Assembly: GCF_051903065.1 (NCBI RefSeq) | Contig: NZ_CP178438.1 | DNA length: 64,000 nucleotides | Direction: 5' to 3' (one strand) | Source: Escherichia coli | Lineage (GTDB): Bacteria > Pseudomonadota > Gammaproteobacteria > Enterobacterales > Enterobacteriaceae | In this document: piece by piece, positions 1 through 64,000 of the stretch | How positions within the stretch are numbered: the stretch's first letter is position 1 | How the letters are laid out: every line of letters begins with the position of its first letter | Program-made: the position numbers and the translations under genes | The notes under the pieces: model-generated | Told to the model about the DNA's origin: nothing | Seen by the model: only the letters and a program-made list of their open reading frames with translations | Databases searched by the model: none

Positions 1-1
1 T

Positions 2-1786
2 TCTCCCGCGCTGTCGAAAATGCAAAAGAAAATCCGGGGATTTAAACGCCAGGCGGAAGAAGCGTCACAGGGTGGGCTGGCGCTTGGGGGCGGACTGGCA
101 GCGGGTCTGACGCTTTCCCTGAAATCTTATGCCGATCAGGAAAACGCCGCCACCGGGCTGAAAGTCGCCATGATGGATGCGAACGGCGAGGTTGGAAAGA
201 GCTTTCAGGACATCAATAAACTGGCTATTGGCCTGGGTAACCAGCTACCTGGTACAACTGCTGATTTCCAGAACATGATGCAGATGCTGGTGCGTCAGGG
301 GATCCCGGCAGAAAACATTCTGGGTGGTGTGGGTAAAGCGACAGCTTATCTTGCGGTACAACTGAAAAAAACACCGGAAGCGGCTGCTGAGTTTGCTGCA
401 AAGATGCAGGATGCTACCGGAACGGCGTCAGAAGACATGATGGGGCTGTTCGACACTATCCAGAAGGCGTTTTATCTGGGCGTTGACGATACCAACATGT
501 TGTCCTTCTTCACTAAAACCAGTTCTGTTCTGAAGATGGTGAACAAGGATGGTCTTCAGGCTGCACAGAGCCTTGCCCCCATCAGCGTCATGATGGATCA
601 GATGGGGATGAACGGGGAGTCGGCAGGTAATGCCCTGCGAAAAGTTATCCAGTCCGGATTAAGCGTTAAGAAAATCAGGGACGTTAATAAAGTTATGGCC
701 CGCCAGAAACTCGGGGTACAGCTCGATTTTACTGACGGCAAAGGAAGTTTTGGCGGTCTTGATAACATGTTCAGGCAACTGGCAAAGCTGCGAAAACTGA
801 CCGACGTTAAGCGAACAGGTGTACTTAAGGCAATATTTGGTGATGATGCCGAAACCCTTCAGGTGGTCAATGCACTAATCGATAAAGGAAAGGATGGCTA
901 CGATCAGATCCAGCAGAAGATGAATAAACAGGCCAGCCTGAATAAACGTGTTCAGGCACAGCTTGGTACGCTGTCCAACCTGTGGGAGGCAATGACGGGG
1001 ACCGCAACTAACGGCCTTGCGGCTATTGGCGGCGCATTTTCTGGTGACGCTAAAAATATCACACAATGGCTGGGGGAGTTGGGGGAGAAATTCACGAAGT
1101 TTGCGGATGAAAATCCCCGGGTTATTCGCGGCGTCGTCGGGCTTGCTGCCGGTCTTACGATTCTGAAACTGGGATTGATGGGCGTGGGCAGTGCCATCAG
1201 TATTGTCAGCAGGATTATGTCGATGACGCCGATTGGCATGATTGCGACGGCGATTGCTCTGGCTGCGGGATTAATTATCACTAACTGGGATGTTGTCGGA
1301 CCTTATTTCAAGAAGCTCTGGGAAACCATTGGTCCTTATTTTGAGGCAGGTTGGGAACTTCTGAAGAAGGTTTTTGCCTGGTCGCCGCTGGGGATGGTTA
1401 TCAATAACTGGGGACCGGTTGTTAAGTGGTTTCAGGATATGTGGGACAAGCTGAAGCCAATTATTGAGTGGTTTACCGACAGTTCCGGTGACACGGTCGA
1501 TGCCATTAACTCTGCGCAGTGGGGCGCGGGTGCTTATGATGCTTATGGGACGGGAATACCGGCGCGGGGATACACACCTTATCCGGCGGTGGATCCGGCT
1601 CAGTCAAACAACGCCTCCGATGCCACAGGCTCGAATCCCTTCATGATTAACAAAGCTTCTGTGCCAAAAGTTGATGGTGAGATCAAGGTATCTTTTGTGA
1701 ATTCGCCTCCGGGTATGCGGGTTATGGAAACGCGATCCAGCGGTTTTGATGTCAGCCATGATGTTGGCTATACGCGGTTCAGGTAG
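2..1786 (+). CDS. Phage tail tape measure protein (5'-truncated by window edge)
   Basis: Frame is open from the window start; Gly/Ala-rich hydrophobic segment (GVVGLAAGLTILKLGLMGVGSAISIV) and W-rich repeats (WDVVGPYFKKLWETIGPYFEAGWELL) typical of tape measure proteins; sits just upstream of the baseplate genes. Confidence 0.7.
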   Translation, partial: SPALSKMQKKIRGFKRQAEEASQGGLALGGGLAAGLTLSLKSYADQENAATGLKVAMMDANGEVGKSFQDINKLAIGLGNQLPGTTADFQNMMQMLVRQGIPAENILGGVGKATAYLAVQLKKTPEAAAEFAAKMQDATGTASEDMMGLFDTIQKAFYLGVDDTNMLSFFTKTSSVLKMVNKDGLQAAQSLAPISVMMDQMGMNGESAGNALRKVIQSGLSVKKIRDVNKVMARQKLGVQLDFTDGKGSFGGLDNMFRQLAKLRKLTDVKRTGVLKAIFGDDAETLQVVNALIDKGKDGYDQIQQKMNKQASLNKRVQAQLGTLSNLWEAMTGTATNGLAAIGGAFSGDAKNITQWLGELGEKFTKFADENPRVIRGVVGLAAGLTILKLGLMGVGSAISIVSRIMSMTPIGMIATAIALAAGLIITNWDVVGPYFKKLWETIGPYFEAGWELLKKVFAWSPLGMVINNWGPVVKWFQDMWDKLKPIIEWFTDSSGDTVDAINSAQWGAGAYDAYGTGIPARGYTPYPAVDPAQSNNASDATGSNPFMINKASVPKVDGEIKVSFVNSPPGMRVMETRSSGFDVSHDVGYTRFR

Positions 1787-1885
1787 TGTACAAAATGATT
1801 AATGTGTTTTTGTCTGGCATAATTTGGGTTTTCAGCTTTAAGTAGTTAATATAATCATTCCTTACAAATGATTGAAGGGATGATT

Positions 1886-2380
1886 ATGCGTATCTTTGTT
1901 TTTTTTATATCTGCACTTTTATCTTTTAACTTGGCTGCGGAAGAGTGTAAGTTCAGCTTTAATGAGTCAGAATTAATCTCTTCTATAGGTATTGCACCAG
2001 TTAAGCAAGAGATAATAAAGGATGAAGGAATAACTAAGCGGCAATATGAATTCAGAAGAGAATTATCTTCTGAAGAAATGCTTAGTGATGACGCTGATGA
2101 AAAATATGAGCCGCAGTTTTATATATCTGTTTATAATCCATCATGCCCACAAAAGGTTATTGTTTGGTTTTTCAAAGACAATAAAAACACAATGGATTTA
2201 AGTAATGAGGTCCTTGCTGGTAGAGCGTTCAAGTATTTAACTGGTGTTAATGAAAGTATTTTTGAAAATAAAATGAAAAAGTTTTTAAAGGTACAGTCAT
2301 TTGAATCTTTTGATGAAAGGACAGATTCTAAATTTATAAAGAGTGGTGATATTTATTCCATTGATGTTCAACTCAGATAG
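1886..2380 (+). CDS. Hypothetical secreted protein; AT-rich accessory gene (moron) inside the tail module
   Basis: ORF 1868..2380; the ATG at 1886 is preceded by AGGGA; N-terminal signal-peptide-like segment MRIFVFFISALLSFNLAAEE; markedly AT-rich compared with the flanking GC-rich tail genes; no recognisable family. Confidence 0.5.
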   Translation: MRIFVFFISALLSFNLAAEECKFSFNESELISSIGIAPVKQEIIKDEGITKRQYEFRRELSSEEMLSDDADEKYEPQFYISVYNPSCPQKVIVWFFKDNKNTMDLSNEVLAGRAFKYLTGVNESIFENKMKKFLKVQSFESFDERTDSKFIKSGDIYSIDVQLR

Positions 2381-2399
2381 TAATTAAAAATATTAGGTT

Positions 2400-2456
2400 C
2401 CCGCCACATCTTCTGCGATGTAAATAACTGACAAAGCAGATTTGGCGGGTTTTTTG
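2400..2456 (+). terminator. Putative hairpin plus T-run downstream of the moron
   Basis: cccgcca ... tggcggg inverted repeat followed by tttttt. Confidence 0.35.
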
Positions 2457-2470
2457 TATCCGGAGTTTAT

Positions 2471-3799
2471 ATGACGTGGAAAGACAGGCTTCAGGATGCG
2501 TCATTTCGCGGCGTACCGTTTAAGGTTGAAGAAGAAAGTGCGGGAACCGGTCGCCGTGTGGAAACACACGAATATCCGAACCGCGACAAGCCCTATACCG
2601 AAGATCTGGGAAAAGTCACTTTCCGCCCGTCCATCACAGCTTATGTGGTGGGAGATGACTGCTTTGACCAGCGCGATCGCCTGATTGACGCGCTGAATAA
2701 ACCCGGTCCCGGCACGCTTGTCCACCCGACATATGGTGAGCTGAAAGTCTGTGTTGACGGGGAAGTTCGGGTCAGCACATCGAAAAGTGAAGGGCGTATT
2801 GTCCGCTTTGACCTGAAGTTTGTCGAAGCAGGAGAACTCTCTTACCCCACATCAGGTGCGGCGACGGCGCAGACGCTGATGTCATCCTGTTCTGCACTGG
2901 ATGACTGCATCAGTGACAGCTTCAGCGGTTTCAGTATCGATGGTGTGGCGGATTTCGTGCAGAACGACGTTATCGGTAATGCCAGCATAATGCTGGGGTA
3001 TGTTTCTGATGCGATGAAAGTGGTGGATTCTGCCGTATCGGATGCCGCCAGGCTGTTGCAGGGGGATATCTCGGTACTTCTGCCGCCGCCATCGTCAGGC
3101 AAAAATTTCGTTGAGCAGGTGCAGAAAATGTGGCGTACCGGGAAACGCCTTTATGGTAACGCCAGCGACCTGGTCACCATGATCAAAACGCTTTCCGGTG
3201 TCAGCCTCGGCAGCGATCTGCAACCGCGCGGCGTCTGGAAAACGGACAGTAAAACCACCGCCACGGCGACGCAGCAGCGTAACGTGGTTGCCAGCACCCT
3301 TCGTACGACCGCAATCAGCGAAGCGGCGTATGCCGTCACACGATTGCCTGCGCCCACAACTTCCGCGGTGATGCAGAATGCCACAGTGGGGCCGTCAACA
3401 ACACCCACGCAGAGCACCGGCTGGCCTTTTGTCACGCATCCGGCACTGAACAATGCACCGGCGGTGAAAAACACGGTTGACCTGCCAACGTGGGAAGAAC
3501 TGACCGACATTCGCGACACACTGAATACGGCAATTGATAAGGAGTTGTCCCGTACAACCAGTGATGCGCTGTTTCTGGCGCTGCGCCGGGTGAAAGCAGA
3601 TCTGAATGCGGATATCAACACGCGCCTTGAACAGTCTGCACGGATCATTCAGCGCACGCCGGATGAGGTTTTACCCGCGCTGGTGCTGGCGGCGACCTGG
3701 TTTGATAACGCGGCGCGTGACGCGGACATTATCCGGCGTAATGCCATTACGCATCCCGGCTTTGTGCCGGTGATCCCTCTGAAGGTGCCAGTGCAATGA
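2471..3799 (+). CDS. Phage DNA circulation protein (Mu gp43/N-like)
   Basis: 442 aa; N-terminus MTWKDRLQDASFRGVPFKVEEE...HEYPNRD matches the Mu-like DNA circulation family as I recall it; located between tape measure and baseplate genes. Confidence 0.7.
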   Translation: MTWKDRLQDASFRGVPFKVEEESAGTGRRVETHEYPNRDKPYTEDLGKVTFRPSITAYVVGDDCFDQRDRLIDALNKPGPGTLVHPTYGELKVCVDGEVRVSTSKSEGRIVRFDLKFVEAGELSYPTSGAATAQTLMSSCSALDDCISDSFSGFSIDGVADFVQNDVIGNASIMLGYVSDAMKVVDSAVSDAARLLQGDISVLLPPPSSGKNFVEQVQKMWRTGKRLYGNASDLVTMIKTLSGVSLGSDLQPRGVWKTDSKTTATATQQRNVVASTLRTTAISEAAYAVTRLPAPTTSAVMQNATVGPSTTPTQSTGWPFVTHPALNNAPAVKNTVDLPTWEELTDIRDTLNTAIDKELSRTTSDALFLALRRVKADLNADINTRLEQSARIIQRTPDEVLPALVLAATWFDNAARDADIIRRNAITHPGFVPVIPLKVPVQ

Positions 3800-4875
3800 A
3801 CGACAATGTCACGCTACGGGTAAATGGCCGGGAGTGGAATGGCTGGACATCGGTGCGCATCGGTGCCGGTATTGAACGGCTGGCGCGGGATTTCAGTGTG
3901 GAGATCACTCGCCAGTGGCCGGGAGATGAGGGTATCACCACGCTTCAGCCGCGCATTAAAAACGGTTCAAAAGTGGAAGTGCTGATTGGTGATGAGCTGG
4001 TGATCACCGGCTGGGTGGAGGCGACTCCCGTTCGTTACGATGCCCGTTCGGTCAGCACCGGTATTGCCGGACGTAGTCTGACGGCTGACCTGATTGACTG
4101 TGCAGCCGAACCGACACAGTTTAACGGACGCTCGCTGGTGCAGATTGCGCAGGCGCTTGCTGCGCCTTTCGGCATTGAGGTGGTGAACAGCGGTGCGCCG
4201 TCGGGTGTTATTCCTGATGTTCAGCCTGATCACGGTGAAACGGTGATTGAGGTAATCAACAAAATACTCGGTCAGCAGCAGGCGCTGGCTTACGACGACC
4301 CGCACGGCAGGCTGGTGATTGGCGGTATTGGCTCAACGCGGGCACATACCGCGCTGGTACTCGGGGAAAACATCCTTTCCTGTGATACGGAGAAGAGTAT
4401 CCGGGAGCGGTTTTCTGTTTACCAGGTGGCGGGGCAGCGTGCCGGAAACGACGATGATTTCGGTGAGGCCACCACCACCGCGCTGCGGGCCCGCACAGAG
4501 GACGCATTTATTGCCCGTTACCGTCCGATGTATATCAGGCAGACAGGGCAGGCCACGGGGGCAGGTTGTATTGCGCGTGCTGACTTTGAAGCCCGACAAC
4601 GGGCGGCGCGGACGGATGAAACCACCTATGTGGTGCAGGGCTGGCGACAGGGTAACGGTACGCTGTGGCAGCCCAACCAGCGGGTGATTGTCTTCGATCC
4701 GGTCTGTGGTTTCGACAATACCGAACTGCTTGTCTCGGAAGTCACGTTTACTCAGGACCAGAACGGCACCCTGACGGAAATCCGTGTCGGCCCACCTGAT
4801 GCTTATCTGCCTGAACCCGAAGCCCCCGGCGCGCGGAAAAAGAAAAAAGCCAGAGTACAGGAGGACCCGTTCTGA
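3796..4875 (+). CDS. Phage baseplate hub / tail protein (Mu gp44/P-like)
   Basis: 359 aa; start overlaps the upstream stop (ATGA); position in the Mu-type module. Confidence 0.65.
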   Translation: MNDNVTLRVNGREWNGWTSVRIGAGIERLARDFSVEITRQWPGDEGITTLQPRIKNGSKVEVLIGDELVITGWVEATPVRYDARSVSTGIAGRSLTADLIDCAAEPTQFNGRSLVQIAQALAAPFGIEVVNSGAPSGVIPDVQPDHGETVIEVINKILGQQQALAYDDPHGRLVIGGIGSTRAHTALVLGENILSCDTEKSIRERFSVYQVAGQRAGNDDDFGEATTTALRARTEDAFIARYRPMYIRQTGQATGAGCIARADFEARQRAARTDETTYVVQGWRQGNGTLWQPNQRVIVFDPVCGFDNTELLVSEVTFTQDQNGTLTEIRVGPPDAYLPEPEAPGARKKKKARVQEDPF

Positions 4876-5423
4876 TGAGGACGATTGAAGCCATGCAGCG
4901 ACAACTTCTCGGCCTGATTGGGCGGGCGGTGGTGAAAAGCATCAGTGCCGCCACGAAATGTCAGACCGTGGATGTGTCCCTGATTGCCGGTGAACCCAAA
5001 GCCGGGGTTGAACATCTTGAACCCTACGGTTTTACCGCAAGGGCAAACAGCGGTGCGGAAGCGGTGGTGTTGTTTCCGGATGGCGACCGTTCTCATGCGG
5101 TGGTTGTTACGGTGTCGGACCGGCGCTACCGCCTGAAAGGGCTGCAGACGGGTGAGGTGGCTGTCTATGACGATCAGGGGCAGTCCGTGACGCTGACCCG
5201 GGCGGGGATCGTGGTGGACGGTGCAGGTAAAACGATTACGTTTCGCAATGCGCCTAAGGCTCGTTTTGAAATGGACCTGGAAGTGACCGGACAGGTGAAA
5301 GACCTGTGCGACTCCACCGGCACCACCATGTCAGCGATGCGACTTGCCTATAACGGGCATCGTCACAGAGAGAACGGTCAGGGCAGTAACACCGACAAAC
5401 CTGATAAAGCGATGGAGGCATGA
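4875..5423 (+). CDS. Phage baseplate assembly protein V / spike (Mu gp45-like)
   Basis: 182 aa; gpV-like size and position; overlapping start/stop with neighbours. Confidence 0.65.
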   Translation: MRTIEAMQRQLLGLIGRAVVKSISAATKCQTVDVSLIAGEPKAGVEHLEPYGFTARANSGAEAVVLFPDGDRSHAVVVTVSDRRYRLKGLQTGEVAVYDDQGQSVTLTRAGIVVDGAGKTITFRNAPKARFEMDLEVTGQVKDLCDSTGTTMSAMRLAYNGHRHRENGQGSNTDKPDKAMEA

Positions 5424-5848
5424 TGGAACTGTGGCTGACGGTGAACGGTAAACGCACCTGCGCCAGCGCACAACTGGATCCGCTGACCCGCGCCGTGGTG
5501 ATTTCCCTGTTTACCTGGCGGCGGGCGGAGCCTGATGACAACGCCGACGTCCCGATGGGATGGTGGGGGGATACCTGGCCTGCGGTACAGAATGACCGTT
5601 ACGGCTCCCGACTGTGGCTGCTTCAGCGCAGCAAACTGACCAATCAGCTGGTGCAGACGGTAAGGGGGTATATCCGCGAATGCCTGCAATGGATGATTGA
5701 TGACGGCGTGGTGTCCCGTATTGATCTGGATATCCGCCGCACCGGGATTAATGAACTGGGTAACAGTATCACTCTCTGGCGTCGTGACGGACCGGTAATG
5801 ATTTCTTTTGATGATCTGTGGAGTGCGATAACGCATGGCGGACAGTGA
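5420..5848 (+). CDS. Phage GP46-family baseplate protein
   Basis: 142 aa; position and size match Mu gp46. Confidence 0.6.
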   Translation: MMELWLTVNGKRTCASAQLDPLTRAVVISLFTWRRAEPDDNADVPMGWWGDTWPAVQNDRYGSRLWLLQRSKLTNQLVQTVRGYIRECLQWMIDDGVVSRIDLDIRRTGINELGNSITLWRRDGPVMISFDDLWSAITHGGQ

Positions 5849-6893
5849 ATTTCAGCGCCCGACGCTGGCAGAAAATATCAGTATGCTCCGTAACGATTTA
5901 TTCGCCAGGCTGGACGTCAGTGACACGCTCCGGCGCATGGATGAAGACGTGCGGGCAAAGGTGTATGCGGCGGCGCTGCATACGGTTTACGGTTACATCG
6001 ATTATCTGGCAATGAACATGCTGCCTGACCTGTGCGATGAGTCCTGGCTGGCGCGACATGCTGCGATGAAACGGTGTCCGCGCAAGGGGGCGACGGCTGC
6101 CAGCGGGTATATGCGCTGGGAAGGTGTCAGCGATGGCCTGAAGGTGACCGCCGGGAGTGTTATTCAGCGCGATGACCTGGTTCAGTACACGGCAACTGCC
6201 GATGCAACCAGCTCCGGTGGTGTCCTGCGCGTGCCGATCGCCTGCTCAAGTGCAGGTGCGGTCGGTAACGCTGACGACGGTACGGCATTAATCCTGGTCA
6301 CGCCGGTGAATGGTCTGCCGTCTTCCGGTGTGGCTGACACCCTTACAGGCGGATTTGATACTGAAGAGCTGGAAACGTGGCGCGCCCGCGTCATTGAGCG
6401 GTATTACTGGACGCCTCAGGGCGGGGCTGACGGGGACTATGTCGTCTGGGCTAAAGAAGTGCCCGGCATTACCCGCGCATGGACATACCGTCACTGGATG
6501 GGAACGGGAACTGTCGGTGTGATGATTGCCAGCAGTGACCTGATTAATCCCATTCCGGAAGAATCAACGGAAACGGCAGCAAGACAACATATCGTGCCAC
6601 TGGCCCCGGTGGCAGGCTCTGATTTGTATGTATTCAGGCCGGTGGCACATACGGTGGATTTTCATATCCGCGTGACGCCGGACACACCAGAAATACGAGC
6701 CGCCATCACCGCGGAGTTGCGTTCGTTTCTTCTGCGTGATGGTTATCCGCAGGGAGAACTGAAGGTATCGCGTATCAGTGAGGCGATTTCCGGTGCGAAC
6801 GGGGAATATAGCCATCAGTTGCTTGCACCGGCAGACAATATCTCCATTGCGAAAAATGAACTGGCGGTTCTGGGGACGATTTCATGGACGTGA
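5835..6893 (+). CDS. Phage baseplate J-like wedge protein (Mu gp47-like)
   Basis: 352 aa; conserved synteny. Confidence 0.65.
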
Positions 6894-7468
6894 CAAACGA
6901 TGATTACATCCGTCTGTTGTCGGCACTGTTGCCACCCGGTCCGGCGTGGTCAGCCAGAGATCCGGCGATTGCCGGTGCGGCACCGTCATTAACCCGCGTT
7001 CATCAGCGTGCGGATGCCCTGATGCGGGAGCTGGATCCGCGCACCACCACTGAACTGATAAACCGCTGGGAGCGTCTGTGCGGTCTGCCGGATGAATGTA
7101 TTCCCGCAGGGACACAGACCCTTCGCCAGCGTCAGCAACGACTGGATGCGAAGGTTAACCTGGCGGGCGGCATCAATGAGGATTTTTACCTTGCACAGCT
7201 TGCTGCCCTGGGCAGACCAGATGCCACCATCACGCGATACGACAAAAGCACCTTCACCTGCTCATCGGCCTGTACTGACGCGGTGAATGCGCCGGAATGG
7301 CGGTATTACTGGCAGGTCAACATGCCAGCTGCCACCAACACTACCTGGATGACATGTGGCGATCCCTGTGATTCCGCACTGCGTATCTGGGGGGACACCG
7401 TTGTCGAGTGTGTGCTTAACAAACTCTGCCCGTCGCATACCTACGTAATTTTTAAATATCCGGAGTAA
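6884..7468 (+). CDS. Phage tail protein (Mu gp48 / DUF2313-like)
   Basis: 194 aa; position immediately upstream of the tail fibre gene. Confidence 0.6.
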
Positions 7469-7471
7469 TCC

Positions 7472-8512
7472 ATGCATCGTATAGACACGAAAACCGCGCA
7501 GAAGGATAAGTTCGGCGCGGGTAAGAACGGTTTTACCCGTGGTAACCCCCAGACCGGCACACCTGCCACCGATCTGGATGATGACTACTTTGACATGTTG
7601 CAGGAGGAGCTTTGCAGCGTTGTGGAGGCATCAGGTGCCAGCCTGGAGAAGGGGCGGCATGACCAGTTACTTACCGCACTTCGCGCGCTGCTGTTAAGCC
7701 GCAAGAATCCGTTTGGCGATATCAAATCGGATGGCACGGTGAAAACAGCTCTCGAAAACCTTGGTTTGGCTAATTACGCAGACAAAGCAAGTCTGGCGAA
7801 TCAGGAGTTTTCTGGTCCCGTATCATCTAAAGACTGCGTTACCGCAACATCGGCAGATGGGGTAACCCGCAAAGTATCGCTTAATGCCAGTACGGGTTTG
7901 AAGATAGTTATTTATGATGGCGGAACTTACAAGGGGGCAATAAACATCCCGGCAAAAGACGGGACAATGGCACTTGTATCTGATTTGGCTAATTTTGCTG
8001 ATAAATTGAGTGCTTCTGAGCAATATTTTAAAGGACCTGTTTCATCCGGGGATGGGCTCATAGCAAAATATGGCACCGCAAAAATAATTCTGTCAGCCCA
8101 AAACGGTCAGAGAATTGTTGTTTATACAAACGACACTTACCGTGGAGCTATTAATATTCCACTTCGTGACGGAACTATGGCGCTCCTGGATGATGTTACT
8201 AATGTTAGCGCAACGCTGCTGGGTATATCTCAGTCATGGCAGAACGTGAAAGCCAGCCGTAGTGCCGGGGTTACGTATACCAACTCAACAGGCAGGCCCA
8301 TTGCAGTTTCAATCGCCGGAATAATGGCAACACGTCAGAATGGAGTTCAGTTGTCACTTGCCGTTAATGGCACAGAGGCTTCAAGTTTTGCCGTGACTGA
8401 CAGCTCGTTTGACATCAGGGGTAACGTATTTGCGATTGTGCCACCAGGAGCAACTTACAAACTTACAGCAAATAACATTAATTCTATTTTGACCTGGTCG
8501 GAGCTTCGCTAA
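7472..8512 (+). CDS. Phage tail fibre protein
   Basis: 346 aa; N-terminus [10 protein letters not shown]...[23 protein letters not shown] resembles the conserved tail-fibre N-terminal domain; internal ~60-aa duplication; followed by an assembly chaperone gene. Confidence 0.75.
7749..7774. other. hix/gix-like imperfect palindrome inside the tail fibre gene (candidate invertase crossover site)
   Basis: ctctcGAAAACC-TT-GGTTTggctaat; compare the hix half-site TTCTTGAAAACC; lies at the junction of the conserved N-terminal and variable C-terminal fibre regions (codons ~93-101). Confidence 0.45.
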
Positions 8513-8889
8513 TGAATACGGTAATCAAAGAGCAAAAATTCTTTAAGGACTCGGCCGGTGTGATTTTTTGCATCGACATCATGGAAATGAATGCTGAGTC
8601 ATGGGGTGAAGAAGTACAGGCCGGATGGCAGGAAATTAGTGCCGATGAAGCGCTATTAATTGCTAATCCACCGCCTACAGAGGAACAGCTATTTGAACAG
8701 GTTAGGGCGCAGAAACAGGCCCTGATTTCCGAGGCGACTGCAATTATAGATCCACTTAAGGATGCACTGGATGGTGGCTATATCGACGATGCAGACAAAC
8801 CAAGACTGACTGAATGGCAAAAGTACCGCTATGAGGTGACGAAAGTTGATCCGGGAAAACCTGTGTGGCCACCGAAGCCTACAGAATAG
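8512..8889 (+). CDS. Tail fibre assembly protein (Tfa/U-like chaperone)
   Basis: 125 aa; start overlaps the fibre stop; C-terminus ...KYRYEVTKVDPGKPVWPPKPTE typical of Tfa proteins. Confidence 0.75.
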   Translation: MNTVIKEQKFFKDSAGVIFCIDIMEMNAESWGEEVQAGWQEISADEALLIANPPPTEEQLFEQVRAQKQALISEATAIIDPLKDALDGGYIDDADKPRLTEWQKYRYEVTKVDPGKPVWPPKPTE

Positions 8890-8932
8890 GAACATTTTTT
8901 ATAACCATCAAAAATCTGGTGATATTTCGCCT

Positions 8933-8958
8933 CTTCTCCTGTTTTTACAACAGGAGAA
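8933..8958 (+). other. Perfect 10-bp stem hairpin overlapping the invertase Shine-Dalgarno sequence
   Basis: cttctcctgt-tttaca-acaggagaag; the right arm contains AGGAG positioned 7 nt before the invertase ATG at 8965. Confidence 0.5.
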
Positions 8959-8964
8959 GCACTC

Positions 8965-9528
8965 ATGATTTACGGGTATGTTCGTGTATCAACAAATCAT
9001 CAGGATACAGAGTTGCAACGTCTTGCACTTGAGTCAGCTGGCTGTGAGCGAATTTATGAAGAATATGCCAGTGGCAGAACAGCTAATCGCCCTGTGTTAA
9101 AGGAATTAATTACGGTGATGAAAAGTGGAGATGAGTTGATTGTCTGGAAGTTAGATCGGATAGGGAGAAATGTGCTGCATGCGCTATTTATGTTTCAAAA
9201 TCTGCACGAAAAAGGTGTTAATTTTCGGAGTATTACAGATGGCGTAGACCTGAAAACAGCAAGTGGTCGCTATAATTTCCGTAATATTCTTTCTGCTGCG
9301 CAGTATGAATCTGATTTGAATAGCGAGCGAACTTTAGCTGGTTTGGCTATTGCCAGATCCAAAGGCCGGATTGGTGGGCGTAGACCGAAGTTTAGCGACG
9401 AGCAGTGGCAACAGATGGGAGCGCTCATAGCGGCAGGGAAATCACGGCGTTATGTTGCACGTATCTATAACGTTGGGCTATCAACCCTATATAAACGATT
9501 TCCTGTTACTGGCATTCAAACGAAATAA
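8965..9528 (+). CDS. Serine recombinase, DNA invertase (Gin/Pin/Hin family)
   Basis: 187 aa; MIYGYVRVSTNHQ...LDRIGRN motifs characteristic of resolvase/invertase family; adjacent to tail fibre genes as in the Mu G-segment/gin arrangement. Confidence 0.85.
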   Translation: MIYGYVRVSTNHQDTELQRLALESAGCERIYEEYASGRTANRPVLKELITVMKSGDELIVWKLDRIGRNVLHALFMFQNLHEKGVNFRSITDGVDLKTASGRYNFRNILSAAQYESDLNSERTLAGLAIARSKGRIGGRRPKFSDEQWQQMGALIAAGKSRRYVARIYNVGLSTLYKRFPVTGIQTK

Positions 9529-9671
9529 TTTAAAAGCAATTTAAAGAGTTATTTGTCTAATGTTGGAAGCCGCAGCCACGTCGTATGCAAGAACGTGCTG
9601 CGGCTGGCTGGCGAACTTTCGATAGTGCGAGTATTGAATGATTTCCAGCCGTTACCGATTTTACGTGTTAA

Positions 9672-9920
9672 TTAGTGAACAAACCACTCGTCAGCAGATT
9701 CCCAGGTATCTTTCAGAGTCTCCTGAACAAAAGTTTTTGCAGAATCCTTATCTGCGGTGCGTGTAACAGAAAGGCCATCGTTGCTGGTGGCTTTTACGAT
9801 CACCTCTACATCGTCATAACGTTTACTGATGCGTCGGGTTAATTCTTCCTTTAACGCATCCACAGCACCGGTTGGCATTTTAGTCATTTTTTCTTTGGCT
9901 ATGCAGATTTCAATACGCAT
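9672..9920 (-). CDS. DinI-family DNA damage-inducible protein
   Basis: 82 aa; MRIEI...[24 protein letters not shown]...DEWFV pattern typical of DinI/MsgA; LexA boxes immediately upstream. Confidence 0.8.
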
Positions 9921-9935
9921 AAAAGTCCCTCTATA

Positions 9936-9979
9936 CTGTGTTTGTATACAGTATTATTTTTAACTGTATAGATAAACAG
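9936..9979 (-). promoter_or_regulatory. Two tandem LexA (SOS) boxes upstream of the DinI-like gene
   Basis: taCTGTgtttgtatACAGta (9936-9951) and aaCTGTatagataaACAGtg (9964-9979), both CTGT-N8-ACAG. Confidence 0.75.
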
Positions 9980-9981
9980 TG

Positions 9982-11079
9982 TCAAGAGGCCTTATTTCTG
10001 CTCCTTTGGAGCTCTTCAAAACGATTATGTAAAGATTTCGGATACAGTTCGGTATATACCTGCCATAGCACGTTTAATGAACGATGCCCTGTAACCTGGG
10101 CGACTTCCTCAATACTAAAACCAGCCTCAAATAAGCGACTTGCCCCTTCTCTACGCAAATCATGGTATCGCAGATCTTTAATACCTAATTTGCTTCTTAC
10201 CCTCTGGAATCCCGCAGTAACAGAAGTGCTGTTATATGGAAAAATGAATTCTGATTTTTTGGGTTGTCGTTGGACGATATCCCAGGCTTCCCCAAGCAAG
10301 GCTACTTTCATATGGTTGCCTTCCTTTTTACGTGGATCTTTCCTGTCTCTTACGAGTATGGATTTTTGTTCCTGATCGAGATCCTCCCATCGTAATCGGC
10401 ATACTTCACCGATTCGCATACATGACCACACAGAAAATTTGAGGATATCAACGAACGGAATTTTTGAGCATTTATGTGTAGATCGTTGTTGAAGACCTTC
10501 AATGAGCATGTCCAGTTCATCAGATGCCGGTCTACGATTACGACGATTTGATTTACCAATTAAACCAAGTTTAAGTAGATATGGACGAGCGGCTTTTGCT
10601 GGGTTTGATGTGTAATTAATTCCATATACAGGTTTGGCAGCATCCAGAACACTGCCAAGATAACTAACATCGTGGCTAACTGTAGCTGGACCTGCACCAG
10701 CGTTGTTTCTTAGCCTGCAATGTTCAATTACGTCATTTTCTGTCAGTTCAGATAGTTTGAGCGCGGAGACGTCACTATCCATAAGCAGTTCCAGCACATA
10801 TCTTTTAGTACGGCCTGCTTTACCTCCGGCATTTGGGTCATTTAAATATTTGTGTAGTAAGTCACGGACTGTAAGTCCGTCAACTGCATTTGATGATGGA
10901 ATGCCATATAGATCTAATTCCATCACTTTCTGTGTGCCCCATGTTTTGGCATGAGCATGTTTAGGGAATGTTTTACTTTCCCTGTAAGTGATAACACCTT
11001 TTTCTTTGATAATCACATTACAGCGATAGCGTGGTGTGCCATCGGATTTTAGTCGTTTCTCTATGTTATAGTATGCCAT
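9982..11079 (-). CDS. Tyrosine-type phage integrase
   Basis: 365 aa; C-terminal region with R...HDLRR...Y spacing typical of tyrosine recombinases; GAGG RBS 8 nt upstream; terminal position of the prophage next to dusA. Confidence 0.8.
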   Translation of the reverse strand: MAYYNIEKRLKSDGTPRYRCNVIIKEKGVITYRESKTFPKHAHAKTWGTQKVMELDLYGIPSSNAVDGLTVRDLLHKYLNDPNAGGKAGRTKRYVLELLMDSDVSALKLSELTENDVIEHCRLRNNAGAGPATVSHDVSYLGSVLDAAKPVYGINYTSNPAKAARPYLLKLGLIGKSNRRNRRPASDELDMLIEGLQQRSTHKCSKIPFVDILKFSVWSCMRIGEVCRLRWEDLDQEQKSILVRDRKDPRKKEGNHMKVALLGEAWDIVQRQPKKSEFIFPYNSTSVTAGFQRVRSKLGIKDLRYHDLRREGASRLFEAGFSIEEVAQVTGHRSLNVLWQVYTELYPKSLHNRFEELQRSRNKAS

Positions 11080-11095
11080 TACACGACCTCGTTAT

Positions 11096-11145
11096 TTCGG
11101 GTTCCCATAAAACGTGGGAACCTGTGCGGGAACCTAACGCGAGAA
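11096..11145. repeat. Cluster of three GGGAACC(C) repeats between the integrase start and dusA (candidate integrase-binding or att-associated repeats)
   Basis: cGGGTTCCCataaaacgtGGGAACCtgtgcGGGAACCtaa. Confidence 0.4.
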
Positions 11146-11167
11146 AAATAGCCTGAAATGTTCAAAA

Positions 11168-12205
11168 ATGCACGATAATCATGAAACACAAAAAATTAAT
11201 CAAACCAGCGTGATGCCTGAAAAAACTGGTGTTTACTGGAATTCTCGGTTTAGCATTGCTCCTATGCTCGACTGGACGGACAGACATTGCCGCTATTTCT
11301 TGCGTCTGCTTTCCCGCAATACGTTGCTGTATACCGAAATGGTGACTACAGGGGCGATTATTCACGGTAAAGGTGATTATCTGGCGTACAGTGAAGAAGA
11401 ACATCCGGTAGCGTTGCAACTGGGCGGTAGCGATCCGGCGGCGCTGGCGCAGTGTGCGAAGCTGGCAGAAGCGCGCGGATATGATGAGATCAACCTGAAT
11501 GTCGGCTGCCCGTCTGACCGGGTGCAGAACGGCATGTTTGGTGCGTGTCTGATGGGTAATGCGCAGCTGGTTGCCGACTGCGTGAAAGCGATGCGCGATG
11601 TGGTGTCGATTCCGGTGACGGTGAAAACGCGTATTGGCATCGATGATCAGGACAGCTATGAATTTCTCTGCGATTTCATCAACACCGTTTCCGGCAAAGG
11701 CGAGTGTGAGATGTTCATCATCCATGCACGTAAAGCCTGGCTTTCGGGGTTAAGCCCGAAAGAAAACCGTGAAATCCCGCCGCTCGATTATCCGCGTGTG
11801 TATCAACTGAAGCGTGACTTTCCGCATCTGACAATGTCCATTAACGGTGGCATCAAGTCGCTGGAAGAAGCTAAAGCGCATTTGCAACATATGGATGGCG
11901 TGATGGTCGGGCGCGAGGCGTATCAGAATCCGGGTATTCTGGCGGCGGTAGACCGGGAGATCTTTGGTTCCTCGGATACCGATGCCGATCCGGTTGCGGT
12001 AGTGCGCGCCATGTATCCGTACATTGAGCGTGAACTCAGCCAGGGGACGTATCTCGGCCATATTACCCGGCATATGCTGGGCTTGTTCCAGGGTATTCCT
12101 GGCGCGCGGCAGTGGCGGCGTTATTTAAGTGAAAATGCCCATAAAGCGGGTGCAGACATTAATGTGCTGGAACACGCGCTCAAACTGGTGGCGGATAAGC
12201 GTTAA
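11168..12205 (+). CDS. dusA: tRNA-dihydrouridine synthase A
   Basis: 345 aa; recognised DusA sequence and K-12 synteny (dusA-pspG-qorA-dnaB); extreme N-terminus may be prophage-supplied. Confidence 0.9.
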
Positions 12206-12287
12206 CTTTTCACCAAAAAGTAGTCAAATTCACCACGCCCTGCGCACCGTCGCGGGGCGTTTTGCTGTTAAATCAATAGATTATTTT

Positions 12288-12303
12288 TGGCATGATTCTT
12301 GTA
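12288..12303 (+). promoter_or_regulatory. Candidate sigma54 promoter of pspG
   Basis: TGGCAT-gattc-TTGTA, resembling the TGGCAC-N5-TTGCA consensus, ~35 nt upstream of the pspG ATG. Confidence 0.45.
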
Positions 12304-12338
12304 ATGCCAGCAAGAGATTTCATATTTGGGAGAGCATC

Positions 12339-12581
12339 ATGCTGGAACTACTTTTTGTGATTGGCTTTTTTGTCATGCTGATGGTCACCGGCGTTTCGTT
12401 GCTGGGCATTATCGCCGCGCTGGTTGTGGCGACGGCCATTATGTTCCTCGGCGGTATGCTGGCATTGATGATTAAGTTGCTGCCGTGGTTACTACTGGCG
12501 ATTGCGGTGGTGTGGGTTATTAAGGCGATTAAAGCACCAAAAGTGCCGAAATATCAGCGTTATGACCGCTGGCGTTACTAA
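12339..12581 (+). CDS. pspG: Phage shock protein G
   Basis: 80 aa, MLELLFVIGFFVMLMVTG...; the track ORF 12129..12581 is over-extended and the real start is the internal ATG. Confidence 0.85.
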   Translation: MLELLFVIGFFVMLMVTGVSLLGIIAALVVATAIMFLGGMLALMIKLLPWLLLAIAVVWVIKAIKAPKVPKYQRYDRWRY

Positions 12582-12704
12582 GGGATTGTGCGGATGATCA
12601 CAACCTAAGGTTTTATCCTTAGAACAAAATAGGAATTGATAATCAAATCTGTCACTATTGCGCCTCTAACAGATTCATCGTGCTGTACCCTACATACAGC
12701 CGAA

Positions 12705-12738
12705 CTATAAAAAGAAAGGGCTTCCCAGGTGGAAGCCC
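12705..12738. terminator. Bidirectional rho-independent terminator (pspG / qorA)
   Basis: gggcttcc-caggt-ggaagccc hairpin flanked by A-run and T-run. Confidence 0.6.
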
Positions 12739-12746
12739 TATTTCTT

Positions 12747-13730
12747 TTATGGAATCAACAGGCTGGAACCTTGCGTCGCCCGGCTTTCCAGAATCTCATG
12801 CGCACGCTGCGCATCCTTCAGCGGATATTTCTGCTGTTCGGCGACATCGACCTTAATCACACCGCTGGCAATCAAAGAGAACAGTTCATTACTGGCCTCG
12901 GTTAATTCCTCCCGCGTGGTGATATAGCCTTGCAGGGAAGGGCGTGTCACATACAACGAGCCTTTTTGATTGAGAATGCCTAAGTTCACACCGGTAACCG
13001 CACCTGATGAGTTGCCAAAACTCACCATTAAGCCGCGGCGTTGCAGGCAATCCAGCGACCGTTCCCAGGTGTCTCTGCCCACGGAATCGTACACTACGCG
13101 CACTTTCTTACCGCCGGTGATCTCTTTCAATCGCTCGACCAGATTCTCTTCACGATAGTTAATAACCTGCCACGCGCCCGCTTTTAGCGCGCTCTGCGCT
13201 TTTTGCGCGGTTCCTACGGTGCCGATAAGTTTCGCGCCCAGGGCTTTTGCCCACTGGCAGGCAATCAAGCCAACGCCGCCAGCTGCTGCGTGGAACAGGA
13301 ACTGTTCATCGGGTTTAATTTCATAGGTTTTGCGCAGCAGATAATAAACCGTTAAGCCTTTCAGGAAAGATGCTGCAGCTTGCTCAAAAGAAATTGCCGC
13401 AGGCAGAATCGCCGCTTTATCCGCATTAATGTTATGCACAGAGCTGTAAGCGCCTAACGCCGACTGCGCATAGACTACACGATCGCCAGCCTTAATATGC
13501 TTTACACCACTGCCGACTTTACTCACGATGCCTGCCGCTTCGGTACCTAATCCGCTGGGTAGTGATGGCGGCGGGTAAAGGCCGCTGCGGATATACGTGT
13601 CGATAAAATTGATGCCGATGGCTTTATTTTCGACCTGGATTTCATTCTCCGCCGGATCGGCAGGAGTGAACTCTACGGCTTGAAGTACTTCCGGGCCACC
13701 GTGCTTGTGAAATTCAATTCGTGTTGCCAT
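12747..13730 (-). CDS. qorA: Quinone oxidoreductase (NADPH)
   Basis: 327 aa from internal Met MATRIEFHKHGGPEVLQ...; track ORF is over-extended at the 5' end. Confidence 0.9.
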   Translation of the reverse strand: MATRIEFHKHGGPEVLQAVEFTPADPAENEIQVENKAIGINFIDTYIRSGLYPPPSLPSGLGTEAAGIVSKVGSGVKHIKAGDRVVYAQSALGAYSSVHNINADKAAILPAAISFEQAAASFLKGLTVYYLLRKTYEIKPDEQFLFHAAAGGVGLIACQWAKALGAKLIGTVGTAQKAQSALKAGAWQVINYREENLVERLKEITGGKKVRVVYDSVGRDTWERSLDCLQRRGLMVSFGNSSGAVTGVNLGILNQKGSLYVTRPSLQGYITTREELTEASNELFSLIASGVIKVDVAEQQKYPLKDAQRAHEILESRATQGSSLLIP

Positions 13731-13812
13731 GTGTCCTCCAGAACGTATCGTCAGGGTCTGCTTCATATGGTAAAGTTTCGACCCATTCTTTATCTCGGTA
13801 ACTCCATTCACT

Positions 13813-15228
13813 ATGGCAGGAAATAAACCCTTCAACAAACAGCAGGCTGAACCCCGCGAACGCGATCCACAAGTTGCCGGGCTGAAAGTGCCTCCGCACT
13901 CGATCGAAGCGGAGCAGTCGGTGTTGGGCGGTTTAATGCTGGATAACGAACGCTGGGATGATGTAGCCGAGCGTGTGGTAGCAGACGATTTTTACACCCG
14001 CCCACACCGTCATATCTTTACTGAAATGGCGCGTTTGCAGGAAAGCGGTAGTCCTATCGATCTGATTACCCTTGCGGAATCGCTGGAACGCCAGGGGCAA
14101 CTCGATAGCGTCGGTGGTTTTGCTTATCTGGCAGAGTTGTCAAAAAATACGCCAAGTGCGGCGAACATCAGTGCCTATGCGGACATCGTGCGTGAACGTG
14201 CCGTTGTCCGTGAGATGATCTCGGTTGCGAATGAGATTGCCGAAGCTGGTTTTGATCCGCAGGGGCGTACCAGCGAAGATCTGCTGGATCTGGCTGAATC
14301 CCGCGTCTTTAAAATTGCCGAAAGTCGTGCGAACAAAGACGAAGGGCCGAAGAACATCGCCGATGTGCTCGACGCAACCGTGGCACGTATTGAGCAGTTG
14401 TTTCAGCAGCCACACGATGGCGTTACCGGGGTAAACACCGGTTATGACGATCTCAACAAAAAAACCGCTGGCTTGCAGCCGTCGGATTTGATCATCGTCG
14501 CCGCGCGTCCGTCGATGGGTAAAACAACATTTGCGATGAACCTCGTCGAAAACGCGGCGATGTTGCAGGATAAACCGGTACTTATCTTCTCGCTGGAGAT
14601 GCCATCAGAACAGATCATGATGCGTTCTCTGGCGTCGCTGTCTCGCGTTGACCAGACTAAAATCCGTACCGGGCAGCTCGATGATGAAGACTGGGCGCGC
14701 ATTTCCGGCACCATGGGTATTTTGCTCGAAAAACGCAATATCTATATCGATGACTCCTCCGGCCTGACGCCAACGGAAGTGCGTTCCCGCGCACGCCGTA
14801 TTGCCCGTGAACACGGCGGCATCGGGCTTATCATGATCGACTACCTGCAACTGATGCGCGTACCGGCACTTTCCGATAACCGTACGCTGGAAATTGCAGA
14901 AATCTCCCGCTCGCTGAAAGCACTGGCGAAAGAACTGAACGTGCCAGTGGTGGCGCTGTCCCAGTTGAACCGTTCTCTGGAACAACGTGCCGACAAACGT
15001 CCGGTCAACTCCGACCTGCGTGAATCTGGCTCTATCGAGCAGGATGCGGACTTGATCATGTTTATCTATCGTGATGAGGTGTATCACGAAAACAGTGATT
15101 TAAAAGGCATCGCGGAAATTATTATCGGTAAACAACGTAACGGCCCAATCGGGACGGTACGCCTGACCTTTAACGGTCAATGGTCGCGCTTCGACAACTA
15201 TGCGGGGCCGCAGTACGACGACGAATAA
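13813..15228 (+). CDS. dnaB: Replicative DNA helicase
   Basis: 471 aa; Walker A GKTTFAMN motif; recognised DnaB. Confidence 0.97.
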   Translation: MAGNKPFNKQQAEPRERDPQVAGLKVPPHSIEAEQSVLGGLMLDNERWDDVAERVVADDFYTRPHRHIFTEMARLQESGSPIDLITLAESLERQGQLDSVGGFAYLAELSKNTPSAANISAYADIVRERAVVREMISVANEIAEAGFDPQGRTSEDLLDLAESRVFKIAESRANKDEGPKNIADVLDATVARIEQLFQQPHDGVTGVNTGYDDLNKKTAGLQPSDLIIVAARPSMGKTTFAMNLVENAAMLQDKPVLIFSLEMPSEQIMMRSLASLSRVDQTKIRTGQLDDEDWARISGTMGILLEKRNIYIDDSSGLTPTEVRSRARRIAREHGGIGLIMIDYLQLMRVPALSDNRTLEIAEISRSLKALAKELNVPVVALSQLNRSLEQRADKRPVNSDLRESGSIEQDADLIMFIYRDEVYHENSDLKGIAEIIIGKQRNGPIGTVRLTFNGQWSRFDNYAGPQYDDE

Positions 15229-15280
15229 TAATTATTTTATGAATTAGGTAATTAAAGCAAACACTTATCAAGGAACACAA

Positions 15281-16360
15281 ATGCAAGCGGCAACTGTTGT
15301 GATTAACCGCCGCGCTCTGCGACACAACCTGCAACGTCTTCGTGAACTGGCTCCTGCCAGTAAAATGGTTGCGGTGGTGAAAGCGAACGCTTATGGTCAC
15401 GGTCTTCTTGAGACCGCGCGAACGCTCCCCGATGCTGACGCCTTTGGCGTAGCCCGTCTCGAAGAAGCTCTGCGACTGCGTGCGGGGGGAATCACCAAAC
15501 CTGTACTGTTACTCGAAGGCTTTTTTGATGCCAGAGATCTGCCGACGATTTCTGCGCAACATTTTCATACCGCCGTGCATAACGAAGAACAGCTGGCTGC
15601 GCTGGAAGAGGCTAGCCTGGACGAGCCGGTTACCGTCTGGATGAAACTCGATACCGGTATGCACCGTCTGGGCGTAAGGCCGGAACAGGCTGAGGCGTTT
15701 TATCATCGCCTGACCCAGTGCAAAAACGTTCGTCAGCCGGTGAATATCGTCAGCCATTTTGCGCGCGCGGATGAACCAAAATGTGGCGCAACCGAGAAAC
15801 AACTCGCTATCTTTAATACCTTTTGCGAAGGCAAACCTGGTCAACGTTCCATTGCCGCATCGGGTGGCATTCTACTCTGGCCACAGTCGCATTTTGACTG
15901 GGTGCGCCCGGGCATCATTCTTTATGGCGTCTCGCCGCTGGAAGATCGCTCCACCGGTGCCGATTTTGGCTGTCAGCCAGTGATGTCACTAACCTCCAGC
16001 CTGATTGCCGTGCGTGAGCATAAAGTCGGAGAGCCTGTCGGTTATGGTGGAACCTGGATAAGCGAACGTGATACTCGTCTTGGTGTAGTTGCGATGGGCT
16101 ATGGCGATGGTTATCCGCGCGCCGCGCCGTCCGGTACGCCAGTGCTGGTGAACGGTCGCGAAGTGCCGATTGTCGGGCGAGTCGCGATGGATATGATCTG
16201 CGTAGACTTAGGTCCACAGGCACAGGATAAAGCCGGGGACCCGGTCATTTTGTGGGGTGAAGGTTTGCCCGTAGAACGTATCGCTGAAATGACGAAAGTA
16301 AGCGCTTACGAACTTATTACGCGCCTGACTTCAAGGGTCGCGATGAAATACGTGGATTAA
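15281..16360 (+). CDS. alr: Alanine racemase, biosynthetic
   Basis: 359 aa; PLP-lysine motif [10 protein letters not shown]. Confidence 0.95.
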
Positions 16361-16385
16361 TCGTTCTGTAATATTTGATTGTCTG

Positions 16386-16417
16386 TGCCGGATGCGGCGT
16401 GAATGCCTTATCCGGCC
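16386..16417. repeat. REP element
   Basis: tgccggatgcggcgtgaatgccttatccggcc. Confidence 0.7.
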
Positions 16418-16612
16418 AATAAAATCCTACCAATTCAATAAGTTGATATTCTTTCATGCTCTTATAAAGGTCGTGCCTCTGGCGGATGTACGTTTGTCAT
16501 GAGTCTCACTCTGTTGCTAATTGCCGGTCGCCCCTGAACATCCACTCGATCTTCGCCTTCTTCCGGTTTATTGTGTTTTAACCACCTGCCCGTAAACCTG
16601 GAGAACCATCGC

Positions 16613-17806
16613 GTGTTTCAAAAAGTTGACGCCTACGCTGGCGACCCGATTCTTACGCTTATGGAGCGTTTTAAAGAAGACCCTCGCAGCGACAAAGTGA
16701 ATTTAAGTATCGGTCTGTACTACAACGAAGACGGAATTATTCCACAACTGAAAGCCGTGGCGGAGGCGGAAGCGCGCCTGAATGCGGTGCCTCATGGCGC
16801 TTCGCTTTATTTACCGATGGAAGGGCTTAACAGCTATCGCCATGCCATTGCGCCGCTGCTGTTTGGTGCCGACCATCCGGTACTGCAACAACAGCGCGTA
16901 GCAACCATTCAAACCCTTGGCGGCTCAGGGGCATTGAAAGTGGGCGCGGATTTCCTGAAACGCTACTTTCCGGAATCAGGCGTCTGGGTCAGCGATCCTA
17001 CCTGGGAAAACCACGTAGCAATATTCGCCGGGGCTGGATTCGAAGTGAGTACTTACCCCTGGTATGACGAAGCGACTAACGGCGTGCGCTTTAATGACCT
17101 GTTGGCGACGCTGAAAACATTACCTGCCCGCAGTATTGTGTTGCTGCATCCATGTTGCCACAACCCAACGGGTGCCGATCTCACTAATGACCAGTGGGAT
17201 GCGGTGATTGAAATTCTCAAAGCCCGCGAACTTATCCCATTCCTTGATATTGCCTATCAAGGATTTGGTGCCGGTATGGAAGAGGATGCCTACGCCATTC
17301 GCGCCATTGCCAGCGCTGGATTACCCGCTCTGGTGAGCAATTCGTTCTCGAAAATTTTCTCCCTTTACGGCGAGCGCGTTGGCGGACTTTCTGTTCTGTG
17401 TGAAGATGCCGAAGCTGCAGGCCGCGTACTGGGGCAATTGAAAGCAACAGTTCGCCGCAACTACTCCAGCCCGCCGAATTTTGGTGCGCAGGTGGTGGCT
17501 GCGGTGCTGAATGACGAGGCATTGAAAGCCAGCTGGCTGGCGGAAGTAGAAGAGATGCGTACTCGCATTCTGGCAATGCGTCAGGAACTGGTGAAGGTAT
17601 TGAGCACAGAGATGCCAGAACGCAATTTCGATTATCTGCTTAATCAGCGCGGCATGTTCAGTTATACAGGTTTAAGTGCCGCTCAGGTTGACCGACTACG
17701 TGAGGAGTTTGGTGTTTATCTCATCGCCAGCGGTCGCATGTGTGTCGCCGGGTTAAATACGGCAAATGTACAACGTGTGGCAAAGGCGTTTGCTGCGGTG
17801 ATGTAA
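16613..17806 (+). CDS. tyrB: Aromatic amino acid aminotransferase
   Basis: 397 aa starting at GTG ([14 protein letters not shown]...); track ORF begins at an upstream ATG. Confidence 0.9.
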
Positions 17807-18027
17807 TGCAGGAAAGCAGGCTGGAGTTACCCAGCCTGCAGTGAAATTAAACTGTCGTCGCTTTCACTCTTTCTTTATAGATGATTTTTTTGATGCCATC
17901 GTTCTACGTAAGAGATAATAAACGTTATTAGTTCTTTTATTGTTAAGCTTATCCCAATTATCTGGAATTCCTTATCCTGTTTTTTTGTGTGGAGTAATAA
18001 TTTCTGCACATCTAACCATTATTAAAT

Positions 18028-18570
18028 TTAATAATAAGTGCCGGGTTTGTTACGATAGAATTTTTCTATATCCTCAAGAATATGCTTTGCCTTATTGCCT
18101 GTGACTTTCTGAGATTCAATTATAGTATCGTTAAATTCTAAAGTTAAAGAGAACTCTTTTTTTCCGCTTTGTGTAAGTTTAACCTTATATTGATTACCAA
18201 TATCAAATAAAAAGGTCCTGTAATGAGAATAATCACCTTTAACCTCCTCGGCAAAACAGCAAAGCGTGCAAATATACATAAAATCTTTCTTACCCCTGAT
18301 TTTGTTAACTAAATCAATAAATGCGTGAAAAACTGTACTTGCAATAGAACTTGATGCTTCTTCTCCAGGTCTACAAAAATCTTTTGCAATTTTTAACTGT
18401 GTTTCTATATATAAAAAGAGATCTTTGGCATAAGAGAAATCTTTGGCATAAGAGATATCTTTGTTATTTAGTGTATCTAGCTCTACAGGTAAAGATGTCG
18501 TTTTGTTGCTATTCACATATGATATATTCATGTCATCATCTCCTTCGGGAGTAATAAAATTAGTCACCAT
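18028..18570 (-). CDS. Hypothetical protein, AT-rich, unknown function (occupies the tyrB-aphA gap where I recall K-12 carrying only the small gene yjbS)
   Basis: 180-aa ORF; contains an 18-bp tandem duplication (DISYAKDFSYAKD); no family recognised. Confidence 0.45.
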   Translation of the reverse strand: MVTNFITPEGDDDMNISYVNSNKTTSLPVELDTLNNKDISYAKDFSYAKDLFLYIETQLKIAKDFCRPGEEASSSIASTVFHAFIDLVNKIRGKKDFMYICTLCCFAEEVKGDYSHYRTFLFDIGNQYKVKLTQSGKKEFSLTLEFNDTIIESQKVTGNKAKHILEDIEKFYRNKPGTYY

Positions 18571-18669
18571 TGTAGGGTAGGGTTCTGGTCAATCAGAAAT
18601 CATCTTTATAAAAATGTTATTTTATAAACTTCGATTGTTTTTGTAATGCTGTATCATTAAGTTCATTAA

Positions 18670-19662
<993 letters not shown>

Positions 19663-19667
19663 CAGAG

Positions 19668-19704
19668 CGGGAGAGCGTGACACTCTCCCGAATGCTGTTT
19701 TTTT
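19668..19704 (+). terminator. Rho-independent terminator after aphA
   Basis: cgggagag-cgtgaca-ctctcccg hairpin followed by ttttttt. Confidence 0.75.
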
Positions 19705-19772
19705 AATCACACCTTTATCCTTTCGCTGTCTTGCTGCAAACTGATTAAGAGAGTTTTATCAAGGAGCAGCAC

Positions 19773-20189
19773 ATGTGGTATCAAAAGACGCTCACGCTTA
19801 GCGCCAAATCTCGTGGGTTTCATCTGGTAACGGATGAAATTCTGAATCAGCTGGCTGATATGCCGCGCGTTAACATCGGCTTACTGCATCTGTTGCTGCA
19901 ACATACCTCCGCCTCTCTGACACTTAATGAGAACTGCGATCCCACCGTACGCCACGACATGGAGCGTTTTTTCCTCCGCACCGTTCCCGATAATGGAAAC
20001 TATGAGCATGACTATGAGGGAGCAGACGATATGCCTTCTCATATCAAATCCTCAATGCTGGGAACATCGCTTGTATTGCCGGTGCATAAAGGGCGTATTC
20101 AGACCGGCACCTGGCAAGGCATTTGGCTGGGGGAACATCGCATCCACGGCGGATCGCGTCGCATCATCGCGACACTACAAGGGGAGTAA
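19773..20189 (+). CDS. yjbQ: UPF0047 family protein
   Basis: 138 aa; K-12 synteny. Confidence 0.9.
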
Positions 20190-20192
20190 AAA

Positions 20193-20549
20193 ATGACCAT
20201 TTCGGAGTTGCTACAATATTGCATGGCAAAACCAGGCGCAGAACAGAGCGTGCATAACGACTGGAAAGCGACGCAGATCAAAGTGGAAGATGTACTGTTT
20301 GCGATGGTGAAAGAAGTAGAAAATCGCCCAGCTGTTTCGCTGAAAACCAGCCCGGAGCTGGCGGAGCTGCTACGTCAGCAGCACAGCGATGTGCGTCCAA
20401 GCCGCCATCTGAATAAAGCGCACTGGAGCACCGTGTATCTCGACGGTTCGCTGCCGGATTCGCAAATCTATTATCTGGTGGATGCGTCTTATCAGCAGGC
20501 GGTGAATTTACTGCCGGAAGAAAAACGTAAATTGCTGGTGCAACTCTGA
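20193..20549 (+). CDS. yjbR: Uncharacterised protein YjbR
   Basis: 118 aa; K-12 synteny. Confidence 0.9.
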   Translation: MTISELLQYCMAKPGAEQSVHNDWKATQIKVEDVLFAMVKEVENRPAVSLKTSPELAELLRQQHSDVRPSRHLNKAHWSTVYLDGSLPDSQIYYLVDASYQQAVNLLPEEKRKLLVQL

Positions 20550-20552
20550 AAG

Positions 20553-20580
20553 GAAAAGGCCGCTCAGAAAGCGGCCTTAA
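20553..20580. terminator. Bidirectional terminator between yjbR and uvrA
   Basis: aaggccgc-tcagaaa-gcggcctt hairpin. Confidence 0.6.
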
Positions 20581-20583
20581 CGA

Positions 20584-32608: not shown

Positions 32609-32754
32609 AAAATATCCTTATAATTAACAAGAAAGAAAAGGCATATTCTCTGCATTATCATTTTCTACGACTGTCAAAAATCGCTCATTTTTTAATGAGT
32701 TTATTTGTTTAATATTATGGGAAAAGGTGATGCATTTGGGAGAGGAAGAGTATT

Positions 32755-32774
32755 CCCCGGTCAGACGACCGGGG
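32755..32774 (-). terminator. Hairpin downstream of actP (end of the acs-yjcH-actP operon)
   Basis: ccccggtc-agac-gaccgggg. Confidence 0.4.
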
Positions 32775-32785
32775 AAGGGGAGAGA

Positions 32786-34746
<1,961 letters not shown>

Positions 34747-34835
34747 CACAGATTCTCCAGAGGTAATGTAGGGATTGTTTTAATTCCCGCTCCCTTATGG
34801 GAGAAGGTTAACGCTCGGGTAACCCTTGCCGAATG

Positions 34836-34941
34836 TAGGCCGGATAAGGCGTTATACGCCGCATCCGGCAATCAATGCCTGATGCGACGCTGTCGCGTCT
34901 TATCAGGCCTACAAACCGTTACCGACTCGCATCCGGCAATT
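34836..34941. repeat. REP/BIME cluster between yjcH and acs
   Basis: gccggataaggcgttatacgccgcatccggca and gcctgatgcgacgctgtcgcgtcttatcaggcctac REP units. Confidence 0.85.
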
Positions 34942-34946
34942 GTGGG

Positions 34947-38734
<3,788 letters not shown>

Positions 38735-38778
38735 CCCCGTTCCGCCTCGCAAGGGGCGGAAAACACAATGGAGTGAAT

Positions 38779-39345
38779 ATGAGCGTATTACGTTCGTTAT
38801 TAACTGCCGGGGTGCTGGCGTCGGGCCTGTTGTGGAGCCTGAACGGAATTACCGCTACCCCTGCGGCGCAGGCATCTGATGATCGCTACGAAGTTACCCA
38901 GCAGCGTAACCCGGATGCCGCCTGTCTGGACTGTCATAAACCAGATACCGAAGGTATGCATGGCAAACATGCTTCCGTTATCAACCCGAATAACAAACTG
39001 CCGGTCACCTGCACCAACTGTCACGGCCAGCCATCACCGCAACACCGCGAAGGGGTGAAAGATGTGATGCGCTTTAACGAGCCGATGTACAAGGTTGGAG
39101 AGCAGAACAGCGTCTGTATGTCCTGCCATCTGCCGGAACAGTTGCAAAAAGCGTTCTGGCCGCACGATGTCCACGTAACCAAAGTGGCGTGCGCCAGCTG
39201 CCATTCCCTGCATCCACAGCAAGATACGATGCAGACGTTAAGTGACAAAGGACGGATTAAGATTTGCGTCGATTGCCACAGCGATCAGCGCACCAATCCG
39301 AACTTTAACCCGGCGTCTGTTCCGTTGCTTAAGGAGCAGCCATGA
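38779..39345 (+). CDS. nrfB: Pentahaem cytochrome c NrfB
   Basis: 188 aa; five CxxCH motifs (CLDCH, CTNCH, CMSCH, CASCH, CVDCH). Confidence 0.95.
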
Positions 39346-40013
39346 CCTGGTCTCGTCGCCAGTTTCTCACCGGCGTCGGCGTGCTGGCAGCCGTCAGCGG
39401 CACCGCAGGGCGCGTGGTGGCGAAAACGTTGAATATCAATGGGGTGCGTTACGGCATGGTGCATGACGAGTCGTTATGCATCGGCTGTACCGCCTGTATG
39501 GATGCTTGTCGGGAAGTGAACAAGGTGACGGAAGGCGTCTCGCGCCTGACGATTATTCGTAGCGAGCCGCAGGGCGAATTTCCTGATGTGAAATATCGCT
39601 TCTTCCGTAAGTCTTGCCAGCACTGCGATCATGCGCCGTGCGTTGACGTCTGCCCGACCGGTGCGTCTTTTCGTGATGCCGCTAGCGGGATTGTCGATGT
39701 TAATCCTGATCTCTGCGTCGGTTGTCAGTACTGCATCGCCGCCTGTCCGTACCGCGTGCGCTTTATCCATCCGGTCACGAAGACGGCGGACAAATGCGAT
39801 TTCTGCCGTAAGACCAATTTGCAGGCCGGTAAGCTGCCCGCGTGCGTTGAGGCTTGCCCGACGAAGGCGCTGACGTTTGGCAATCTGGACGATCCCAACA
39901 GTGAGATTTCGCAACTGCTGCGCCAGAAGCCCACTTACCGCTACAAGCTGGCGCTGGGAACCAAACCGAAGCTGTACCGCGTACCGTTTAAATACGGGGA
40001 GGTGAGCCAATGA
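39342..40013 (+). CDS. nrfC: 4Fe-4S ferredoxin-type subunit NrfC
   Basis: 223 aa; Tat-like RRQFLTG motif; multiple CxxCxxCxxxCP clusters. Confidence 0.95.
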
Positions 40014-40966
40014 CGCAGACTTCCGCATTTCATTTTGAATCGCTGGTGTGGGACTGGCCGATTGCCATCTACCTGTTTTTGATTGGTATTTCTGCTGGTT
40101 TGGTGACGCTGGCCGTGCTGTTACGTCGCTTCTACCCGCAGGCGGGCGGTGCAGACAGTACGTTGCTGCGCACCACGCTGATTGTCGGGCCGGGCGCGGT
40201 GATCCTCGGTCTGTTGATCCTCGTCTTCCACCTGACAAGACCGTGGACCTTCTGGAAGCTGATGTTCCACTACAGTTTTACCTCGGTGATGTCGATGGGG
40301 GTGATGCTGTTTCAGCTTTACATGGTGGTGCTGGTGCTGTGGCTGGCGAAAATCTTTGAACATGATTTGCTTGCCCTGCAACAACGCTGGTTGCCGAAGC
40401 TGGGGATCGTGCAAAAGGTTCTGAGCCTGCTGACGCCCGTTCATCGCGGACTGGAAACATTGATGCTGGTGCTGGCGGTGTTGTTGGGGGCTTATACCGG
40501 TTTTCTGCTGTCGGCGCTGAAATCGTATCCGTTCCTTAATAACCCGATCCTGCCGGTGCTGTTCCTCTTCTCCGGCATCTCGTCCGGTGCGGCGGTGGCG
40601 CTGATCGCCATGGCGATACGCCAACGCAGTAACCCGCATTCCACGGAAGCGCAGTTTGTACACCGTATGGAAATCCCCGTGGTATGGGGTGAAATCTTCC
40701 TGCTGGTGGCGTTTTTTGTCGGTCTGGCGCTGGGCGATGACGGTAAAGTGCGTGCGCTGGTGGCGGCATTGGGTGGCGGTTTCTGGACGTGGTGGTTCTG
40801 GCTTGGTGTCGCTGGGCTGGGGCTGATTGTGCCAATGTTGCTCAAACTGTGGGTCAATCGCAGTTCCGGCATTCCTGCCGTGCTGGCGGCGTGTGGGGCC
40901 AGTCTGGTCGGCGTGTTGATGTTGCGCTTTTTCATTCTCTACGCCGGGCAGTTAACGGTGGCGTAA
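40010..40966 (+). CDS. nrfD: Membrane quinol dehydrogenase subunit NrfD
   Basis: 318 aa polytopic membrane protein. Confidence 0.95.
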   Translation: MTQTSAFHFESLVWDWPIAIYLFLIGISAGLVTLAVLLRRFYPQAGGADSTLLRTTLIVGPGAVILGLLILVFHLTRPWTFWKLMFHYSFTSVMSMGVMLFQLYMVVLVLWLAKIFEHDLLALQQRWLPKLGIVQKVLSLLTPVHRGLETLMLVLAVLLGAYTGFLLSALKSYPFLNNPILPVLFLFSGISSGAAVALIAMAIRQRSNPHSTEAQFVHRMEIPVVWGEIFLLVAFFVGLALGDDGKVRALVAALGGGFWTWWFWLGVAGLGLIVPMLLKLWVNRSSGIPAVLAACGASLVGVLMLRFFILYAGQLTVA

Positions 40967-41045
40967 GCCAGAACAGAGGTGGTTTCTGGACGTATTCCTT
41001 CCTGAAGTCGGTTTTCTGGCGTTGTTGTTAAGTCTCGGGGTCAAC

Positions 41046-42704
41046 GTGTTGACCCCGTTGACGGCCTTCGCGGGAGTGCGGTTGCGCTGGCCTGCCATGA
41101 TGCGACTCACTTGCATCGGCATTCTGGCACAGTTCGCGCTCCTGCTGCTCGCCTTTGGCGTACTGACGTATTGTTTTCTCATCAGCGATTTCTCGGTCAT
41201 TTATGTCGCCCAACATAGCTACAGCCTGCTGTCGTGGGAACTCAAACTGGCGGCGGTATGGGGTGGTCATGAAGGTTCGCTGCTGCTTTGGGTTCTGCTG
41301 CTTTCCGCCTGGAGCGCGCTGTTTGCCTGGCATTATCGGCAGCAAACCGATCCGCTATTTCCGCTGACGTTAGCCGTTTTATCTCTCATGCTCGCCGCAC
41401 TGCTACTGTTTGTGGTGCTGTGGTCCGATCCCTTCGTGCGGATATTTCCACCAGCAATCGAAGGCCGCGATCTCAATCCGATGCTGCAACATCCCGGTCT
41501 TATCTTTCATCCACCGCTGCTTTACCTTGGCTATGGCGGTTTGATGGTAGCGGCGAGCGTGGCGCTGGCGAGTCTACTGCGCGGCGAGTTTGATGGTGCC
41601 TGCGCCCGAATTTGCTGGCGCTGGGCGTTACCTGGCTGGAGTGCATTAACAGCGGGGATCATCCTCGGTTCCTGGTGGGCCTACTGCGAACTCGGCTGGG
41701 GCGGCTGGTGGTTCTGGGATCCGGTGGAAAACGCCTCTTTATTACCCTGGCTTTCTGCCACTGCGCTGCTGCACAGTTTATCCCTGACACGCCAGCGGGG
41801 GATTTTCCGCCACTGGTCGCTGTTGCTGGCGATAGTTACTCTGATGCTGTCGCTGCTGGGCACCTTAATTGTCCGTTCTGGCATTCTGGTTTCGGTTCAT
41901 GCGTTCGCGCTGGATAACGTCCGCGCCGTGCCGTTGTTCAGTCTGTTTGTACTGATTAGCCTTGCGTCTCTGGCTCTGTATGGCTGGCGAGCGCGGGACG
42001 GTGGCCCGGCGGTGCGTTTTTCGGGGTTATCGCGGGAAATGTTAATCCTCGCTACGCTGTTGCTGTTTTGCGCAGTGCTACTGATCGTGCTGGTGGGAAC
42101 GCTTTATCCGATGATTTACGGCCTGCTGGGCTGGGGACGCCTCTCCGTTGGCGCACCGTATTTTAACCGCGCGACGTTACCGTTTGGTCTGTTGATGTTG
42201 GTGGTGATTGTGCTGGCGACGTTTGTCTCTGGTAAACGCGCGCAGCTTCCGGCGCTGCTGGCGCATGCGGGCGTGCTGTTATTTGCCGCAGGGATCGTGG
42301 TTTCCAGCGTCAGCCGTCAGGAGATCAGCCTGAATTTACAGCCGGGCCAGCAGGTGATGCTGGCAGGATACACCTTCCGTTTTGAGCGCCTCGATCTACA
42401 AGCCAAAGGCAATTACACCAGCGAAAAAGCGATAGTGGCGCTGTTTGACCATCAGCAACGCATTGGTGAATTAACGCCGGAGCGGCGTTTTTACGAAGCA
42501 CGTCGTCAGCAAATGATGGAACCGTCAATTCGCTGGAACGGCATCCATGACTGGTATGCGGTCATGGGGGAGAAAACTGGGCCGGATCGTTACGCTTTTC
42601 GTTTGTATGTACAAAGCGGTGTGCGCTGGATCTGGGGGGGAGGATTGTTGATGATTGCAGGCGCATTATTAAGCGGATGGCGGGGGAGGAAGCGCGATGA
42701 GTAA
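41046..42704 (+). CDS. nrfE: Haem lyase / cytochrome c maturation protein NrfE (CcmF-like); start codon uncertain
   Basis: Frame is open from TTG at 41022; GTG at 41046 gives 552 aa, matching my recollection of NrfE length; WGGWWFWDPVEN tryptophan-rich motif. Confidence 0.8.
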   Translation: MLTPLTAFAGVRLRWPAMMRLTCIGILAQFALLLLAFGVLTYCFLISDFSVIYVAQHSYSLLSWELKLAAVWGGHEGSLLLWVLLLSAWSALFAWHYRQQTDPLFPLTLAVLSLMLAALLLFVVLWSDPFVRIFPPAIEGRDLNPMLQHPGLIFHPPLLYLGYGGLMVAASVALASLLRGEFDGACARICWRWALPGWSALTAGIILGSWWAYCELGWGGWWFWDPVENASLLPWLSATALLHSLSLTRQRGIFRHWSLLLAIVTLMLSLLGTLIVRSGILVSVHAFALDNVRAVPLFSLFVLISLASLALYGWRARDGGPAVRFSGLSREMLILATLLLFCAVLLIVLVGTLYPMIYGLLGWGRLSVGAPYFNRATLPFGLLMLVVIVLATFVSGKRAQLPALLAHAGVLLFAAGIVVSSVSRQEISLNLQPGQQVMLAGYTFRFERLDLQAKGNYTSEKAIVALFDHQQRIGELTPERRFYEARRQQMMEPSIRWNGIHDWYAVMGEKTGPDRYAFRLYVQSGVRWIWGGGLLMIAGALLSGWRGRKRDE

Positions 42705-43080
42705 AGGACTTCTCACGCTACTGCTGTTATTTACCTGTTTTGCGCGCGCTCAGGTTGTAGACACCTGGCAATTCGCTAATCCGCAACAACAGCAACAGGC
42801 GTTAAATATTGCCAGCCAGTTACGTTGTCCGCAGTGCCAGAATCAAAACTTACTCGAATCCAACGCGCCGGTGGCAGTCAGTATGCGCCATCAGGTTTAC
42901 AGCATGGTGGCGGAGGGGAAGAACGAAGTCGAAATCATTGGCTGGATGACCGAACGCTACGGAGATTTTGTTCGCTATAACCCACCGTTAACGGGTCAGA
43001 CGCTGGTGTTGTGGGCGCTGCCAGTGGTGTTGTTACTGCTGATGGCACTGATCCTCTGGCGAGTGAGGGCGAAGCGATGA
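42697..43080 (+). CDS. nrfF: Haem lyase subunit NrfF (CcmH-like)
   Basis: 127 aa; LRCPQCQNQ motif. Confidence 0.93.
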
Positions 43081-43673
43081 AACAGCCTCAAATACCGGTG
43101 AAAATGCTGACAACACTCACGATATTGATGGTATTCCTCTGTGTCGGCAGTTATCTGTTAAGCCCAAAATGGCAGGCGGTACGTGTGGAGTATCAGCGTC
43201 AGCGCGATCCGCTACATCAGTTTGCCAGCCAGCAAACCCCGGAAGCGCAGCTTCAGGCATTGCAGGATAAAATCCGCGCTAATCCACAAAACAGCGAACA
43301 GTGGGCGTTACTGGGCGAGTACTATCTGTGGCAAAACGATTACAGCAATTCGCTGCTGGCGTACCGTCAGGCGTTGCAACTACGTGGTGAGAACGCTGAA
43401 CTGTATGCGGCGCTGGCGACGGTGCTTTATTACCAGGCCAGCCAGCATATGACCGCCCAGACTCGCGCAATGATCGACAAAGCCCTCGCGCTGGACTCTA
43501 ACGAAATCACCGCTCTGATGCTGCTGGCTTCCGATGCGTTTATGCAGGCGAATTACGCGCAAGCCATCGAACTATGGCAAAAAGTGATGGATCTCAACTC
43601 ACCCCGGATCAACCGGACACAGCTGGTCGAGTCGATTAATATGGCGAAATTGTTGCAGCGGAGATCGGATTAA
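43077..43673 (+). CDS. nrfG: TPR-repeat haem lyase accessory protein NrfG
   Basis: 198 aa from internal Met [10 protein letters not shown]...; the ATG overlaps the nrfF stop. Confidence 0.9.
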
Positions 43674-44014
43674 TCATCTGGTGATGAAGATTATGTTATT
43701 GAGCTGCATAAAAAATAATCGAATGAACATATGCCAAAAATAATCACTAATCAGTATTATTGCAGATTAAACAAATAAAAATCTTTCCATAACAAATGGT
43801 TATTCATTAATCCTACCATAAACTCGCGTTATTATGCATTAATGCAGCGAAAAGCTCTGTTGTTAAAGGGTTGCGCAACATACCGCGCAAATGATACTGA
43901 TCATAAGCGTTAAAAAAATCTACAAACCAACGCAACACAATTCATGCCCTGGCAGTATGTCACGTTCTCGCGTTTCTGAACGGGGAACGGCGCTCCATTG
44001 AGGAAGTTATTCTG

Positions 44015-45328
44015 ATGAAAAATATAAAATTCAGCCTGGCCTGGCAGATTCTGTTTGCTATGGTGCTGGGCATTCTCCTGGGAAGCTACCTGCACTACCA
44101 TAGCGACAGCCGCGACTGGCTGGTCGTCAATTTGCTCTCTCCGGCGGGTGATATCTTCATCCATCTGATCAAAATGATTGTTGTGCCGATTGTGATCTCC
44201 ACGCTGGTGGTGGGTATCGCGGGTGTTGGTGATGCCAAACAGCTCGGGCGTATTGGCGCGAAAACCATTATCTACTTCGAGGTGATCACCACCGTCGCCA
44301 TCATTTTGGGGATCACTCTGGCGAACGTCTTCCAGCCCGGTGCCGGGGTGGATATGTCGCAGCTGGCGACCGTCGATATCTCGAAATATCAGAGCACTAC
44401 GGAAGCGGTACAAAGCAGTTCCCACGGCATTATGGGCACGATTTTGTCGCTGGTGCCGACGAACATTGTGGCGTCGATGGCGAAAGGCGAAATGCTGCCG
44501 ATCATCTTCTTCTCGGTGCTGTTTGGTCTGGGGCTTTCCTCCCTGCCCGCGACGCATCGTGAACCGCTGGTGACCGTGTTCCGCTCCATCTCTGAAACCA
44601 TGTTTAAAGTGACTCACATGGTGATGCGTTATGCGCCGGTGGGTGTGTTTGCGCTGATTGCGGTGACGGTGGCTAACTTTGGTTTCTCTTCTCTGTGGCC
44701 ACTGGCGAAACTGGTGCTGCTGGTGCATTTCGCCATTCTGTTCTTCGCGCTGGTAGTGCTGGGAATTGTGGCGCGCCTGTGCGGGTTAAGCGTCTGGATC
44801 CTGATTCGTATTCTGAAAGATGAGCTGATTCTGGCGTACTCCACTGCCAGCTCTGAAAGCGTACTGCCGCGAATTATTGAGAAGATGGAAGCCTACGGAG
44901 CACCGGCGTCGATCACCAGCTTCGTGGTGCCGACCGGTTACTCTTTTAACCTTGATGGTTCGACGCTGTATCAAAGTATTGCCGCTATTTTCATCGCTCA
45001 GCTGTATGGCATTGACCTGTCCATCTGGCAGGAAATCATTCTGGTGCTGACGCTGATGGTGACCTCGAAAGGGATTGCTGGCGTGCCGGGCGTGTCGTTT
45101 GTGGTGTTGCTGGCAACGCTGGGTAGCGTAGGTATTCCGCTGGAAGGTCTGGCGTTTATTGCTGGTGTTGACCGTATCCTCGACATGGCGCGTACTGCGC
45201 TGAACGTGGTGGGTAATGCGCTGGCGGTGCTGGTGATTGCCAAGTGGGAACACAAATTTGACCGCAAAAAGGCGCTGGCTTATGAGCGTGAAGTGCTGGG
45301 CAAATTTGATAAAACTGCGGATCAATAA
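44015..45328 (+). CDS. gltP: Glutamate/aspartate:proton symporter
   Basis: 437 aa; recognised GltP. Confidence 0.97.
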   Translation: MKNIKFSLAWQILFAMVLGILLGSYLHYHSDSRDWLVVNLLSPAGDIFIHLIKMIVVPIVISTLVVGIAGVGDAKQLGRIGAKTIIYFEVITTVAIILGITLANVFQPGAGVDMSQLATVDISKYQSTTEAVQSSSHGIMGTILSLVPTNIVASMAKGEMLPIIFFSVLFGLGLSSLPATHREPLVTVFRSISETMFKVTHMVMRYAPVGVFALIAVTVANFGFSSLWPLAKLVLLVHFAILFFALVVLGIVARLCGLSVWILIRILKDELILAYSTASSESVLPRIIEKMEAYGAPASITSFVVPTGYSFNLDGSTLYQSIAAIFIAQLYGIDLSIWQEIILVLTLMVTSKGIAGVPGVSFVVLLATLGSVGIPLEGLAFIAGVDRILDMARTALNVVGNALAVLVIAKWEHKFDRKKALAYEREVLGKFDKTADQ

Positions 45329-45338
45329 TTGAAGATTG

Positions 45339-45517
45339 CCGGGGTTATCCCCCGGCAATGTGTGGATGCCTGATGCGACGCTGGTGCGTCTTATCAGGCC
45401 TACGTCAGACAGCGCAATAGCCTGATTTAGCGTGATTTTGTAGGTCGGATAAGGCGTTTACGCCGCATCCGACATCAACGCCTGATGCGACGCTTAACGC
45501 GTCTTATCAGGCCTACC
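45339..45517. repeat. BIME (multiple REP units) downstream of gltP
   Basis: Hairpin gccggggttatcccccggc followed by repeated gcctgatgcgacgc...gtcttatcaggcctac and ggataaggcgtttacgccgcatcc units. Confidence 0.85.
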
Positions 45518-46207
45518 TTAACCGTTGGTTAATTTTTCAAACTCTTCACACCCGGTATCAAACCCTTCCATACAGCTCAGGTTCAACCAGTGCAGCGCCT
45601 TTTGTTTATTCTTCTCGATAAAACCTTCTTCACCGTTTAAGAACATCATTCCCGCCCAGTACTCGGAATAACCGGTTCGGGAAATTGCAGAGCTGCGTTT
45701 GAAATACCAGGTTGCCTTGTCATCGTCGGCCTTAATGCCCACGCCGTTGGCGTAAATCAAACCAAGCAGCATTTGGGCATCGACGGCAGAGTCGTTCTCC
45801 AGATCTTCCGAGGCGTTTTCTAACAGCGAAATCGCCTTTGGATAATCCGGTTTGCCCGCTTGAGTATTTACCAGAATATGCGCCAGCGTTACTTCACCTT
45901 CTTTACTGCCCGCTTGCGCCGCTTTCTCTGCAAGAACTTTTGCTTGTGGATAGTCCAGACTGACCGGATTGGTGATTTTGATCTGCGCCAACAGCGCGCA
46001 GGCATCAGCATCACCGCTGTCGGCGGCTTTCTGTGCCCAATATTCGGCTTTGCTCAAATCGCCGGAGCTAAACCAGCTGTCGGCAAGAAAATATTGTGCG
46101 CGTCGGTCCCCGGCCTCTGCTGCCTTTAAATACTGGCTGCCAGGCTCGGAGTCGTTGGCGTGGGCAAAGAATGTCAAAAACAACATCAATGCGATAATTT
46201 TTTTCAT
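45518..46207 (-). CDS. yjcO: Sel1-repeat protein
   Basis: 229 aa; signal peptide; repeated ...AQ..LA..Y..G.GV..D..KA..W... units. Confidence 0.9.
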   Translation of the reverse strand: MKKIIALMLFLTFFAHANDSEPGSQYLKAAEAGDRRAQYFLADSWFSSGDLSKAEYWAQKAADSGDADACALLAQIKITNPVSLDYPQAKVLAEKAAQAGSKEGEVTLAHILVNTQAGKPDYPKAISLLENASEDLENDSAVDAQMLLGLIYANGVGIKADDDKATWYFKRSSAISRTGYSEYWAGMMFLNGEEGFIEKNKQKALHWLNLSCMEGFDTGCEEFEKLTNG

Positions 46208-46258
46208 TTTGATAATACGATTGGGTAGGGAGTAACCAGTATAAAGAGTTCGAATGGA

Positions 46259-46286
46259 TAAAAAAACAGCCTCCGAAAGGAGGCTG
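46259..46286 (-). terminator. Rho-independent terminator of fdhF
   Basis: cagcctcc-gaaa-ggaggctg hairpin followed by a T-run on the minus strand. Confidence 0.7.
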
Positions 46287-46300
46287 TAGAAAGGACTGTA

Positions 46301-48448
46301 TTACGCCAGTGCCGCTTCGCGCAGGCGAGTTTTCAACTTGTTGTACTCGTCAATCACGTACTGCTCGGCGGCGCGCTGATCGGCGATCGGCTCGACGCGC
46401 ACGGCGCAGTATTTGTATTCCGGCGTTTTCGTAATCGGGCTTAAGTTTTCGGTAACCAGCTCGTTACAGGCACCAATCCACCACTGGTAGGTCATGTAAA
46501 TCGCCCCTTTGTTCGGACGATCGCTGACCTGCGCACGGGTGATAATTTTGCCTTTACGCGAGTGCACCCAAACCAATGCCTCATCTTCAATACCCAGACG
46601 TTTGGCGTCTTCGGTATTGATTTGTGCGTAGCCAGGTTCATCCGCCAGCGCCGCCAGTGCCGCACAGTTACCGGTCATCGAACGGCAAGAGTAGTGACCA
46701 ACTTCACGCACCGTTGACAGTACCATCGGGTACTCGTCGGTGAGTTTGTCGATTGGCGCTACCCAGTCGCAGGTGAAGAACTGCGCCAGACCGTTCGGGG
46801 TATCAAACTTCTCTTTAAACAGATAAGAAGTCCCCTGATCGGCATCTGAAGTATCGCGGCAAGGCCACTGAATGAAGCCCAGTTCGCCCATTTTCTCGTA
46901 AGTCGCACCGTAGAAATCCGGGCACAGATGACGCAACTCATCCCAGATCTCCTGGGTGTTGTTGTAGTGCATCGGATAACCCATACGGGTGGCGATTTCA
47001 CTGATGATTTGCCAGTCCGTTTTCAGATCCCATTTCGGTTCAACTGCTTTGAAGAAACGCTGGAAGCCACGGTCAGCCGCAGTAAACACGCCTTCATGCT
47101 CGCCCCACGACGTTGACGGTAAAATAACATCCGCCGCCGACGCGGTTTTGGTCATAAAGATGTCCTGAACGATAACCAGTTCCAGATCTTCAAAGGCTTT
47201 ACGTACTGCCGACAGCTCCGCGTCAGTTTGCAGCGGATCTTCGCCCATAATGTACGCGGCACGCACTTCGCCATGCGCTGCGCGGTGCGGCAGCTCGCTG
47301 ATGCGATAGCCGGTATGCGCTGGCAGGCTTTCCACACCCCAGGCTTTGGCGAATTTCTCGCGGTTAGCCGGATCTTTCACGTACTGGTATCCCGGATACG
47401 TATCCGGCAGCGCGCCCATATCGCAGGCACCCTGCACGTTGTTCTGACCACGAACCGGGTTTACACCCGCATGCGGCTTACCGAGGTTACCGGTCAGCAT
47501 CGCGAGGCTGGTCAGAGAACGCACGGTTTCCACGCCCTGGTAGAACTGGGTTACACCCATGCCCCACAGGATGGCGGCGCTTTTCGCCTGGGCATACATC
47601 CGTGCCGCCTGACGAATCTCACTGGCGCTGACGCCGGTGATATCTTCAACCGACTCCGGCGTGTAGCCTTCAACGATTTTACGATACTCTTCAAAGCCTT
47701 CTGTACGTGAAGCGACGAACGCTTTGTCGTACAGATTTTCTTCAATAATGACATGGCCCATCGCATTCAACAGCGCGATGTTCGAGCCGTTTTTCAGTGC
47801 AATGTGCATGTCAGCAATGCGCGCGGTTTCAATTTTGCGCGGATCGCAGACGATAATTTTCGCCCCGTTACGTTTAGCGTTAATTACGTGATTCGCCACG
47901 ATTGGGTGGGAATCCGCCGGGTTGTACCCGAAAACGAACACTAAATCGGTATTATCAATTTCGTTAATAGCATTGCTCATTGCGCCATTACCGACCGATT
48001 GGTGCAGACCTGCAACCGATGGGCCGTGTCAGACACGAGCGCAGCAGTCAACGTTATTGGTACCAATAACGGCGCGCGCAAATTTTTGCATTACATAGTT
48101 GGTTTCGTTACCCGTACCACGCGAGGAGCCGGTCGTCTGGATGGCATCCGGACCGTACTTCTCTTTGATGGCGCTCAGGCGCTCGGCAACGTAATTCAGT
48201 GCCTCATCCCAGGAAACAGGTTCGAGTTTGCCGCCACGCTGGCGACGGATCATGGGGGTTTTCAGGCGCGGGGTCAGGATCTGGGTATCGTTAATGAAAT
48301 CCCAGCCATAATAACCCTTCAGACACAGGGTACCCTGGTTGGTTTTCCCCTGCGCTGCCTCCGCCCGGACGATTTTGCCGTTATCGACGACCAGGTTGAT
48401 TTTGCAACCTGATGCGCAATAGGGGCAAACCGTGACGACTTTTTTCAT
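46301..48448 (-). CDS. fdhF: Formate dehydrogenase H (selenoprotein; in-frame TGA = Sec140)
   Basis: The two track ORFs 48029..48448 and 46301..47980 are in the same frame, separated only by TGA at 48029-48031; combined 715 aa; N-terminal CPYCASGC Fe-S motif; SECIS immediately 3' of the TGA. Confidence 0.95.
47988..48028 (-). other. SECIS element (selenocysteine insertion sequence) of fdhF
   Basis: mRNA reads UGA-CACGGCCCAUCGGUUGCAGGUCUGCACCAAUCGGUCGGUAAUGGC, the classic fdhF SECIS stem-loop. Confidence 0.9.
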
Positions 48449-48497
48449 CGGTCTCGCTCCAGTTAATCAAATCACGCATACGCGCTCTCGACTACAG

Positions 48498-48516
48498 TAT
48501 GCATCTTTTATGCCAC
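48498..48516 (-). promoter_or_regulatory. Sigma54 (-24/-12) promoter of fdhF
   Basis: Minus strand reads TGGCAT-aaaag-ATGCA. Confidence 0.8.
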
Positions 48517-48549
48517 ATTTTATTTGGGGTCATTCCCTGATATTACGGG

Positions 48550-48640
48550 CACTATTTATTCAAAACTCTGACGAAAAACAGGCTGTCGTCAGTTTTGACG
48601 TGACGAAACGAAATACCGCGTGACAGCCATCACGCGGCAG
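48550..48640 (-). promoter_or_regulatory. Probable FhlA upstream activating region for fdhF
   Basis: Position ~60-150 bp upstream of the sigma54 promoter; contains repeated GTCGTCA / TGACG-like motifs; sites not individually verified. Confidence 0.35.
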
Positions 48641-48645
48641 ACATT

Positions 48646-50112
48646 TTATTTTTTCTCGACGACGGGAGCCGCCTGATACCCGCCGCCCAGCGATTTCATC
48701 AACTGAATGCTTTGGATCACCCGGCGGCTGTCCAGCATCAGTAATGACATCTCTTCGGCAAGTACTGGCAACCGGGCTTCAGTGGCCTGTAAGCGGCTGG
48801 TTAAGCCGCGCTGATAGGCGGCCTCGGCAGCGCGCTGGGTGAAGCGCGTGGCTTCCACGCGTTCAGCCTGCATTTCTCGCTCGTCGTTGAGCGTTTGCAG
48901 ACGCGTGCCGTTGACGGCAACGTCACGCACCGCGTTCAGTACTGACTGGTTGTAACGTTCAATCATCATGTTGCTGGTGGCGCGCGTGCCTTCGAGATTG
49001 GCATTCAACCGTCCACCGTCAAACAGCGGCAATTTCAGACCCGGGATAAAGTTGAACTGGCGACTGGTTTTTTTGAATAAGGTATCCAGGTGGATGGCAT
49101 CAAGGCCGAAAAACGCTTTGATATCAAAGCTCGGGTAGAACAACGCCCGCGCGGAATCCACCTGATCTAATGACGCCTGAACATACCAGCGCATGGCTTG
49201 CAGATCCGGGCGTCTGGCGAGCAACTCATAAGAGAGTGTCGCCGGAATGCCGGTCTGAACTCGTGGTAATGCTACAGGTTTGATCTCCGGCATATCGCTG
49301 GCTCCCGCGCCAATCAATGCACGCAGAGATTCTCGCGTTTCGGTGATTTGCCCTTTGACGGCAGCAATTTGTTTATCGACCGCCAGAATCTGTGCCCGCG
49401 CGCCGTGGAAAGGCACTTGCGCTTCCAGACCTTGCGCCACTTTACTCTGGTGCGCTTTCACCGCGTAATCAATCACATCGCGAGTTTGTTCTAACAGATC
49501 GAGCATCTGATAGCTGGCCTGCATACTGTAATAAAGCTGCGCTACGCCCGTGGTCAGCGATAGCTCTACTGCTGCGGTTTCTGCCAGCGCGGCATTATGC
49601 GCGCCAATGGCGGCGGCAACCGCTGAGCGATGCACACCCCACAAATCAAGATCCAGTCCGGCAAACAAACCTACTGTGGCTTCCGTATAGTACGGCCCGT
49701 CCATACCCAGTGCTGGCGCATCCATCGCATAAGGGCTTAAAAAGCCGTTCGCCGAGACGCGTTGGCGGTTGAGCATCCCTAACGCTGCGACCTGTAATTG
49801 TGAACCGGCATCTAACAAATCGGCCTGGGACTGCGCTTTTTCTTCCCGCAGTTTCGCTTCGGCGAGGGTGTGTGAACCACTTAGCGTCCGTTGGATCAGC
49901 GCATCCAGCTGCGGGTCATTGAGTTGTTTCCACCACTGCGCCTGCGGCCAGCCGGAGCTGGCAAGATGAATATCATCGGCCAGTTTGATTTGTTCCGGTT
50001 TGAGCTGTTGATGAGGCGCAGAATCCTTGCGTACCAGGGCACAGCCGGAAATCAGCGTCGTGCTGCCGAGAATGCTGCACAACAGCAGACGTGAAAGTTG
50101 ACGATTGATCAT
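48646..50112 (-). CDS. mdtP: Outer-membrane efflux channel (TolC/OprM family lipoprotein)
   Basis: 488 aa; lipobox LISGCA; K-12 synteny. Confidence 0.93.
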   Translation of the reverse strand: MINRQLSRLLLCSILGSTTLISGCALVRKDSAPHQQLKPEQIKLADDIHLASSGWPQAQWWKQLNDPQLDALIQRTLSGSHTLAEAKLREEKAQSQADLLDAGSQLQVAALGMLNRQRVSANGFLSPYAMDAPALGMDGPYYTEATVGLFAGLDLDLWGVHRSAVAAAIGAHNAALAETAAVELSLTTGVAQLYYSMQASYQMLDLLEQTRDVIDYAVKAHQSKVAQGLEAQVPFHGARAQILAVDKQIAAVKGQITETRESLRALIGAGASDMPEIKPVALPRVQTGIPATLSYELLARRPDLQAMRWYVQASLDQVDSARALFYPSFDIKAFFGLDAIHLDTLFKKTSRQFNFIPGLKLPLFDGGRLNANLEGTRATSNMMIERYNQSVLNAVRDVAVNGTRLQTLNDEREMQAERVEATRFTQRAAEAAYQRGLTSRLQATEARLPVLAEEMSLLMLDSRRVIQSIQLMKSLGGGYQAAPVVEKK

Positions 50113-52160
50113 TGTGTGGCTCCTTGTGCCTGTTCCGTGGCGGGCGTTAATGCCGGGGCTGTCCAGTCTGGCAAGCGGGCGAAAAGCTGGCAGACGTGTT
50201 GCTCCTGTTTTAATAAGGTGGGCAGGATGGCCTGCGAGGCGGGTGTCTCTTCAAGCGTTATTTGAGGAGAACGGCTGAGTGCGGTTGCCAGACCGGCAGC
50301 GTATTTTTCCAGAGCGTCGGCAAACTGACCTGCTCTGTCCGGCTGTAGTGCGTTATCCAGCGCCTGCGCCGAGTTCCAGGTGGCATCCCAGGCGTGAAGA
50401 AGATCGCGGCCCTGACGAATAACCGTTTGCGAACGTTCAATCAGTAAGGCGCGTTCTTCGCTGTCCAGTTGACGCTCCAGCGCCACGCGTTGGCACATCT
50501 CTTCACAGGCATTAAACGCCGCATGCAGACCTATACGAATTTGCAGATAAGTGCGCAGAGCCGTGACTTCCTGCTGGCGTGGGATCCGCATTACTTTACT
50601 TAACATACCCAGCGCGACAGCCAGTTTTTGCGGCAGCGTGCGCGCTTCACTTTCAGGCCAGACAAAGGTGTAAATCACCGCGGACACCACGGTACCAATG
50701 ATGATACCCAGGGCGCGATCGCGAATTTCCACCAGGTCGTACACCGGGCCAAAAACGTTTTCGAGCGTGGCGAGCGCGAAGGTAACCACCATCTGTGTGC
50801 CGATATAAGAAGAGCGTTCAGAGCTGGTGGCAATCCATGCGCCCAACAGGAAAATCGGTGCCAGCACAAACAGCAATTCGACAATATTGTCCAGCCAGGG
50901 CATGACCAGTAGCGTGAATAACAGCGCCAGAATCGCGCCGCAAAAGGCCCCGCCAAAACGCAGCACCATCTTCTGGTACGATGAACCGACATTCGGATTA
51001 GCGACGATCACGCAGGTCAGCATACAGGTGTGAATGCCTTCCCAGTCCACGCCGCTGTAGAAGGTGTAACAGATCAAACAGGCGAGCAGCGTTTTTACCG
51101 CGTAGCGCATATAGTCTGGATTGGTAAAAGCATCGGCGGCCATTGATGGCGGTTTGGCTGCGGGCGTTGGCGGCGTATTCGGGTCCATCTGACCAAGCTG
51201 TAACAGTGTCTGGCAGATATTCTCCAGGTTACATTCCCGTGCCGCCATCGCTTCACTTTCACTGATCCGCCAGTGGCTTTGCCAGCACTGACCTTCGGTA
51301 ATGGCATGCTGCAGCTTGTTGATTTCTGAAGCTAATTTTTGTCGGAATTCAATAATTGCCTGAGAATCAGCAAAAGAGGTGGGATCGTAGCGATTCAGCG
51401 TCGAGTAAATGTAGGTTACCGTTGCCACGCAGCTTTGCCACCATGCACTCTGGGTTCGCCAGTTGGCATCGTCCGCGAGGCAAAAGACATTGAGTTTTTG
51501 CAGCGCCAGCGCCTCTCTTTCAATCCGCGTTTCGGGTAGCGGTGCGAGGCTGTCCGTCAGGTGGCTAATGGCATCATCAAGCCGATCATTAAGCACCTGA
51601 TGCATTTGCGAAATGGCACGACTGGGAAACCACAGCACGCCGATTAACGTCATCAGCAAGGTTGGATAGAGGCCAACAACGATACACCACAGCGTTAAGC
51701 GCACGACCACTTCCGGATAGTCGAGCATGGCGGGGAAGGTTTGCCCGTAAATAGCGACAATGGCGACGGCGAAAAAGACCAGCCCCAAGCGATGGGTGCG
51801 CATCAAAAACATGCAGCCCATCAGGATCGGTCCGGCGATGATCAAGCGGATCAACGGTTCGCCGTATGACCATTTGTAGATCAAAAACAGGCTGCCGATC
51901 TCCAGCACCGTGGCAACCACAAACAAGATCGCGACAAATTTGGTGTAAAACGCGTTCGACTGAATACCGTAAAACAGCACTGCCAGCGATAACGCCACAA
52001 AAGGGATCTCAAAAGTCATCGAGATCAGAATCACCAGCAGGCAGCCTACCCAGAGTTGCACGGTCTGCGGCACGCGACCTGGTCGCCGCTCGCTTAACTC
52101 TTCATGAAAGAACGCCAGCAGCCTGACCACCGGTAATGGCAGGGAGTTGAGCGCGCTCAT
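50109..52160 (-). CDS. mdtO: Efflux pump membrane subunit (FUSC/AaeB family)
   Basis: 683 aa; K-12 synteny. Confidence 0.93.
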   Translation of the reverse strand: MSALNSLPLPVVRLLAFFHEELSERRPGRVPQTVQLWVGCLLVILISMTFEIPFVALSLAVLFYGIQSNAFYTKFVAILFVVATVLEIGSLFLIYKWSYGEPLIRLIIAGPILMGCMFLMRTHRLGLVFFAVAIVAIYGQTFPAMLDYPEVVVRLTLWCIVVGLYPTLLMTLIGVLWFPSRAISQMHQVLNDRLDDAISHLTDSLAPLPETRIEREALALQKLNVFCLADDANWRTQSAWWQSCVATVTYIYSTLNRYDPTSFADSQAIIEFRQKLASEINKLQHAITEGQCWQSHWRISESEAMAARECNLENICQTLLQLGQMDPNTPPTPAAKPPSMAADAFTNPDYMRYAVKTLLACLICYTFYSGVDWEGIHTCMLTCVIVANPNVGSSYQKMVLRFGGAFCGAILALLFTLLVMPWLDNIVELLFVLAPIFLLGAWIATSSERSSYIGTQMVVTFALATLENVFGPVYDLVEIRDRALGIIIGTVVSAVIYTFVWPESEARTLPQKLAVALGMLSKVMRIPRQQEVTALRTYLQIRIGLHAAFNACEEMCQRVALERQLDSEERALLIERSQTVIRQGRDLLHAWDATWNSAQALDNALQPDRAGQFADALEKYAAGLATALSRSPQITLEETPASQAILPTLLKQEQHVCQLFARLPDWTAPALTPATEQAQGATQ

Positions 52161-53191
52161 TATTGTGGCTCAAGGTTAGCGACTGCCGAAGCGCCGATGC
52201 GGAACATTTCCGGGTCAGGTTTATCAACCATGATTTTGACCGGAAAACGCTGGGCAACGCGGACCCAGTTAATAGAACGTGATACTTTCGGCAGACCGCC
52301 CAGCACCAGGCCGCCGTCATCCGGCAGTACGCCGTAGCCAATAGAATCCACTTTACCTTCAAAGGTTTTGCCGCTGTCGCTCATCAGGCGAATGGTTGCA
52401 GGCGTACCAGCATGAATGTTTTTCAAATCGGTTTCGCGGAAGTTAGCGATAACGTACCAGTGACGAGTGTCGATTAGGGTAAAAATAGGGCGCATGGCAG
52501 AAGCAAATTGCCCGACGGAGGTTTTGAGGGAAATGACCCGGCCATCAAACGGCGCGCGAACGGTCGCCATTTCCAGATGCAGTTTGGTCAGGGCAATATC
52601 CGCTTCGACCGCCGCACGTTGCGCCACCAGTGCATCGACGCCGCTGACGGCGCTGGCGGCTGACTGTGCCTGTAACAATACGGCATTAAGATCGGCTTCT
52701 GCCGCGCGCTGCGCCGTTCTTGCGCGGTCAACATCTTCTGCAGAAACAAAACCTTCTTTCAGCAGCGGCTCGGTGCGACGTAATGTATCGCTGGCCTGTT
52801 TCGCGGCAGCACGGGCTTTTTCTACCGTGGCATTAACCGAGTCGGCACCAAACTGTTGCGCGTCAACGCTACGCTGGGTGAGCATAATTTGCTTATCCAG
52901 TGCCGCGAGGGAGGCTTCAGCTTTCGCCAGATTGGCTTCGTACGGGCGCGGGTCGATGCGGAACAGCAAATCTCCCTGTTTCACCGCCTGGTTGTCGGTG
53001 ACCGCCAGTTCTACAATGCGGCCGCTGACTTCCGGCACCACATCAATGGTATCTGCTGACGCGTAAGCGTCATTAGTTGATGGCGCACTGTCTACGCGCC
53101 AGATAACGAAAACAAGGGCAACCAGCGCCAACGCAACCACTAACAGAGCAGGGAATTTACTGCGAGGAGCTTTTTTCGGCGTACTTTCCAT
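52160..53191 (-). CDS. mdtN: Efflux pump periplasmic adaptor (HlyD family)
   Basis: 343 aa; single N-terminal TM then coiled-coil region. Confidence 0.93.
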   Translation of the reverse strand: MESTPKKAPRSKFPALLVVALALVALVFVIWRVDSAPSTNDAYASADTIDVVPEVSGRIVELAVTDNQAVKQGDLLFRIDPRPYEANLAKAEASLAALDKQIMLTQRSVDAQQFGADSVNATVEKARAAAKQASDTLRRTEPLLKEGFVSAEDVDRARTAQRAAEADLNAVLLQAQSAASAVSGVDALVAQRAAVEADIALTKLHLEMATVRAPFDGRVISLKTSVGQFASAMRPIFTLIDTRHWYVIANFRETDLKNIHAGTPATIRLMSDSGKTFEGKVDSIGYGVLPDDGGLVLGGLPKVSRSINWVRVAQRFPVKIMVDKPDPEMFRIGASAVANLEPQ

Positions 53192-53209
53192 GAGCGCGTC
53201 TCAAATAGA

Positions 53210-53485
53210 TTAGAAAAATGCCAGCCAGAACAGCATGGCGTAGAGAGCAAAAAGGGCGGTATAAATAATTCCGACAAATGCCAGATTGATATTTGTCCGC
53301 TGAATAATTCGCCTCGTGATGAGCGTCAAAATAAGGCTGGCAATGGCGCAGAAAAACCAGCTGGGATAATAAGCGCCGATCACCGGGATTGCCGGAGATA
53401 ATGAACATCCCGAAACCATGAAGACGGGAATTATCCAGGCTGTTTTTTTGAGTTGCATCGCCATGCGAGAGAGAACTGTTGGCAT
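53210..53485 (-). CDS. ytcA: Small lipoprotein
   Basis: 91 aa from internal Met MPTVLSRMAMQLKKTAWIIPVFMVSGCSL (lipobox); track ORF is over-extended. Confidence 0.8.
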   Translation of the reverse strand: MPTVLSRMAMQLKKTAWIIPVFMVSGCSLSPAIPVIGAYYPSWFFCAIASLILTLITRRIIQRTNINLAFVGIIYTALFALYAMLFWLAFF

Positions 53486-53640
53486 ATTAAATACATCCTG
53501 TCTGCTGCGAACAATATCTGTAGTGAATATCACTATCCATTGAAGGCGTCAGTATGGCTATTTTCTTGATGAATAAAAATAGCTTTATTCAGCCACCGCA
53601 TTCATAACTTATATGTTTTATTTATTAATTGGCTGCATAT

Positions 53641-53686
53641 ATTTTTAAAGTAAATGCTTTTGGGGGCTTAAGCGCCCCCAAAAGTG
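53641..53686 (-). terminator. Rho-independent terminator of yjcS
   Basis: cttttgggggc-ttaa-gcgcccccaaaag hairpin with flanking T-rich sequence. Confidence 0.7.
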
Positions 53687-53693
53687 AGTGGCA

Positions 53694-55679
53694 TTAATTT
53701 GGGGTTACGATATTTACCCACAAATCGAAATTATCCAGACAGGCAATAATTTCTTCCAGTTTCGCACCATTGCCAATAATTTTGGCTTTCTTCGCTTTTA
53801 CCAGATCCGCCATTTTGGCTTGTCCGGTCAGCACGGCGTGCAGATCTTCACGACTGATGTAGAAAGAGGCGTCAGCTTGGGATTGCAGCGTTTTACGGTA
53901 GTTAAGCACGCTATCGTTCAGCGTCAGGTTGAGGTTATCGCCGTTGCTCATATTGAAGTTCAGGCTGATATTTTTACCCGCGGCTTTTTCGCTATCGAGG
54001 CGAACGGACATAAAGTCGAACAGCATTTCGACCGACATTCCGCGAATGGTGTCCGGGGAACCGGTGGTGCCGTGGCTGAACTTATGCACCCCTTCGCGCA
54101 GCTCTTTCGCGCCGGTCAGGTAGAAACCGCGCCATGTGGCGGACTCGGCCTGATAGCCCAGCTGTTCAAAGTTATTCGCTTGCAGATTCTTCGCGACCTG
54201 GTCACCCGGGTTGGCGGCAATCACCTGTTTCAGCAGTTCTGCCGACCAGCGGTAATCACCTTGCTTGTTCGCTTCTTGCGCCAGGTTGATGACACGGGCA
54301 GAACCGCCCAGCGCTTTCACGTAACGTTTGCCCATCTCTACCTGACCATACGGATGCAGGTTAGCCGGGTTACCGTCGTAATAGCCAAGATAGAAGTTAT
54401 ACACCGCGCGGGCGTTGTGGCTGACAGAACCGTAATAACCGCGGCTGGCCCAGTTATTGGCAAGCGCAGGCGGCAGCTTAATCATGTCGCCGATTTCATT
54501 CATGGTGTAGCCCTGGTTCGCCAGATGCAGGGTTTGATCGTGAATATACTTGATGGTATCGCGATATTTACCAATATAATCATTGATATGCTTATTGCCC
54601 CAGACCGGCCAGGTGTGCGGCATAAACAGTACTTCCGCGTCGTTACCCCACATATCCAGCGTTTCGTTCAGGTACTCTGTCCACTTGCTGGTATCGCGGG
54701 TTTTCGCGCCGCGCAGAGTGTAGAAGTTGTGCAGGGTATGCGTGGCGTTCTCGGCGGTACACAGGGCTTTCAGGGCCGGAATATAGAAGTGCATTTCGGC
54801 TGGGGCTTCGCTGCCTGGGGTCATCAGGAAGTCAAACTCCAGGCCGTCGATAATCATCTTCTCGCCAGTTCTGACGATAGTTTTGGTTGGCGCAATAATG
54901 CTCGGGTCGCCGGTTGCCAGCGTCACGCCAAGGCCATTACCCACGTTGCCTTGCGCGTTGTGCGGCAGTAACAGACCGTAAGAGTAGAGCGCACGGCGGC
55001 TCATGATGTTACCCGCCAGCACGTTTTCGCTGATGGCTTCGTCCATAAAGCCAGCAGGGGCAATCACCTGAACTTTGCCGGATTTAACATCGGCTTCAGA
55101 GATAATACCTTTCACGCCACCATAGTGGTCAGTGTGGCTGTGAGTGTAAATAACGGCAACAATCGGTTTTTGCGGACGATGCTGGAAGTAAAGATCAAGT
55201 GCGGCTTTTGCGGCAGGCGGCGTCACCAGCGGGTCGATAACAATAATGCCTTTCTCGCCCTCAACGAACGTAATGTTAGAGATATCCTGGCCGCGCACCT
55301 GATACATTTTATCGGTGACTTTGAACAGGCCAGAAATGCCGTTGATCTGCGACTGACGCCACAGGCTGGGGTTTACGGTTTCCGGCGCAGCGGCATTAAT
55401 ATCAAATTTGTAATCGTCTGTGCGGTAGTAAACTTTACCGTTCGCATCACGCAGAATACCTTCATCCAGCAGCGGGGCGATAAATCCACGCTGGGCATCG
55501 TCAAAATCCTGACGATCGCTAAACGGTAATGATTTGGCGTAATTCTGATTAACCTGTTGGGTATATTGAGTGGCGGCTTTCGCTTCCTCTTTCGCGTTAG
55601 CGGTATTTACCATCATGCCGCTGGCGGCAGTTAACGCAATAACAATCCTGCTCAAACGGAATAACCGAGAGTTATTCAT
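53694..55679 (-). CDS. yjcS: Alkyl/aryl sulfatase (metallo-beta-lactamase fold)
   Basis: 661 aa; signal peptide; HSHTDH metal-binding motif. Confidence 0.92.
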
Positions 55680-55969
55680 ATAAATCTCCATTTATCATTT
55701 ATGTCGTAAATATGTAATCCATGCAAAATACGTCATTTAAAGCTGGCGTTATCATAATTGGGAAATTGCGACTTTAATAAGTGGAAGTGTGAGCGGAACG
55801 ATCCATTTTATTAGGCATTTGTGCTGAAGAGGGAAAAGTACGGCATATTTATTACTATCATCAATAATGTGACCTGACTTATATTTTTATTATTTATATT
55901 ACTTTCAGCTTTCACTTCGACAAGAAGTACGCACAATGATTAATCAGATGAATGATGCGGAGTGTAACC

Positions 55970-56677
55970 ATGAAACCCGTCGTGCTGGTGGTGGATGATG
56001 ACACGGCTATCTGCGCACTGTTGCAGGACGTGTTAAGTGAACATGTCTTTACGGTTTCAGTCTGCCATACCGGACAGGAGGCCATATTGCGTATTGAGGG
56101 CGATCCTGACATTGCGCTGGTGGTGCTGGATATGATGCTACCCGATACCAACGGCCTGAGAGTATTGCAGCAAATCCAGAAACTGCGTCCGACATTGCCG
56201 GTGGTGATGTTGACCGGCATGGGCAGTGAGTCTGATGTGGTGGTCGGGCTGGAAATGGGCGCGGATGATTACATCTGCAAACCGTTCACCCCGCGGGTGG
56301 TGGTCGCACGACTGAAAGCGGTGTTGCGACGGGTTGGTGCGCTGGCGGTTAATGACGAGAAAAGCGCCGGGCTGTCATTCAATGGCTGGTATCTCGATAC
56401 CATGCGCTGCCAGTTGCACAATCCGCTTCAGCAACATGTCGAGTTAACTCAGGGCGAATATGGCTTGTTACTGGCTCTGGCGCAAAACGCGCGTCGGGTA
56501 TTGAGCCGCGAGCAGTTGCTGGCGTTCACCCACAGCGACAGCGTGGAGGTGTTTGATCGCACCATCGACGTATTAATCATGCGCTTACGACGCAAAATCG
56601 AACTCAACCCGCATCAGCCGATGTTGATTAAAACTCTGCGCGGTCTGGGGTATGTCTTCGCTGCCGACGTGCATTAA
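55970..56677 (+). CDS. OmpR/PhoB-family response regulator
   Basis: 235 aa; receiver domain (VVDDD...D at ~55 aa...K) plus winged-helix C-terminus (...TLRGLGYVF); GGAG RBS 8 nt upstream; not present at this position in K-12. Confidence 0.85.
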   Translation: MKPVVLVVDDDTAICALLQDVLSEHVFTVSVCHTGQEAILRIEGDPDIALVVLDMMLPDTNGLRVLQQIQKLRPTLPVVMLTGMGSESDVVVGLEMGADDYICKPFTPRVVVARLKAVLRRVGALAVNDEKSAGLSFNGWYLDTMRCQLHNPLQQHVELTQGEYGLLLALAQNARRVLSREQLLAFTHSDSVEVFDRTIDVLIMRLRRKIELNPHQPMLIKTLRGLGYVFAADVH

Positions 56678-57675
56678 TCCGACATTTCTGTTTGCAGCTC
56701 TTCCAGCGTTTTCGCCCCGTCGATGGCATTGGCGCATAACAGGCTTGCCCGCGCGCAGGCGTGTGCCAGTTTGATGCTCTCGGTAAGCGTCCAGCGTTCA
56801 TGGCAGCCATATAAAAATCCGGCACAAAATGCATCGCCCGCGCCGACGCTGCCGATAATTTCCCGTTGTTCTAACTTTTGCGAAGGGATCCACACGCCGC
56901 CCTGTTCTGGGGTCTCTCCCCACGCCCCTTCCGGGCAGTGGATCACCACCCGCTGGCGCACGCCCGCATCTAACAGTTCACGCGCGGCGGCAGCAATATG
57001 CGCGATATGCGGTTCGCCGTTGGGTAACCGAATTTCCAGCCCGCTAAACTCCCCGGCCTCCAGTTCGTTAATTACCAGATAATCCAGATGGCGCAACGCG
57101 GGCAGCACCAGCGGCTGATAACGCGGATCGCCCTTACGGGAGACCAGGTCGAGTGAGGTTTCAAAGCCAGTATCACGCATTTGCGCCAGCAGGCGTGCGC
57201 TACGGGTGCCGTAAACATCGTCCGGCATATCCAGGCTGTCGAGCAACAGTAAATAGCCGAGATGGAAAATCTTCATGGTGTTATCGAGCTGATCGAACGC
57301 CGGAAGATCCAAAAGTCTGTTTGCACCCGGCGAATGGAAAAACGTCCGCTGCCCGCTTGGGTCTGTCATCACCTGCGACATCGACGTCGGGGCAAAGGTA
57401 GTGCGCTGCACATGCTGACGATTGACGTGATATTGCTCAAGCATCGCCATGATGTAATCGCCGTCGCTGTCCTGACCGATTAGCCCAACCGCCTGTAACG
57501 GCAGCCCGGTGCGCATTTTCGCCAGCGTCAGCAGGACGTTAAGCGGCGCACCGCCGGTGGAGCGTTCGCTGTGGGTGATCTCCGCCAGCCAGCCGCGCTC
57601 TGGCCACTGGATAATCTGATGGACGTGGTCAACCAACATATTGCCTGCGGCGATAATCCCTTTACGCTCCATCAT
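56674..57675 (-). CDS. PfkB-family carbohydrate kinase
   Basis: 333 aa; C-terminal GAGDAFCAGFLYG ribokinase-family signature; start ATG overlaps the aldolase stop (ATGA). Confidence 0.8.
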   Translation of the reverse strand: MMERKGIIAAGNMLVDHVHQIIQWPERGWLAEITHSERSTGGAPLNVLLTLAKMRTGLPLQAVGLIGQDSDGDYIMAMLEQYHVNRQHVQRTTFAPTSMSQVMTDPSGQRTFFHSPGANRLLDLPAFDQLDNTMKIFHLGYLLLLDSLDMPDDVYGTRSARLLAQMRDTGFETSLDLVSRKGDPRYQPLVLPALRHLDYLVINELEAGEFSGLEIRLPNGEPHIAHIAAAARELLDAGVRQRVVIHCPEGAWGETPEQGGVWIPSQKLEQREIIGSVGAGDAFCAGFLYGCHERWTLTESIKLAHACARASLLCANAIDGAKTLEELQTEMSD

Positions 57676-58532
57676 GCCTGCCCCGCACTGCCAAAAATAC
57701 GCATCTGTTGTGCAACCGTATCGCTGATGGCGGCTTCCACTGCCAGCAGTAACTCGGCAAACTCGTCATACATCGGCTGACGGTGCGCCATTCGGGCCTC
57801 AACGGCAGCCAGCGCCGCTTGCGACATGCCAGTGTAGAAATTGATTTTGTGGATACCCAGTTCGATGGCGCGGCGGAAATCGGCATCGCTAATCCCTGAG
57901 CCGCCGTGTAATACCAGCGGGATAGCAGCCTGCTGGCGGATAGCGTTGAGGCGCGGGAAATCGAGTTTCGGTTCGCCGCGATATTTGCCGTGTGCATTGC
58001 CAATCGCCACGGCCAACGCGTCAATGCCGGTACGGTCGACAAAATCACGCGCCAGTTGCGGATCGGTAAACAGGGATTCATCGGCATGGCCATAGAGTGC
58101 ACCGCCTTCGTCGCCACCCACCGCGCCCAGTTCAGCTTCTACCGATACGCCAACGGCATGGCACATTTTCACCACTTCCCGCGTCTGGCGGACATTTTCT
58201 TCATACCCCAGCGTGGAGCCATCAAACATTACCGAGCTGAATCCCAGCCGCAACGCTTGCACCACCGATTCAAAATGCAGTCCGTGATCGAGATTTAACA
58301 CCACCGGAATGGCATGACGCGCCGCTTCAAATTTCACTGTCTCGACCAGGGAATCCAGCGAGATATATTTAAAATGTACTTCGGCAATGTTGATAATAAA
58401 GGGCGAACGTTCTTGTCTGGCAGCAGCAAACAAGGCGCGTAAAAAGTGCGAGTCCAGCACATTAAACGCACCTAACGAATAGTGATGTTCGCGGGCATGT
58501 GCCAGCCCTTCAGCGAGAGAAATCAATGGCAT
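57672..58532 (-). CDS. Class II (metal-dependent) ketose-bisphosphate aldolase family protein (FbaA/GatY/KbaY-like)
   Basis: 286 aa; HGGSG motif and conserved His residues of class II aldolases. Confidence 0.8.
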   Translation of the reverse strand: MPLISLAEGLAHAREHHYSLGAFNVLDSHFLRALFAAARQERSPFIINIAEVHFKYISLDSLVETVKFEAARHAIPVVLNLDHGLHFESVVQALRLGFSSVMFDGSTLGYEENVRQTREVVKMCHAVGVSVEAELGAVGGDEGGALYGHADESLFTDPQLARDFVDRTGIDALAVAIGNAHGKYRGEPKLDFPRLNAIRQQAAIPLVLHGGSGISDADFRRAIELGIHKINFYTGMSQAALAAVEARMAHRQPMYDEFAELLLAVEAAISDTVAQQMRIFGSAGQA

Positions 58533-58546
58533 AACGTTATCCTTAT

Positions 58547-59230
58547 TCAGCGGAACTGGCGGTATTCGTTACACAATACCAACTGTGCAGGTTCGTCTTC
58601 GTCAATCAGGTTGTAGCGGTCCAGTGGCTGTAAAAAGTGGTTATCGTGGTCGTCGTCATTGACAGAAGAGACTTCGCCAACCAGAACATCGCCAAAGCCG
58701 GTTTCCGCCCAAAAGCTGTGATACAGGCCGGGCGGCAGGCAGATACTTTCGCCGGGAGACAGGCGCAACTGAGTGCCTGCAGTATGTTTCTGGCGGCAGC
58801 CGTCTATCACCACCGTAACGTCACTATCAGCCGTTTGCTCGTTACTATCGGCATTCCACAGTTCAACAATTAAATTACCGCCGCCGCGATTGATAATGTC
58901 CTCACGCTTACGCCAGTGAAAATGCATTGGCGTGACCTGCGCATCGCGCACATGCATGATCTTCTCGGCGTAACATTTCACATACGGCATTCCTTTTGCT
59001 GAGCCGTTACGTAGGGTAAACAGCGTCAGCCCGTGTGCTGCAAAGTTGTTGCGACCAAAAGCGGTAACATCCCAGCCGAGTTTAAGATCAAAAACCTCCT
59101 CCCACGCGGCGGTGTCGAGCTGCTGCCATTGAGCAGGCGAGAAACTGGCAAAGGGCGGCAGATGTACGTCATGTTGCGAAAAGAATTGCCGTGTATGGCC
59201 GAGAATGTCGTTTATAGCGGAGCGTTTCAT
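58547..59230 (-). CDS. Cupin-type sugar isomerase, D-lyxose/D-mannose isomerase-like
   Basis: 227 aa; resembles the small cupin D-lyxose isomerase family described in E. coli O157:H7 (recalled, not searched); embedded in a sugar-transport operon. Confidence 0.6.
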   Translation of the reverse strand: MKRSAINDILGHTRQFFSQHDVHLPPFASFSPAQWQQLDTAAWEEVFDLKLGWDVTAFGRNNFAAHGLTLFTLRNGSAKGMPYVKCYAEKIMHVRDAQVTPMHFHWRKREDIINRGGGNLIVELWNADSNEQTADSDVTVVIDGCRQKHTAGTQLRLSPGESICLPPGLYHSFWAETGFGDVLVGEVSSVNDDDHDNHFLQPLDRYNLIDEDEPAQLVLCNEYRQFR

Positions 59231-59284
59231 CGAAAGCGTTCTCCTTAGCGGTGACCGGGCAGCTGCGCCGCCCGGCGTGTGGAC

Positions 59285-64000: not shown

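Follow-up and report, generated by a model that had tools for sequence, protein, structure and literature searches.

Analysis of a 64,000-nucleotide stretch of Escherichia coli DNA (contig NZ_CP178438.1, referred to here as the window) showed that positions 1 to 11271 very probably form the right arm of an SfV-like prophage, derived from a temperate myovirus that integrates site-specifically, at the 5' end of E. coli dusA. The prophage boundary was found inside dusA, so that the gene annotated as dusA is a hybrid of phage and host DNA and its upstream region comes from the phage. The gene content, the homologies, the att architecture and the population frequency of the element were established. 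The prophage is an ordinary E. coli prophage of a type already known and catalogued; phages built as this mosaic, with a Mu-like tail, have long been known, and the genome of one that is nearly identical (Escherichia phage SKA5) has been deposited. This copy of the prophage is probably complete and inducible, judging from relatives that are 98-99% identical and from published phages with the same integrase. A preliminary description of the window had placed the element at 1-11160. The gene content given for that span was correct, while its end point was not, the crossover core being at 11264-11271 inside dusA. All the genes which it listed were present, and two which it left out were added, an AT-rich ORF (1868-2380) and a dinI-like gene (9672-9920).

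Relationship to known phages

The closest whole phage was Escherichia phage SKA5 (OR670062.1, 37.6 kb), with 98.2% nucleotide identity and 90% of 1-11160 covered. All comparable window ORFs (12 of 12) were of full length, and their products matched SKA5 proteins with 98-100% identity. The gene order of SKA5 was the same as that of the window, including the AT-rich ORF and the invertase, and SKA5 likewise has the dinI-like gene, the integrase and a phage-borne dusA 5' fragment forming attP. No publication was found that describes SKA5 as a plaque-forming virion.

Over 1-7769 the window DNA demonstrated 97.4-97.8% nucleotide identity to Shigella phages SfV, SfI and SfII. Like the window element, SfV, SfI, SfII and SfIV (Shigella serotype-converting lambdoid myoviruses) have Mu-like tails; contractile tails and HK97-family head proteins have been reported for all four (PMC3851460), and in the SfV record itself the tail genes are labelled as resembling Mu N, P and gp45-gp48. 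Past the fibre genes, SfV contains the O-antigen genes gtrABV and another integrase gene, next to which lies xis, whereas the window contains a dusA-specific integrase module; the AT-rich ORF and the invertase/dinI module, both present in the window, are missing from SfV. The dinI-int-phi-dusA' module was 96-97% identical in nucleotide sequence to lambdoid phages mEp460 and phi1720a-02.

Tail and baseplate genes

The tail, fibre, invertase and integrase genes of the window were all intact and in the order given by the preliminary description. The tail tape measure protein gene (1..1786, plus strand) matched PHROG tape-measure families with E-values down to 1e-219, and its product was 99.3% identical in amino acids to the Mup42-like TMP of SKA5. 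The first 47 nt of this gene are left of the window, position 1 being nt 48 of the gene in NZ_AP045789.1. The baseplate genes, all on the plus strand, comprised a Mu gp43 (N)-like DNA-circulation/baseplate hub protein (2471..3799; phrog_184, E 4e-146; 43% identical to the Mu gp43 N-terminus on BLASTP), a Mu gp44 (P)-like baseplate hub (3796..4875; 35% identity, 360 aa, E 1e-57), a Mu gp45/P2 V-like baseplate spike (4875..5423; 29% identity to Mu gp45, E 1e-17), a Mu gp46-like baseplate wedge (5420..5848; 41% identity to Mu gp46, phrog_180), a Mu gp47/baseplate J-like protein (5835..6893; 30% identity, 359 aa, E 5e-41) and a Mu gp48/YmfQ-like baseplate wedge (6884..7468; 29% identity to Mu gp48, phrog_203). 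Direct BLASTP against Mu proteins gave collinear matches to gp43-gp48, U and Gin at 29-51% amino acid identity, while the tape measure and fibre proteins had no match among phage Mu proteins. The Mu late-region order of structural genes claimed in the preliminary description was thus borne out. The baseplate module, collinear with Mu gp43-gp48, is closely related to that of SfV.

Between the tape measure gene and the gp43-like gene there was an AT-rich accessory ORF (1868..2380, plus strand) encoding a secreted protein of 170 aa with an N-terminal signal peptide; the GC content of 1787-2470 was 31.6% compared with 51-57% in the flanks. Its sole PHROG match was phrog_8976, labelled 'unknown function', and Pfam and PADLOC searches gave no match. 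Its fold was predicted with confidence (AF2 model, pLDDT 88), but neither solved structures nor AlphaFold models gave an informative match to it. The ORF holds the tape measure/gp43-like slot across enterobacterial genera; in Kosakonia, too, a homologue is found at this place.

Tail fibre, chaperone and invertase

The tail fibre gene (7472..8512, plus strand; PHROG tail-fibre families) has a conserved N-terminal part of ~100 aa and a variable, swapped C-terminal part. The match to the SKA5 fibre was confined to aa 1-105, and the variable part contains two ~73-aa repeats, with direct repeats at 7762 and 7981. A Gin/Hin-type crossover site, CTCTCGAAAACC-TT-GGTTTGGCTAAT (7749..7774), lies at the constant/variable junction of the fibre and was compared with Mu gix and the SKA5 crossover sites; AAACCNNGGTTT matched once in the window, at this same site, and nucleotide identity to the SfV family ends within it, at 7769. 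The fibre gene is followed by a tail fibre assembly chaperone (8512..8889, plus strand; phrog_188/136), the C-terminus of which is 40% identical to Mu U, and a serine DNA invertase of the Gin/Pin family (8965..9528, plus strand; 51% identity to Mu Gin over 180 aa). The order baseplate, fibre, chaperone, serine invertase is that of the Mu late region (gp42-gp48, S/U, Gin).

The invertase adjoins the fibre genes as in the Gin/Hin/Pin/Cin host-range switches. An invertible switch of that kind has two inverted sites flanking alternative fibre sets, and this possibility was rejected, as the window has a single fibre/chaperone set and a single crossover site. No second crossover site was found in the window, and the region 5' of the invertase lacks the site present there in SKA5. 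The SKA5 fibre segment, in contrast, is complete and invertible, with two fibre/chaperone sets and two crossover sites; the fibre C-terminus and chaperone of the window are fixed and unrelated to those of SKA5. An invertase with no invertible segment shows that the host-range module is somewhat eroded or rearranged.

dinI-like gene and integrase

A DinI-like protein gene (9672..9920, minus strand) lies between the invertase and the integrase. Its product matched NF007893 DinI with an E-value of 2e-20, yet under the curated cutoff, and was 100% identical in amino acids to its SKA5 counterpart. Two LexA-box-like CTGT-N8-ACAG motifs (9936..9979), the only perfect matches to this pattern in the 64 kb window, overlap the promoter-like site of the dinI-like gene, a -35/-10 consensus match on the minus strand (9985-9956).

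The dusA-associated tyrosine integrase (9982..11079, minus strand) matched PF00589 (E 1.5e-20), and its residues R222/H306/R309/H332/Y342 aligned with the XerA catalytic residues (RHRH-Y set). It was 97.5% identical in amino acids to the mEp460 integrase and 99.2% to the phi1720a-02 integrase. dusA-associated integration of this kind was described by Farrugia et al. 2015, who reported dusA-associated integrases (DAIs), a replacement dusA 5' end and a frequent prtN gene (PMC4482086); the mEp460 integrase is listed in that founding paper among the DAI homologues in phage genomes. The integrase of the window is accordingly assigned to the DAIs as a tyrosine integrase with kinship to recognised DAIs and a position by the dusA 5' end. 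The catalytic set, with no Mu A or B in full-length relatives, agrees with the earlier view that a tyrosine integrase rather than Mu transposition drives the element, and the identity to the two phage integrases supports the statement that the dusA 5' end is a known target of an integrase family (PMC4482086, PMC6328086).

Attachment site and hybrid dusA

Comparison of the dusA 5' region with the unoccupied allele of MG1655, as the preliminary description had proposed, defined the att core. In a four-way comparison, ATGCTCGA (11264..11271) was the sole stretch common to attB (MG1655), attL (23CRST027), attP (SKA5, whose genome record contains the predicted attP) and attR (window), and it marks the crossover and the right prophage boundary (attR). 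The sequences around ATGCTCGA demonstrated imperfect flanking similarity with a clean reciprocal exchange at the core. In published DAI elements, semi-conserved direct repeats of ~21 bp (attL/attR) enclose a short core of identical sequence, located where dusA is conserved (PMC4482086). The att motif CCWATGCTCGAYWGGAYG occurred once in the window against 0.02 copies expected by chance, and GCTCCTATGCTCGACTGGA agreed at 18 of 19 positions with the Citrobacter rodentium dusA attB published for phi1720a-02 (PMC6328086). Integration of phi1720a-02 100 bp into dusA, and its excision, have been shown experimentally (PMC6328086). Both mEp460 and phi1720a-02 (Stx2d) use the same target as the window element, ~100 nt into dusA, and likewise replace the dusA 5' end (PMC6328086, PMC4482086).

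From the position of the core it follows that dusA, from its start codon through nt 96, consists of phage DNA. This phage-borne replacement 5' end (phi-dusA', codons 1-32; 11168..11263, plus strand) was identical to the SKA5 attP arm and 81% (78/96 nt) identical to native dusA, compared with 98.4% (919/934) after the core. The host-derived rest of dusA (11272..12205, plus strand; compared with MG1655) is in frame with it, and the hybrid ORF (11168-12205) encodes 345 aa scoring 581 bits against TIGR00742 DusA. All 9 amino acid differences between the hybrid and K-12 DusA fell within residues 3-30. The integrase and dusA starts (11079, minus strand, and 11168) are divergent and 88 nt apart, and the 88 nt upstream of phi-dusA' are unrelated to the native dusA upstream region. 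Three GGGAACC copies (11100..11134; one inverted, two direct) lie between int and the phage-borne dusA start, and SKA5 attP has a fourth in its other arm, 65 nt past the core; these are candidate arm-type integrase-binding sites. A simple scan of the plus strand upstream of phi-dusA' found no sigma-70 consensus promoter. Going by the 98-99% identical relatives and by published phages that share the integrase, the hybrid dusA would be transcribed from the upstream DNA that the phage supplies, and the hybrid DusA is predicted to be active.

In the most probable mechanism, the integrase recombines attP with dusA at ATGCTCGA, which falls in the codons of the conserved PMLD motif. As attP brings a look-alike of the first ~100 nt of dusA together with its own upstream region, integration moves the native 5' end of dusA away to the far (attL) side and joins a start from the phage to the remainder of dusA, giving an intact 345-aa hybrid DusA.

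Full-length relatives and alternative explanations

As had been stated, the window covers the right arm alone. The remaining ~28 kb, to the left, is beyond the window edge, and the left arm was read in relatives only. The leftward extension proposed earlier, carried out in NZ_AP045789.1 and SKA5, found head, lysis and regulatory genes. NZ_AP045789.1 (strain 23CRST027; 99.3% identical) contained a ~39 kb prophage bounded on its far side by a dusA 5' pseudogene fragment. This displaced native dusA 5' fragment was seen in NZ_AP045789.1, and the matching end of the window element is outside the window. The early/lysis set of the NZ_AP045789.1 prophage comprised a PrtN-family gene, a LexA-family repressor, Q and lysis genes, and its packaging/head set comprised HNH, terminase, HK97 portal, protease and capsid. 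In both relatives, the tail genes and integrase were contiguous with an HK97-type head, terminase, lysis genes and lambdoid cI/Cro/Q; in SKA5 a 'tRNA-dihydrouridine' fragment adjoins int. The virion would have a contractile tail with baseplate genes distantly homologous to Mu gp43-gp48, and the rest of the phage, judged from these relatives, would have lambdoid cI/Cro/Q regulation, an HK97-type head and terminase packaging.

A defective remnant or tail-only (tailocin-like) cluster, which kept the integrase end and lost its head, lysis and regulatory genes leftward, is rather improbable. It would fit the absence of the left arm from the window, the shrinkage of the invertible fibre segment to a single fixed fibre/chaperone set, beside which the invertase is an orphan, and the frameshifts annotated in the closest genome, 23CRST027 (tail terminator, gp44-like, YmfQ and other prophage genes). 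However, the window ORFs are all intact and nearly identical to SKA5 proteins, the tape measure reading frame is still open at the window edge, neither the gp44-like nor the YmfQ frameshift of 23CRST027 occurs in the window copy, and both relatives have the complete head, lysis and regulatory set. An R-type tailocin was rejected on the relatives, in which portal, protease, capsid and terminase genes are contiguous with the tail genes and the integrase.

Very little probability was given to two abutting independent neighbours, a tail cluster beside a small dusA-targeting integrase island or satellite. Small Vibrio elements of ~14 kb with 55%-identical integrases do exist, and the integrase-dinI module (9567-11160) is nearest to mEp460 and Stx phages (siphoviruses) while the tail module is nearest to the SfV family, but such a difference is what ordinary modular mosaicism gives. 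In the single SKA5 record, moreover, the tail, invertase, dinI, int and phi-dusA' are contiguous, no second att motif was found in the window, and the only other att copy in NZ_AP045789.1 is ~39 kb off, past the head and early genes. The earlier suggestion that the tail cluster might prove unlinked to the integrase therefore fails.

A Mu-like transposable phage lying by chance beside dusA was effectively refuted and has a negligible probability: its tail/baseplate gene order and Gin-like invertase resemble the Mu late region, but protein identity to Mu is low, the junction reflects reciprocal, site-specific exchange within a conserved core and is not a Mu end with a 5-bp duplication, and TBLASTN of the full-length relatives (E<=1e-3) found no Mu c, Ner, A, B, C, terminase, portal, protease or capsid, so that the Mu transposase genes which the preliminary description had named as refuting its reading were not found there. 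Homologues of the Mu sheath and gp38 were found in these relatives. The SfV-like prophage thus differs from Mu in having no transposition, early, lysis or head homologues of Mu in its relatives, in integrating site-specifically and in having no G-segment equivalent here.

Distribution and significance

At least 80% of the 12.3 kb stretch was present in 51 of 5426 complete E. coli genomes. The int-dusA junction was present in 727 of the 5426, and a phage-host hybrid dusA is thus common.

Current understanding is unchanged by a prophage at dusA, and the value of the finding is mainly for annotation. A single dusA integration module is joined to an SfV-type myovirus body here and to lambdoid Stx, Cdt and mEp460 phages elsewhere; phages of the mEp460 and phi1720a-02 type have lambdoid, non-Mu-like virion modules, some with stx or cdt cargo, whereas the window has the SfV-type body. 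The same module on different phage bodies makes a clean example of phage modular exchange. It is unlikely, though it could be the case, that the AT-rich ORF is a new lysogenic-conversion or superinfection-exclusion factor or that tRNA D20 modification is under phage-specified expression; if the latter were true, replacement of the dusA promoter and first 32 codons would give the phage control over the expression of this modification in ~13% of E. coli strains.

Relatives of the prophage and its gene order

The closest deposited phage genome was that of Escherichia phage SKA5 (OR670062.1, 37.6 kb), which matched 90% of 1-11160 at 98.2% in the phage collection search; a literature search found no paper describing it. 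Window proteins had 98-100% identity to their SKA5 counterparts, the fibre C-terminus and chaperone excepted. Tape measure and baseplate DNA of the Shigella phages SfII, SfI and SfV was 97.4-97.8% identical to the window, while SfIV showed 97.7% identity from 2483 onward. These four are described as having contractile tails and head proteins of the HK97 family (PMC3851460), and in the SfV record the baseplate genes were already annotated as "similar to phage Mu" N, P and gp45-gp48. A megablast search of complete E. coli genomes gave two genomes at 100% coverage and 99.3% identity, and at least 80% of window 1-12300 was covered in 51 genomes. Of 5426 complete E. coli genomes, 727 contained the int-to-dusA junction (9982-11400) at a coverage of at least 80%, and 51 combined it with an SfV-type tail.

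One of the 99.3%-identical genomes, 23CRST027 (NZ_AP045789.1), contained a prophage of about 39 kb whose gene order was read end to end. It began with a 105-nt dusA 5' pseudogene fragment, followed by one gene each of the Panacea-domain and PrtN families and by early genes of exonuclease/Ea22 type; a cI-type repressor of the LexA family, an HTH gene divergent from it, and replication genes; a methyltransferase, RusA and a Q-type antiterminator; holins, endolysin and spanin; an HNH endonuclease, a P27-family small terminase and the large terminase; portal, HK97-family prohead protease and major capsid; connector genes, sheath, tube and tape measure; and lastly the genes of the window, ending at dusA. 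In this relative, the head, lysis and regulatory genes that the preliminary description proposed to look for leftward were thus found contiguous with the same tail and integrase. The copy in the window is probably complete, and it would be SOS-inducible because its relatives carry a LexA-family repressor. Beside attL in NZ_AP045789.1, at the far end of the prophage (13192-14546 in the extracted locus), lie the Panacea-domain gene with a small partner ORF, a possible toxin-antitoxin pair, and the PrtN-family gene. Genes of the PrtN family are common among dusA-targeting elements, and the copy here may encode the excision directionality factor.

Tail genes and homology to phage Mu

ORF listing and profile searches recovered every gene of the Mu-type tail module and integrase named in the preliminary description, in the order and on the strands reported, and all prophage-part ORFs in the window were intact. 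Its inventory had omitted an AT-rich ORF and a dinI-like gene. BLASTP against the phage Mu proteome showed collinear matches to gp43 (43% identity, N-terminal part only), gp44 (35% over 360 aa), gp45 (29%), gp46 (41%), gp47 (30% over 359 aa), gp48 (29%), U (40%, C-terminus of U) and Gin (51%), while the tape measure and fibre, too diverged, had no match in that search.

A TBLASTN search of SKA5 and the full 23CRST027 prophage with 31 Mu proteins detected gp38, sheath, gp43-48, U and Gin and no others; neither gave a hit to Mu c, Ner, transposase A, B, C or the lysis, terminase, portal, protease and capsid proteins. The reading of an integrase-driven element rather than one with Mu transposition functions was therefore borne out, and a Mu-like transposable phage was rejected, as homologues of A, B, c, Ner and the Mu head proteins were missing from the full-length relatives. 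A tailocin, or an integrase island separate from the tail genes, was likewise rejected because SKA5 and NZ_AP045789.1 each have these genes in one uninterrupted block and the window has no second att motif. The homology to the SfV family and SKA5, the gene content of the relatives and the TBLASTN result together identify the element, on sequence grounds, as a temperate phage with lambdoid control, an HK97 head and a Mu-like tail, a type that is long known.

Attachment sites and the dusA boundary

The dusA 5' region was compared with the unoccupied MG1655 allele in a four-way alignment of attR (window), attB (MG1655), attL (23CRST027) and attP (SKA5), which defined attL and attR. attB and attL were the same up to ...CCAATGCTCGA, beyond which attL tracked attP (TAGGATGTACC...); attR and attP were the same up to ...CCTATGCTCGA, beyond which attR tracked attB (CTGGACGGAC...). 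The sole stretch common to all four was ATGCTCGA (11264-11271), which sits in the codons of the conserved PMLD motif. This reciprocal architecture, like the gene content and the homologies, was observed directly. The motif CCWATGCTCGAYWGGAYG had a single occurrence in the window, where 0.02 would be expected.

To the left of the core, the phage-borne replacement dusA 5' end, phi-dusA' (11168-11263), was identical to native dusA at 78 of 96 nt, and the 88 nt upstream of it were unrelated to the native upstream sequence (22/88 identical). To the right, 919 of 934 nt were identical to native dusA. A reading of the divergent dusA 5' end as plain allelic variation was rejected because the identity break at the core is sharp and this 5' end is identical to phage attP. 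From the core position and this sharp change, the prophage end was therefore placed at about 11271 and not at 11160 as first described.

The hybrid dusA ORF encodes 345 aa (581 bits against the DusA model) and differs from K-12 DusA at 9 aa, all within residues 3-30. The upstream sequence brought in by the phage probably drives its transcription, although a simple scan of the int-dusA interval found no sigma-70 consensus promoter on the + strand, and the hybrid DusA is presumably active.

Integrase module

The integrase (9982-11079, - strand) has 365 aa with a Phage_integrase domain, and its R222, H306, R309, H332 and Y342 aligned to XerA catalytic residues. Its identity to other phage integrases was 99.2% for Stx2d phage phi1720a-02, 98.6% for an Stx2k phage and 97.5% for mEp460; the dinI-int DNA (~9570-11160) was 96-97% identical to these lambdoid phages. 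The dusA-associated integrases were defined by Farrugia et al., with mEp460 among the listed phage-borne homologues; the islands insert in the dusA 5' end, swap that end for island sequence, and have semi-conserved 21-bp att repeats and, in 64%, a prtN homologue (PMC4482086). This agrees with the earlier statement that the dusA 5' end is a known integrase-family target. Phage phi1720a-02 was shown experimentally to integrate 100 bp into dusA, which is rebuilt with phi-dusA', and excision regenerates attP (PMC6328086). For near-identical integrases, site-specific integration and excision at this core, with dusA rebuilt, are established (PMC6328086, PMC4482086). The interval between int and phi-dusA' has three copies of GGGAACC (11100-11134), and SKA5 has one more in the other attP arm, at a distance of 65 nt from the core; the repeats are candidate arm-type integrase sites.

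Mosaic segments and the fibre switch

Mosaic segments were delimited by their nearest relatives. The SfV family was nearest for 1-1786 and 2483-7769, separated by an insertion (1787-2470) common to SKA5 and missing from SfV. The variable fibre part and chaperone (7770-8912) were present in both 99.3% genomes and not in SKA5 or the Sf phages. The invertase segment (8913-9566) was common to SKA5, with phi80 pinL at 80%, and 9567-11263 corresponded to the mEp460/Stx-phage integration module.

A Gin/Hin-type crossover site, CTCTCGAAAACC-TT-GGTTTGGCTAAT (7749-7774), lies where the fibre gene passes from its constant to its variable part, exactly at the point where SfV-family identity breaks off (7769); it was the sole match to AAACCNNGGTTT in the window. 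SKA5 has the same site, an inverted partner upstream of the invertase and two fibre/chaperone sets, forming a complete switch. The site search and the SKA5 comparison found neither a partner site nor a second fibre/chaperone set in the window, which leaves the invertase nothing local to act on. A functional Gin-type inversion switch was accordingly rejected, with one site and one set only, and the Gin-like gene (8890-9528 region) looks like an orphan invertase. A 12-nt inverted match in the chaperone gene (8793-8804) was rejected as the partner, as it has no left half-site and is probably a chance match. Within the variable fibre part, a ~219-nt (~73-aa) unit is directly repeated, with two copies in 7762-8200 that start LANYADK... 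and LANFADK....

Chromosomal setting

Window 11165-55841 was collinear with MG1655 4261666-4306759 at ~98% identity, running from dusA through pspG, qorA, dnaB and alr as far as yjcS, which places the prophage in the E. coli chromosome, the non-K-12 DNA being the stretch left of dusA. At the other end, 55842-64000 showed no collinearity with the K-12 als operon and carries genes for an OmpR-type response regulator, sugar kinase, ketose-bisphosphate aldolase, D-lyxose/D-mannose isomerase and ribose-type ABC transporter, and resembles a variable sugar-utilisation island. An intergenic repeat of ~113 bp (Rfam naRNA4/CssrE type; 45368-45516, gltP-yjcO gap) was present in one copy against four tandem copies in MG1655, with a further naRNA4 match at 34838-34909. 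The Rfam search found no RNA families in the prophage part.

Accessory genes

The dinI-like gene (9672-9920, - strand) has two perfect CTGT-N8-ACAG LexA-box motifs upstream (9936-9951 and 9964-9979), the sole perfect matches in the 64 kb window, which overlap a promoter-like site; this arrangement implies a putative SOS-regulated expression of the gene.

The AT-rich ORF (1868-2380, + strand) lies between the tape measure and gp43-like genes, in an insert of 31.6% GC, and encodes 170 aa with an N-terminal signal peptide. It is present in SKA5 and missing from SfV. Its homologues were uncharacterised proteins, those named coming from Enterobacteriaceae, and a Kosakonia homologue (59% identity) occupies the same slot between tape measure and DNA_circ_N. 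Pfam and PADLOC searches gave no match. The AF2 model was confident (pLDDT 88), and its structural matches were weak or to uncharacterised proteins, none of them informative.

Overall, the interpretation as a mosaic prophage was supported with its boundary corrected. The element belongs to two well-described groups, the SfV-like phages and the dusA-associated integrase elements, and with a near-identical phage genome already deposited it is already known; what curiosity remains concerns the orphan invertase and the gene for an uncharacterised secreted protein, and nothing else.

Follow-up and report, generated by a model that had tools for sequence, protein, structure and literature searches.

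The junction between the tape-measure and DNA-circulation genes in the tail operon of SfV-like prophages is a polymorphic cargo hotspot, occupied in the Escherichia coli prophage considered here by a dispensable, AT-rich gene that encodes the 164-residue precursor of a predicted secreted protein. The gene belongs to a family, phrog_8976, that is itself without prior characterisation. Its product probably acts on the cell envelope. As its main role, interference with phage entry at that site, i.e., superinfection exclusion, is tentatively proposed by analogy with better-described phage genes, at somewhat short of an even chance.

Results

The prophage and its surroundings

The DNA analysed here (hereafter, the window) is a stretch of 64,000 nt, given as one strand, from E. 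coli assembly GCF_051903065.1 (contig NZ_CP178438.1). The element that hosts the cargo gene is an SfV-like temperate prophage, integrated next to dusA, whose head is of the HK97 type and whose contractile tail is of the Mu type. With Escherichia phage SKA5, the region shares 99.4% identity, and with several E. coli chromosomes, 100%; the cargo gene is annotated as encoding a "hypothetical protein" wherever it is found. Towards the right end of the prophage lie genes encoding a Pin/Gin-type invertase (8965-9528), a DinI-like protein (9672-9920) and the tyrosine integrase (9982-11079). These are followed by dusA (11168-12205), with the rest of the window corresponding to E. coli core genome.

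Comparison with E. coli strain M8 revealed several local differences. The inverted alternative tail-fibre segment of M8, comprising minus-strand fibre and assembly genes, is missing from the window in the region 7472-9528, and the two sequences are not colinear at 7770-8912. A search for inverted repeats returned only one weak 20-nt pair (7257/8613), and the stretch from the tail fibres to int holds no O-antigen modification (gtr) genes. At ~24195, between ssb and yjcB, the window is without the group II intron (ltrA) of M8. AT-rich islands are also found in the chromosomal part of the window, at 17626-19121, 31101-32896 and 55401-56096. The lowest GC content among them, 0.285, is reached near 32226, and the island at 17626-19121 corresponds to small hypothetical genes situated between tyrB and aphA in M8.

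The cargo gene: position, start and composition

On its left, the slot is bordered by the 3' part of the tape-measure gene (20-1786, + strand), an ORF annotated as tape measure in SKA5 and E. coli M8 and matched by PF10145 in orthologous loci. On its right is the gene for the Mu gp43-like DNA-circulation or baseplate-hub protein (2471-3799, + strand), preceded by the ribosome-binding site GGAG at 2462-2465 and matched by PF07157 in orthologous loci. The cargo gene itself (1886-2380, + strand; product WP_001219112.1) is separated from these neighbours by gaps of 99 nt on its 5' side and 90 nt on its 3' side, at odds with the downstream baseplate genes, which overlap or abut.

When measured from its first ATG, the cargo ORF extends from 1868 to 2380 (+ strand) and encodes 170 residues. 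An earlier reading made from the sequence alone had given a length of 165-170 residues and, while the ORF is indeed real, that length was corrected, since the true start is almost certainly the ATG at 1886, yielding 164 residues, and not that at 1868. Four lines of evidence agree on this point. The sole ribosome-binding site, GAAGGG at 1874-1879 (+ strand), lies 6 nt before ATG 1886 and serves this codon only, with ATG 1868 and ATG 1880 having none; the RefSeq start of WP_001219112.1 (164 residues) is ATG 1886; the alignment to phrog_8976 begins at residue 7 of the 170-residue ORF; and the 164-residue orthologues all begin MR.

The GC content of the cargo gene is 0.313 (0.26 at third codon positions), as compared to 0.514 (0.56) for the tape-measure gene and 0.562 (0.61) for the DNA-circulation gene. 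Relative to all 495-nt windows of the 64 kb, this corresponds to z = -3.2, with 1.9% of such windows being equally low. Along the sequence, GC content falls from 0.49-0.55 to 0.28-0.34 across positions 1800-2500, before rising to 0.54-0.61, such that the cargo ORF and its spacers make up the sole AT-rich stretch within the tail region. The sequence-only reading was thus borne out as to a GC content strongly below that of the neighbours (0.31 vs. 0.51 and 0.56), a ribosome-binding site of the gene's own and the interruption of an otherwise tightly coupled tail operon.

Purifying selection acts on the gene, given dN/dS values of ~0.1-0.2 where these could be computed, synonymous divergence being saturated. 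These values, together with the existence of full-length orthologues, mostly of 164 residues, down to 27% identity, show that the ORF is truly coding. The cargo gene is, as such, a real gene under purifying selection.

A polymorphic slot in the tail operon

In the phages SfV, SfI, SfII and vB_EcoM-689R6, the genes flanking the junction are 96-97% identical to those of the window and there is no cargo gene, the junction measuring 61 nt as opposed to 684 nt. Because SfV, SfI and SfII are viable without it, the cargo gene is dispensable. The junction was detected in 1,093 of 5,426 complete E. coli genomes, with the cargo gene being present in 83 of the 1,093. In other genomes, the same slot holds one of several other genes. 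These encode a 176-residue protein with an N-terminal transmembrane segment (phrog_5485; 177 genomes), preceded by a promoter-like TTGTAA-16-TAGAAT sequence with TG; an OB-fold protein (PF12869; 72 genomes) that is encoded on the minus strand and, in its full-length form, has an N-terminal transmembrane segment; a 225-residue lipoprotein with the lipobox LLGGC (phrog_1353; 55 genomes); and a 125-residue PH-like protein (phrog_7115) seen in Edwardsiella phage EPP-1 as well as in a single E. coli contig. The occupants of the slot are predominantly envelope-directed. A 150-residue version of the OB-fold cargo matches phrog_8545, labelled "superinfection exclusion Sie-like" (E 5e-41), a label that is annotation only.

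The same picture was obtained from IMG/VR, where 80 contigs encode a DNA-circulation protein at least 98% identical to that of the window. The slot is empty in 25 of these, while 16 carry the cargo gene considered here, 30 the gene encoding the 176-residue protein, 3 the OB-fold gene and 1 the lipoprotein gene; the remaining 5 loci comprise 2 with a different tape-measure gene, 1 with the PH-like gene and 2 that are truncated. Individual IMG/VR loci merit mention in their own right. In L095 (2201-3379), the gene for the 176-residue protein is followed by that of an IS200-type transposase; L040 (2979-3437) contains the E. coli copy of the EPP-1 PH-like cargo; L085 (2922-3374) encodes the full-length minus-strand OB-fold protein with its N-terminal transmembrane segment; and the OB-fold copy in L022 is N-terminally truncated.

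Every slot cargo is more AT-rich than its own flanks. When the various cargo proteins were compared by hhalign, no relation among them was detected (probability 0.1 for the present protein vs. the slot lipoprotein). Moreover, each class of cargo is tied to its own flank haplotype, a linkage which indicates that cargo is exchanged through homologous recombination within the genes on either side, as opposed to site-specific insertion. The earlier suggestion that the gene is accessory cargo was upheld, given its absence from SfV, SfI and SfII, its presence in 83 of 1,093 genomes and a slot that also accommodates at least four other unrelated genes that are more AT-rich than their flanks. The gene consists of extra DNA that close relatives lack at the same junction, and its composition deviates from that of its neighbours, both here and in all orthologous loci. 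In these respects, it is a moron in the sense of Juhala and Hendrix, here an AT-rich single-gene cassette in a tail operon with a predicted envelope product, of a well-known kind.

Orthologues and the age of the gene

Orthologues of the cargo gene were found in exactly the same slot in Kosakonia, in an enterobacterial metagenome scaffold, in Pantoea phage AH07, in Yersinia ruckeri and in other metagenomic phages, with the encoded proteins being 27-61% identical to that of the window. The identities of cargo and flanking proteins fall together, from 59-61% vs. ~75%, through 35-36% vs. 56-58%, to 27% vs. 43-55%, meaning that the cargo diverges in step with the flanking tail genes but faster. Because orthologues share the slot across genera and co-diverge with the flanks, the gene is best read as an old resident of the slot and not a recent arrival. 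The gene had earlier been described as inserted, but this is not to be taken as a recent event; recent horizontal insertion as the sole account was ruled out by this co-divergence.

In every locus, the orthologue is AT-rich, with a GC content of 0.31-0.40, as compared to 0.47-0.57 for the flanks. In six of these loci (L003, L005, L011, L013, L016 and L018), the cargo remains so (0.31-0.40) despite saturated synonymous divergence and flanks of normal GC content. Neither long residence nor recent import alone explains such persistent AT-richness, which suggests either selection on composition, possibly linked to silencing by H-NS, or exchange within a pool of AT-rich genes.

Signals at the junction

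Downstream of the cargo gene, at 2400-2455 (+ strand), lies a terminator-like hairpin comprising a 7-bp GC stem (CCCGCCA/TGGCGGG), a loop of about 36-41 nt and a T6 run (-22.3 kcal/mol; z = -2.6), with 1 of 200 shuffled sequences folding equally well. Such a hairpin, also described in the sequence-only reading, is indeed present but appears to belong to the junction and not to the cargo gene, since empty sites and most other cargo types carry an equivalent. At empty sites, the tape-measure stop codon is followed by a 61-nt spacer that contains the terminator hairpin CCCACTCCGGTGGG and T6, together with the ribosome-binding site and start of the DNA-circulation gene. The corresponding hairpin reads CCCGC-TTCG-GCGGG-T7 or CCCAC-TCCG-GTGGG-T6 in relatives and at empty sites. 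Indeed, a terminator hairpin followed by CGGAG and ATG precedes the DNA-circulation gene in most of the junction variants examined, including the empty sites; in one OB-fold variant, there is no hairpin downstream of the cargo. The hairpins of the empty sites also argue against the hairpin being a terminator specific to the cargo gene. The hairpin in the window is of an odd form, in which a structured insert of 36 nt takes the place of the tetraloop seen in relatives and at empty sites, and this long form is common to all E. coli loci that bear the cargo gene.

A promoter scan of positions 1500-2800 returned no promoter-like sites, nor was a consensus sigma-70 promoter detected ahead of the cargo gene, be it in the window or in three relatives. 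The AT-rich 99-nt spacer on the 5' side of the gene (1787-1885, + strand) contains isolated -10-like hexamers, namely, TGgCATAAT at 1815-1823 and a perfect TATAAT at 1850-1855, and no consensus -35/-10 pair in a relaxed scan. In Pantoea phage AH07 and in loci L013 and L016, the tape-measure stop and the cargo start are only 15-17 nt apart, with the ribosome-binding site alone in between. Given the lack of a consensus promoter and the short gap in these relatives, expression in the lysogen is not implied by the sequence, and the cargo may be mainly a late gene. At minimum, co-transcription with the late tail operon is predicted. A search of Rfam revealed no RNA element around the cargo gene.

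Export signal, cysteines and predicted fold of the cargo protein

The N-terminus of the cargo protein consists of MR followed by IFVFFISALLSF and NLAA|EE and includes a 12-residue hydrophobic core. Signals for Sec-dependent export were sought by hand, the criteria being a positively charged n-region, a hydrophobic core of 10-15 residues, small residues at positions -3 and -1 and the absence of a later transmembrane segment. Each of these traits was found. Mean Kyte-Doolittle hydropathy over residues 3-15 is 2.2, and the strongest 19-residue hydropathy window lies at the N-terminus only, with no transmembrane segment further along the protein. As such, the first 19 residues, MRIFVFFISALLSFNLAA (1886-1942, + strand), correspond to a predicted Sec type I signal peptide of n-h-c layout, cleaved before EEC and without a lipobox, and the protein is predicted to be exported. 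The signal-peptide-like N-terminus seen earlier in the sequence was thereby corroborated, the more so as the signal peptide is kept in all full-length family members examined but one.

Conservation was read from 13 close and 16 diverse members of the family. A cysteine situated 2-3 residues past the predicted cleavage site (C21, in LAAEEC) is conserved, while a second, C87, is invariant. Besides C87, only P76, A111, F139 and F150 are invariant across the family, and the alignment revealed no conserved residues of the catalytic type. The predicted mature protein is of 145 residues and 17 kDa, with a pI of about 5. C21 and C87 are probably oxidised, as would suit a periplasmic protein that is a substrate of DsbA. 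A lipoprotein of the Cor, Llp or Bor type was ruled out, as there is no [LVI][ASTVI][GAS]C lipobox and the first cysteine comes 2-3 residues after an AxA-type site.

AlphaFold2 modelling based on a 13-sequence alignment yielded a confident model (mean pLDDT 88; pTM 0.80) of an alpha/beta domain in which a seven-stranded antiparallel sheet is packed with helices. Structure prediction, advised in the sequence-only reading as a check, accordingly provided a fold with no convincing known relative. Foldseek searches of AFDB50 with the model returned the protein's own family and, after it, bacterial lipoproteins and exported proteins to which no function is assigned, DUF1454 among them, all of these being weak matches (E 1e-4 to 1e-5; TM about 0.5-0.56), while a search of BFVD returned one gut-virome protein (TM 0.63).

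A tiny family largely confined to SfV-like tail modules

The cargo protein matches phrog_8976, annotated in PHROGs v4 as being of unknown function, over its full length (E 3.2e-107; residues 7-170 of the long ORF aligned with positions 1-164 of the 164-position profile), and two distant family members, P0025 and P0027, match it as well. By contrast to this single hit, neither the protein nor 16 family members matched any Pfam entry at E values up to 10, NCBIfam was likewise without a match at up to 10, no PADLOC-DB 2.0 family was hit by the cargo protein at the same limit, with the other cargo genes of the slot also going unmatched in PADLOC, and a family profile run against PDB sequences gave noise only. 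These results accord with the earlier statement that no family could be recognised. The search for homology to a standard tail component, considered at the outset as grounds for rejecting an accessory role, was likewise negative in Pfam and PHROG, and the tape-measure chaperone gene is a separate one.

The family is tiny. Using phmmer against 1.84 billion representatives, 12 matches were obtained, all to the same family, and a profile built from 16 diverse members found no further relatives among 5.8 billion proteins. Members occur only inside SfV-like tail modules, bar one copy that lacks a signal. The only non-phage member, P0025 (33% identity), is encoded at 6001-6471 of a metagenome contig (L014; Logan ERR5002088), in an AT-rich islet 60 nt after the gene of a 1,079-residue autotransporter of the pertactin type. 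P0025 has neither the signal peptide nor the first cysteine, and may be a captured remnant.

Two specific assignments were considered and ruled out. Membership in the HK97 gp15/YebO family was dismissed, as there was no Pfam or NCBIfam match at E values up to 10 and no transmembrane segment beyond the signal peptide. For DUF1454 (YiiQ), hhalign gave a probability of 0.08 and PF07305 was not matched, with the fold match being only weak (TM about 0.5). None of gp15/YebO, Cor, Llp, Bor, Lom, Sp and the entries of PADLOC is a relative of this family. A search of the available literature revealed no paper on the cargo protein, on its accession or on the junction as a hotspot.

Discussion

Comparison with known systems

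The closest precedent for the cargo gene, by analogy, is the moron gp15 of HK97, which mediates superinfection exclusion at the envelope, blocking DNA entry with a specificity set by the incoming tail (Cumby et al., 2012, as related in PMC3594210). Within the HK97 tail operon, the gp15 gene adjoins that of the tape measure, and the encoded protein is targeted to the inner membrane (PMC3594210). The two share much: each is a single small gene of deviating composition, found beside the tape-measure gene of a tail operon, dispensable and with an envelope-bound product, this being a prediction in the present case. They also differ. The gp15 gene precedes that of the tape measure, and its product, a relative of YebO, is a small protein of the inner membrane known to be made in the prophage state. 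The cargo protein is instead an unrelated and predicted soluble periplasmic domain of 145 residues, encoded downstream of the tape-measure gene.

Sp of phage T4 is a second model for the means by which a protein facing the periplasm can prevent entry. In T4, the superinfection exclusion proteins Sp and Imm act in the periplasm or membrane against the incoming tail, with Sp inhibiting the tail lysozyme. No relation in sequence or fold between Sp or Imm and the cargo protein was detected, and the T4 proteins are membrane-anchored products of a lytic phage. The receptor-blocking lipoproteins Cor of phi80, N15 and HK022 and Llp of T5, as well as Bor of lambda, are likewise products of envelope-targeted accessory genes. 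In PMC3594210, Cor and Lom, the latter of lambda, are described as encoded by such genes, located in or beside the late or tail genes of temperate phages. Cor, Llp, Bor and Lom are lipoproteins or outer-membrane proteins, unlike the cargo protein, which has neither a lipobox, its cleavage site reading LAA|EEC, nor a beta-barrel. The slot lipoprotein of other E. coli prophages is equally unrelated to it (hhalign probability 0.1).

Other comparisons are less informative. The match to phrog_8976 is full-length yet adds a name only, as that family is without functional annotation. In the case of DUF1454/YiiQ, the weak likeness in fold (Foldseek E 7e-5; TM 0.56/0.47) concerns signal-peptide-bearing proteins of Enterobacterales on both sides, but there is no relation in sequence (hhalign probability 0.08) and the function of DUF1454 is itself unassigned. 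At the level of the junction, the antiviral hotspots of P2-like phages and P4 satellites, which Rousset and colleagues are said to have described in 2022 and which reportedly hold mostly cytoplasmic defence systems, offer a parallel. There too, unrelated accessory genes alternate at a fixed intergenic position among near-identical phages. The present slot differs in lying inside a tail operon and in holding single, mostly envelope-directed genes, none of which is recognised by PADLOC.

A proposed role at the envelope and its alternatives

We infer a periplasmic location, a disulfide, a mode of action by binding and an anti-phage function, and picture them as follows. The 164-residue precursor would be exported by Sec and its 19-residue signal peptide removed, upon which oxidation of C21 and C87 would yield an acidic alpha/beta protein of 17 kDa, soluble within the periplasm. 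Most likely, this protein would work by binding and not by catalysis, since conserved catalytic-type residues were not found and the surface is fast-evolving. Its target may be that part of an incoming tail which crosses the periplasm, be it the tape measure, the spike or the hub, or, alternatively, a host envelope factor needed by incoming phages. Standing against superinfection exclusion as the main role are the lack of any homology that ties the protein to exclusion, PADLOC being empty, the indirectness of reasoning from the gene's location, and the fact that known exclusion proteins are, to our knowledge, membrane proteins or lipoproteins, a soluble periplasmic one being unusual. Mainly late expression also fits classical exclusion, in which the gene is expressed from the prophage, less well.

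It is possible, if rather unlikely, that the protein is instead a lysogenic-conversion or fitness factor unrelated to phages, such as a periplasmic binder or inhibitor that shields the lysogen against the host or competitors, be it from a lysozyme, a protease, a colicin or a type VI effector, or a protein that alters envelope physiology. Periplasmic inhibitors and immunity proteins are typically small, exported and non-enzymatic, with disulfides; many conversion morons are likewise AT-rich; and the carriers of the gene include commensal, avian-pathogenic and clinical strains of E. coli, as well as Salmonella; the weak fold neighbours, being exported proteins and lipoproteins of unknown function, DUF1454 among them, point the same way. 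No similarity to a known inhibitor or immunity family was detected, however, and the confinement of the family to SfV-like tail modules, bar the one signal-less copy, argues for a phage-linked role over that of a general fitness gene, which would spread elsewhere. Another possibility is a late lytic-cycle accessory that is co-transcribed with the tail genes and exported to aid the phage's own cycle, for instance by tuning lysis or by preventing progeny or superinfecting particles from wasting their DNA on an infected or lysing cell. In line with this possibility, the cargo always lies 5' of the junction terminator on the strand of the late operon, begins 15-17 nt after the tape-measure stop in AH07, L013 and L016 with only a ribosome-binding site in between, is without a consensus promoter in the window and three relatives, and has stayed in its slot as it diverged alongside the tail genes. 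Yet many fully functional relatives do without it, one of the alternative occupants is encoded on the opposite strand and another is preceded by a good promoter-like site, as would suit cargo expressed from the prophage, and a perfect TATAAT is found in the AT-rich spacer of 99 nt ahead of the E. coli version. A late accessory role is considered unlikely, slightly more so than a fitness factor.

A structural or assembly component of the tail, such as a chaperone of the tape measure or hub, is highly improbable. All that speaks for such a component is the gene's location within the tail operon and its divergence in parallel with the tail genes, whereas the predicted cleavable signal peptide and the conserved cysteines lead out of the cytoplasm, where tails assemble, SfV, SfI and SfII build their tails without the gene, and no structural family of Pfam or PHROG is matched. 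A Phage_TAC_7 chaperone gene is, moreover, present upstream of the tape-measure gene; together with the signal peptide and dispensability, this ruled out identity as the tape-measure chaperone.

Returning to entry interference, a broader version of that proposal is that the cargo protein is the first of a new class of soluble periplasmic entry blockers, co-evolving with Mu-type tail tips, and that the junction is a hotspot, not described before, that is reserved for exclusion genes acting at the envelope. This version, drawn from a junction that is present in ~20% of complete E. coli genomes and that holds at least five unrelated cargo families, none of them in PADLOC, is considered possible but doubtful.

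Significance

Should the gene turn out to encode a late accessory or a host-fitness factor, it would be one more ordinary moron. The hotspot is the more useful result. The tail module is found in about one-fifth of complete E. coli genomes, and about one-third of these carry, in the slot, one of several mutually unrelated, uncharacterised and mostly envelope-targeted genes. Near-isogenic natural variants, either empty or bearing one of at least five types of cargo, are available for direct tests. A soluble periplasmic blocker, if truly such, would serve as a probe for the passage of Mu-type tails across the periplasm. If the slot genes are entry blockers, then the slot would be a compact and easily mined source of new superinfection-exclusion mechanisms, with a bearing on host-range failures in phage therapy and on competition among temperate phages.

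Follow-up and report, generated by a model that had tools for sequence, protein, structure and literature searches.

Fibre switching driven by DNA invertases is textbook biology, and the locus described here is therefore not itself a new kind of system. The kind is already known, and the Escherichia coli stretch analysed (64,000 nucleotides, hereafter the window) hosts a single-cassette variant of it. The G segment/Gin system of phage Mu resembles the window in gene order (gp44-48, S, U, gin) and in having the crossover inside the fibre gene, at the junction between its constant (Sc) and variable (Sv) parts. Inverted repeats of 34 bp are found in Mu, together with the S/U and S'/U' pairs, whereas the window has one cassette, bounded by sites that are barely alike. 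Mu moves by transposition, and the window prophage has instead a dusA integrase. The P segment/PinE of the K-12 element e14 and dusA-prophage relatives such as SKA5 share with the window the fibre constant part (StfP/YmfQ module), the outer half of the left site and a right core set 73-74 nt upstream of pin. They differ in that their Sv-chaperone cassettes are two and convergent, and that the inner half of their right site is of the consensus type (TTCTCCCAAACC), while the window features one cassette and an inner half provided by the end of the chaperone gene. PinQ and PinR (Qin, Rac) and the pinL gene of phi80 immediately follow, as the window invertase does, either a lone fibre/chaperone pair or a fibre fragment. 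The left site is missing in phi80; in the window both are retained, and their cores are compatible.

A single Sv-chaperone cassette is hosted also, in a G-like segment, by a Mu-like prophage of the Citrobacter freundii complex (L212/L215). Here too the right site is made of the chaperone end CAGAATAGG, AA and an outer half, and the stump of the OFF state ends with Pro-Ile-Leu, as predicted for the window. Unlike the window, these loci feature a strong outer half (CGTTTCCGATAA) and a Gin-type enzyme 54 % identical, and both orientations are common. The hixR site of Salmonella Hin is functional and asymmetric, one of its halves being far from the consensus and ending with GG beside an AA core. 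GG and the AA core are found in the window right site as well; hixR keeps one perfect half-site, and the window site has none. Recombination at poor matches sharing the central dinucleotide has been reported for Cin quasi-sites (Iida & Hiestand-Nauer 1987, cited in PMC4134206), and site-like motifs bracket host-range segments at both ends (Sandmeier 1994, cited in PMC8986868). As cited in those papers, these reports parallel the window in the poorly matching sites, the shared central dinucleotide and the crossover-like sequences around host-specificity segments, but describe neither a conserved site inside a chaperone stop codon nor the on/off inversion of a single cassette. Set against the Mu G, P1 C and e14 P segments, the window has a 26-bp site at the Sc/Sv junction, lacks two opposed alternative cassettes, and both orientations have not been observed among its copies.

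The module is located at the right end of an SfV/SKA5-like prophage with a Mu-type tail, integrated in dusA. The features of the region are the following.

7472-8512, plus strand: tail-fibre gene, 346 aa (ORF list; PHROG tail-fibre families, full-length match to phrog_18834)
7472-7762: fibre constant part Sc, 97 aa
7749-7774: left crossover site, CTCTCGAAAACC TT GGTTTGGCTAAT, core TT at 7761-7762
7763-8512: fibre variable part Sv
7763-8890: putative invertible segment, one Sv + chaperone cassette (1,130 bp core to core)
7766-8203, plus strand: tandem duplication in Sv, two 73-aa (219-nt) units
8512-8889, plus strand: tail-fibre assembly chaperone, 125 aa (phrog_188/136; PF02413 Caudo_TAP on an identical protein)
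8879-8904: candidate right crossover site, hybrid, CTACAGAATAGG AA CATTTTTTATAA, core AA at 8891-8892 (from positional homology)
8933-8959, plus strand: 11-bp stem-loop, CTTCTCCTGTT-TTTAC-AACAGGAGAAG, sequestering the Shine-Dalgarno of the invertase gene
8965-9528, plus strand: Pin-type serine DNA invertase, intact, 187 aa
9672-9920, minus strand: DinI-like gene
9982-11079, minus strand: dusA-specific prophage integrase
11168-12205, plus strand: dusA

The left site is the sole match to the crossover consensus in 64 kb (1 against 0.00 expected); a looser pattern gives 2 matches in the window against 0.67 expected. Homology with sister prophages and with SfV, SfI and SfII stops just right of the left core. 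Sc is 94-97 % identical to the fibres of these three phages as far as 7769, and the GC content changes from about 0.57 before the site to about 0.42-0.48 after it. The outer half of the site is common to about 25 sister loci. SfV was also considered as a frozen relative and rejected, as its chaperone end differs and no core junction is present. The Sv units 7766-7984 and 7985-8203 are direct repeats at 219-nt spacing, 53 % identical at the protein level (BLASTP, E 4e-25).

The invertase can be aligned along its entire length to Mu Gin (PDB 3UJ3, residues 1-181, E 1e-56). The catalytic Ser9 is present, in the context YVRVS(9)T, and residues 142-185 match the DNA-binding domain of Hin (1HCR), with a C-terminal HTH. 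The protein falls in phrog_125 (DNA invertase, E 3.6e-72), and PF00239 and PF02796 (HTH_7) are found on proteins identical or nearly identical to it. A Fis-dependent recombinational enhancer may be present in the 5' part of pin, as indirectly indicated by the near-identity to the SKA5 gene described below; comparison of pin with Gin-type genes revealed no conserved 5' DNA block, of the type marking an enhancer, beyond coding conservation. At the DNA level the gene is 99.5 % identical to the invertase gene of phage SKA5. The two-cassette segments of SKA5 (L004) and L022 are 99.8 % identical, yet inverted, and each adjoins a 99.5 % identical pin; judged by this flipping next to near-identical genes, the Pin enzyme itself is competent.

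Several claims of an earlier note on this DNA are borne out by these data. The hix/gix-like site proposed at the boundary between the fibre constant and variable parts is a unique consensus match coinciding with a homology breakpoint, and the Gin/Pin-type gene following the chaperone is intact and aligns with Gin at full length. The short interval between chaperone and invertase, and the lack of an opposite-strand pair, are both confirmed from the ORFs: 75 nt separate the chaperone stop (8887-8889) from the invertase ATG (8965), and nothing of the fibre or chaperone type is listed among the opposite-strand ORFs of the window. The internal duplication of the fibre is real, its unit being 73 aa long (7766-8203) rather than about 60 aa. 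The note saw one site only, the second being at best a half-site at 8907-8914. This premise is wrong: a candidate second site, its core compatible with the left one and its outer half genuine, lies at 8879-8904.

This right site is positionally homologous to the right sites of about 85 pin loci, its core being 74 nt from the pin ATG in the window and 73 nt in the relatives. The outer half is an A/T-rich half-site of the kind seen beside pin genes, and is the only position in the window reaching its score on the outer-half PWM. The inner half is formed by the 12 nt that close the chaperone gene, the TAG stop included; it scores on the PWM like random sequence, and bears no resemblance to the consensus. 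The AA core is compatible with the TT core on the left, and beyond the core the two sites have no more than a few flanking bases in common. Read toward the core, the outer half TTATAAAAAATG coincides at 9 of 12 positions with TTATCAAAAACC, which we take to be the hix half-site, and may therefore bind Pin better than assumed. Homology of the cassette with those of L006, a non-invertible locus, and L206 stops exactly at the core, in L006 at TAGGAA. The window cassette is found also between both cores of a P2-like prophage (L206), and hence in two unrelated backbones in all. As a putative invertible unit it is rare, being present in 2 of 5,426 complete E. coli genomes.

At this junction the window sequence is ...CAGAATAGG AA CATTTTTTATAA: the chaperone stop and GG come directly before the AA core, and a half-site-like flank and the invertase follow. 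The same organization is found in L002, L009, L036, L041, L080, L206, L212, L218 and L220, and the junction is seen again in prophages of the Mu-like, P2-like, lambdoid and other types. A single chaperone gene, identical throughout and ending with GCAGAATAGG, continues after AA into at least seven different flanks, all half-site-like, and altogether the stop codon plus GG adjoins the AA core in at least nine flank combinations, involving four chaperone families. The invertase is intact in nearly all Pin-type single-cassette loci. The set of single-cassette loci sharing this junction between chaperone stop and core is a class delimited in the present analysis. Tentatively, and with the balance tilting somewhat against the idea, chaperone 3' ends (...CAG[A/C]ATAGG, stop included) may be a working crossover half-site defining an undescribed class of single-cassette invertible elements, which would turn the fibre ON and OFF and not exchange host range, and in which invertases would move Sv-chaperone units via the 2-bp core among Mu-like, P2-like, lambdoid and other phages. 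The window copy would be one such cassette, captured at a weak Pin-type half-site, and may flip rarely. No description of single-cassette on/off fibre inversion was found in the searchable literature.

Inversion is documented in sister systems. In Mu-like prophages of Citrobacter, L212/L219 and L215/L182 have collinear flanks 99.96-100 % identical, and a 1,083-bp segment that is inverted at 99.8 % identity. The OFF product, a 109-aa fibre stump, is found at no fewer than 2 insertion sites, on 9 contigs, against 4 contigs with the ON fibre; L214 is a P2-like OFF copy. As the Citrobacter segment is found in both orientations, inversion of such modules does take place, and turns the fibre on or off. 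In all the OFF cases the enzyme is of the Gin type and the outer halves are strong (CGTTTCCGATAA, CGTTTTTGAAAA). A degenerate ON-junction pattern gave in IMG/VR mostly chance matches and 3 real ones; the single real match to the OFF-junction pattern, L182, points again to the Citrobacter family. Among the other loci surveyed, the alternative Sv of L017, L056 and L072 is reduced to 6 codons.

The 12 known copies of the window locus are all ON and collinear, with identical sites, intact 346-aa fibre and intact invertase, and about 35 Pin-type single cassettes have been verified as ON and none as OFF, though the assemblies counted are non-independent and in part clonal, and an OFF minority of 1-5 % would still assemble as ON. 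For comparison, 33 % of 562 genomes have the P segment of e14 inverted (PMC12529663); if this rate applied, finding no OFF copy among 12 would have P < 0.01. In silico, inversion of the window cassette is predicted to leave a 100-aa stump made of Sc plus Pro-Ile-Leu-stop, with junctions reading GAAAACC TT CCTATTCTGTAGG and ATTAGCCAAACC AA CATTTTTTATAA. Look-ups depending on exact protein match and gene call retrieved none of the predicted OFF proteins of the window-, L002- and L009-type cassettes, the chaperones of which are found in 47, 276 and 87 index blocks, respectively. The OFF protein predicted for the L206-type cassette is similarly not on record in the exact look-up, a result of little weight as the type is rare. 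In complete E. coli genomes BLAST detected no OFF junction of the L002 type against 3 exact ON junctions, the copies being few. A fourth, divergent match, covering 96 % of the query, emerged in the ON search. In JGI metagenomes neither the OFF nor the ON junctions of the window were found. A homology search with the stump returned mostly partial proteins at contig ends, and the sole non-GL junction (P0001/L221) was discarded as an unrelated rearrangement beside flxA. The frozen look attributed to the system in the earlier note fits these population data, all 12 copies being ON and the OFF product unrecorded.

On balance, the locus is probably a single-cassette tail-fibre inversion module of the Pin/Gin family, locked or strongly biased in the ON state, with a right site lacking a strong half-site. 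This lack is the most likely reason for the ON bias, and weak binding of Pin at the right site would be what locks the module. Pin would have to synapse the full left site in the fibre gene with the hybrid right site; 1,130 bp would then be inverted as the strands are exchanged at the TT and AA cores. The fibre would be reduced to the 100-aa stump, and Sv and chaperone would face away from the late operon (fibre OFF). In the window lineage inversion seems not to reach a detectable rate. The module plausibly originated by site-specific exchange, and looks like a dead-end product, a past exchange at the core having put a foreign Sv-chaperone cassette beside a weak Pin-type outer half. Judging from its lower GC and its presence in a P2-like phage, the cassette appears indeed foreign, and not the survivor of a pair. 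Some points weigh against this reading: the invertase is intact in nearly all Pin-type single-cassette loci, which argues for some retained function, and the contrast with Citrobacter could stem from enzyme type or lysogen age, not from site strength.

Compatible with a locked module, and possible though on the unlikely side, is that the invertase is kept because other prophages of the genome host two-cassette segments on which it acts in trans, its own segment being irrelevant. There is experimental precedent, as PinQ/PinR of Qin and Rac invert the e14 P segment in trans (PMC12529663), and in EC958 Phi4 a truncated invertase lies beside a flipping segment, implying trans action (PMC4134206). 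E. coli genomes host a median of 2, and a maximum of 9, places matching this region. The integrity of the invertases in nearly all single-cassette loci fits a role in trans, but could merely mean recent origin, and no further crossover site is present within the 64-kb window.

A little less likely still is a working ON/OFF switch, in which Pin would invert the 1,130-bp cassette at a low, biologically meaningful rate, and either some induced virions would lack the distal fibre or the lysogen would cease making it. Both orientations are known of the same architecture, with the last 9 nt of the inner half, CAGAATAGG, and the AA core, from Citrobacter Mu-like and P2-like prophages; the window has compatible cores, a genuine outer half-site and an undamaged invertase. 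Pin-type core junctions with four different chaperone ends imply moreover that exchange took place there in the past. Against a switch in use stand the lack of OFF copies among the 12 window loci or the 35 or so Pin-type single cassettes, the unrecorded OFF products, and the fact that neither half of the right site is strong. The on/off alternative of the earlier note is correct for the class, since a sister system flips, and is only predicted for the window copy.

Plain decay is very improbable. In this scenario a random deletion would have removed half of the right site together with the alternative cassette, leaving the invertase as a remnant in the course of being lost. Remnants do exist: phi80 pinL lies beside a fibre pseudogene fragment and has no left site, L017/L056/L072 retain just the 6 codons of alternative Sv mentioned above, and some relatives (H32-H40) have lost the invertase. 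However, the junction is non-random, given the recurrence of stop and GG next to the AA core in so many combinations of flanks and chaperone families, the cassette appears foreign by GC and P2-like occurrence, and no copy has a broken invertase or fibre ORF. Of the options offered in the earlier note, the remnant is the least supported, because the intact invertase shares 99.5 % identity with one located beside a flipping segment. The half-site ATCAAAAA at 8907-8914 (CCATCAAAAATC TG GTGATATTTCGC) is hardly credible as second site, because, in spite of a 9/12 match to what we take as the hix half-site, it falls in the spacer conserved between right site and pin in all type-B loci, the alternative Sv frame of two-cassette type-B loci enters at a core 16-26 nt further upstream, the TG core is incompatible with TT, and the right half scores -35 on the PWM.

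Where a single fibre/chaperone pair is followed by pin, annotators usually write the gene off as an orphan. Here the candidate second site lies hidden in the stop codon of the chaperone gene, and inverton finders relying on inverted repeats cannot see a site so embedded. Flipping of the sister prophages to fibre-less stumps amounts to on/off phase variation of phage adsorption organs, which would affect prophage-induction phenotypes and cause breaks in short-read assemblies. The exact coincidence of cassette ends with the core, seen in many backbones, points to site-specific recombination as one way in which host-range cassettes are exchanged, of relevance to the engineering of phage host range.

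Variations are found also between the right site and the invertase gene. In L211 and L217 a 140-aa gene is inserted in this interval; these loci, considered as a possible three-site arrangement, turned out to be single cassettes with the inserted gene. The stem-loop preceding pin (8933-8959; -21.8 kcal/mol, z -4.8) is kept in all Pin-type loci, with a compensatory change from C:G to T:A between types A and B, and its counterpart in phi80 is annotated as IR3.

The fibre locus belongs to the right end of a prophage, arranged in the window as follows.

1-11,100, right end of the prophage, integrated in dusA
8879-8904, right crossover site, CTACAGAATAGG AA CATTTTTTATAA, at the homologous position, core 74 nt upstream of the invertase ATG
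9982-11079, minus strand, prophage integrase
11168-12205, plus strand, intact dusA, followed by pspG and qorA

Genes follow a Mu-like order (gp44, gp45, gp46, gp47, gp48/YmfQ, fibre, chaperone, invertase, DinI-like gene, integrase). The deposited genome of Escherichia phage SKA5 is 98.2 % identical to the visible 11.1 kb (90 % of length covered), and Shigella phages SfII, SfI and SfV are about 97 % identical to the window as far as 7769. The right-end module (pin, DinI, integrase) is found also in dusA-integrated prophages with lambdoid tails (L229, 1446-4133; L008, 2336-5137), whose side tail fibres continue from the crossover site into cassettes known also from the Mu-type-tail phage. The module is therefore common to different tail types.

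The crossover consensus has one match in the 64-kb window (0.00 expected), the hix/gix-like site noticed earlier inside the fibre gene at 7749-7774 (CTCTCGAAAACC TT GGTTTGGCTAAT). In alignment, identity to three sister loci stops just right of the TT core, and SfV-group homology stops at the same place, which sets the site at the boundary of constant and variable fibre parts, as had been proposed. GC, about 0.55-0.60 in the constant part, is 0.41-0.50 across cassette and invertase (7700-8900), which is consistent with a foreign origin of the cassette, i.e. variable part plus chaperone gene. The internal fibre duplication is real, and involves two 73-aa units (7766-7984 and 7985-8203, 53 % identity, E 4e-25) rather than about 60 aa at roughly 7808-8210. 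The invertase (8965-9528) is an intact Gin/Pin-type enzyme, as the earlier note had it: residues 1-181 align with Mu Gin (PDB 3UJ3, E 1e-56), and catalytic serine and C-terminal HTH are present. An opposite-strand alternative fibre/chaperone pair is indeed missing, as only 75 nt separate the chaperone stop (8887-8889) from the invertase ATG, and no fibre- or chaperone-like ORF was found on the other strand at this locus.

Pin genes are mosaics. That of L008 shares about 70-83 % identity with the window gene in its first 270 nt and 100 % from there on; in L208 and L210, homology to the window pin region is lost at about 9062 and regained near 9566. An 11-bp stem-loop (CTTCTCCTGTT/AACAGGAGAAG) at 8933-8959 (-21.8 kcal/mol, z -4.8) buries the invertase Shine-Dalgarno. 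It corresponds to IR3 in the phi80 annotation and is conserved throughout the Pin-type loci; types A and B differ in it by a compensated base-pair swap, C:G to T:A. It probably restrains translation of pin.

Relatives with two cassettes (L001, SKA5 itself as L004, and around 60 IMG/VR loci) have a right site made of TTCTCCCAAACC AA and an outer half, either CCTTTCAAATAT (type A) or CCTTTTTTATAA (type B), with the core 73 nt upstream of the pin ATG. Its window homologue is the 8879-8904 site, and not the degenerate half-site suggested at about 8907-8914; ATCAAAAA, found there, belongs to the spacer that type-B loci conserve between right site and pin, and was rejected as a crossover site. L008 has exactly the window's outer half, there combined with a consensus inner half; within the window, no other position reaches the score of this outer half with the outer-half PWM. 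The window inner half is the chaperone 3' end, and its PWM score is like that of random sequence.

A chaperone stop codon plus GG abutting the AA core is found also in L002 (type A outer half), in L009, L036, L041, L080 and L220 (type B), in L206 and L212 (Gin-type flanks) and in L218, four different chaperone ends being represented. At least 7 different flanks, always directly after AA, follow one and the same chaperone protein, ending GCAGAATAGG, and all of these flanks start half-site-like (CGTTTCCGATAA, GGTTTGAGAGAG, GGTTTTGTAGAA, CCTTTGAAAATG, CCTTTGAAAGAA, CCTTTTGTGGAT, CCTTTTTTATAA). The P2-like prophage L206 carries the window's own cassette, with an identical chaperone protein, between an H-gene left site (…CTCGCATACC TT GGTTTGGCTAAT) and AA CGTTTAAGAAAA plus a Gin-type invertase. 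Phage contig L006 hosts a 71 %-identical cassette whose homology to the window ends at TAGGAA; no invertase was found on the stretch examined. These comparisons indicate that the single-cassette junction is a recurrent class and not a one-off deletion. So many combinations with their breakpoints at one dinucleotide argue for strand exchange at the core, not for illegitimate deletion.

An IMG/VR scan for the predicted left junction of the OFF state (cassette inverted, fibre stump left) identified L182, and its chaperone protein led to a Mu-like prophage family from the Citrobacter freundii complex. L212 and L219 are ON (gp45-48, 332-aa fibre, chaperone, and the invertase 70 nt further on). The OFF state is seen in L215 and L182, with a 109-aa stump ending …ALSNL-PILLQD* and chaperone and variable part on the opposite strand. 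Flanks of the two pairs are collinear and 99.96-100 % identical, and a 1,083-bp segment is inverted at 99.8 %. Junctions are CTCTCAAACC TT/GGTTTGG… and …CAGAATAGG/AA CGTTTCCGATAA, plus the exact reciprocals. By exact-sequence look-ups, 9 contigs carry the Citrobacter-type OFF product, at 2 or more insertion sites, and 4 carry the ON fibre. The P2-like prophage L214 is also OFF. Single-cassette segments with this chaperone-end inner half therefore flip in nature, as a distal-fibre on/off switch. All OFF cases have strong outer halves and Gin-type invertases, 74-80 % identical to Mu Gin and 54-56 % to the window Pin.

The switch proposed earlier thus holds for these sister modules, but every examined Pin-type single cassette, the window's included, is ON. 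The window type counts 12 copies, all ON, whose sites are identical and whose 346-aa fibre is intact; of the L002 and L009 types, 11 examined copies each are all ON, as are L036, L041, L080 and L220; these copies are partly non-independent, and an OFF fraction that is small within a culture would not show in assemblies. OFF products built in silico for the window, L002 and L009 types are not on record, though the chaperones occur in 47, 276 and 87 index blocks, respectively. The window lineage, said to look frozen, appears not to flip; it may still host a rare but real switch. The enzyme itself is not at fault, since the two-cassette segments of SKA5 and L022 are 99.8 % identical yet inverted, and the pin beside each shares 99.5 % identity with the window gene. 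As a comparison, 33 % of 562 genomes carry the e14 P segment inverted (PMC12529663). The window Pin plausibly acts in trans on other prophages; precedents are PinQ/PinR, which act on e14 (PMC12529663), and, in EC958, the truncated invertase of Phi4 (PMC4134206). Apart from the known pair, no crossover site was found in the 64-kb window. Simple decay of the module is unlikely, because the junction is non-random, the cassette foreign and lower in GC, and the ORFs intact.

Each dimer of a serine invertase occupies two half-sites, and asymmetric sites that occur in nature, hixR for example, function, so a site with one strong half should be usable. We infer that a weak right site makes the window's module appear locked ON. 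In the Citrobacter module strength would be supplied by the outer half. In Pin-type loci the outer half would be the weak partner, normally leaning on a consensus inner half, and a chaperone end in its place would leave the right site without any strong half. In the ON state the left site would be perfect and the right one very poor, while in the OFF state each site would hold one good half; OFF-to-ON is thus predicted to be much faster than ON-to-OFF, giving an ON-locked look. Improving either half of 8879-8904 is predicted to restore flipping.

The system is a member of the classical family. The variant is distinguished by a single cassette, a right site overlapping the chaperone stop codon, on/off instead of A/B, and borders at the core across phage types; no description of it was found in the searchable literature. 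The window copy is the least dynamic member of the single-cassette class.

Hundreds of deposited partial proteins end only a few residues from the left crossover site, among them protein clusters P0054 (101 aa, 609 member sequences) and P0059 (105 aa, 550) and, on dozens of contigs, Citrobacter constant-part fragments of 96-108 aa. Short-read assemblies break at left crossover sites, a behaviour to be expected where orientations are mixed or flanks repeated. In L221 (Logan ERR3329079 contig 99, 4001-4417) the window's constant part continues, precisely at the left core, as unrelated DNA (…ALENL-PYIEGASV…) that lies upstream of a flxA-like gene; the fusion may come from inversion between two prophages, through a site in the other one, or may be a chimera of the assembly.

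L017, L056 and L072 (e.g. L017:3776-4929) represent another way of arriving at a single cassette. Their fibre and chaperone genes precede a terminator hairpin and a right site that retains an inner half (CTGTTCGAAACG), and the alternative variable part is cut to 6 codons (RFEQEE*). L017 and L056 are ON, and the L017 invertase is 99.5 % identical to the window's. In the single-cassette module of L211/L217 (3870-4540), a 140-aa opposite-strand gene with its own terminator, which looks like a moron, lies between right site and invertase gene.

Follow-up and report, generated by a model that had tools for sequence, protein, structure and literature searches.

The window analysed here, the whole stretch of 64,000 nucleotides, belongs to an Escherichia coli chromosome with a prophage inserted at dusA. 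The gene directly upstream of the serine DNA invertase gene, and on the same strand, is the tail-fibre assembly gene tfa, and the local order of genes and crossover sites is as follows.

Before 7472: baseplate genes, the first in the local order
7472–8512, + strand: tail-fibre gene
7749–7774, + strand: intact-looking crossover site inside the tail-fibre gene (CTCTCGAAAACC TT GGTTTGGCTAAT)
8512–8889, + strand: tail-fibre assembly gene tfa
8879–8904, + strand: hybrid crossover site (CTACAGAATAGG AA CATTTTTTATAA)
8965–9528, + strand: serine DNA invertase gene (187 aa; Resolvase N-terminal domain and HTH_7)
9672–9920, − strand: DinI-like gene
9982–11079, − strand: tyrosine integrase gene, followed by dusA, pspG and qor

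The invertase product matches the Pfam families Resolvase (E = 4e-36) and HTH_7 (E = 7e-12), and the columns of the catalytic core are all invariant in the invertase alignment. Its identity to P1 Cin, SfMu Gin and a Pin-type protein amounts to 53%, 50% and 53%, respectively (46–55% for phage-encoded invertases overall). Since the product (MIYGYVRVST...) aligns from residue 1 with the Gin, Cin and Pin-type invertases, the ATG at 8965 is, as judged from this alignment, the true start. Both the domains and the adjacent tail-fibre segment with inverted crossover sites are those of a Hin/Gin/Cin/Pin invertase, for which the name "invertase" appears fair.

The crossover site preceding the invertase gene is a hybrid: the AA core and the right half agree with the pix-like site seen in relatives (TTCTCCCAAACC AA CATTTTTTATAA in locus L003 and TTCTCCCAAACC AA CGTTTATGAAAA in a pin-type locus), while its left half consists of the 3' end of tfa, including the TAG stop codon (i.e. 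a degenerate site). The core of the site inside the tail-fibre gene is inverted with respect to it. A single variable cassette (Sv and tfa) lies between the two sites and the window contains no alternative inverted cassette; inversion would therefore break the fibre gene, and the invertible switch in the window looks frozen or degenerate. The same single-cassette layout (tail fibre, tfa, approximately 75 nt, invertase), with the junction ATAGG-AA-CCTTTTTTATAA attached to an unrelated tfa, was observed in L035 (1829–2501) and L074 (1916–2501), and the same junction sequence was present in L030 (~990–1066). In the sequences compared, the single-cassette arrangement is thus recurrent rather than a one-off deletion, and the junction pattern points to either a recurring architecture or a hotspot for recombination at the 3' end of tfa genes.

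Two further features were observed downstream of the invertase gene. A long, G+C-rich inverted repeat (GCCGCAGCCACG...CGTGCTGCGGC, 9547–9602) lies in the gap between the invertase gene and the dinI-like gene, which converge, just past the stop codon of the former; it is not followed by a U-run and gives a sub-threshold Rfam match to CssrB (22 bits, against a gathering threshold of 76). Additionally, the integrase gene adjoins dusA (region 9982–12205), and near-identical invertase/DinI/integrase modules occur at dusA in other E. coli genomes (L001 and L002) as well as in phage SKA5, as would be expected of an integration module specific for dusA.

Structure, strength and conservation of the hairpin

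The leader of the invertase gene contains a hairpin of 11 perfect pairs (8933–8943 with 8949–8959), five of which are G-C, closed by a 5-nt loop and preceded by a second, smaller hairpin (hp1). Its elements, all on the + strand, are listed below.

8918–8931, + strand: small hairpin hp1, GGUGA-UAUU-UCGCC (GGYGA-N4-UCGCC in the clade), one nucleotide upstream of the main hairpin
8933–8943, + strand: 5' arm of the main hairpin, CTTCTCCTGTT (RNA CUUCUCCUGUU), a pyrimidine tract resembling an anti-Shine-Dalgarno sequence
8944–8948, + strand: loop, TTTAC (UUUAC)
8949–8959, + strand: 3' arm, AACAGGAGAAG, holding the Shine-Dalgarno (SD) sequence AGGAG at 8952–8956

The stem is followed by the 5-nt spacer CACTC and then by the start codon (8965–8967), such that AGGAG and ATG are separated by 8 nt. 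The initial annotation had placed AGGAG within the 3' arm of a perfect 10-bp stem, 7 nt from the ATG; the perfect stem and the position of AGGAG were confirmed, while one extra T-A pair brings the stem to 11 bp and the spacing required correction.

Folding of the RNA, a check proposed in that annotation, recovered the stem in every longer context tried, from 8890 onward, where it was the dominant feature of each fold. The isolated 27-nt hairpin has a free energy of −14.9 kcal/mol (ViennaRNA), and relative to dinucleotide shuffles the 8890–8990 RNA scores z = −4.4. The free energy of the hairpin is −16.7 kcal/mol at 30 °C, −13.5 kcal/mol at 42 °C and −5.9 kcal/mol at 70 °C, and it is thus predicted to stay folded to at least 70 °C. 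Perfect hairpins of at least 11 bp with loops of 3–9 nt are expected 0.085 times per block-shuffled window, with 6.5% of shuffles containing any. Because the real window contains eight distinct perfect hairpins of at least 10 bp, most of them terminator-like, the stem by itself is only modestly unusual. Its non-randomness lies in its exact placement over the SD sequence and in its conservation in relatives. The possibility of a known RNA family was dismissed, as Rfam gave no match overlapping 8918–8967 at E values up to 10.

To express the strength of the block, an opening cost was defined as the free energy needed to make positions −16 to −4 single-stranded in the context −60 to +21 relative to the start codon. 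At the window invertase this cost is 14.8 kcal/mol, as against 7.5 ± 2.5 kcal/mol for 100 dinucleotide shuffles of the upstream leader (one of which was as high), while the remaining members of the clade have costs of 14.5–15.2 kcal/mol, a level that none of their 100 shuffles reached. Among the window ORFs of at least 150 aa (n = 72; median 5.7 kcal/mol), the invertase ranks second, the top-ranked ORF being one that directly follows a hairpin at 53657–53684 and whose start may be wrongly assigned. In the Salis and de Smit–van Duin models, the excess of 7 kcal/mol over shuffles would correspond to an approximately 30-fold reduction in an empirical ribosome-binding-site model and to far more under strict equilibrium. 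An in silico mutant with five bases of the 5' arm scrambled and the SD sequence intact has an opening cost of 5.5 instead of 14.8 kcal/mol. Similarly, the computed cost is at least 14.1 kcal/mol if the 5' end of the RNA lies at or upstream of 8933, 4.0 kcal/mol if it lies at 8940 and 2.5 kcal/mol at 8944; the block would thus vanish in any transcript starting at or downstream of 8940.

Viral contigs were scanned for relatives with a peptide seed, E. coli genomes and a single Shimwellia genome were added, and conservation was assessed across 85 loci (78–99% protein identity) with 34 distinct leaders, a column being counted as variable if the minor allele occurred in at least two sequences. The pattern TTCTCCTGTT-N5-AACAGGAGAA is present in all leaders of the clade, with a single C.A mismatch in one sequence. 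Only 2 of the 22 stem columns are variable, and these two are the partners of the outermost pair, as against 32 of the 53 other non-coding columns (Fisher p = 3.5e-5) and 45 of the 50 third codon positions of the first 50 codons (p = 3e-11). In the 5' arm, 10 of the 11 columns are invariant or vary in singletons only among the 34 distinct leaders. Nine of the 11 pairs show no variation at all and one is compensatory, the outermost pair being C-G in the lineage of the window and U-A in the others; overall, pairing is maintained in 98.5% of cells across 17 distinct sequences. The loop, constant in length, varies freely in sequence (UUCAU, UUCAC and UUUAU in relatives), as does the 5–6 nt spacer to the ATG, and AGGAG is covered exactly by the 3' arm in all 34 leaders.

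RNAalifold independently predicted the same main hairpin as well as hp1. Covariation in the main stem is confined to one pair in three distinct sequences and probably reflects a single event; the case for the structure is therefore one of conservation and not of covariation. Both arms are under strong purifying selection in the relatives. The invariance of the 5' arm in particular needs explaining because this arm neither encodes protein nor serves as the SD sequence, and its complementarity to the SD arm would be the obvious explanation. In hp1, the stem is conserved and the loop variable, and its stem changes are solely from U.G to C-G or from G-C to G.U. This tolerance of U.G and G.U pairs fits a + strand RNA, and a conserved hp1 hints that transcription begins somewhere upstream of 8918.

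The window leader itself was observed to be a mosaic: the part from ~8891 to 8922 (including the right half of the crossover site) resembles the L003 type (74% identity), and the hairpin haplotype (C-G closing pair, loop TTTAC and spacer CACTC) and the gene resemble the L002 type. This leader is also present in strain 23CRST027 and in phage SKA5.

Candidate roles of the hairpin

Transcription signals were sought across 8300–9800. A terminator consensus scan of both strands identified no terminator-like site in this region, and thus none between tfa and the invertase gene, while a promoter scan returned no + strand site at threshold. By eye, TATAAC (8900–8905) and GATATT (8921–8926) are + strand promoter candidates, as is TGGCATSAT in the gin and pin clades. 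The sole promoter-like match in the scanned region lies on the − strand (8965–8992, TTGATA-16-AATCAT). It would drive an antisense RNA over the start codon and the hairpin, and it may be fortuitous because both hexamers are located in constrained coding sequence.

On this evidence, the hairpin is probably a cis-acting translational brake in the leader of the invertase mRNA, a role that the initial annotation had put forward and that computation supports (an SD sequence within a stem of −14.9 kcal/mol, an opening cost of 14.8 kcal/mol and conservation of both arms). As in SD-sequestering repressor elements, a stem covers the SD sequence and its pairing is kept in relatives. Both arms would be present in transcripts that begin at 8933 or further upstream, including those reading through from the tail-fibre gene and tfa; their source might be the tail operon or a weak promoter overlapping the crossover site (e.g. 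TATAAC at 8900–8905). In such transcripts, the SD sequence would be paired as soon as it is transcribed, in an 11-bp stem with the anti-SD-like 5' arm, and the 30S subunit would have to pay about 14–15 kcal/mol to expose it, such that initiation would be rare and would occur via rare opening of the stem. The invertase would consequently number just a few molecules per cell, however strongly the gene is transcribed, which would suit a low-frequency inversion switch. This reading presupposes transcription of the 5' arm, selection for pairing in the RNA and not for a palindrome in the DNA, and an actual reduction of translation, all three of which we infer. Against it, covariation is limited to one pair, the strong block is not shared by Mu gin, e14-type pin or P88, and a stem of about −15 kcal/mol could block translation almost completely.

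A block of that strength seems too strong for mere tuning, which argues for a gate, in which the hairpin would form in some transcripts only or would depend for its opening on RNA processing or on a trans-acting RNA or protein. This reading is considered unlikely, although it finds some support: read-through transcripts are to be expected as no terminator separates tfa from the invertase gene, and the SD sequence is freed where the 5' arm is missing, the computed opening cost being 14.1 kcal/mol for a 5' end at 8933 and just 2.5 kcal/mol for one at 8944. Furthermore, the Gin and Pin-type relatives possess the conserved TGGCATSAT, a candidate extended −10 element, right before their weaker pyrimidine arm. 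In the clade of the window, however, no −10-like hexamer is positioned for a start inside the hairpin, and the conserved hp1 immediately upstream behaves like transcribed RNA. With regard to an opening factor, no com-like gene was noted among the neighbouring ORFs, and the one other near-copy of the arm in the window (with one mismatch, at 17971) is at chance level. Should the hairpin act as a gate, the invertase would be translated solely from transcripts whose 5' arm is missing, cleaved or bound by an RNA or protein acting in trans, and fibre switching would be tied to a phase of the prophage life cycle or insulated from late read-through of the tail operon; the logic would resemble that of IS10 or Com/mom, of which the literature searched contains no description for serine invertases.

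Opening by a translating ribosome was also considered. An ORF (8846–8968) ends at a TGA overlapping the ATG of the invertase gene, in an ATGA arrangement; it has no start codon near the hairpin, and it is interrupted by stop codons in most relatives. Ribosome-mediated opening through coupling is thus unlikely, because no leader ORF is conserved through the hairpin.

A DNA palindrome bound by a protein would yield the same pattern of conservation as a selected RNA stem. The hairpin could accordingly be an operator in which RNA pairing is incidental, the invertase itself being a possible binder because both arms carry, at their outer side, the hexamer TTCTCC that also forms the outer end of the crossover half-site TTCTCCCAAACC. 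The perfect two-fold symmetry, the constant 5-nt spacing, the invariance of the arms in the clade and the symmetrical change of the single variable pair are all compatible with this, as is the TTCTCC common to the arms and the left crossover half-site. Nevertheless, an operator is judged quite improbable: the palindrome is centred on a single base, which makes it 25 or 27 bp long where a crossover site has 26 bp around a 2-bp core, the inner motif AAACC shared by crossover sites is missing, and no second copy exists elsewhere in the window. Moreover, the outer bases of the left crossover halves vary between loci (CGCCTAAACC, GTTCGAAACG and others) while those of the hairpin arms stay the same, pairing with the AGGAG of the SD sequence by itself already requires CUCCU in the 5' arm, and the arm of mEpX1-type leaders is complementary to the SD sequence by way of U.G and G.U pairs, which would be mismatched in DNA. 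A crossover site proper (gix/pix/hix; 26 bp, with 12-bp half-sites TTnTCnnAAACC and a 2-bp core) was rejected, as the hairpin is centred on one base, lacks AAACC and has just the outer TTCTCC in common with such sites.

It is very unlikely that the hairpin serves as a 5' mRNA-stabilising stem-loop, or in transcriptional pausing or attenuation, with little effect on initiation. A transcription start just upstream of the stem, as may be surmised from the sequence, would place the hairpin very near the 5' end of the mRNA; yet a stabiliser need not contain the SD sequence, whereas AGGAG lies exactly under the 3' arm in 34 of 34 leaders, and the absence of a U-tract speaks against attenuation or termination.

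Finally, an intrinsic terminator of the tail operon, the other role suggested in the initial annotation, can be discounted almost entirely: despite a stable stem-loop 44 nt past the tfa stop codon, the stem continues into CACUCAUGAUUUAC with no U-tract on either strand, the consensus scan was without matches, G-C pairs make up just 5 of 11, and the invertase ATG always follows the hairpin by 5–6 nt in relatives that have an opposite-strand gene before it. The latter arrangement was found in L002, in L003 (of the 74%-identical group) and in phage SKA5, whose upstream neighbour is an inverted tail-fibre cassette, and in approximately 72 E. coli genomes with an invertase gene more than 99% identical, of which L002 is an example, similarity to the window starts only 52 nt upstream of the ATG. 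Because of this homology block and the opposite-strand cassette upstream in relatives, the hairpin, found 5–6 nt before the invertase ATG in all relatives, is assigned to the invertase module, with which it moves, and not to the end of the tail operon.

Comparison with other invertase leaders and known systems

The opening-cost calculation was extended to approximately 90 invertase leaders, from Enterobacterales to Actinobacteria. A family-wide rule of SD masking failed, as costs above those of shuffles were confined to the clade and a few scattered loci (L095, 11.8 kcal/mol; L103, 11.7 kcal/mol; L101, 11.2 kcal/mol; and P1 cin, 9.0 kcal/mol). Mu-type gin (2.9 kcal/mol), e14-type pin (4.6 kcal/mol) and P88 (1.9 kcal/mol) do not exceed their shuffles, nor do most of the others. 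Among the leaders compared, the strong block is thus a derived feature of the clade with 78–99% identity and not a rule of the family.

The gin (Mu/SfMu), e14-type pin and P1 cin loci display a homologous layout, in which the crossover site is followed by a leader of ~50–75 nt and the invertase ATG. The pin-type leader contains a homologous but imperfect stem (AUCUCCGG-UUUUUAUU-CAGGGGAU), the perfect 11-bp stem being confined to the clade of the window. In P1 cin (L085), a 9-bp stem with two wobble pairs (GCUUGCUAU / AUAGUGAGC) was observed over the putative SD sequence at −33 to −8; its opening cost of 9.0 kcal/mol compares with 5.7 kcal/mol for shuffles, 5 of 100 being as high, and its 5' arm overlaps a TATAAA box and may therefore escape transcription. 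In the mEpX1 sister clade, the SD sequence is a relocated GGGUGA, with which the CUUCACCUG arm can form a duplex that includes G.U wobbles. A compensatory re-creation of the stem in mEpX1 was considered and is given no weight, as the opening cost of ~6 kcal/mol is not above that of shuffles.

Additionally, the motif TGGCAT[G/C/T][A/C]T is conserved ~35–20 nt before the start codon of gin, pin and related genes (L086, L090, L093, L004, L087–L089, L095–L098 and L102), and it looks like an extended −10 element (TGn and CATGAT). If it is a promoter, transcription of these genes would begin within the weak pyrimidine arm or beyond it.

Hairpins that sequester an SD sequence in cis are known, one example being the leader of Mu mom, which is opened by Com, and such hairpins were reportedly analysed by de Smit and van Duin. 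They share with the present case a local stable stem formed by the SD sequence and an upstream pyrimidine-rich, anti-SD-like arm, with a predicted drop in 30S binding that scales with stability. The hairpin described here differs in being unusually stable and perfect (11 bp, −14.9 kcal/mol), in its location on a serine invertase gene and in having no known activator. RNA thermometers (ROSE, fourU) likewise enclose the SD sequence in a hairpin, while the stem in the window is free of mismatches and weak pairs; a thermometer was rejected, as the stem does not melt in the range of 30–42 °C (−13.5 kcal/mol at 42 °C).

In IS10/Tn10, translation of the transposase is subject to fold-back inhibition in read-through transcripts. 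The likeness is apparent in that a DNA-rearranging enzyme is kept scarce, its ribosome-binding site is paired with upstream sequence and protection is afforded from outside transcription. In IS10, however, the 5' arm is located upstream of the element's own start, such that its own transcripts escape, whereas hp1 suggests that the native transcript of the invertase includes the 5' arm.

DNA invertases must be made in tiny amounts, and the accepted controls operate at the DNA level (Fis and the enhancer, site topology) and through weak promoters. Within the library searched, the full texts yielded no report of translational control of invertase genes, nor of mapped pin or gin starts. As the mechanism is a textbook one, the gain is incremental, and what is new is the instance at a serine invertase gene. 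A near-invariant, SD-masking hairpin across the clade would add a post-transcriptional layer to the control of these invertases. A translational brake would also explain how these prophages cope with a recombinase gene that no terminator shields from strongly expressed late tail genes, and it would offer a simple handle on inversion frequency, since mutation of the 5' arm should raise invertase levels.

Follow-up and report, generated by a model that had tools for sequence, protein, structure and literature searches.

What does a pair of LexA boxes lodged between a phage integrase gene and a gene of the DinI family tell us about the place of a prophage in the SOS response of its host? The question was raised by the initial annotation of a stretch of Escherichia coli DNA of 64,000 nucleotides (contig NZ_CP178438.1 of assembly GCF_051903065.1; the whole of this stretch is named the window below), which proposed that an SOS-induced modulator of RecA sits within a prophage, next to its integrase, and that it might link host damage signalling to prophage behaviour. 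The answer, which we hold to be very probable, is that the locus is an accessory phage cassette, or "moron", under repression by LexA, which covers about 420 bp (~9567-9986 on the minus strand) and is made of a sigma-70 promoter, a DinI-like gene and a hairpin. Its place is the tail-fibre end of a prophage of the lambdoid, mEp460/SKA5-like type inserted in dusA.

Two LexA boxes within a predicted promoter

The elements that matter here are the following.

9982..11079, minus strand: dusA-type tyrosine integrase, 365 amino acids (Pfam Phage_integrase, E=1e-20)
9980..9985, minus strand: -35 hexamer TTGACA, perfect (promoter scan; a promoter is annotated here in mEp460)
9962-9981, core 9964-9979: distal LexA box AACTGTATAGATAAACAGTG, matrix score 23.2 bits
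9956..9961, minus strand: -10 hexamer AAAAAT (promoter scan, 10/12 matches)
9934-9953, core 9936-9951: proximal LexA box TACTGTGTTTGTATACAGTA, matrix score 24.6 bits
9926..9932, minus strand: Shine-Dalgarno sequence AGAGGGA, read from the sequence, 5 nt upstream of the ATG
9672..9920, minus strand: DinI-like gene, 82 amino acids (open reading frame, Pfam DinI)

The gap between the integrase stop codon and the ATG of the DinI-like gene covers 61 bp (9921-9981). It contains two palindromes of the form CTG-N10-CAG with AT-rich spacers, exactly where the initial annotation had located them (cores at 9936-9951 and 9964-9979), and its qualification of both as near-consensus is justified, as they obtain the best two LexA-matrix scores of the window. 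These scores come from a position weight matrix made from 18 E. coli LexA sites of the literature. In the ranking of the 64 kb, the 24.6 and 23.2 bits of the two boxes are followed by 20.5 bits for the uvrA/ssb box and then by a match at 10.8 bits, while the best score across 30 shuffles of the window is 18.7 bits. The proximal box matches the LexA consensus at 17 of 20 positions and is the sole site of the window with at most three mismatches, when shuffles let us expect 0. The two boxes are far beyond chance. The window also provides an internal positive control, the genuine LexA operator shared by uvrA and ssb (ACCTGAATGAATATACAGTA, at 23490-23509), which scores below both prophage boxes.

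The minus-strand sequence of the gap is TTGACA-CTGTTTATCTATACAGTT-AAAAAT-AA-TACTGTATACAAACACAGTA-TAGAGGGACTTTT-ATG. The -35 hexamer begins 3 nt within the open reading frame of the integrase, whose stop codon it overlaps; the -10 element AAAAAT is weak, with an alternative, TAAAAA, one base upstream. The distal box makes up essentially the entire 18-nt spacer between -35 and -10. The proximal box begins 2 nt past the -10 element, therefore covering the transcription start, predicted near 9947-9950, and it ends 13 nt ahead of the ATG, with 28 bp from the centre of one box to that of the other. Both are thus predicted to overlap a sigma-70-like promoter in the standard geometry of SOS promoters around -10. 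What is commonly found in the LexA regulon is found here: near-consensus operators of the TACTG(TA)5CAGTA type in both boxes, their overlap with the core elements or transcription start of a promoter, here a predicted one, and their retention at homologous loci.

This retention was followed at two depths, as the scan of viral contigs gave copies that were 99-100% identical only, the diverged homologues coming from tblastn of phage records. Both boxes are present in every one of the 80 IMG/VR loci where the upstream region was captured, with changes at non-critical positions only. A set of 22 distinct full-length copies shows a nucleotide diversity of 0 for the proximal 16-mer as well as for each of the four CTG/CAG triplets; the value for the distal 16-mer is 0.025, to be compared with 0.038 at third codon positions. 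Farther away, twelve diverged phage dinI homologues out of twelve (from 95% down to 37% protein identity) show, in the 330 nt upstream, a matrix match that reaches 12 bits or more. In JLK-2012 the boxes are degenerate, the retained distal one scoring 14.9 bits. VT1-Sakai, 1720a-02, PhiR12 and Citrobacter phiNP all have two boxes in tandem, whose ends lie 13-14 and 40-42 nt ahead of the ATG; in phiNP this layout persists at 56% protein identity. In a clade comprising Gifsy-1, mEp237, SEN34, Chris1 and Klebsiella phi12.4 there is one box, at 18-19 nt from the start codon, and the lone box of K-12 dinI aligns with the proximal box of the cassette. Yersinia phage YeP2 displays still another order: a strong LexA box (26 bits), some 305 nt upstream of dinI, precedes a small open reading frame, an arrangement (box, small frame, dinI) that resembles the split tum described for PSP3 and Fels-2.

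A cassette that travels between prophages

The prophage setting proposed by the initial annotation can be made more precise: the prophage is inserted in dusA, and phage homology ends at 11271. From position 1 to about 11271 the window is a prophage end, with genes for the tape measure, a Mu-type baseplate (homologues of gp44-48), a tail fibre and tail-fibre assembly, together with a Pin/Gin-type invertase, the dinI-like gene and the integrase, the DNA of the latter being 97% identical in mEp460 and SKA5, where it is annotated as integrase. The dusA gene itself (11168-12205; NCBIfam DusA) is divergent from the integrase gene. The position where homology to mEp460 and SKA5 stops marks the end of the prophage, and it falls within an attachment motif.

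11258..11276, plus strand: dusA attachment-site motif (18/19 to the published att motif, PMC6328086)

Taken with the homology end, this motif therefore makes the prophage a member of the known dusA-integrating phages, and the element has the features of those carrying a dusA-specific integrase (Farrugia et al., 2015). Such phages replace the 5' end of dusA (Farrugia, 2015; Balasubramanian, 2019, PMC6328086). Here the first ~100 nt of dusA, from 11168 on, are supplied by the phage, so that the lysogen carries a hybrid dusA.

Two other observations, one on this prophage and one on its relative mEp460, can be mentioned in passing. The Pin/Gin-type DNA invertase (8965-9528), convergent with dinI, comes after a single tail-fibre gene and its assembly gene (window 7472-9528). 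A search of 7472-9528 for inverted crossover repeats and for an alternative inverted set of tail-fibre genes near the invertase gave nothing convincing, whereas SKA5 has such an alternative set (locus L002, 2305-3359); the invertible tail-fibre segment seems to have been reduced or lost. In the nin region of mEp460, mEp460_046 (locus L098, 8426-8752) codes for a 108-residue "LexA DNA binding domain protein", possibly a non-cleavable binder of SOS boxes; the corresponding region of the present prophage is not covered by the window.

The integrase stands outside the dinI cassette, its stop codon abutting the dinI promoter. In VT1-Sakai, PhiR12, JLK-2012, phiNP and several IMG/VR contigs, the upstream edge of homology coincides with the start of the -35 hexamer (9985/9986); in several copies with other neighbours, pairwise alignments put the downstream edge at 9567-9578, the foot of the hairpin. 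The neighbours differ from phage to phage (yehV/attL in VT1-Sakai, attR in JLK-2012, and still other copies are without this integrase). Promoter, gene and terminator go as one unit, thus a classic phage moron: a single accessory gene is surrounded by a promoter and a terminator of its own (in the window, a hairpin without U-tract), with sharp homology edges and differing neighbours among phages. The significance that the initial annotation had given to the adjacency of the integrase finds no support in this distribution, as cassette homology starts at -35 and occurs without this integrase. With a break exactly at the -35 element, the adjacency is therefore incidental, a matter of insertion site, not of function.

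The cassette is widespread. Of 5426 complete E. coli genomes, 1407 (about a quarter) contain at least 80% of its 420 bp, while the junction with integrase and dinI-like gene is found, at 80% coverage or more, in 728 of the 5426. A single genome may have up to 9 matches to the cassette query, many of which are a relic located near ykgJ. Among phages, the stretch formed by integrase and dinI is 97-98% identical in SKA5, Lys8385Vzw, mEp460 and phiSTEC1575-Stx2k, and the dinI part alone appears in 134 phage records, mostly of Stx-converting phages. Elsewhere dinI may be followed by cargo on the same strand, as in JLK-2012, phiNP and VT1-Sakai: espV, coding for a type III effector, or hicAB together with the gene of a serine acetyltransferase, or a ykgJ-like gene. 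Through the cassette, cargo of this kind may come under SOS control.

The relic deserves a word. In 5244 of the 5426 E. coli genomes, directly upstream of ykgJ, there is an unannotated, ~86% identical remnant of the 3' end of the cassette, the counterpart of window positions 9578-9729 (in K-12 MG1655 it lies between ykgJ and ecpE; locus L097, 2684-2900). Its coding part has decayed (~80% identity, stop codon lost), and a piece of about 57 nt of 3' untranslated region is unusually well kept, at ~97% identity. Since an intact dinI precedes a ykgJ-like gene in VT1-Sakai, ykgJ of K-12 looks like the fossil of such a phage moron.

Downstream of the dinI-like stop codon, an untranslated stretch of about 100 nt closes with a GC-rich hairpin of 14 bp.

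9606..9671, minus strand: 3' untranslated region (conserved with mEp460 and VT1-Sakai)
9568..9605, minus strand: GC-rich terminator-like hairpin (fold and alignment)

The 156 nt that contain the hairpin (9525-9680) fold with a z-score of -2.85. The copies of mEp460 and VT1-Sakai have a U-tract right after the hairpin, which makes it a standard intrinsic terminator. This tract is missing in the window, where the hairpin is followed by TTCCAAC (segment 9560-9610) instead of the TTTTTCTTTTT of mEp460, homology breaking right after the hairpin. Termination may be leaky in the window for want of the U-tract. An SOS-induced transcript may then read antisense into the convergent invertase gene (8965-9528).

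This region brings to mind DinR, a small RNA that has its source in the 3' untranslated region of Klebsiella dinI. An SOS-induced RNA of this kind is unsupported here, even though the K-12 relic has kept part of this stretch so well: among the 22 distinct copies the diversity of the 3' untranslated region is equal to, and no lower than, that of third codon positions, and the window has no U-tail. Searched against Rfam, the hairpin returned CssrB alone, below threshold (22 bits versus 76), and sRNA-17 of RS218/mEp460 (PMC7719688) was discarded as its sequence is absent from the window.

The DinI-like protein

The identity given to the product by the initial annotation stands: the protein belongs to Pfam PF06183 and shares 46% identity with DinI of K-12 along its whole length. 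The Pfam DinI model recognizes residues 16-80 with 70.9 bits, for a cut-off of 24.2 (E=1e-19), and residues 1-81 align with the DinI structures PDB 1ghh/7ywa (E=4e-13). At the C-terminus, the motif WE(S/T)AD(D/E)WF is kept over 14 homologues, with W replaced in two of them; its residues E74, A76, D77, W79 and F80 are invariant among the 14, K-12 DinI included, so that the helix motif of the family is in place. In DinI this acidic C-terminal helix acts as a DNA mimic contacting RecA (Voloshin, 2001, as quoted in a passage of PMC3121763). The protein obtains 73 bits with the NCBIfam equivalog model of DinI (NF007893), with a cut-off of 111. It must therefore be considered as a paralogue within the DinI family, not as the orthologue of the chromosomal gene, and a biochemistry identical to that of DinI becomes an assumption. 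The name of the gene in RefSeq, "DinI-like family protein", is in keeping with this caution.

How the switch may work and what it may do

Control of the cassette by LexA is well supported by the combination of sequence, geometry, conservation and experiments on homologues, and it suggests the following scenario. In undamaged cells, LexA dimers would sit on both operators, one in the -35/-10 spacer, the other over the transcription start, as sequence, position and conservation indicate, and RNA polymerase would thus be excluded. Upon DNA damage, and if we extend to this locus what homology with Gifsy and Klebsiella dinI suggests, active RecA would trigger the self-cleavage of LexA and the promoter would open. 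The 82-residue product, to judge from its family, would bind RecA filaments via its acidic C-terminal helix and modulate RecA activities, adding to the dose of DinI made by the host. Two strong operators would probably result in tighter repression and later induction than those of the one-box chromosomal dinI.

What the phage may gain from this switch is another matter. One possibility, which we consider unlikely, is that the cassette tunes prophage induction: the DinI-like protein would alter the RecA-stimulated self-cleavage of S24-type repressors, that of its own prophage as well as those of co-resident lambdoid prophages, either damping induction at low damage or prolonging the RecA signal. 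DinI does modulate the coprotease activity of RecA (Yasuda, 1998; Lusetti, 2004, as cited in passages of PMC3121763 and PMC10575684), the related phage mEp460 has an S24-type, self-cleaving repressor, several copies may meet in one genome (up to 9 matches, with the reservation that many are the ykgJ relic), and two strong operators suggest expression only under heavy damage. However, in the Gifsy prophages it is a downstream antirepressor, not DinI, that triggers induction, and non-polar deletions of dinI were without significant effect (PMC3121763), which speaks against a strong influence. Furthermore, the window does not extend to the immunity region of this prophage, and the phages that carry the cassette differ in their immunity systems, its boxes being sometimes degenerate (JLK-2012).

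A more specific version gives the leading role to the distal box, which would make the cassette a two-operator, late-opening SOS switch, the summed copies setting the RecA threshold for cleavage of S24-type repressors. We see this as rather improbable. If true, lysogens would have a phage-encoded, shared damper or timer of induction and of SOS mutagenesis, acting also on co-resident Stx and other lambdoid prophages.

It would be tempting to go one step further and see in the locus a LexA-controlled antirepressor switch of the type of 186 Tum or of the Gifsy dinI-gfoA/gftA pairs, where the dinI-like gene is fused or co-transcribed with an antirepressor. LexA-box promoters ahead of dinI homologues are indeed a signature of those systems (PMC3121763), and in Yersinia phage YeP2 the box precedes a small frame upstream of dinI. 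The anatomy of the locus already largely refutes this reading, to which we give very little chance: a search for a minus-strand frame of at least 20 codons between the dinI stop and the convergent invertase gene, as needed for an antirepressor operon, found none, the 82-residue protein aligns end to end with DinI, without a Tum-like N-terminal half, and mEp460 has a cleavable S24 repressor. Compared with the known modules (186 Tum, Gifsy gfoA/gftA, N15 AntC), the locus thus has neither a fused nor a co-transcribed antirepressor. Hence the link to prophage behaviour that the initial annotation had put forward is unsupported, with no antirepressor frame attached, a repressor of the S24 type in mEp460 and no effect of dinI deletion in Gifsy.

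Finally, that the palindromes serve the integrase (as terminator, roadblock or sites for recombination proteins) or are chance AT-rich palindromes without a role for LexA is hardly credible, even though the distal box starts 1 nt from the integrase stop codon, as the boxes travel with dinI and not with the integrase, come closer to the LexA consensus than does the genuine uvrA/ssb operator when no such match is expected by chance, and flank the -10 element in the standard geometry of SOS promoters.

A LexA-repressed accessory cassette remains the reading we favour. To be sure, it has little weight as a discovery: the annotation of LexA-controlled dinI homologues in prophages goes back to 2000 (VT1-Sakai), and experimental tests in Salmonella to 2011. 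Its practical value is modest, that of a clean, conserved two-operator SOS promoter. The cassette may also contribute to the way lysogens, including carriers of Stx phages, handle DNA-damaging antibiotics, and in one comparative study the emergence of resistance to quinolones was tied to a DinI-like gene carried by a prophage (PMC10575684).

Comparison with known systems

The cassette is already described and very common in E. coli prophages, and is therefore ordinary. The GenBank record AP000400 (VT1-Sakai, or Sp15, the Stx1 prophage of O157 Sakai) marks within its own copy of the cassette a "putative promoter of H0001 and H0002", then "LexA protein ... putative SOS box", which is the proximal box, and a "DNA-damage-inducible protein I"; that of mEp460 (JQ182728) has entries for the promoter and for a DinI-like product. 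What is added here is small and limited to the conserved distal box, which is not marked as an SOS box in the records inspected. VT1-Sakai, mEp460, SKA5 and many Stx phages have homologous DNA, 90-98% identical from -35 to hairpin, with proteins 95-100% identical and with promoter and proximal box at the same positions as in the window. In VT1-Sakai the cassette adjoins attL/yehV, is followed by a ykgJ-like gene and has weaker boxes (15.8 and 16.5 bits), whereas the copy of the window comes after a dusA-type integrase, without downstream gene and without U-tract.

For this E. coli cassette, a literature search for direct evidence of LexA binding or induction came back with indirect hints only, namely that c0943, dinI-like in the CFT073 annotation, changed together with sulA, umuD, recN and dinI in an array study (PMC2817434). 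A bioRxiv report on the loss of "lexA and dinI" in irradiated O157 was set aside, as it concerns the chromosomal genes and is uninformative for the cassette. LexA ChIP has been performed on chromosomal dinI of Klebsiella (PMC10907235).

The experimental counterpart is found in Salmonella. The dinI homologues of Gifsy-1, -2 and -3 each stand first in an operon repressed by LexA (Lemire et al., 2011, PMC3121763), and a study of the Salmonella SOS regulon saw them increase 4.6-23-fold with nalidixic acid (PMC8072944). As in the window, a prophage gene of the DinI family stands directly behind a LexA box and a promoter, with SOS induction shown experimentally there. In contrast, the Gifsy genes are part of the nin region, with one box at 18-19 nt before the start codon; they head a dinI-antirepressor-irsA operon, none of whose accessory parts occurs at the present locus, and code for proteins only 42% identical to that of the window. 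Tum of coliphage 186, split in PSP3 and Fels-2, is likewise a LexA-controlled phage gene with a DinI-like segment, but it has 146 residues with an antirepressor N-terminal half, whereas the protein of the window is a DinI domain only.

Closer in layout are PhiKO2 and Serratia phage OS31. In the latter, the tail genes are followed by a dinI-like gene of reverse orientation that has a LexA box 14 bp ahead of it (PMC7556043), and a passage of the same article cites LexA regulation of the PhiKO2 homologue. The orientation, the place downstream of tail genes and the distance of the box, about 14 bp, are those of the window, while a single box is reported there and the OS31 gene is translationally coupled to a second reading frame.

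The host gene itself offers the last comparison. K-12 dinI codes for a RecA-filament-binding protein of about 81 residues, 46% identical to the phage protein; its box takes the position of the proximal one, and a short gap likewise separates it from the gene upstream. It has a single box, overlapping -10, while the cassette adds a strong box in the spacer and a different layout of its -35 and -10 elements.

Follow-up and report, generated by a model that had tools for sequence, protein, structure and literature searches.

Probable lambda-type arm sites at the int-dusA junction of a dusA-integrated Escherichia coli prophage

Positions 11080-11271 of the window (i.e. the whole stretch of Escherichia coli DNA analysed here, 64,000 nucleotides) constitute, as judged from sequence comparisons, the P arm and core of the attR site of a prophage with a dusA-specific tyrosine integrase. 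Three copies of the motif GGGAACC in this region are probably lambda-type arm sites, a reading derived from their fixed geometry, the presence of copies on both attP arms, the lineage-dependent motif and a predicted additional N-terminal domain of the integrase. The complete interpretation, in which an attR P arm and core adjoin a phage-restored dusA and the GGGAACC repeats act as integrase arm-type sites within a lambda-style intasome, is considered likely.

Organization of the int-dusA junction

The list of open reading frames placed int at 9982-11079 (minus strand, 365 aa) and dusA at 11168-12205 (plus strand, 345 aa, intact and in frame). The two genes are divergent and separated by an 88-bp intergenic gap (11080-11167), in agreement with an earlier, sequence-only reading, which gave the starts as 11079 and 11168. 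The features discussed below are the following.

9982-11079, minus strand: tyrosine integrase of the dusA-specific (DAI) family, 365 aa (from Pfam and relatives)
11099-11107, minus strand: inverted putative arm-type site, GGGTTCCCA on the plus strand, 164 bp before the core
11116-11123, plus strand: putative arm-type site P1, GGGAACCT, 148 bp before the core
11128-11135, plus strand: putative arm-type site P2, GGGAACCT, 136 bp before the core and 12 bp after P1
11143-11180, no strand: four phased A-tracts (AAAAAT, GAAAT, CAAAAAT, GATAAT), from the sequence itself
11168-11263, plus strand: phage-borne substitute dusA 5' end ('phi-dusA'), 32 codons, from divergence from the native gene and copies in free phages
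11264-11271, no strand: recombination core ATGCTCGA, identical in attR, attL, attB and attP in a four-way alignment
11272-12205, plus strand: body of dusA, host-derived and in frame with the phage-borne 5' end, from its low mismatch count (15/942 nt)

The same reading had described three GGGAACC repeats of alternating orientation between 11096 and 11145. Three exact copies do occur in the gap, at 11100-11106 (minus), 11116-11122 (plus) and 11128-11134 (plus); the span originally given was slightly too wide, and the order is not alternating, since a single inverted copy is followed by two direct copies 12 bp apart. The boxes begin 20 bp from the int start codon and end 33 bp from that of dusA. 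Enterobacterial relatives keep the position and orientation of the inverted site (11099-11107), its sequence being lineage-specific.

At the level of the whole window GGGAACC was not over-represented (7 copies against 6.0 expected), and the cluster was the sole spot where any 7-mer occurred three times within 40 bp. Such a cluster is by itself weak evidence, as about 30% of simulated 64-kb sequences held one. Its non-random nature is indicated by its position and its conservation in relatives, namely a constant spacing to the core across 19 diverged lineages. The same int-dusA junction was recorded in 739 of 5426 complete E. coli genomes (about 14%), and most of the remaining ones match the window only from about 11165 onward.

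Crossover point and substitute 5' end of dusA

The window was aligned with L001, a prophage-free strain, and with the two ends of a related prophage of 39 kb in strain PK8241 (L003). Upstream of 11165, no homology was observed between the window and prophage-free E. coli. From 11168 to 11263, 18 of 96 nucleotides and 9 of 32 amino acids differ from native K-12-type dusA, versus 15 mismatches in 942 nucleotides (98.4% identity to the prophage-free strain) downstream of these first 96 bases. Beyond dusA come pspG, qorA and dnaB, an order also seen in prophage-free genomes. The substitution of the native 5' end by phage DNA, suspected in the sequence-only reading, is thus borne out by the unequal mismatch counts before and after the core, by the presence of the segment in free phages and by the native fragment found at the far prophage end in related lysogens. 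The alignment with prophage-free dusA that had been suggested located the switch at ATGCTCGA (11264-11271). An upstream region and first codons identical to those of prophage-free strains, which that reading had taken to place the att site elsewhere, were not observed.

The block ATGCTCGA is the only one common to attR (window), attL (L003 and L094; outside the window) and attB (L001), with sequence of phage type on its left and of host type on its right; the attP sequence was taken from mEp460. In attP, TGCTCGA is flanked by the inverted pair CTCCTA / TAGGAT, which is the pattern expected of a tyrosine-recombinase overlap region, and the 7-bp overlap is likely TGCTCGA (11265-11271). As is typical of dusA-specific integrase elements, imperfect direct repeats were found at attL and attR in the conserved dusA segment.

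Free phages displayed the corresponding undivided site. In mEp460, SKA5, YeP1 and EKP1 the intact attP comprises int, the repeats, a dusA 5' copy, the core and two further repeats; in mEp460 and SKA5, whose integrases are 97.5-98.6% identical to that of the window, int, three repeats and the dusA 5' copy are continuous with ATGCTCGA and then TAGGATGTACCG. The substitute dusA segment was unchanged in SKA5 save for one base in the int-dusA gap, and mEp460 carried a variant of it. Among complete genomes, the closest to the window was 23CRST027 (99.2% identity over 6.3 kb). This genome and PK8241 display a 105-bp dusA 5' pseudogene at the far prophage end, directly followed by phage DNA. The displaced native fragment of related lysogens lies about 39 kb away.

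These alignments show that the phage integrated by a crossover within TGCTCGA, 97-104 nt into dusA. Integration moved the native promoter and first 32 codons of dusA to the far prophage end and fused the phage copy of these codons in frame to the remainder of the gene.

One record deserves separate mention. In phage Lys8385Vzw (L007, reverse complement of 1300-1320) the core occurs twice in tandem (ATGCTCGAATGCTCGA) in a 'circular' record, probably an artefact created when prophage ends, each containing the 8-bp identity block, were joined.

Geometry of the repeats across the family

Diverged relatives were gathered from phage records and IMG/VR, yielding 19 dusA-targeting lineages with integrase identities of 35-99%. 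Seventeen of the 19, the mEp460-type module of the window among them, possess a tandem pair of 7-9-bp repeats whose members start at -148 and -136 relative to the core, give or take 1 bp. When all offsets were scanned, the tandem-repeat signal peaked at -148 (mean of 6.7/8 matches, background 3.2, z = 4.2), where 13 of the 19 lineages matched in at least 7 of 8 positions. The distance from the tandem pair to the int start codon ranged from 15 to 60 bp across lineages, and that to the dusA start codon varied as well. Since the distance is constant to the crossover and not to either start codon, recombination geometry appears to be the primary constraint, any regulatory effect of the repeats then being secondary. 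Enterobacterial lineages possess an extra inverted copy at -164, and many lineages devoid of it keep the tandem pair.

The sequence of the motif changed from one lineage to another, as listed here.

Window and mEp460-type phages: GGGAACC
Yersinia phage YeP1 and relatives: GGGGTGCT
EKP1: GGTGTAC
Morganella-like element: GGTGTCCT
Pseudoalteromonas phages: GGGTGACT
L059: GGATACCT
L062: GGGGTAC
L077: GTGTATCCC
Marinobacter phage AS1: GGAGCAC

Repeats were also encountered beyond the core. Two further copies lie at about +50/+61 in six of the seven intact attP sites (mEp460, SKA5, YeP1, EKP1, C5a and L090) and at +71/+82 in the seventh, AS1. The other arm of mEp460 attP displays GTGGGAGCCTATTGGGAACC at +51/+62, likewise found at attL of PK8241 and 23CRST027. 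In mEp460 and SKA5 the P arm has three copies and the other arm two; YeP1 and EKP1 share this five-copy layout with their own motifs, and C5a, L090 and AS1 have repeats on both attP arms in other copy numbers. Hence, as in lambda-type systems, a motif distinct from the core occurs on both attP arms at a fixed geometry relative to the crossover.

A constant geometry combined with a changing motif sequence is the signature of sites read by an element-encoded protein. The GGGAACC repeats were identical on lambdoid, Stx and myovirus-tailed phage backbones, which indicates that their binder belongs to the int-att module.

A Klebsiella-type branch (L075, L079, L085, L087, L089 and L011/L012), whose integrases are about 51% identical to that of the window, displayed a tandem GGGGTGCTG pair adjoining int together with the same A-tract spacer. 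Its flanking DNA is not dusA, and the branch therefore appears to have switched target while keeping its arm architecture. The record OM284015 ('Elizabethkingia phage EKP1', L006) combines a DinI gene with a dusA 5' copy of enterobacterial type, and its integrase shares 67% identity with that of E. coli; the Flavobacteriia host stated for it appears doubtful.

Integrase and excision factor

The integrase of the window matched Pfam Phage_integrase (PF00589) over residues 189-346 (1.5e-20), and R222, K247/K252, H306, R309, H332 and Y342, the catalytic residues, were invariant in a six-member integrase alignment. It shares 99.2% identity with the phage 1720a-02 integrase and 97.5% with that of mEp460. 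As in dusA-specific elements generally, the gene encoding it adjoins the dusA 5' end in divergent orientation.

About 60 residues (an extra N-terminal domain, 1-58) precede the core-binding and catalytic domains. No Pfam or NCBIfam model covers residues 1-60. AlphaFold2, run with a 21-sequence alignment, predicted three antiparallel strands and a helix at the N-terminus (pLDDT >92). AP2 domains and the arm-binding domains of lambda and Tn916 share this three-strand sheet plus helix topology. Integrase residues 29-35, which lie in the third strand of the predicted domain, followed the motif class:

GGGGTGC (all nine lineages): xY..RE[NR]
GGTGTAC: KH.HRET
GGGAACC: VIT[YF]RES

A PrtN-like excision-factor gene lies near attL in the closest genomes (L003 10249-10530; L094 10274-10546), and such a factor is also encoded in mEp460, YeP1, EKP1 and Kp4886. 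The window ends short of the attL end of its prophage, and this gene, like the other arm, was read from relatives. The excision factors of mEp460 and of the PK8241 prophage are 99% identical and travel with the integrase, so that module mosaicism cannot separate the two proteins as binder of the repeats. Whole-domain identities were likewise uninformative on this point, specific residues alone tracking the motif. Excision-factor similarity did not follow the motif: those of YeP1 and EKP1 are 71% identical with different motifs, those of YeP1 and Kp4886 51% identical with the same motif. Because residues 29-35 do follow it, the repeats were assigned to the N-terminal domain of the integrase, which we infer to be their candidate binder.

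In L088 (IMG/VR 2895349264_000011) the integrase reading frame is broken after about 10 codons (a frameshift or deletion in the N-terminal domain) and the arm repeats are intact; this is possibly a decaying element.

The phased spacer

The last T of each A-tract falls at 11149, 11159, 11169 and 11179, i.e. at an exact 10-bp period right after P2, and the third tract includes the dusA start codon. A repeat of 10-11-bp period was found next to P2 in nearly all lineages, that of the Pseudoalteromonas group being three copies of GGCAATTCAA. A search with the IHF consensus returned no site in the E. coli-type attP and one at +28 in both YeP1 and EKP1. In lambda attP, Xis sites occupy the position matching the spacer next to P2. 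The A-tract spacer would most plausibly provide an intrinsic bend, excision-factor sites or both.

Phage-borne dusA copies (L004-L010 and L032-L090 compared) share a 'ATGCACGAAAAT' start (MH-x-N at the protein level) that overlaps the spacer repeats, and this conserved start may reflect a DNA-level pattern instead of protein function. By extension, the P arm could be of dual use, the bend or excision-factor array also containing the beginning of the substitute dusA (start codon and first codons) and presumably its promoter, a proposal that we consider unlikely. Were it true, DNA architecture and not enzyme function would dictate the MH-x-N start of phage-borne DusA N-termini, and occupancy by integrase or RdfN, the PrtN-like excision factor, would couple expression of int and of dusA, a host tRNA-modification enzyme, to the recombination state of the prophage.

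The arm-site model and its relation to lambda

The option of arm-type integrase sites, raised in the sequence-only reading, gained from the occurrence of the repeats on both attP arms, their fixed spacing to the core and the co-variation of the motif with the integrase lineage. In the proposed mechanism, the GGGAACC copies at -164, -148 and -136, with two more at about +50/+61 on the attL arm, would serve as arm-type sites. The N-terminal domain of the integrase would bind them while its C-terminal domains bind the core, and the intervening DNA would be bent by the four phased A-tracts, by RdfN or by both. The resulting lambda-style intasome would set the efficiency and direction of recombination. 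As the sites occupy the int-dusA gap at 20-55 bp from the int start codon, bound integrase may also dampen transcription of either gene, as a secondary effect.

The dusA attP (about 235-240 bp) resembles lambda attP in several respects: a motif distinct from the core on both arms, tandem copies about one helical turn apart, a separate excision factor, a predicted extra N-terminal domain of beta-sheet plus helix, and a candidate bend or excision-factor region by the P2-equivalent site. It differs from lambda by the lack of detectable N-terminal sequence similarity to lambda Int and by a 3+2 distribution of sites instead of 2+3. Moreover, phased A-tracts take the place of an IHF consensus site in the E. 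coli-type attP, and integration is aimed at the 5' end of a protein-coding gene, the start codon of which is contained in the P arm. The arrangement is an ordinary mechanism and does not change the understanding of site-specific recombination.

Alternative explanations

The repeats might mainly be operators of the divergent int and dusA promoters, with the integrase possibly acting as regulator and the recombination geometry being incidental. Autoregulation of this kind exists in phage P4, whose integrase represses its own promoter via sites in the att region. In the dusA elements the boxes fill most of the sole intergenic space, the first repeat is just 15 bp from the int start in some lineages, and the promoter of dusA has to come from the element, as was demonstrated in IMEVchUSA3 (PMC8409611). 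Yet, the repeats keep an invariant distance to the core (-148/-136) but not to the start codon of int (15-60 bp) or of dusA, and the two additional copies 50-61 bp past the core, on the other arm, have no shared promoter. No promoter-like hexamers were detected either: a consensus scan of 10900-11400 on both strands returned no promoter, including no sigma-70 consensus promoter, and no terminator. A phage immunity repressor is unlikely as binder given that the repeat sequences do not differ between lambdoid, Stx and myovirus-tailed backbones. Overall, operators as the main function are improbable, and secondary autoregulation via the repeats is possible. Binding by RdfN in place of the integrase would fit its location in the same module, where it is 99% conserved alongside the repeats, and the fact that tandem direct repeats are often bound by excision factors. 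It was nevertheless judged quite improbable: well-studied excision-factor sites are confined to one arm whereas these repeats occupy both, the motif class is followed by integrase residues 29-35 and not by excision-factor similarity, and the phased 10-11-bp repeat by P2 is a better candidate for excision-factor sites.

Two further possibilities received even less credit. An RNA hairpin formed by the inverted pair GGTTCCCA / TGGGAACC in the leader of int or dusA could serve as an attenuator or stability element, the apparent co-variation then being that of a stem; the stem predicted is 8-11 bp long and, in enterobacterial lineages, the inverted copy changes along with the direct ones. Folding, however, was no better than for shuffled sequences (z = -1.77 on the plus strand, +0.30 on the minus strand), and neither a T-run nor an Rfam match was found. 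In addition, many lineages lack the inverted copy, and a hairpin leaves the copies on the other arm unexplained. On the shuffle z-scores and the missing Rfam match it was rejected as the main explanation and is very improbable. As for a chance repeat devoid of function, the frequency of comparable clusters in random sequences of this length speaks in its favour, but nineteen independent lineages with different motifs at the same core-relative coordinates effectively refute it, and its probability is close to nil.

Relation to described dusA-specific elements

dusA-specific integrases were defined by Farrugia et al. (2015, PMC4482086), who described the element-derived 5' end of dusA, attL and attR with semi-conserved direct repeats, and a 21-bp attachment consensus. 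The elements of that study and the one in the window share a tyrosine integrase adjoining and divergent from dusA, an element-derived 5' end and a crossover in the conserved PMLDW-coding region. The repeats mapped here fall outside the 21-bp consensus.

Phage phi1720a-02 (phi-stx2dact) of Citrobacter rodentium integrates 100 bp into dusA, has a core of seven bases and restores the dusA reading frame by means of its 'phi-dusA' ORF (Balasubramanian et al. 2019, PMC6328086). With an integrase 99.2% identical to that of the window, it carries effectively the same int-attP module on a different backbone (lambdoid Stx, as opposed to the Mu-like baseplate and tail genes and DNA invertase of the window). 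Repeats beyond the core were not covered in that work. In IMEVchUSA3, the element was found to supply the dusA promoter, dusA expression was measured and the excision factor was identified as the PrtN-like RdfN (Durand, Deschenes and Burrus 2021, PMC8409611). Unlike the prophage of the window, IMEVchUSA3 is an SGI1-like mobilizable island controlled by AcaCD. SXT, which targets the 5' end of prfC, differs in both integrase family and target gene.

The reconstitution of dusA is thus correct but already known, since it was published for the integrase 99.2% identical to that of the window (PMC6328086) and for the family (PMC4482086, PMC8409611). Arm-type sites are mentioned neither in PMC4482086, where the term is absent, nor in PMC8409611, and a literature search on arm-type or arm-binding sites with dusA returned nothing relevant, subscription journals being mostly outside its coverage. 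Within the literature searchable, the repeats are most likely arm sites previously unmapped for the dusA-specific family.

Native dusA alleles and neighbouring genes

Two 'native' dusA 5' ends were encountered in E. coli (window 11168-11271 versus L001 3004-3107 and L002 2956-3017). The K-12-type gene encodes 345 aa with an MHGNSEMQ... start and is separated from zur by a DUF2713 gene, which we take to be K-12 yjbL/yjbM; the B2-type gene encodes 331 aa with an MPAESHTV... start and lacks the DUF2713 gene. Homology between both types breaks at the integrase core ATGCT[C/T]GA, and the K-12-type 5' end displays 84-87% identity to phage-borne copies from 3 nt before the start codon. One native allele may be the recombination scar of a dusA-integrating element. 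A search for a fossil of an older element at K-12-type dusA disclosed no integrase remnant and no P-arm homology upstream. Both native upstream regions share GTTATG[G/C]TATAGTA (L001 2905-2921, L002 2906-2920), which contains an extended -10-like sequence (TGnTATAGT) and is a candidate for the native dusA promoter carried to the far prophage end by integration.

Just inside attL (L003 9000-9988, L094 9192-10240), the cargo found between the excision-factor gene and the second attP arm differs among elements: it consists of a Panacea-domain protein with a small ORF (a toxin-antitoxin-like pair) in the prophages and of unrelated ORFs in mEp460. Similarity between phages stops right after the last arm repeat, and the other arm reads TTGTGGGAGCCTATTGGGAACC.

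On the int side of the window, a DinI-like gene (9672-9920, minus strand) lies just before int, and the segments 8965-9528 and 7472-8889 comprise a Hin/Gin-type DNA invertase adjoining tail-fibre and tail-fibre-assembly genes, probably a host-range switching cassette on a Mu-like tail module. The int-att module joined here to that tail module also occurs on lambdoid and Stx phages.

Significance

dusA is a common integration site, with Stx-converting phages among its users. This study adds a probable full attP map for the family, in which five arm sites accompany a phased bend region and a 7-bp overlap. With this map, dusA prophages and islands can be annotated to exact boundaries and compatible integrase/attP pairs can be predicted. 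The lineage-specific motifs would further constitute natural orthogonal pairs of arm site and N-terminal domain with which to probe how heterobivalent integrases read their arm sites.

Follow-up and report, generated by a model that had tools for sequence, protein, structure and literature searches.

The window, i.e., the whole stretch of 64,000 nt (64 kb) of Escherichia coli DNA that was analyzed, shows in the region 34400-35400 an identity of 100% with E. coli O145 RM9872 and of 98.5% with K-12. Gene positions were derived from open reading frames and from the RefSeq annotation of matching records. REP units were observed at three sites, namely in the acs-yjcH spacer, in the gltP-yjcO spacer, and downstream of alr. 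The first site is bordered by acs (34947-36905(-), stop codon 34949-34947) and yjcH (34432-34746(-)), which is followed by actP (32786-34435(-)). The second is situated between the stop codons of the convergent genes gltP (TAA, 45326-45328(+)) and yjcO (TAA, 45520-45518(-)), and the third between alr (15281-16360(+), TAA stop codon at 16358-16360) and tyrB (start at 16613(+)). In total, the window contains six complete REP units and a truncated one, all of which are located within these three sites, and every unit is intergenic with respect to the annotated genes.

Separate patterns were used for Y and Z2 units, which differ in loop length. With up to three mismatches, these consensus patterns matched two Y and two Z2 units, compared to 0.00 matches expected from 100 dinucleotide-preserving shuffles. 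A half-site scan combined with arm pairing raised this inventory to the full set, including a variant Y unit at 45440-45473, which was recognized by arm pairing and not by the fuzzy regular expression. No further complete REP unit was found elsewhere in the 64 kb when both strands were scanned with half-site seeds. An exact occurrence of the 10-mer GCCGGATGCG at 3435-3444(-) lacks a matching 3' arm and was treated as a chance match. The six units are 34-37 nt long with 0-3 differences to the Y or Z2 consensus, and, except for the alr unit, which has CAAT instead of the conserved CTAC, all of them (5 out of 6) possess the conserved GTAG/CTAC foot. Queries containing a REP unit matched a median of 4-7 places per genome and flank-only queries a single one, which identifies the units as members of a dispersed multi-copy repeat. 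The REP palindromes which the original prediction had placed at the three sites are canonical and lie within 1-2 nt of its coordinates; the REP/BIME identity of these sites is confirmed as real, correctly recognized, and ordinary.

In the acs-yjcH spacer (34747-34946, 200 bp), a Y-type unit (34835-34869(-)) and a Z2-type unit (34877-34912(+)) are separated by the 7-nt head-to-head linker AATCAAT (34870-34876), with folding energies in the operon-sense RNA of -22.1 and -21.9 kcal/mol, respectively. Starting 8 nt past the acs stop codon, a further segment (34913-34939(-)) is composed of the 15-nt tail linker AAACCGTTACCGACT and a truncated Y unit, of which only the 5' arm GCCGGATGCG (34928-34937(-)) is present. 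The left flank (34821-34834) contains a ACCCTTGCCGAAT-like motif, which reproduces the 14-nt tail-to-tail linker (AGCCGTTGCCGAAT) found between the units of multi-copy strains. This left flank and the truncated Y unit are the window's counterparts of the linker and the Y in the repeat unit. Due to the resemblance of the tail linker to a REP head, the BIME flanks (34818-34835 and 34928-34949) form an inverted repeat (TAACCC..TTGCCGGATG / CATTCGGCAAGGGTTA), which in the predicted fold of the operon-sense RNA closes the two-hairpin unit into one multibranch structure. The conserved 88 nt reaching from the BIME to the yjcH start contain two small hairpins at 34775-34806, CTCCC-TTAT-GGGAG and GGGATTGTTTTAATTCCC, which occur in all alleles fetched except for the dispersed-repeat allele described below.

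No promoter-like or terminator-like site was found in the 200-bp acs-yjcH spacer. Since, furthermore, acs, yjcH, and actP constitute one operon (PMC6498577), the REP cluster between acs and yjcH is intercistronic. Operon boundaries, at which all three clusters had been presumed to lie, are thus an appropriate description for alr and for the convergent pair gltP/yjcO, but not for the cluster inside the acs-yjcH-actP operon.

In case of the gltP-yjcO spacer (45329-45517), a GC-rich hairpin which is not a REP (TTGCCGGGG-TTATC-CCCCGGCAA, 45336-45358(+), -19.3 kcal/mol) is situated 8 nt past the gltP stop codon. Due to the missing T-run, it is not a canonical intrinsic terminator. The REP array begins with a Z2-type unit (45368-45403(+)) and continues with the 36-nt tail-to-tail linker GTCAGACAGCGCAATAGCCTGATTTAGCGTGATTTT (45404-45439), which belongs to the 113-bp repeat unit of this spacer, the variant Y-type unit (GTCGGATG...CCGAC, 45440-45473(-)), the 6-nt head-to-head linker ATCAAC (45474-45479), and a further Z2-type unit (45480-45516(+)), the minus-strand stem of which starts 5 nt past the yjcO stop codon. 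A multi-unit BIME had been predicted at 45339-45517 after gltP; the BIME is indeed present, but the assigned start at 45339 falls into the separate non-REP hairpin. Neither a canonical intrinsic terminator on either strand nor a promoter-like site was found in the spacer 45329-45517. Due to the fact that a canonical terminator is lacking here, the REP array and the gltP-proximal hairpin represent the sole strong 3' structures for both gltP and yjcO. Liang, Rudd and Deutscher (2015) reportedly observed that REPs within approximately 15 nt of a stop codon cause ribosome stalling and reduce the expression of the gene upstream. As the yjcO stop codon is only 5 nt away from the REP stem (45512-45520, minus strand), ribosomes may stall on yjcO, and by analogy an effect on YjcO synthesis is possible.

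The alr site harbors a solitary Y-type unit (GCCGGATGCGGCGTGAATGCCTTATCCGGCCAAT, 16387-16420(+), stem-loop 16387-16416) 26 nt past the alr stop codon, with a folding energy of -20.8 kcal/mol in the alr-sense RNA. It occurs as one copy in approximately 84% of the genomes, and its number is invariant wherever the segment exists. In approximately 16% of the genomes, including Nissle, a 1.58-kb cassette exactly replaces the 173-bp segment that bears the REP (window 16362-16534; Nissle L015:2863-4445). This cassette comprises a pnuC-like transporter gene and a gene encoding an AAA-family ATPase, and beyond it homology sets in again 78 bp ahead of the tyrB start.

The predicted folds of both BIME spacers contain a separate hairpin for each REP, with -83.5 kcal/mol (z = -6.6 versus shuffles) for the acs-yjcH spacer RNA in operon sense and -98 kcal/mol (z = -7.2 versus shuffles) for the gltP-yjcO spacer RNA. 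Single units reach -19 to -22 kcal/mol in whichever orientation. Covariation was analyzed on 87 units, 27 of them distinct, which were collected from the window and 15 other strains, aligned, and scored for the pairs of the standard two-stem hairpin with an internal mismatch, the stems being separated by a two-nucleotide unpaired bulge. Among the 27 distinct copies, 96.1% of the cells were paired, compared to 25-43% when the partners were slid. Compensatory double changes were observed in 4 out of 12 pairs, e.g., C-G to U-A, and none of the shuffles yielded a covariation score as high as the one observed. The variant Y at gltP is an example of such a compensated change, carrying GTCGG...CCGAC in place of the usual GCCGG...CCGGC (C-G to T-A). 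The REP hairpins are thus supported by covariation.

In BIME-2 elements, a short linker joins Y and Z2 units of inverse orientation, and the elements occur in tandem copies of strain-variable number, whereas BIME-1 elements are by definition composed of Y, Z1, and a conserved long L linker, often with an IHF site (PMC3333891). Inverse Y/Z2 pairs with short linkers are present in the window as Y(-) AATCAAT Z2(+) at 34835-34912 and as Y(-) ATCAAC Z2(+) at 45440-45516. On account of these Y/Z2 units with head-to-head linkers of 6-7 nt, both the acs-yjcH and the gltP-yjcO elements were assigned to BIME-2. The gltP-yjcO array is BIME-2-like, and depending on the nomenclature its 36-nt tail linker could make it an "atypical" BIME.

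Binding of IHF had also been proposed for these elements, which would make them BIME-1 (RIP/RIB) sites, a reading that we consider highly improbable. It is favored by TATCAACTTATTG, an exact match to the IHF consensus WATCAANNNNTTR at 16436-16448(-), 16 nt past the alr REP, and by the scarcity of such exact matches, 7 of which occur on both strands of the whole 64 kb. However, in K-12 the first consensus position of this site is mismatched, no second REP is situated alongside, and each of the 4539 genomes carrying the flank has a single copy of it, so that it was rejected as a repeated IHF-binding L linker. Moreover, no Z1 unit was found anywhere in the 64-kb window, and the linkers of the BIMEs contain no exact IHF consensus but only matches with one mismatch. 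The combination of Y, Z1, and an L linker with an IHF site does not occur in the window, and the IHF-binding reading is therefore not supported for the BIMEs.

Strain alleles of both BIME loci were fetched individually and annotated unit by unit. The acs-yjcH locus contains 1-4 Y-Z2 pairs with a repeat unit of 91 bp and spacers of 199-472 bp. One pair is present in the window (200 bp) and in K-12 (199 bp), two pairs in E2348/69 (291 bp) and UTI89, three in Nissle (393 bp), and four in WP8-S17-ESBL-12 (472 bp). In case of gltP-yjcO, 1-16 REP units were observed in spacers of 77-940 bp that differ in 113-bp steps: a single unit (Z2 only) in TW10590 (77 bp), 3 in the window (189 bp), 5 in RM9088 (303 bp), about 8 in ST131 (488 bp), 9 in the K-12 strain NCM3722 (530 bp, L017:501-1030), 11 in MG1655 (641 bp, L001:13796-14436), and 16 in MP1 (940 bp). 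The spacer of C600 is, as in NCM3722, 530 bp long. The 11 units of MG1655 versus the 9 of NCM3722 indicate that the array changed by one 113-bp unit inside the K-12 laboratory lineage, i.e., that it changes fast enough to differ within this lineage.

Frequencies were estimated from a systematic sample of 59 genomes per search with flank-only queries, which were chosen to avoid a bias by spacer length, and spacer lengths were taken from the span of the joined matches. Of the acs-yjcH spacers, 61% are 199-200 bp long, 19% are one-pair variants of 209-212 bp, 14% are expanded (268-472 bp), and 7% (225-226 bp) represent the dispersed-repeat allele, in which the BIME is lost. For gltP-yjcO, the one-unit spacer of 77-78 bp accounts for 44%, spacers of 177-191 bp, among them the window type with 189 bp, for 8%, spacers of at least 303 bp for about 46%, and a single allele of 147 bp for the remaining 2%. 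Due to the 44% of genomes with one unit at gltP-yjcO and the approximately 7% without the BIME at acs-yjcH, no particular copy number is required. The cross-genome comparison thus corroborates the strain-variable copy number proposed for the three sites in case of acs-yjcH and gltP-yjcO, but not in case of alr, where a presence/absence polymorphism is found instead.

The gltP-yjcO BIME of MG1655 is a published substrate of RayT with TnpA_REP cleavage sites mapped in its linker in vitro, and RayT is able to cleave and recombine BIMEs in vitro (PMC3333891). The rayT gene is absent from the 64-kb window and was detected in 3574 out of 5426 E. coli genomes (66%), in agreement with the published frequency of 74 out of 110 (PMC3333891). 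In ETEC1749 (L018:301-568), a 68-bp tandem duplication comprises truncated Y, linker, Z2, and linker on an allele of the window type, which fits slippage or unequal recombination and not the insertion of a new element. Slippage or unequal recombination among tandem units is the simpler explanation for changes in copy number at these loci. Some members of the B2 clade have reportedly lost rayT. As long arrays occur in B2 strains, tandem unit changes would not need to involve rayT.

Two further alleles differ from this pattern in other ways. Strain 98210 (L006:566-725, corresponding to window 34765-34927) lacks the acs-yjcH BIME and carries a dispersed intergenic repeat of approximately 123 nt together with a complete Y unit adjoining the acs stop codon. 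This dispersed-repeat allele, in which both the BIME and the yjcH-proximal hairpins are replaced, but a complete Y unit is retained at the acs stop codon in place of the truncated one of the window, occurs in 336 genomes, about 6-7% of E. coli. Per genome, a median of 3 copies of the repeat, 73-77% alike, is detectable, and the repeat presumably resembles ERIC/IRU elements. In UPEC85 (L021), a truncated yjcH gene is joined directly to a truncated yjdM gene, implying a loss of the interval from acs to yjdM. A BIME-to-BIME deletion was rejected for this strain, as both breakpoints are located inside coding sequences and not in REPs; the junction may reflect either a genuine deletion or a faulty assembly.

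Stabilization of mRNA and binding of gyrase are published functions of the REP/BIME class (PMC6379681; bioRxiv 10.64898/2026.03.23.713779), with which the roles named in the original prediction agree; at the loci considered here, these roles would apply by analogy. REP325 in the yjdMN operon stabilizes the upstream message and acts as a partial Rho-dependent terminator toward the downstream gene (bioRxiv 10.64898/2026.03.23.713779). According to the same study, tandem gene pairs with a REP tend genome-wide to upstream-biased expression and convergent pairs with an intervening REP to higher expression of both genes, with large scatter in either case; REP effects are context-dependent, and mRNA half-lives are not generally lengthened by terminal REPs. 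BIME-2 elements are enriched in gyrase cleavage sites, independently of transcription and mainly in Y units (PMC6379681). No mention of the three window loci was found in the supplementary text of this gyrase Topo-seq study (PMC6379681).

Transferred to the window, a transcribed REP unit would fold into a hairpin of about -20 kcal/mol that stops 3'-to-5' exonucleases and favors a partial termination which for the most part depends on Rho. The single hairpin downstream of alr would mark the alr 3' end ahead of tyrB, and the gltP-yjcO array would provide both convergent genes with a common 3'-end structure that works in either direction. By analogy to REP325, the acs-yjcH BIME should favor acs over yjcH-actP: it would stabilize the upstream acs segment, attenuate read-through into yjcH-actP, and in this way set the enzyme:transporter ratio inside one operon. 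On the DNA level, both BIME-2 sites are probable sites of transcription-independent gyrase binding and cleavage. Local 3'-end stabilization and partial termination at the mRNA level, together with gyrase binding at the DNA level, are thus most likely the roles of these elements, judged by what is published for their class.

It is tempting to speculate, though we regard it as rather doubtful, that the pair number at acs-yjcH is a heritable, lineage-specific dial on transcription from acs into yjcH-actP and on mRNA stability, and that the gltP-yjcO array tunes both convergent genes. If so, the pair number at acs-yjcH would tune acetate scavenging without any change of promoter or coding sequence. 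The stable double hairpin inside the acetate operon matters for the reading of expression data on acs versus yjcH-actP, and the same applies to gltP and yjcO, where the REP array stands in place of any canonical terminator. The several-fold differences between strains in the length of both spacers lend themselves to strain typing and are a pitfall for assembly from short reads.

Alternatively, the Y-Z2 pairs might encode a discrete small RNA belonging to the naRNA4 family, which would bind HU, bridge DNA cruciforms, and condense the nucleoid. The Rfam model RF02564 (naRNA4) matches 34838-34909(+) with 76.9 bits and 45443-45513(+) with 75.2 bits at a gathering score of 59.5, and naRNA4 from REP325 has been described to bind HU and to condense DNA (PMC4550694). 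However, this model represents one Y-linker-Z2 unit of REP325 and consequently matches any BIME-2. At acs-yjcH, moreover, the matching strand is antisense to the sole known transcript, the spacer is devoid of a promoter-like site, and the operon-sense strand scores 55.1 bits, i.e., below the threshold. A study with Adhya, an author of the original naRNA4 paper, among its authors observed no HU-naRNA4-cruciform complex, an unchanged nucleoid upon deletion or overexpression of REP325, and approximately 1-2 copies of REP325 RNA per cell (bioRxiv 10.64898/2026.03.23.713779). A small-RNA gene at these positions is extremely improbable; judging from the sequences matched, the naRNA4 hits re-detect the Y-Z2 pairs and in this way confirm the BIME-2 identity. 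Further Rfam matches at gathering level in the window are the Hfq-binding sRNA SraL (27460-27600(-), 153 bits) and a bacterial selenocysteine insertion element (47982-48036(-), 87 bits), both of which are known features and the latter of which presumably belongs to fdhF.

That the hairpins are ordinary Rho-independent terminators which resemble REPs by chance is the least credible reading, as, although stable GC-rich hairpins do occur at the 3' ends of alr, gltP, and yjcO, each of them lacks a subsequent T-run, the terminator scan of both BIME spacers remained empty, the sequences match a dispersed repeat family and not locus-specific hairpins, and the acs-yjcH cluster lies inside a co-transcribed operon. 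Taken as a whole, we are highly confident that the three sites are best explained as canonical E. coli REPs, to which roles in mRNA and on DNA may be ascribed by analogy. All essentials of this explanation are already known, REP/BIME elements having been described since the 1980s. Added here are the exact map of the units, the correction to an intra-operonic position for acs-yjcH, the exclusion of the IHF-type class, and the quantification of the copy-number polymorphism.

In comparison with the REP325/naRNA4 locus (yjdM-yjdN, 12 units; PMC4550694), the Y-Z2 unit is common to both, the acs-yjcH cluster is likewise located between two co-transcribed tandem genes, and the gltP-yjcO units have the same sense to gltP as REP325 to yjdM. 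In contrast to REP325, far fewer units are present in this window, and gltP-yjcO is a convergent and not a tandem gene pair. With respect to transcription, the acs-yjcH units face the opposite way to those of REP325, which speaks against the functional analogy. Furthermore, the head-to-head linker comprises 6-7 nt here versus 13 nt in the naRNA4 model, this 6-nt shortening being the sole difference in the alignment. Inverted REP doublets as well as the GTAG/CTAC foot and the RayT-required stem mismatch in 5 out of 6 units are shared with REPIN-RAYT systems, but the changes observed here are tandem gains and losses of whole units at fixed loci and not new insertions. With BIME-2 elements the loci share alternating Y and Z2 units, head-to-head linkers of 6-7 nt, an intergenic location, and a locus copy number that differs by strain, whereas the short arrays of the window comprise 1 pair (acs-yjcH) and 1.5 pairs (gltP-yjcO), compared to 11 units in MG1655.

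Follow-up and report, generated by a model that had tools for sequence, protein, structure and literature searches.

The DNA analysed here, referred to throughout as the window, is a 64-kb stretch of Escherichia coli sequence that carries fdhF on its minus strand. This gene encodes formate dehydrogenase H (FDH-H) and is flanked in the order mdtP-fdhF-yjcO, matching the arrangement in K-12. The features of the locus are as follows, some located by database models and others, as worded, read from the sequence.

46301..48448, minus strand: fdhF coding sequence, 715 codons and a TAA stop, for formate dehydrogenase H, an enzyme that contains selenocysteine and molybdopterin
48029..48031, minus strand: UGA codon 140, the Sec140 codon, with C as the next base
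47982..48036, minus strand: SECIS, the SelB-binding mRNA hairpin, matched by Rfam RF01988 (SECIS_2)
48457..48460, minus strand: putative Shine-Dalgarno sequence GGAG, 8 nt upstream of the ATG
48500..48516, minus strand: sigma-54 (-24/-12) promoter, GTGGCATAAAAGATGCA, found by its pattern and the same in sequence as the site mapped in K-12
48560..48608, minus strand: candidate FhlA enhancer (UAS) region, suggested by its repeats
46258..46287, minus strand: intrinsic terminator after fdhF, from a terminator scan

Translated in a single frame, positions 46301-48448 of the minus strand give 716 codons including the final stop, with stops at codon 140 and codon 716 only. The mechanical list of open reading frames divides this region into two minus-strand entries, 48029..48448 (139 aa followed by TGA) and 46301..47980 (559 aa), the second of which is listed from its first ATG, at 47980, corresponding to Met157 of the complete protein. 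Between the TGA and this ATG lie 16 sense codons (48028-47981) that are in frame, contain no stop and are absent from the list; they make up the SECIS element and are identical to residues 141-156 of FDH-H. The TGA is the sole interruption of the frame between the two listed ORFs. The first-pass annotation had proposed that the two ORFs, in the same frame and separated by the TGA at 48029-48031, are one intact gene of 715 aa, and the single-frame translation agrees with this on every point.

With codon 140 read through, the predicted protein is identical at all of its 714 other residues (714/714) to the solved E. coli FDH-H, and the alignment reveals no added frameshift or stop, as had been anticipated from the sequence. 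PDB entries 1AA6, 1FDI, 1FDO, 2IV2 and 7Z0T share one common chain, which is entered there as formate dehydrogenase H and has a non-standard residue, X140, that aligns with the TGA codon of the window gene. The product scored 1095.7 bits against the NCBIfam equivalog model TIGR01591 (Fdh-alpha; cut-off 666.25), residues 6-685 being aligned with profile positions 1-672 of 672, and no other NCBIfam model reached its own cut-off on this protein. Three Pfam domains, all above their gathering scores, follow one another in the order PF04879 Fe4S4 (1-54), PF00384 Molybdopterin (61-487) and PF01568 Molydop_binding (576-682), and the Molybdopterin domain spans the TGA unbroken. Cys8, Cys11, Cys15 and Cys42, which we take to be the 4Fe-4S ligands of the published FDH-H structure, are all in place; so are His141 and Arg333, presumably the active-site residues of that structure together with Sec140, and position 140 itself is the TGA codon.

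The SECIS element was searched for with the Rfam covariance models. SECIS_2 (RF01988), the enterobacterial fdhF-type family of bacterial SECIS, matched over the full model (1-55/55), scoring 87.1 bits where the family's gathering score is 70, with E-values of 1.4e-18 when 5 kb was searched and 1.8e-17 for the whole 64-kb window. A canonical fdhF SECIS had been claimed directly downstream of the TGA, and this score substantiates the claim. The match begins 5 nt ahead of the UGA, and its bases are those of the model consensus except at position 2, where a U stands in place of a weakly conserved c and is joined to position 54 by a G-U pair. A second Rfam model, SECIS_3, also matched at this site, at 35.8 bits and thus below its threshold of 63. 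In the minimum free energy (MFE) fold of 48034-47985, the hairpin pairs 48029-47990 and contains one bulged U; the upper stem-loop comprises 17 nt (48017-48001), starts 11 nt past the UGA and carries the apical loop GGUC (48010-48007). SelB needs the upper stem-loop to lie some 11 nt past the UGA, with G and U in the apical loop and a bulged U, and the predicted geometry agrees with this rule for E. coli SECIS elements in its spacing, its GGUC loop and its bulged U. The folding energy of the element (-14.9 kcal/mol) was not significant in comparison with shuffled sequences (z = -0.67, 48 of 200 shuffles folding as well or better), a z-score that is no curated criterion of the SECIS_2 family; short GC-rich hairpins rarely surpass composition-matched random sequence in this respect. 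Stability was consequently dropped as evidence, and, the folding energy being ordinary, it is the hit to the covariance model, together with sequence identity to the characterised element, that carries the SECIS call. The identical SECIS of K-12 has been shown experimentally to bind SelB and to direct selenocysteine insertion (PMC4513850).

Both the coding sequence and its surroundings are very close to those of K-12 MG1655. The two coding sequences differ at 10 nucleotides, all of them third-position and synonymous, and 9 of the 10 are downstream of the TGA, where the nine changes are spread over 575 codons and are all silent (9/9). Random substitutions in coding DNA mostly alter the amino acid. 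Such a run of silent changes past the TGA argues for purifying selection on the frame, unlike what would be seen in the tail of a dead gene, and purifying selection is seen on both sides of the TGA. Across the species, 5419 of the 5426 complete E. coli genomes carry fdhF, and the 70 nt around the TGA and SECIS were at least 99% identical in 5405 of the 5420 matching E. coli records.

Upstream of fdhF, the promoter sequence GTGGCATAAAAGATGCA equals the sigma-54 motif given for fdhF in a ChIP-seq table for E. coli (PMC4591121). The pattern TGGCA-N7-TGCA occurs twice in the 64-kb window against 0.96 expected, which is no rarer than chance, so that the promoter is assigned on the strength of its identity to the motif mapped by ChIP-seq in K-12. 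The second occurrence, TGGCAACATGGATGCA, is at 17145-17160 on the minus strand within tyrB, and the count as a whole fits chance. Further upstream, the candidate UAS contains TTTCGTCA twice, 32 nt apart, together with a perfect inverted repeat of 8 nt (AGTTTTGA/TCAAAACT). For FhlA, a 16-nt consensus, CATTTCGTACGAAATG, has been published (PMC4987338), and a search allowing up to 3 mismatches gave no match to it anywhere in the window; the repeats at 48560-48608 probably mark the FhlA enhancer region. Downstream of the gene, the terminator consists of a 9-bp stem, ACAGCCTCC/GGAGGCTGT (46287-46266), followed by a run of seven T, and is identical in K-12.

No tRNA gene was found in the 64-kb window, hence no tRNA-Sec, and the annotation of the collinear relative shows no sel gene in the matching stretch. 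The selenocysteine machinery was for this reason checked in relatives. In 23CRST027 (NZ_AP045789.1), the nearest complete genome, tRNA-Sec, selB, selA and selD are all annotated with no pseudogene flag. Species-wide counts, obtained with K-12 sequences as queries, placed selAB in 5425, selC in 5424 and selD in 5425 of the 5426 E. coli genomes. The first-pass annotation had suggested looking for this machinery elsewhere in the genome, and it is present in 23CRST027 and in 5424-5425 of 5426 genomes; by extension from these relatives the source strain's own selA, selB, selC and selD are probably intact. The hyc, hyp and fhlA genes and those for the molybdenum cofactor, among them moa and mob, lie outside the 64-kb window as well, and going by the same relatives they would be expected to be in a similar state in the source strain.

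The window is collinear with 23CRST027, with 99.6% identity over positions 1-25000 and 100.0% over 39001-64000. Positions 1 to about 11100 are a prophage end adjoining dusA, with genes for a tail tape measure protein, a DNA circularization protein, baseplate and tail fibre assembly proteins, a recombinase, a DinI-like protein and a tyrosine integrase, several of which are flagged as frameshifted or partial in the nearest genome; positions 1-25000 are covered to at least 80% in only 115 genomes. At the other end, beyond yjcS (about 55970-64000), the annotation of the 100%-identical relative shows an accessory sugar-utilisation cluster comprising a response regulator, a carbohydrate kinase, a ketose-bisphosphate aldolase, a D-lyxose/D-mannose isomerase, an ABC transporter and a hybrid histidine kinase. 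Only 405 of 5426 genomes cover at least 80% of positions 39001-64000, a stretch which therefore varies within the species. Among non-coding elements, the Hfq-binding sRNA sraL was located at 27460-27600 on the minus strand, at the 3' end of soxR (Rfam RF01408, 153.3 bits), and Rfam naRNA4 (RF02564) matched at 34838-34909, 45337-45400 and 45443-45513, all on the plus strand; two of these matches, with 76.9 and 75.2 bits, exceed the gathering score, and the remaining one, with 50.4 bits, falls short of it. According to the relative's annotation, these naRNA4 matches sit in the yjcH-acs and gltP-yjcO spacers, and they look like REP/BIME-type repeats.

Taken together, we consider that positions 46301-48448 of the minus strand are an intact E. 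coli fdhF, a single selenoprotein gene in which UGA140 is recoded by means of the SECIS, with a probability of roughly 97%. UGA140 of E. coli fdhF serves as the selenocysteine codon in recoding experiments, and its recoding by SECIS and SelB is established (PMC4513850). A plain ORF scan does return two ORFs, an output that would also be given by a pseudogene in which translation genuinely ends at the TGA, leaving a fragment of 139 residues as the sole product. Some truncated product does arise from this gene, as only about 30-40% of ribosomes insert selenocysteine at fdhF UGA140 in reporter assays (PMC4513850). Nevertheless, the TGA and the next 55 nt form a canonical SECIS that is near-invariant in 5405 of 5420 records, the nine post-TGA changes relative to K-12 are all synonymous, which is unexpected in untranslated DNA, and there is a solved enzyme with the same residue 140, making a pseudogene extremely unlikely. 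That both ORFs start with ATG would suit two separate genes, one for a small 4Fe-4S protein of 139 aa and the other for a molybdopterin protein of 559 aa starting from the ATG at 47980. This arrangement is vanishingly improbable, as the Pfam Molybdopterin domain and the TIGR01591 alignment both cross the junction, the crystal structures contain a single chain of 715 residues, the 16 codons from TGA to ATG continue the FDH-H sequence in frame without a stop, and RefSeq annotation has one CDS.

A full-length protein could also be obtained if the UGA were decoded mainly by near-cognate Trp or Cys tRNA, in which case the enzyme would be poorly active. Low-level, SECIS-independent misreading of UGA is treated as a real background and is controlled for in recoding assays (PMC4513850), and it could become dominant without selenium. 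The intact SECIS and the full sel set of 23CRST027 favour the dedicated pathway instead, and plain read-through would not need strict species-wide conservation of the SECIS; we regard near-cognate decoding as the main route as very unlikely. A different suggestion accepts the recoding and adds to it, namely that the 139-residue fragment with the Fe4S4 domain, released when RF2 wins at UGA140, has a function of its own, or that selenium-dependent pausing at the SECIS regulates fdhF mRNA through uncoupling of transcription and translation. Termination by RF2 at UGA140 is the outcome for most ribosomes in reporter assays (PMC4513850). No support for a function of the fragment or for regulation by SECIS pausing was seen within the window, and we hold either to be decidedly unlikely.

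For selenocysteine recoding of an intact fdhF, the preferred reading, the course of events in the source strain can be proposed from what is known of K-12. The mRNA hairpin of 40 nt beginning at UGA140 would bind the elongation factor SelB carrying Sec-tRNA(Sec), and UGA140 would then be read as selenocysteine instead of serving for termination by RF2. In the finished protein, Sec140, adjoining His141 and Arg333, would be the molybdenum ligand of the active site. FDH-H binds Mo-bis-MGD, oxidises formate and partners hydrogenase 3 in formate hydrogenlyase, and the 715-residue product of the window gene would accordingly be expected to act as the formate-oxidising subunit of that complex. Transcription from the sigma-54 promoter would be turned on by the formate-responsive activator FhlA. 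SelB binding, selenocysteine insertion, activation by FhlA and enzyme activity are thus all predicted here by analogy with K-12.

The first-pass annotation had also warned that automated annotation might miscall the gene as a pseudogene, a concern that the public records do not support: nucleotide-identical copies in RefSeq are annotated as one fdhF CDS of 2148 nt that has a protein accession and is flagged neither as a pseudogene nor as a join, and K-12 fdhF is likewise annotated as a single CDS. The split into two ORFs comes solely from plain ORF listing, and the risk of a miscall is confined to naive ORF finders. Prodigal-type callers would be expected to divide the gene, and PGAP to return one CDS. 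A point of nomenclature concerns the RefSeq genomes H62 (NZ_CP038300.1) and H69 (NZ_AP043630.1), in which fdhF (site matching 47976-48045) is named 'formate dehydrogenase N subunit alpha, selenocysteine-containing'. This label is a product-naming inconsistency with no underlying sequence difference; the protein is of the H type and scores far below the cut-off of TIGR01553, the FDH-N alpha model. The value of the present case is for annotation only, in that scans should spot a TGA accompanied by a SECIS_2 match and join the pieces of fdhF. Recoding of UGA140 in fdhF is a textbook case and already known, and, with its SECIS, it is a standard model of bacterial selenocysteine insertion, so biologically there is nothing new here.

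Among known systems, the other two E. coli selenoproteins are FdnG and FdoG, of formate dehydrogenases N and O, which also have a UGA-encoded selenocysteine and a downstream SECIS and which belong to the same molybdopterin oxidoreductase superfamily as FdhF. FdnG (1KQF) is a distant match to the fdhF product (E = 7.6e-45), and TIGR01553, whose cut-off is 814, gives this product 249 bits. FdnG and FdoG are proteins of about 1015 aa that are exported by the Tat system to the periplasm, whereas the window protein, with 715 aa, is of the cytoplasmic H type. K-12 fdhF (b4079) shares with the window gene the 714 standard residues, Sec140, the 2148-nt length of the CDS, the mdtP and yjcO neighbours, the sigma-54 motif and the terminator, and differs from it only by the 10 synonymous changes in the CDS, by one base in the 197 nt upstream and by one base in the 93-nt downstream spacer. 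No functional difference from K-12 fdhF is expected.

Follow-up and report, generated by a model that had tools for sequence, protein, structure and literature searches.

The analysed window is a 64-kb stretch of E. coli DNA, in which the gene neighbours yjcO, fdhF, mdtP and mdtO are arranged as in K-12. The fdhF gene encodes formate dehydrogenase H. This selenoprotein forms one half of formate hydrogenlyase, the complex that makes hydrogen gas. The reading frame of fdhF is interrupted by an in-frame TGA, the selenocysteine codon, at 48031–48029 (minus strand), directly followed, as expected, by a SECIS element (Rfam SECIS_2, 47982–48036, minus strand, 87.1 bits). This SECIS is the sole Rfam match in 46000–49000, and no Rfam match was found in the intergenic region between mdtP and fdhF. 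The upstream reading frame, mdtP, ends at 48646 and the ATG of fdhF lies at 48448, leaving an intergenic region of 197 bp; the flanking genes are annotated as mdtP and fdhF in E. coli RefSeq records. The features of this region are collected in Table 1.

Table 1. Features of the mdtP–fdhF region, listed in the direction of fdhF transcription. Positions are those of the 64-kb window; negative numbers are relative to the predicted +1; identity is the mean identity to the window base among 81 aligned sequences.
Feature	Position	Strand	Identity	Sequence and remarks
mdtP 3′ coding end	48708–48646		0.27	
Stretch after mdtP stop, with left hairpin arm	48645–48626		0.36	
Terminator-like hairpin after mdtP	48614–48639	-		On the mdtP/fdhF strand; arms CCGCGTGA/TCACGCGG, then T-rich tail TTTCGTTTCG
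Distal GTCAC	48620–48624	-	0.88	About -135 to -131; in E. coli within the mdtP hairpin (right arm)
Variable spacer	48619–48608		0.30	
Conserved upstream activating block (putative FhlA enhancer)	48560–48607	-	0.80	TTCGTCACGTCAAAACTGACGACAGCCTGTTTTTCGTCAGAGTTTTGA; 48 bp, about -118 to -71
First direct repeat	48601–48608	-		TTTCGTCA; includes TTTCG(T), one half of the FhlA consensus as quoted
Core palindrome	48587–48600	-		CGTCAAAACTGACG; centre about -104.5; best candidate FhlA site
Second direct repeat	48569–48576	-		TTTCGTCA; 32 bp from the first; about 99% conserved
Gap	48559–48551		0.38	
Spacer element	48525–48550	-	0.68	GCCCGTAATATCAGGGAATGACCCCA; 26 bp, between enhancer and promoter; moderately conserved
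Sigma-54 promoter (-24/-12 element)	48500–48515	-	0.89	TGGCATAAAAGATGCA; TGGCAT 48515–48510, AAAAG 48509–48505, ATGCA 48504–48500; -24 GG 48514/48513, -12 GC 48502/48501
Leader, 5′ part	48499–48467		0.56	
Predicted +1	48489	-		From motif geometry; 41-nt leader
Shine-Dalgarno region	48466–48449		0.88	
Shine-Dalgarno GGAG	48457–48460	-		8 nt before the fdhF ATG, in the highly conserved stretch TTAACTGGAGC
fdhF coding sequence (formate dehydrogenase H)	46301–48448	-		715 codons, in-frame TGA at codon 140

The region is native to E. coli. Among 5,426 complete genomes of this species, 5,419 matched a 301-nt query across it, 5,252 of them with at least 99% identity. Alignment with K-12 MG1655, whose fdhF promoter (confirmed in EcoCyc) and upstream activating sequence are sigma-54 and FhlA dependent, gives a single mismatch in all 197 bp, an A at 48524 where K-12 has C. 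This position lies 9 nt upstream of the TGG of the promoter and adjoins the spacer element. Since many other E. coli genomes are identical (100%) to the window over the queried region, the difference is a natural polymorphism. On the opposite strand, a 63-codon reading frame starting with GTG (48432–48623, plus strand) runs across promoter and enhancer; it covers patchily conserved regulatory DNA and is most likely spurious.

For the conservation map, the 260 nt upstream of the ATG were aligned with MAFFT L-INS-i for the window and 80 orthologous fdhF loci of Enterobacteriaceae (one genome per species), which were collected using the first 139 codons of fdhF as the query. The resulting identities (Table 1) reflect shared descent and are not to be counted as independent events. 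The profile is clearly segmented, with the 48-bp block at 48607–48560 standing out from flanks of 0.27–0.38. In a record assigned to Chryseobacterium sp. 18061, the FdhF N-terminus is 96% identical and stands behind a promoter and leader of the Enterobacteriaceae type, nearly identical to those of a Citrobacter isolate of the same study; this record is probably mislabelled or contaminated.

The sequence-only reading had pointed to GTCGTCA/TGACG-type repeats upstream of the promoter as consistent with sites of the enhancer-binding protein FhlA. All of the repeats that it flagged lie within the conserved block, and they are real and non-random. TGACG/CGTCA occurs four times in 48569–48605, that is, within 50 nt, against 0.23 expected (P ~1e-4), and forms the densest cluster of this motif in the 64-kb window. 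TCGTCA/TGACGA is found three times against 0.06 expected, and GTCGTCA itself once, on the plus strand at 48585–48591. Inverted repeats in the region comprise CTGACGA/TCGTCAG, TCAAAACT/AGTTTTGA and TCGTCA/TGACGA. The block is built around the core palindrome, with a TTTCGTCA repeat on each side. The first of these repeats is conserved as TTTCGWCA across the orthologues; the second is separated from the palindrome by an 11-bp linker and is followed by GAGTTTTGA (to 48560), a mirror of the TCAAAAC in the core palindrome.

The palindrome can be described as YGWCR-N4-TGWCG, a pattern present within 300 nt upstream of fdhF in 76 of the 80 orthologues and occurring elsewhere in the same loci at 0.011 per 300 nt. 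Even in the most distant genera (Arsenophonus, Atlantibacter and Franconibacter) it is kept, as YGWCA-N4-TGWCG. Enhancers of sigma-54 promoters typically lie about 70–150 bp upstream (PMC3844500), and the position of the fdhF block falls within this range. The form of the palindrome also agrees with TGWC-RAWRA-TGWC-A, the consensus of a published 13-site FhlA matrix (PMC7658346).

The same pattern is found upstream of the K-12 hyc/hyp, hydN and hyf sigma-54 promoters, where the recurrence is partly circular because YGWCR-N4-TGWCG was written after inspection of these promoters. The distance from the centre of the palindrome to the -24 GG is 80 bp in fdhF (CGTCAAAACTGACG) and 82 bp in hyc (TGTCGATGATGTCG), whose enhancer lies in the hycA–hypA intergenic region and whose sigma-54 promoter is TGGCACAAAAAATGC. 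Despite the similar spacing, the sequence of the palindrome and its flanks differ between hyc and fdhF, and the hyc region is divergent, being common to hypA. In hyc, an AT-rich stretch separates enhancer and promoter; in fdhF this interval holds the element GCCCGTAATATCAGG. The hydN-hypF and hyf operons resemble fdhF in having sigma-54 -24/-12 motifs with upstream palindromes, but differ in spacing, with 70 bp for hydN (CGTCACTAGTGTCG) and 104 bp for hyf (CGACACGGGTGTCG); in addition, the -12 element of hydN is GTGA, not TGCA. Another palindrome of the FhlA type, TGTCATTTTTGACG, was seen between hycA and hycB (870–883 of the extracted K-12 hyc locus), and it may be a chance occurrence or an internal site.

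Two published descriptions of FhlA sites were tried as locators and rejected. With the 13-site matrix, CGTCAAAACTGACG is the best match of the region (score 8.29) but ranks only 104th in the window, so that the matrix holds too little information for locating the enhancer. The 16-mer consensus CATTTCGTACGAAATG of Leonhartsberger et al. 2000, in the form quoted in PMC4987338, agrees with the fdhF region at 9 of 16 positions at best, no better than at 415 other positions of the window; as a rigid pattern, this quoted form likewise reaches 9/16 at best in the hyp and hydN enhancers and is non-discriminating. The sole informative part of the consensus as quoted is its TTTCGT half-site, which is enriched in the region (3 observed against 0.04 expected).

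The placement of the repeats in a strongly conserved block, together with a palindrome type and spacing common to FhlA-dependent promoters, bears out the proposal that they fit FhlA sites. What the present analysis shows is the elements themselves, that they are placed non-randomly and conserved, and that other FhlA-dependent promoters share this architecture. We consider with high confidence that FhlA acts on the 48-bp block, with the core palindrome as the best candidate for the bases contacted.

Two conserved elements outside the block, which match none of the descriptors applied, raise the question whether the enhancer extends beyond one or two FhlA sites and is composed of more parts. The distal GTCAC has an identity of 0.88 against 0.30–0.36 in its neighbours, and across genera it lies upstream of the core palindrome at a constant distance of 24 bp; judged by its sequence, it may be a further FhlA half-site. 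The spacer element is the second. Each of them might be contacted by FhlA in addition or might bind a second factor, and both may already be covered by published footprint work. An IHF site in the spacer element is unsupported: the consensus WATCAANNNNTTR gave in 48500–48620 only matches with two mismatches, two of them against 1.07 expected, which is no better than chance. On the whole, we regard a larger composite enhancer of this kind as rather unlikely.

In E. coli, the terminator-like hairpin with its T-rich tail lies directly after the mdtP stop, and further inverted repeats lie downstream of it. It could thus be argued that the upstream repeats are nothing but hairpins of an mdtP terminator without any role as an enhancer, all the more as the hairpin overlaps the upstream end of the range 48498–48640 that had been proposed as promoter and activator region. 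However, the left arm of the hairpin is unconserved in other genera, in contrast to the block downstream, which is kept even in genera without mdtP similarity upstream. Moreover, the palindrome of the block and its spacing to the -24 element are shared with hyc, hydN and hyf. We therefore hold this explanation to be very improbable. The terminator hairpin and the enhancer are probably both real and adjoin each other, and the proposed range is right in holding the promoter and the enhancer block but takes in, at 48639–48614, what looks like the terminator of mdtP. Because the right arm of the hairpin overlaps the conserved GTCAC at its fixed distance of 24 bp, one sequence may serve both functions.

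A second alternative accepts the enhancer but assigns it mainly to another enhancer-binding protein, for example HyfR, a paralogue of FhlA. HyfR activates the hyf operon as well, and the same type of palindrome is found upstream of hyfA. Against this, FhlA is named as the activator of fdhF in E. coli, Salmonella and Proteus (PMC3844500, PMC7658346, PMC4987338), and the activity of the Proteus mirabilis fdhF promoter falls in an fhlA mutant (PMC7658346). There is thus little reason to expect that HyfR takes the place of FhlA at this block, and FhlA remains the activator by far preferred here.

Downstream of the spacer element lies the promoter. The motif TGGCAT-N5-ATGCA, proposed as a -24/-12 element on the minus strand, is present exactly as described and on the same strand as fdhF, and its GG and GC are exactly 10 bp apart, the spacing required by sigma-54. 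Only its distance to the fdhF start had been understated: rather than about 30–50 bp away, its TGG begins 67 nt and its 3′ end lies 52 nt before the ATG. The pattern TGGCAY-N5-WTGCW has this single match in the window, against 0.44 expected, and at least one match in 35 of 100 shuffles. With the RpoN weight matrix of 186 promoters printed in PMC7658346, TGGCATAAAAGATGCA scores 13.72, rank 2 of about 128,000 positions in the window. Dinucleotide shuffles give 2.1 expected sites per 64 kb at this score or better. With 0.44 pattern matches and 2.1 matrix matches expected per window, the motif alone is not beyond chance. It is the position and orientation of the motif, not the bare motif, that are unlikely by chance, the number of such sites expected on the sense strand of a 197-nt intergenic region being 0.0033.

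Of the 81 sequences, 78 retain the GG-N10-GC core, and in many genera the -12 element reads CTGCA instead of ATGCA. In K-12, the promoter differs from that of the window by nothing in the motif itself: the 17-mer GTGGCATAAAAGATGCA is the sigma-54 ChIP-seq site OS41 (fdhF), of class C, which means experimentally confirmed in EcoCyc, so the exact motif proposed from the sequence is the K-12 site (PMC4591121). The spacer between fdhF and mdtP is also bound by the RpoN holoenzyme in genomic SELEX (PMC8743547). In Salmonella Typhimurium, the orthologous site upstream of fdhF (STM4285), TGGCATAAAACATGCATA, differs from the E. coli element in one spacer base (C for G); it is bound by sigma-54 in ChIP-chip, and the sigma-54 dependence of Salmonella fdhF is 29-fold, FhlA being given as its activator (PMC3844500). 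In S. arizonae, the enhancer block has almost the same sequence as in E. coli. Sigma-54 occupancy and dependence, as well as the role of FhlA as the activator, are taken from this literature.

Some deviating loci were noticed in the alignment. In Leclercia sp. 29361 (about 1390–1500 of the extracted locus), both enhancer block and spacer element are retained, but the -24/-12 element and most of the leader are apparently deleted; Enterobacter sp. BIGb0383 and Entomohabitans have degenerate -24/-12 motifs upstream of fdhF.

That fdhF is instead transcribed from an intergenic sigma-70 promoter, TGGCAT-N5-ATGCA being a coincidence, could appeal to the frequency of bare sigma-54 matches just given, but is hardly conceivable in view of the lack of any sigma-70-like -35/-10 pair on either strand in 48300–48800, the conservation of the GG-N10-GC core across genera, the occupancy of the site by sigma-54 both in vivo and in vitro at a promoter classed as experimentally confirmed (PMC4591121, PMC8743547), and the sigma-54 dependence of fdhF in Salmonella (PMC3844500). 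The cited literature also already reports that an rpoN mutant loses fdhF transcription and that the 5′ end lies about 12 nt downstream of the GC. The assignment to sigma-54 rather than sigma-70 in the sequence-only reading is thereby upheld.

In the ChIP-seq study, the predicted start site is set at 19 bp past the motif centre in the downstream direction, which for fdhF is 41 bp from the beginning of the gene (PMC4591121). Applied to the window, the rule of that study puts +1 at 48489, with the GG at -25/-24 and the GC at -13/-12; from the geometry of the motif, the start is thus predicted to within 1–2 nt.

Taken together, the region is almost certainly the native control region of E. coli fdhF, a sigma-54 promoter with the formate-responsive FhlA enhancer about 100 bp upstream. 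RNA polymerase with sigma-54 would bind TGGCATAAAAGATGCA as a closed complex that is unable to open alone. FhlA, the formate-sensing enhancer-binding protein, would bind the block at 48607–48560, with CGTCAAAACTGACG as the core flanked by the TTTCGTCA repeats. In the presence of formate, it would contact the bound polymerase by looping out the approximately 50 bp in between, presumably helped in some way by the spacer DNA. ATP hydrolysis by FhlA would then open the promoter, and transcription from about 48489 would yield an fdhF mRNA with a leader of 41 nt. Through this region, formate dehydrogenase H is expressed under anaerobic conditions in response to formate.

The control of fdhF is a textbook example of sigma-54 transcription that depends on an enhancer. 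Both the sigma-54 promoter and the FhlA enhancer are already known, well studied and ordinary, and their identification from the sequence was correct. The analysis adds no new biology; what it provides is coordinates at the level of single bases and a map of enhancer conservation over 81 Enterobacteriaceae sequences, which could aid the engineering of formate-responsive promoters.

As a side observation of weak standing, a small hairpin, GCGC-GUAU-GCGU with a 4-bp GC stem, can be drawn in the early part of the fdhF leader, close to its 5′ end (about 48484–48473, minus strand). It recurs in many genera, where its sequence varies with its self-complementarity kept, the variant hairpins being shifted by one column in the MAFFT alignment, and unrelated stems are found in Shimwellia and Franconibacter. 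The hairpin is absent in about 28 orthologues with short leaders, and the E. coli leader as a whole folds no better than its shuffles (z = 0.08).

Two other matches to the RpoN matrix in the window deserve mention. The best match of all, TGGCAGACGTGTTGCT (50188–50203, plus strand, score 14.66), is found within the 3′ end of mdtO in antisense orientation. Chance is its probable origin, because about two such matches are expected and neither mdtO nor mdtP is named in the main text of the E. coli sigma-54 ChIP-seq paper (PMC4591121). The other, TGGCATGATTCTTGTA at 12288–12303 (plus strand), scores 12.79 and equals the sigma-54 promoter motif of pspG, ChIP-seq site OS40 (TTGGCATGATTCTTGTA; PMC4591121), so that fdhF is not the only gene in the window with a known sigma-54 promoter.
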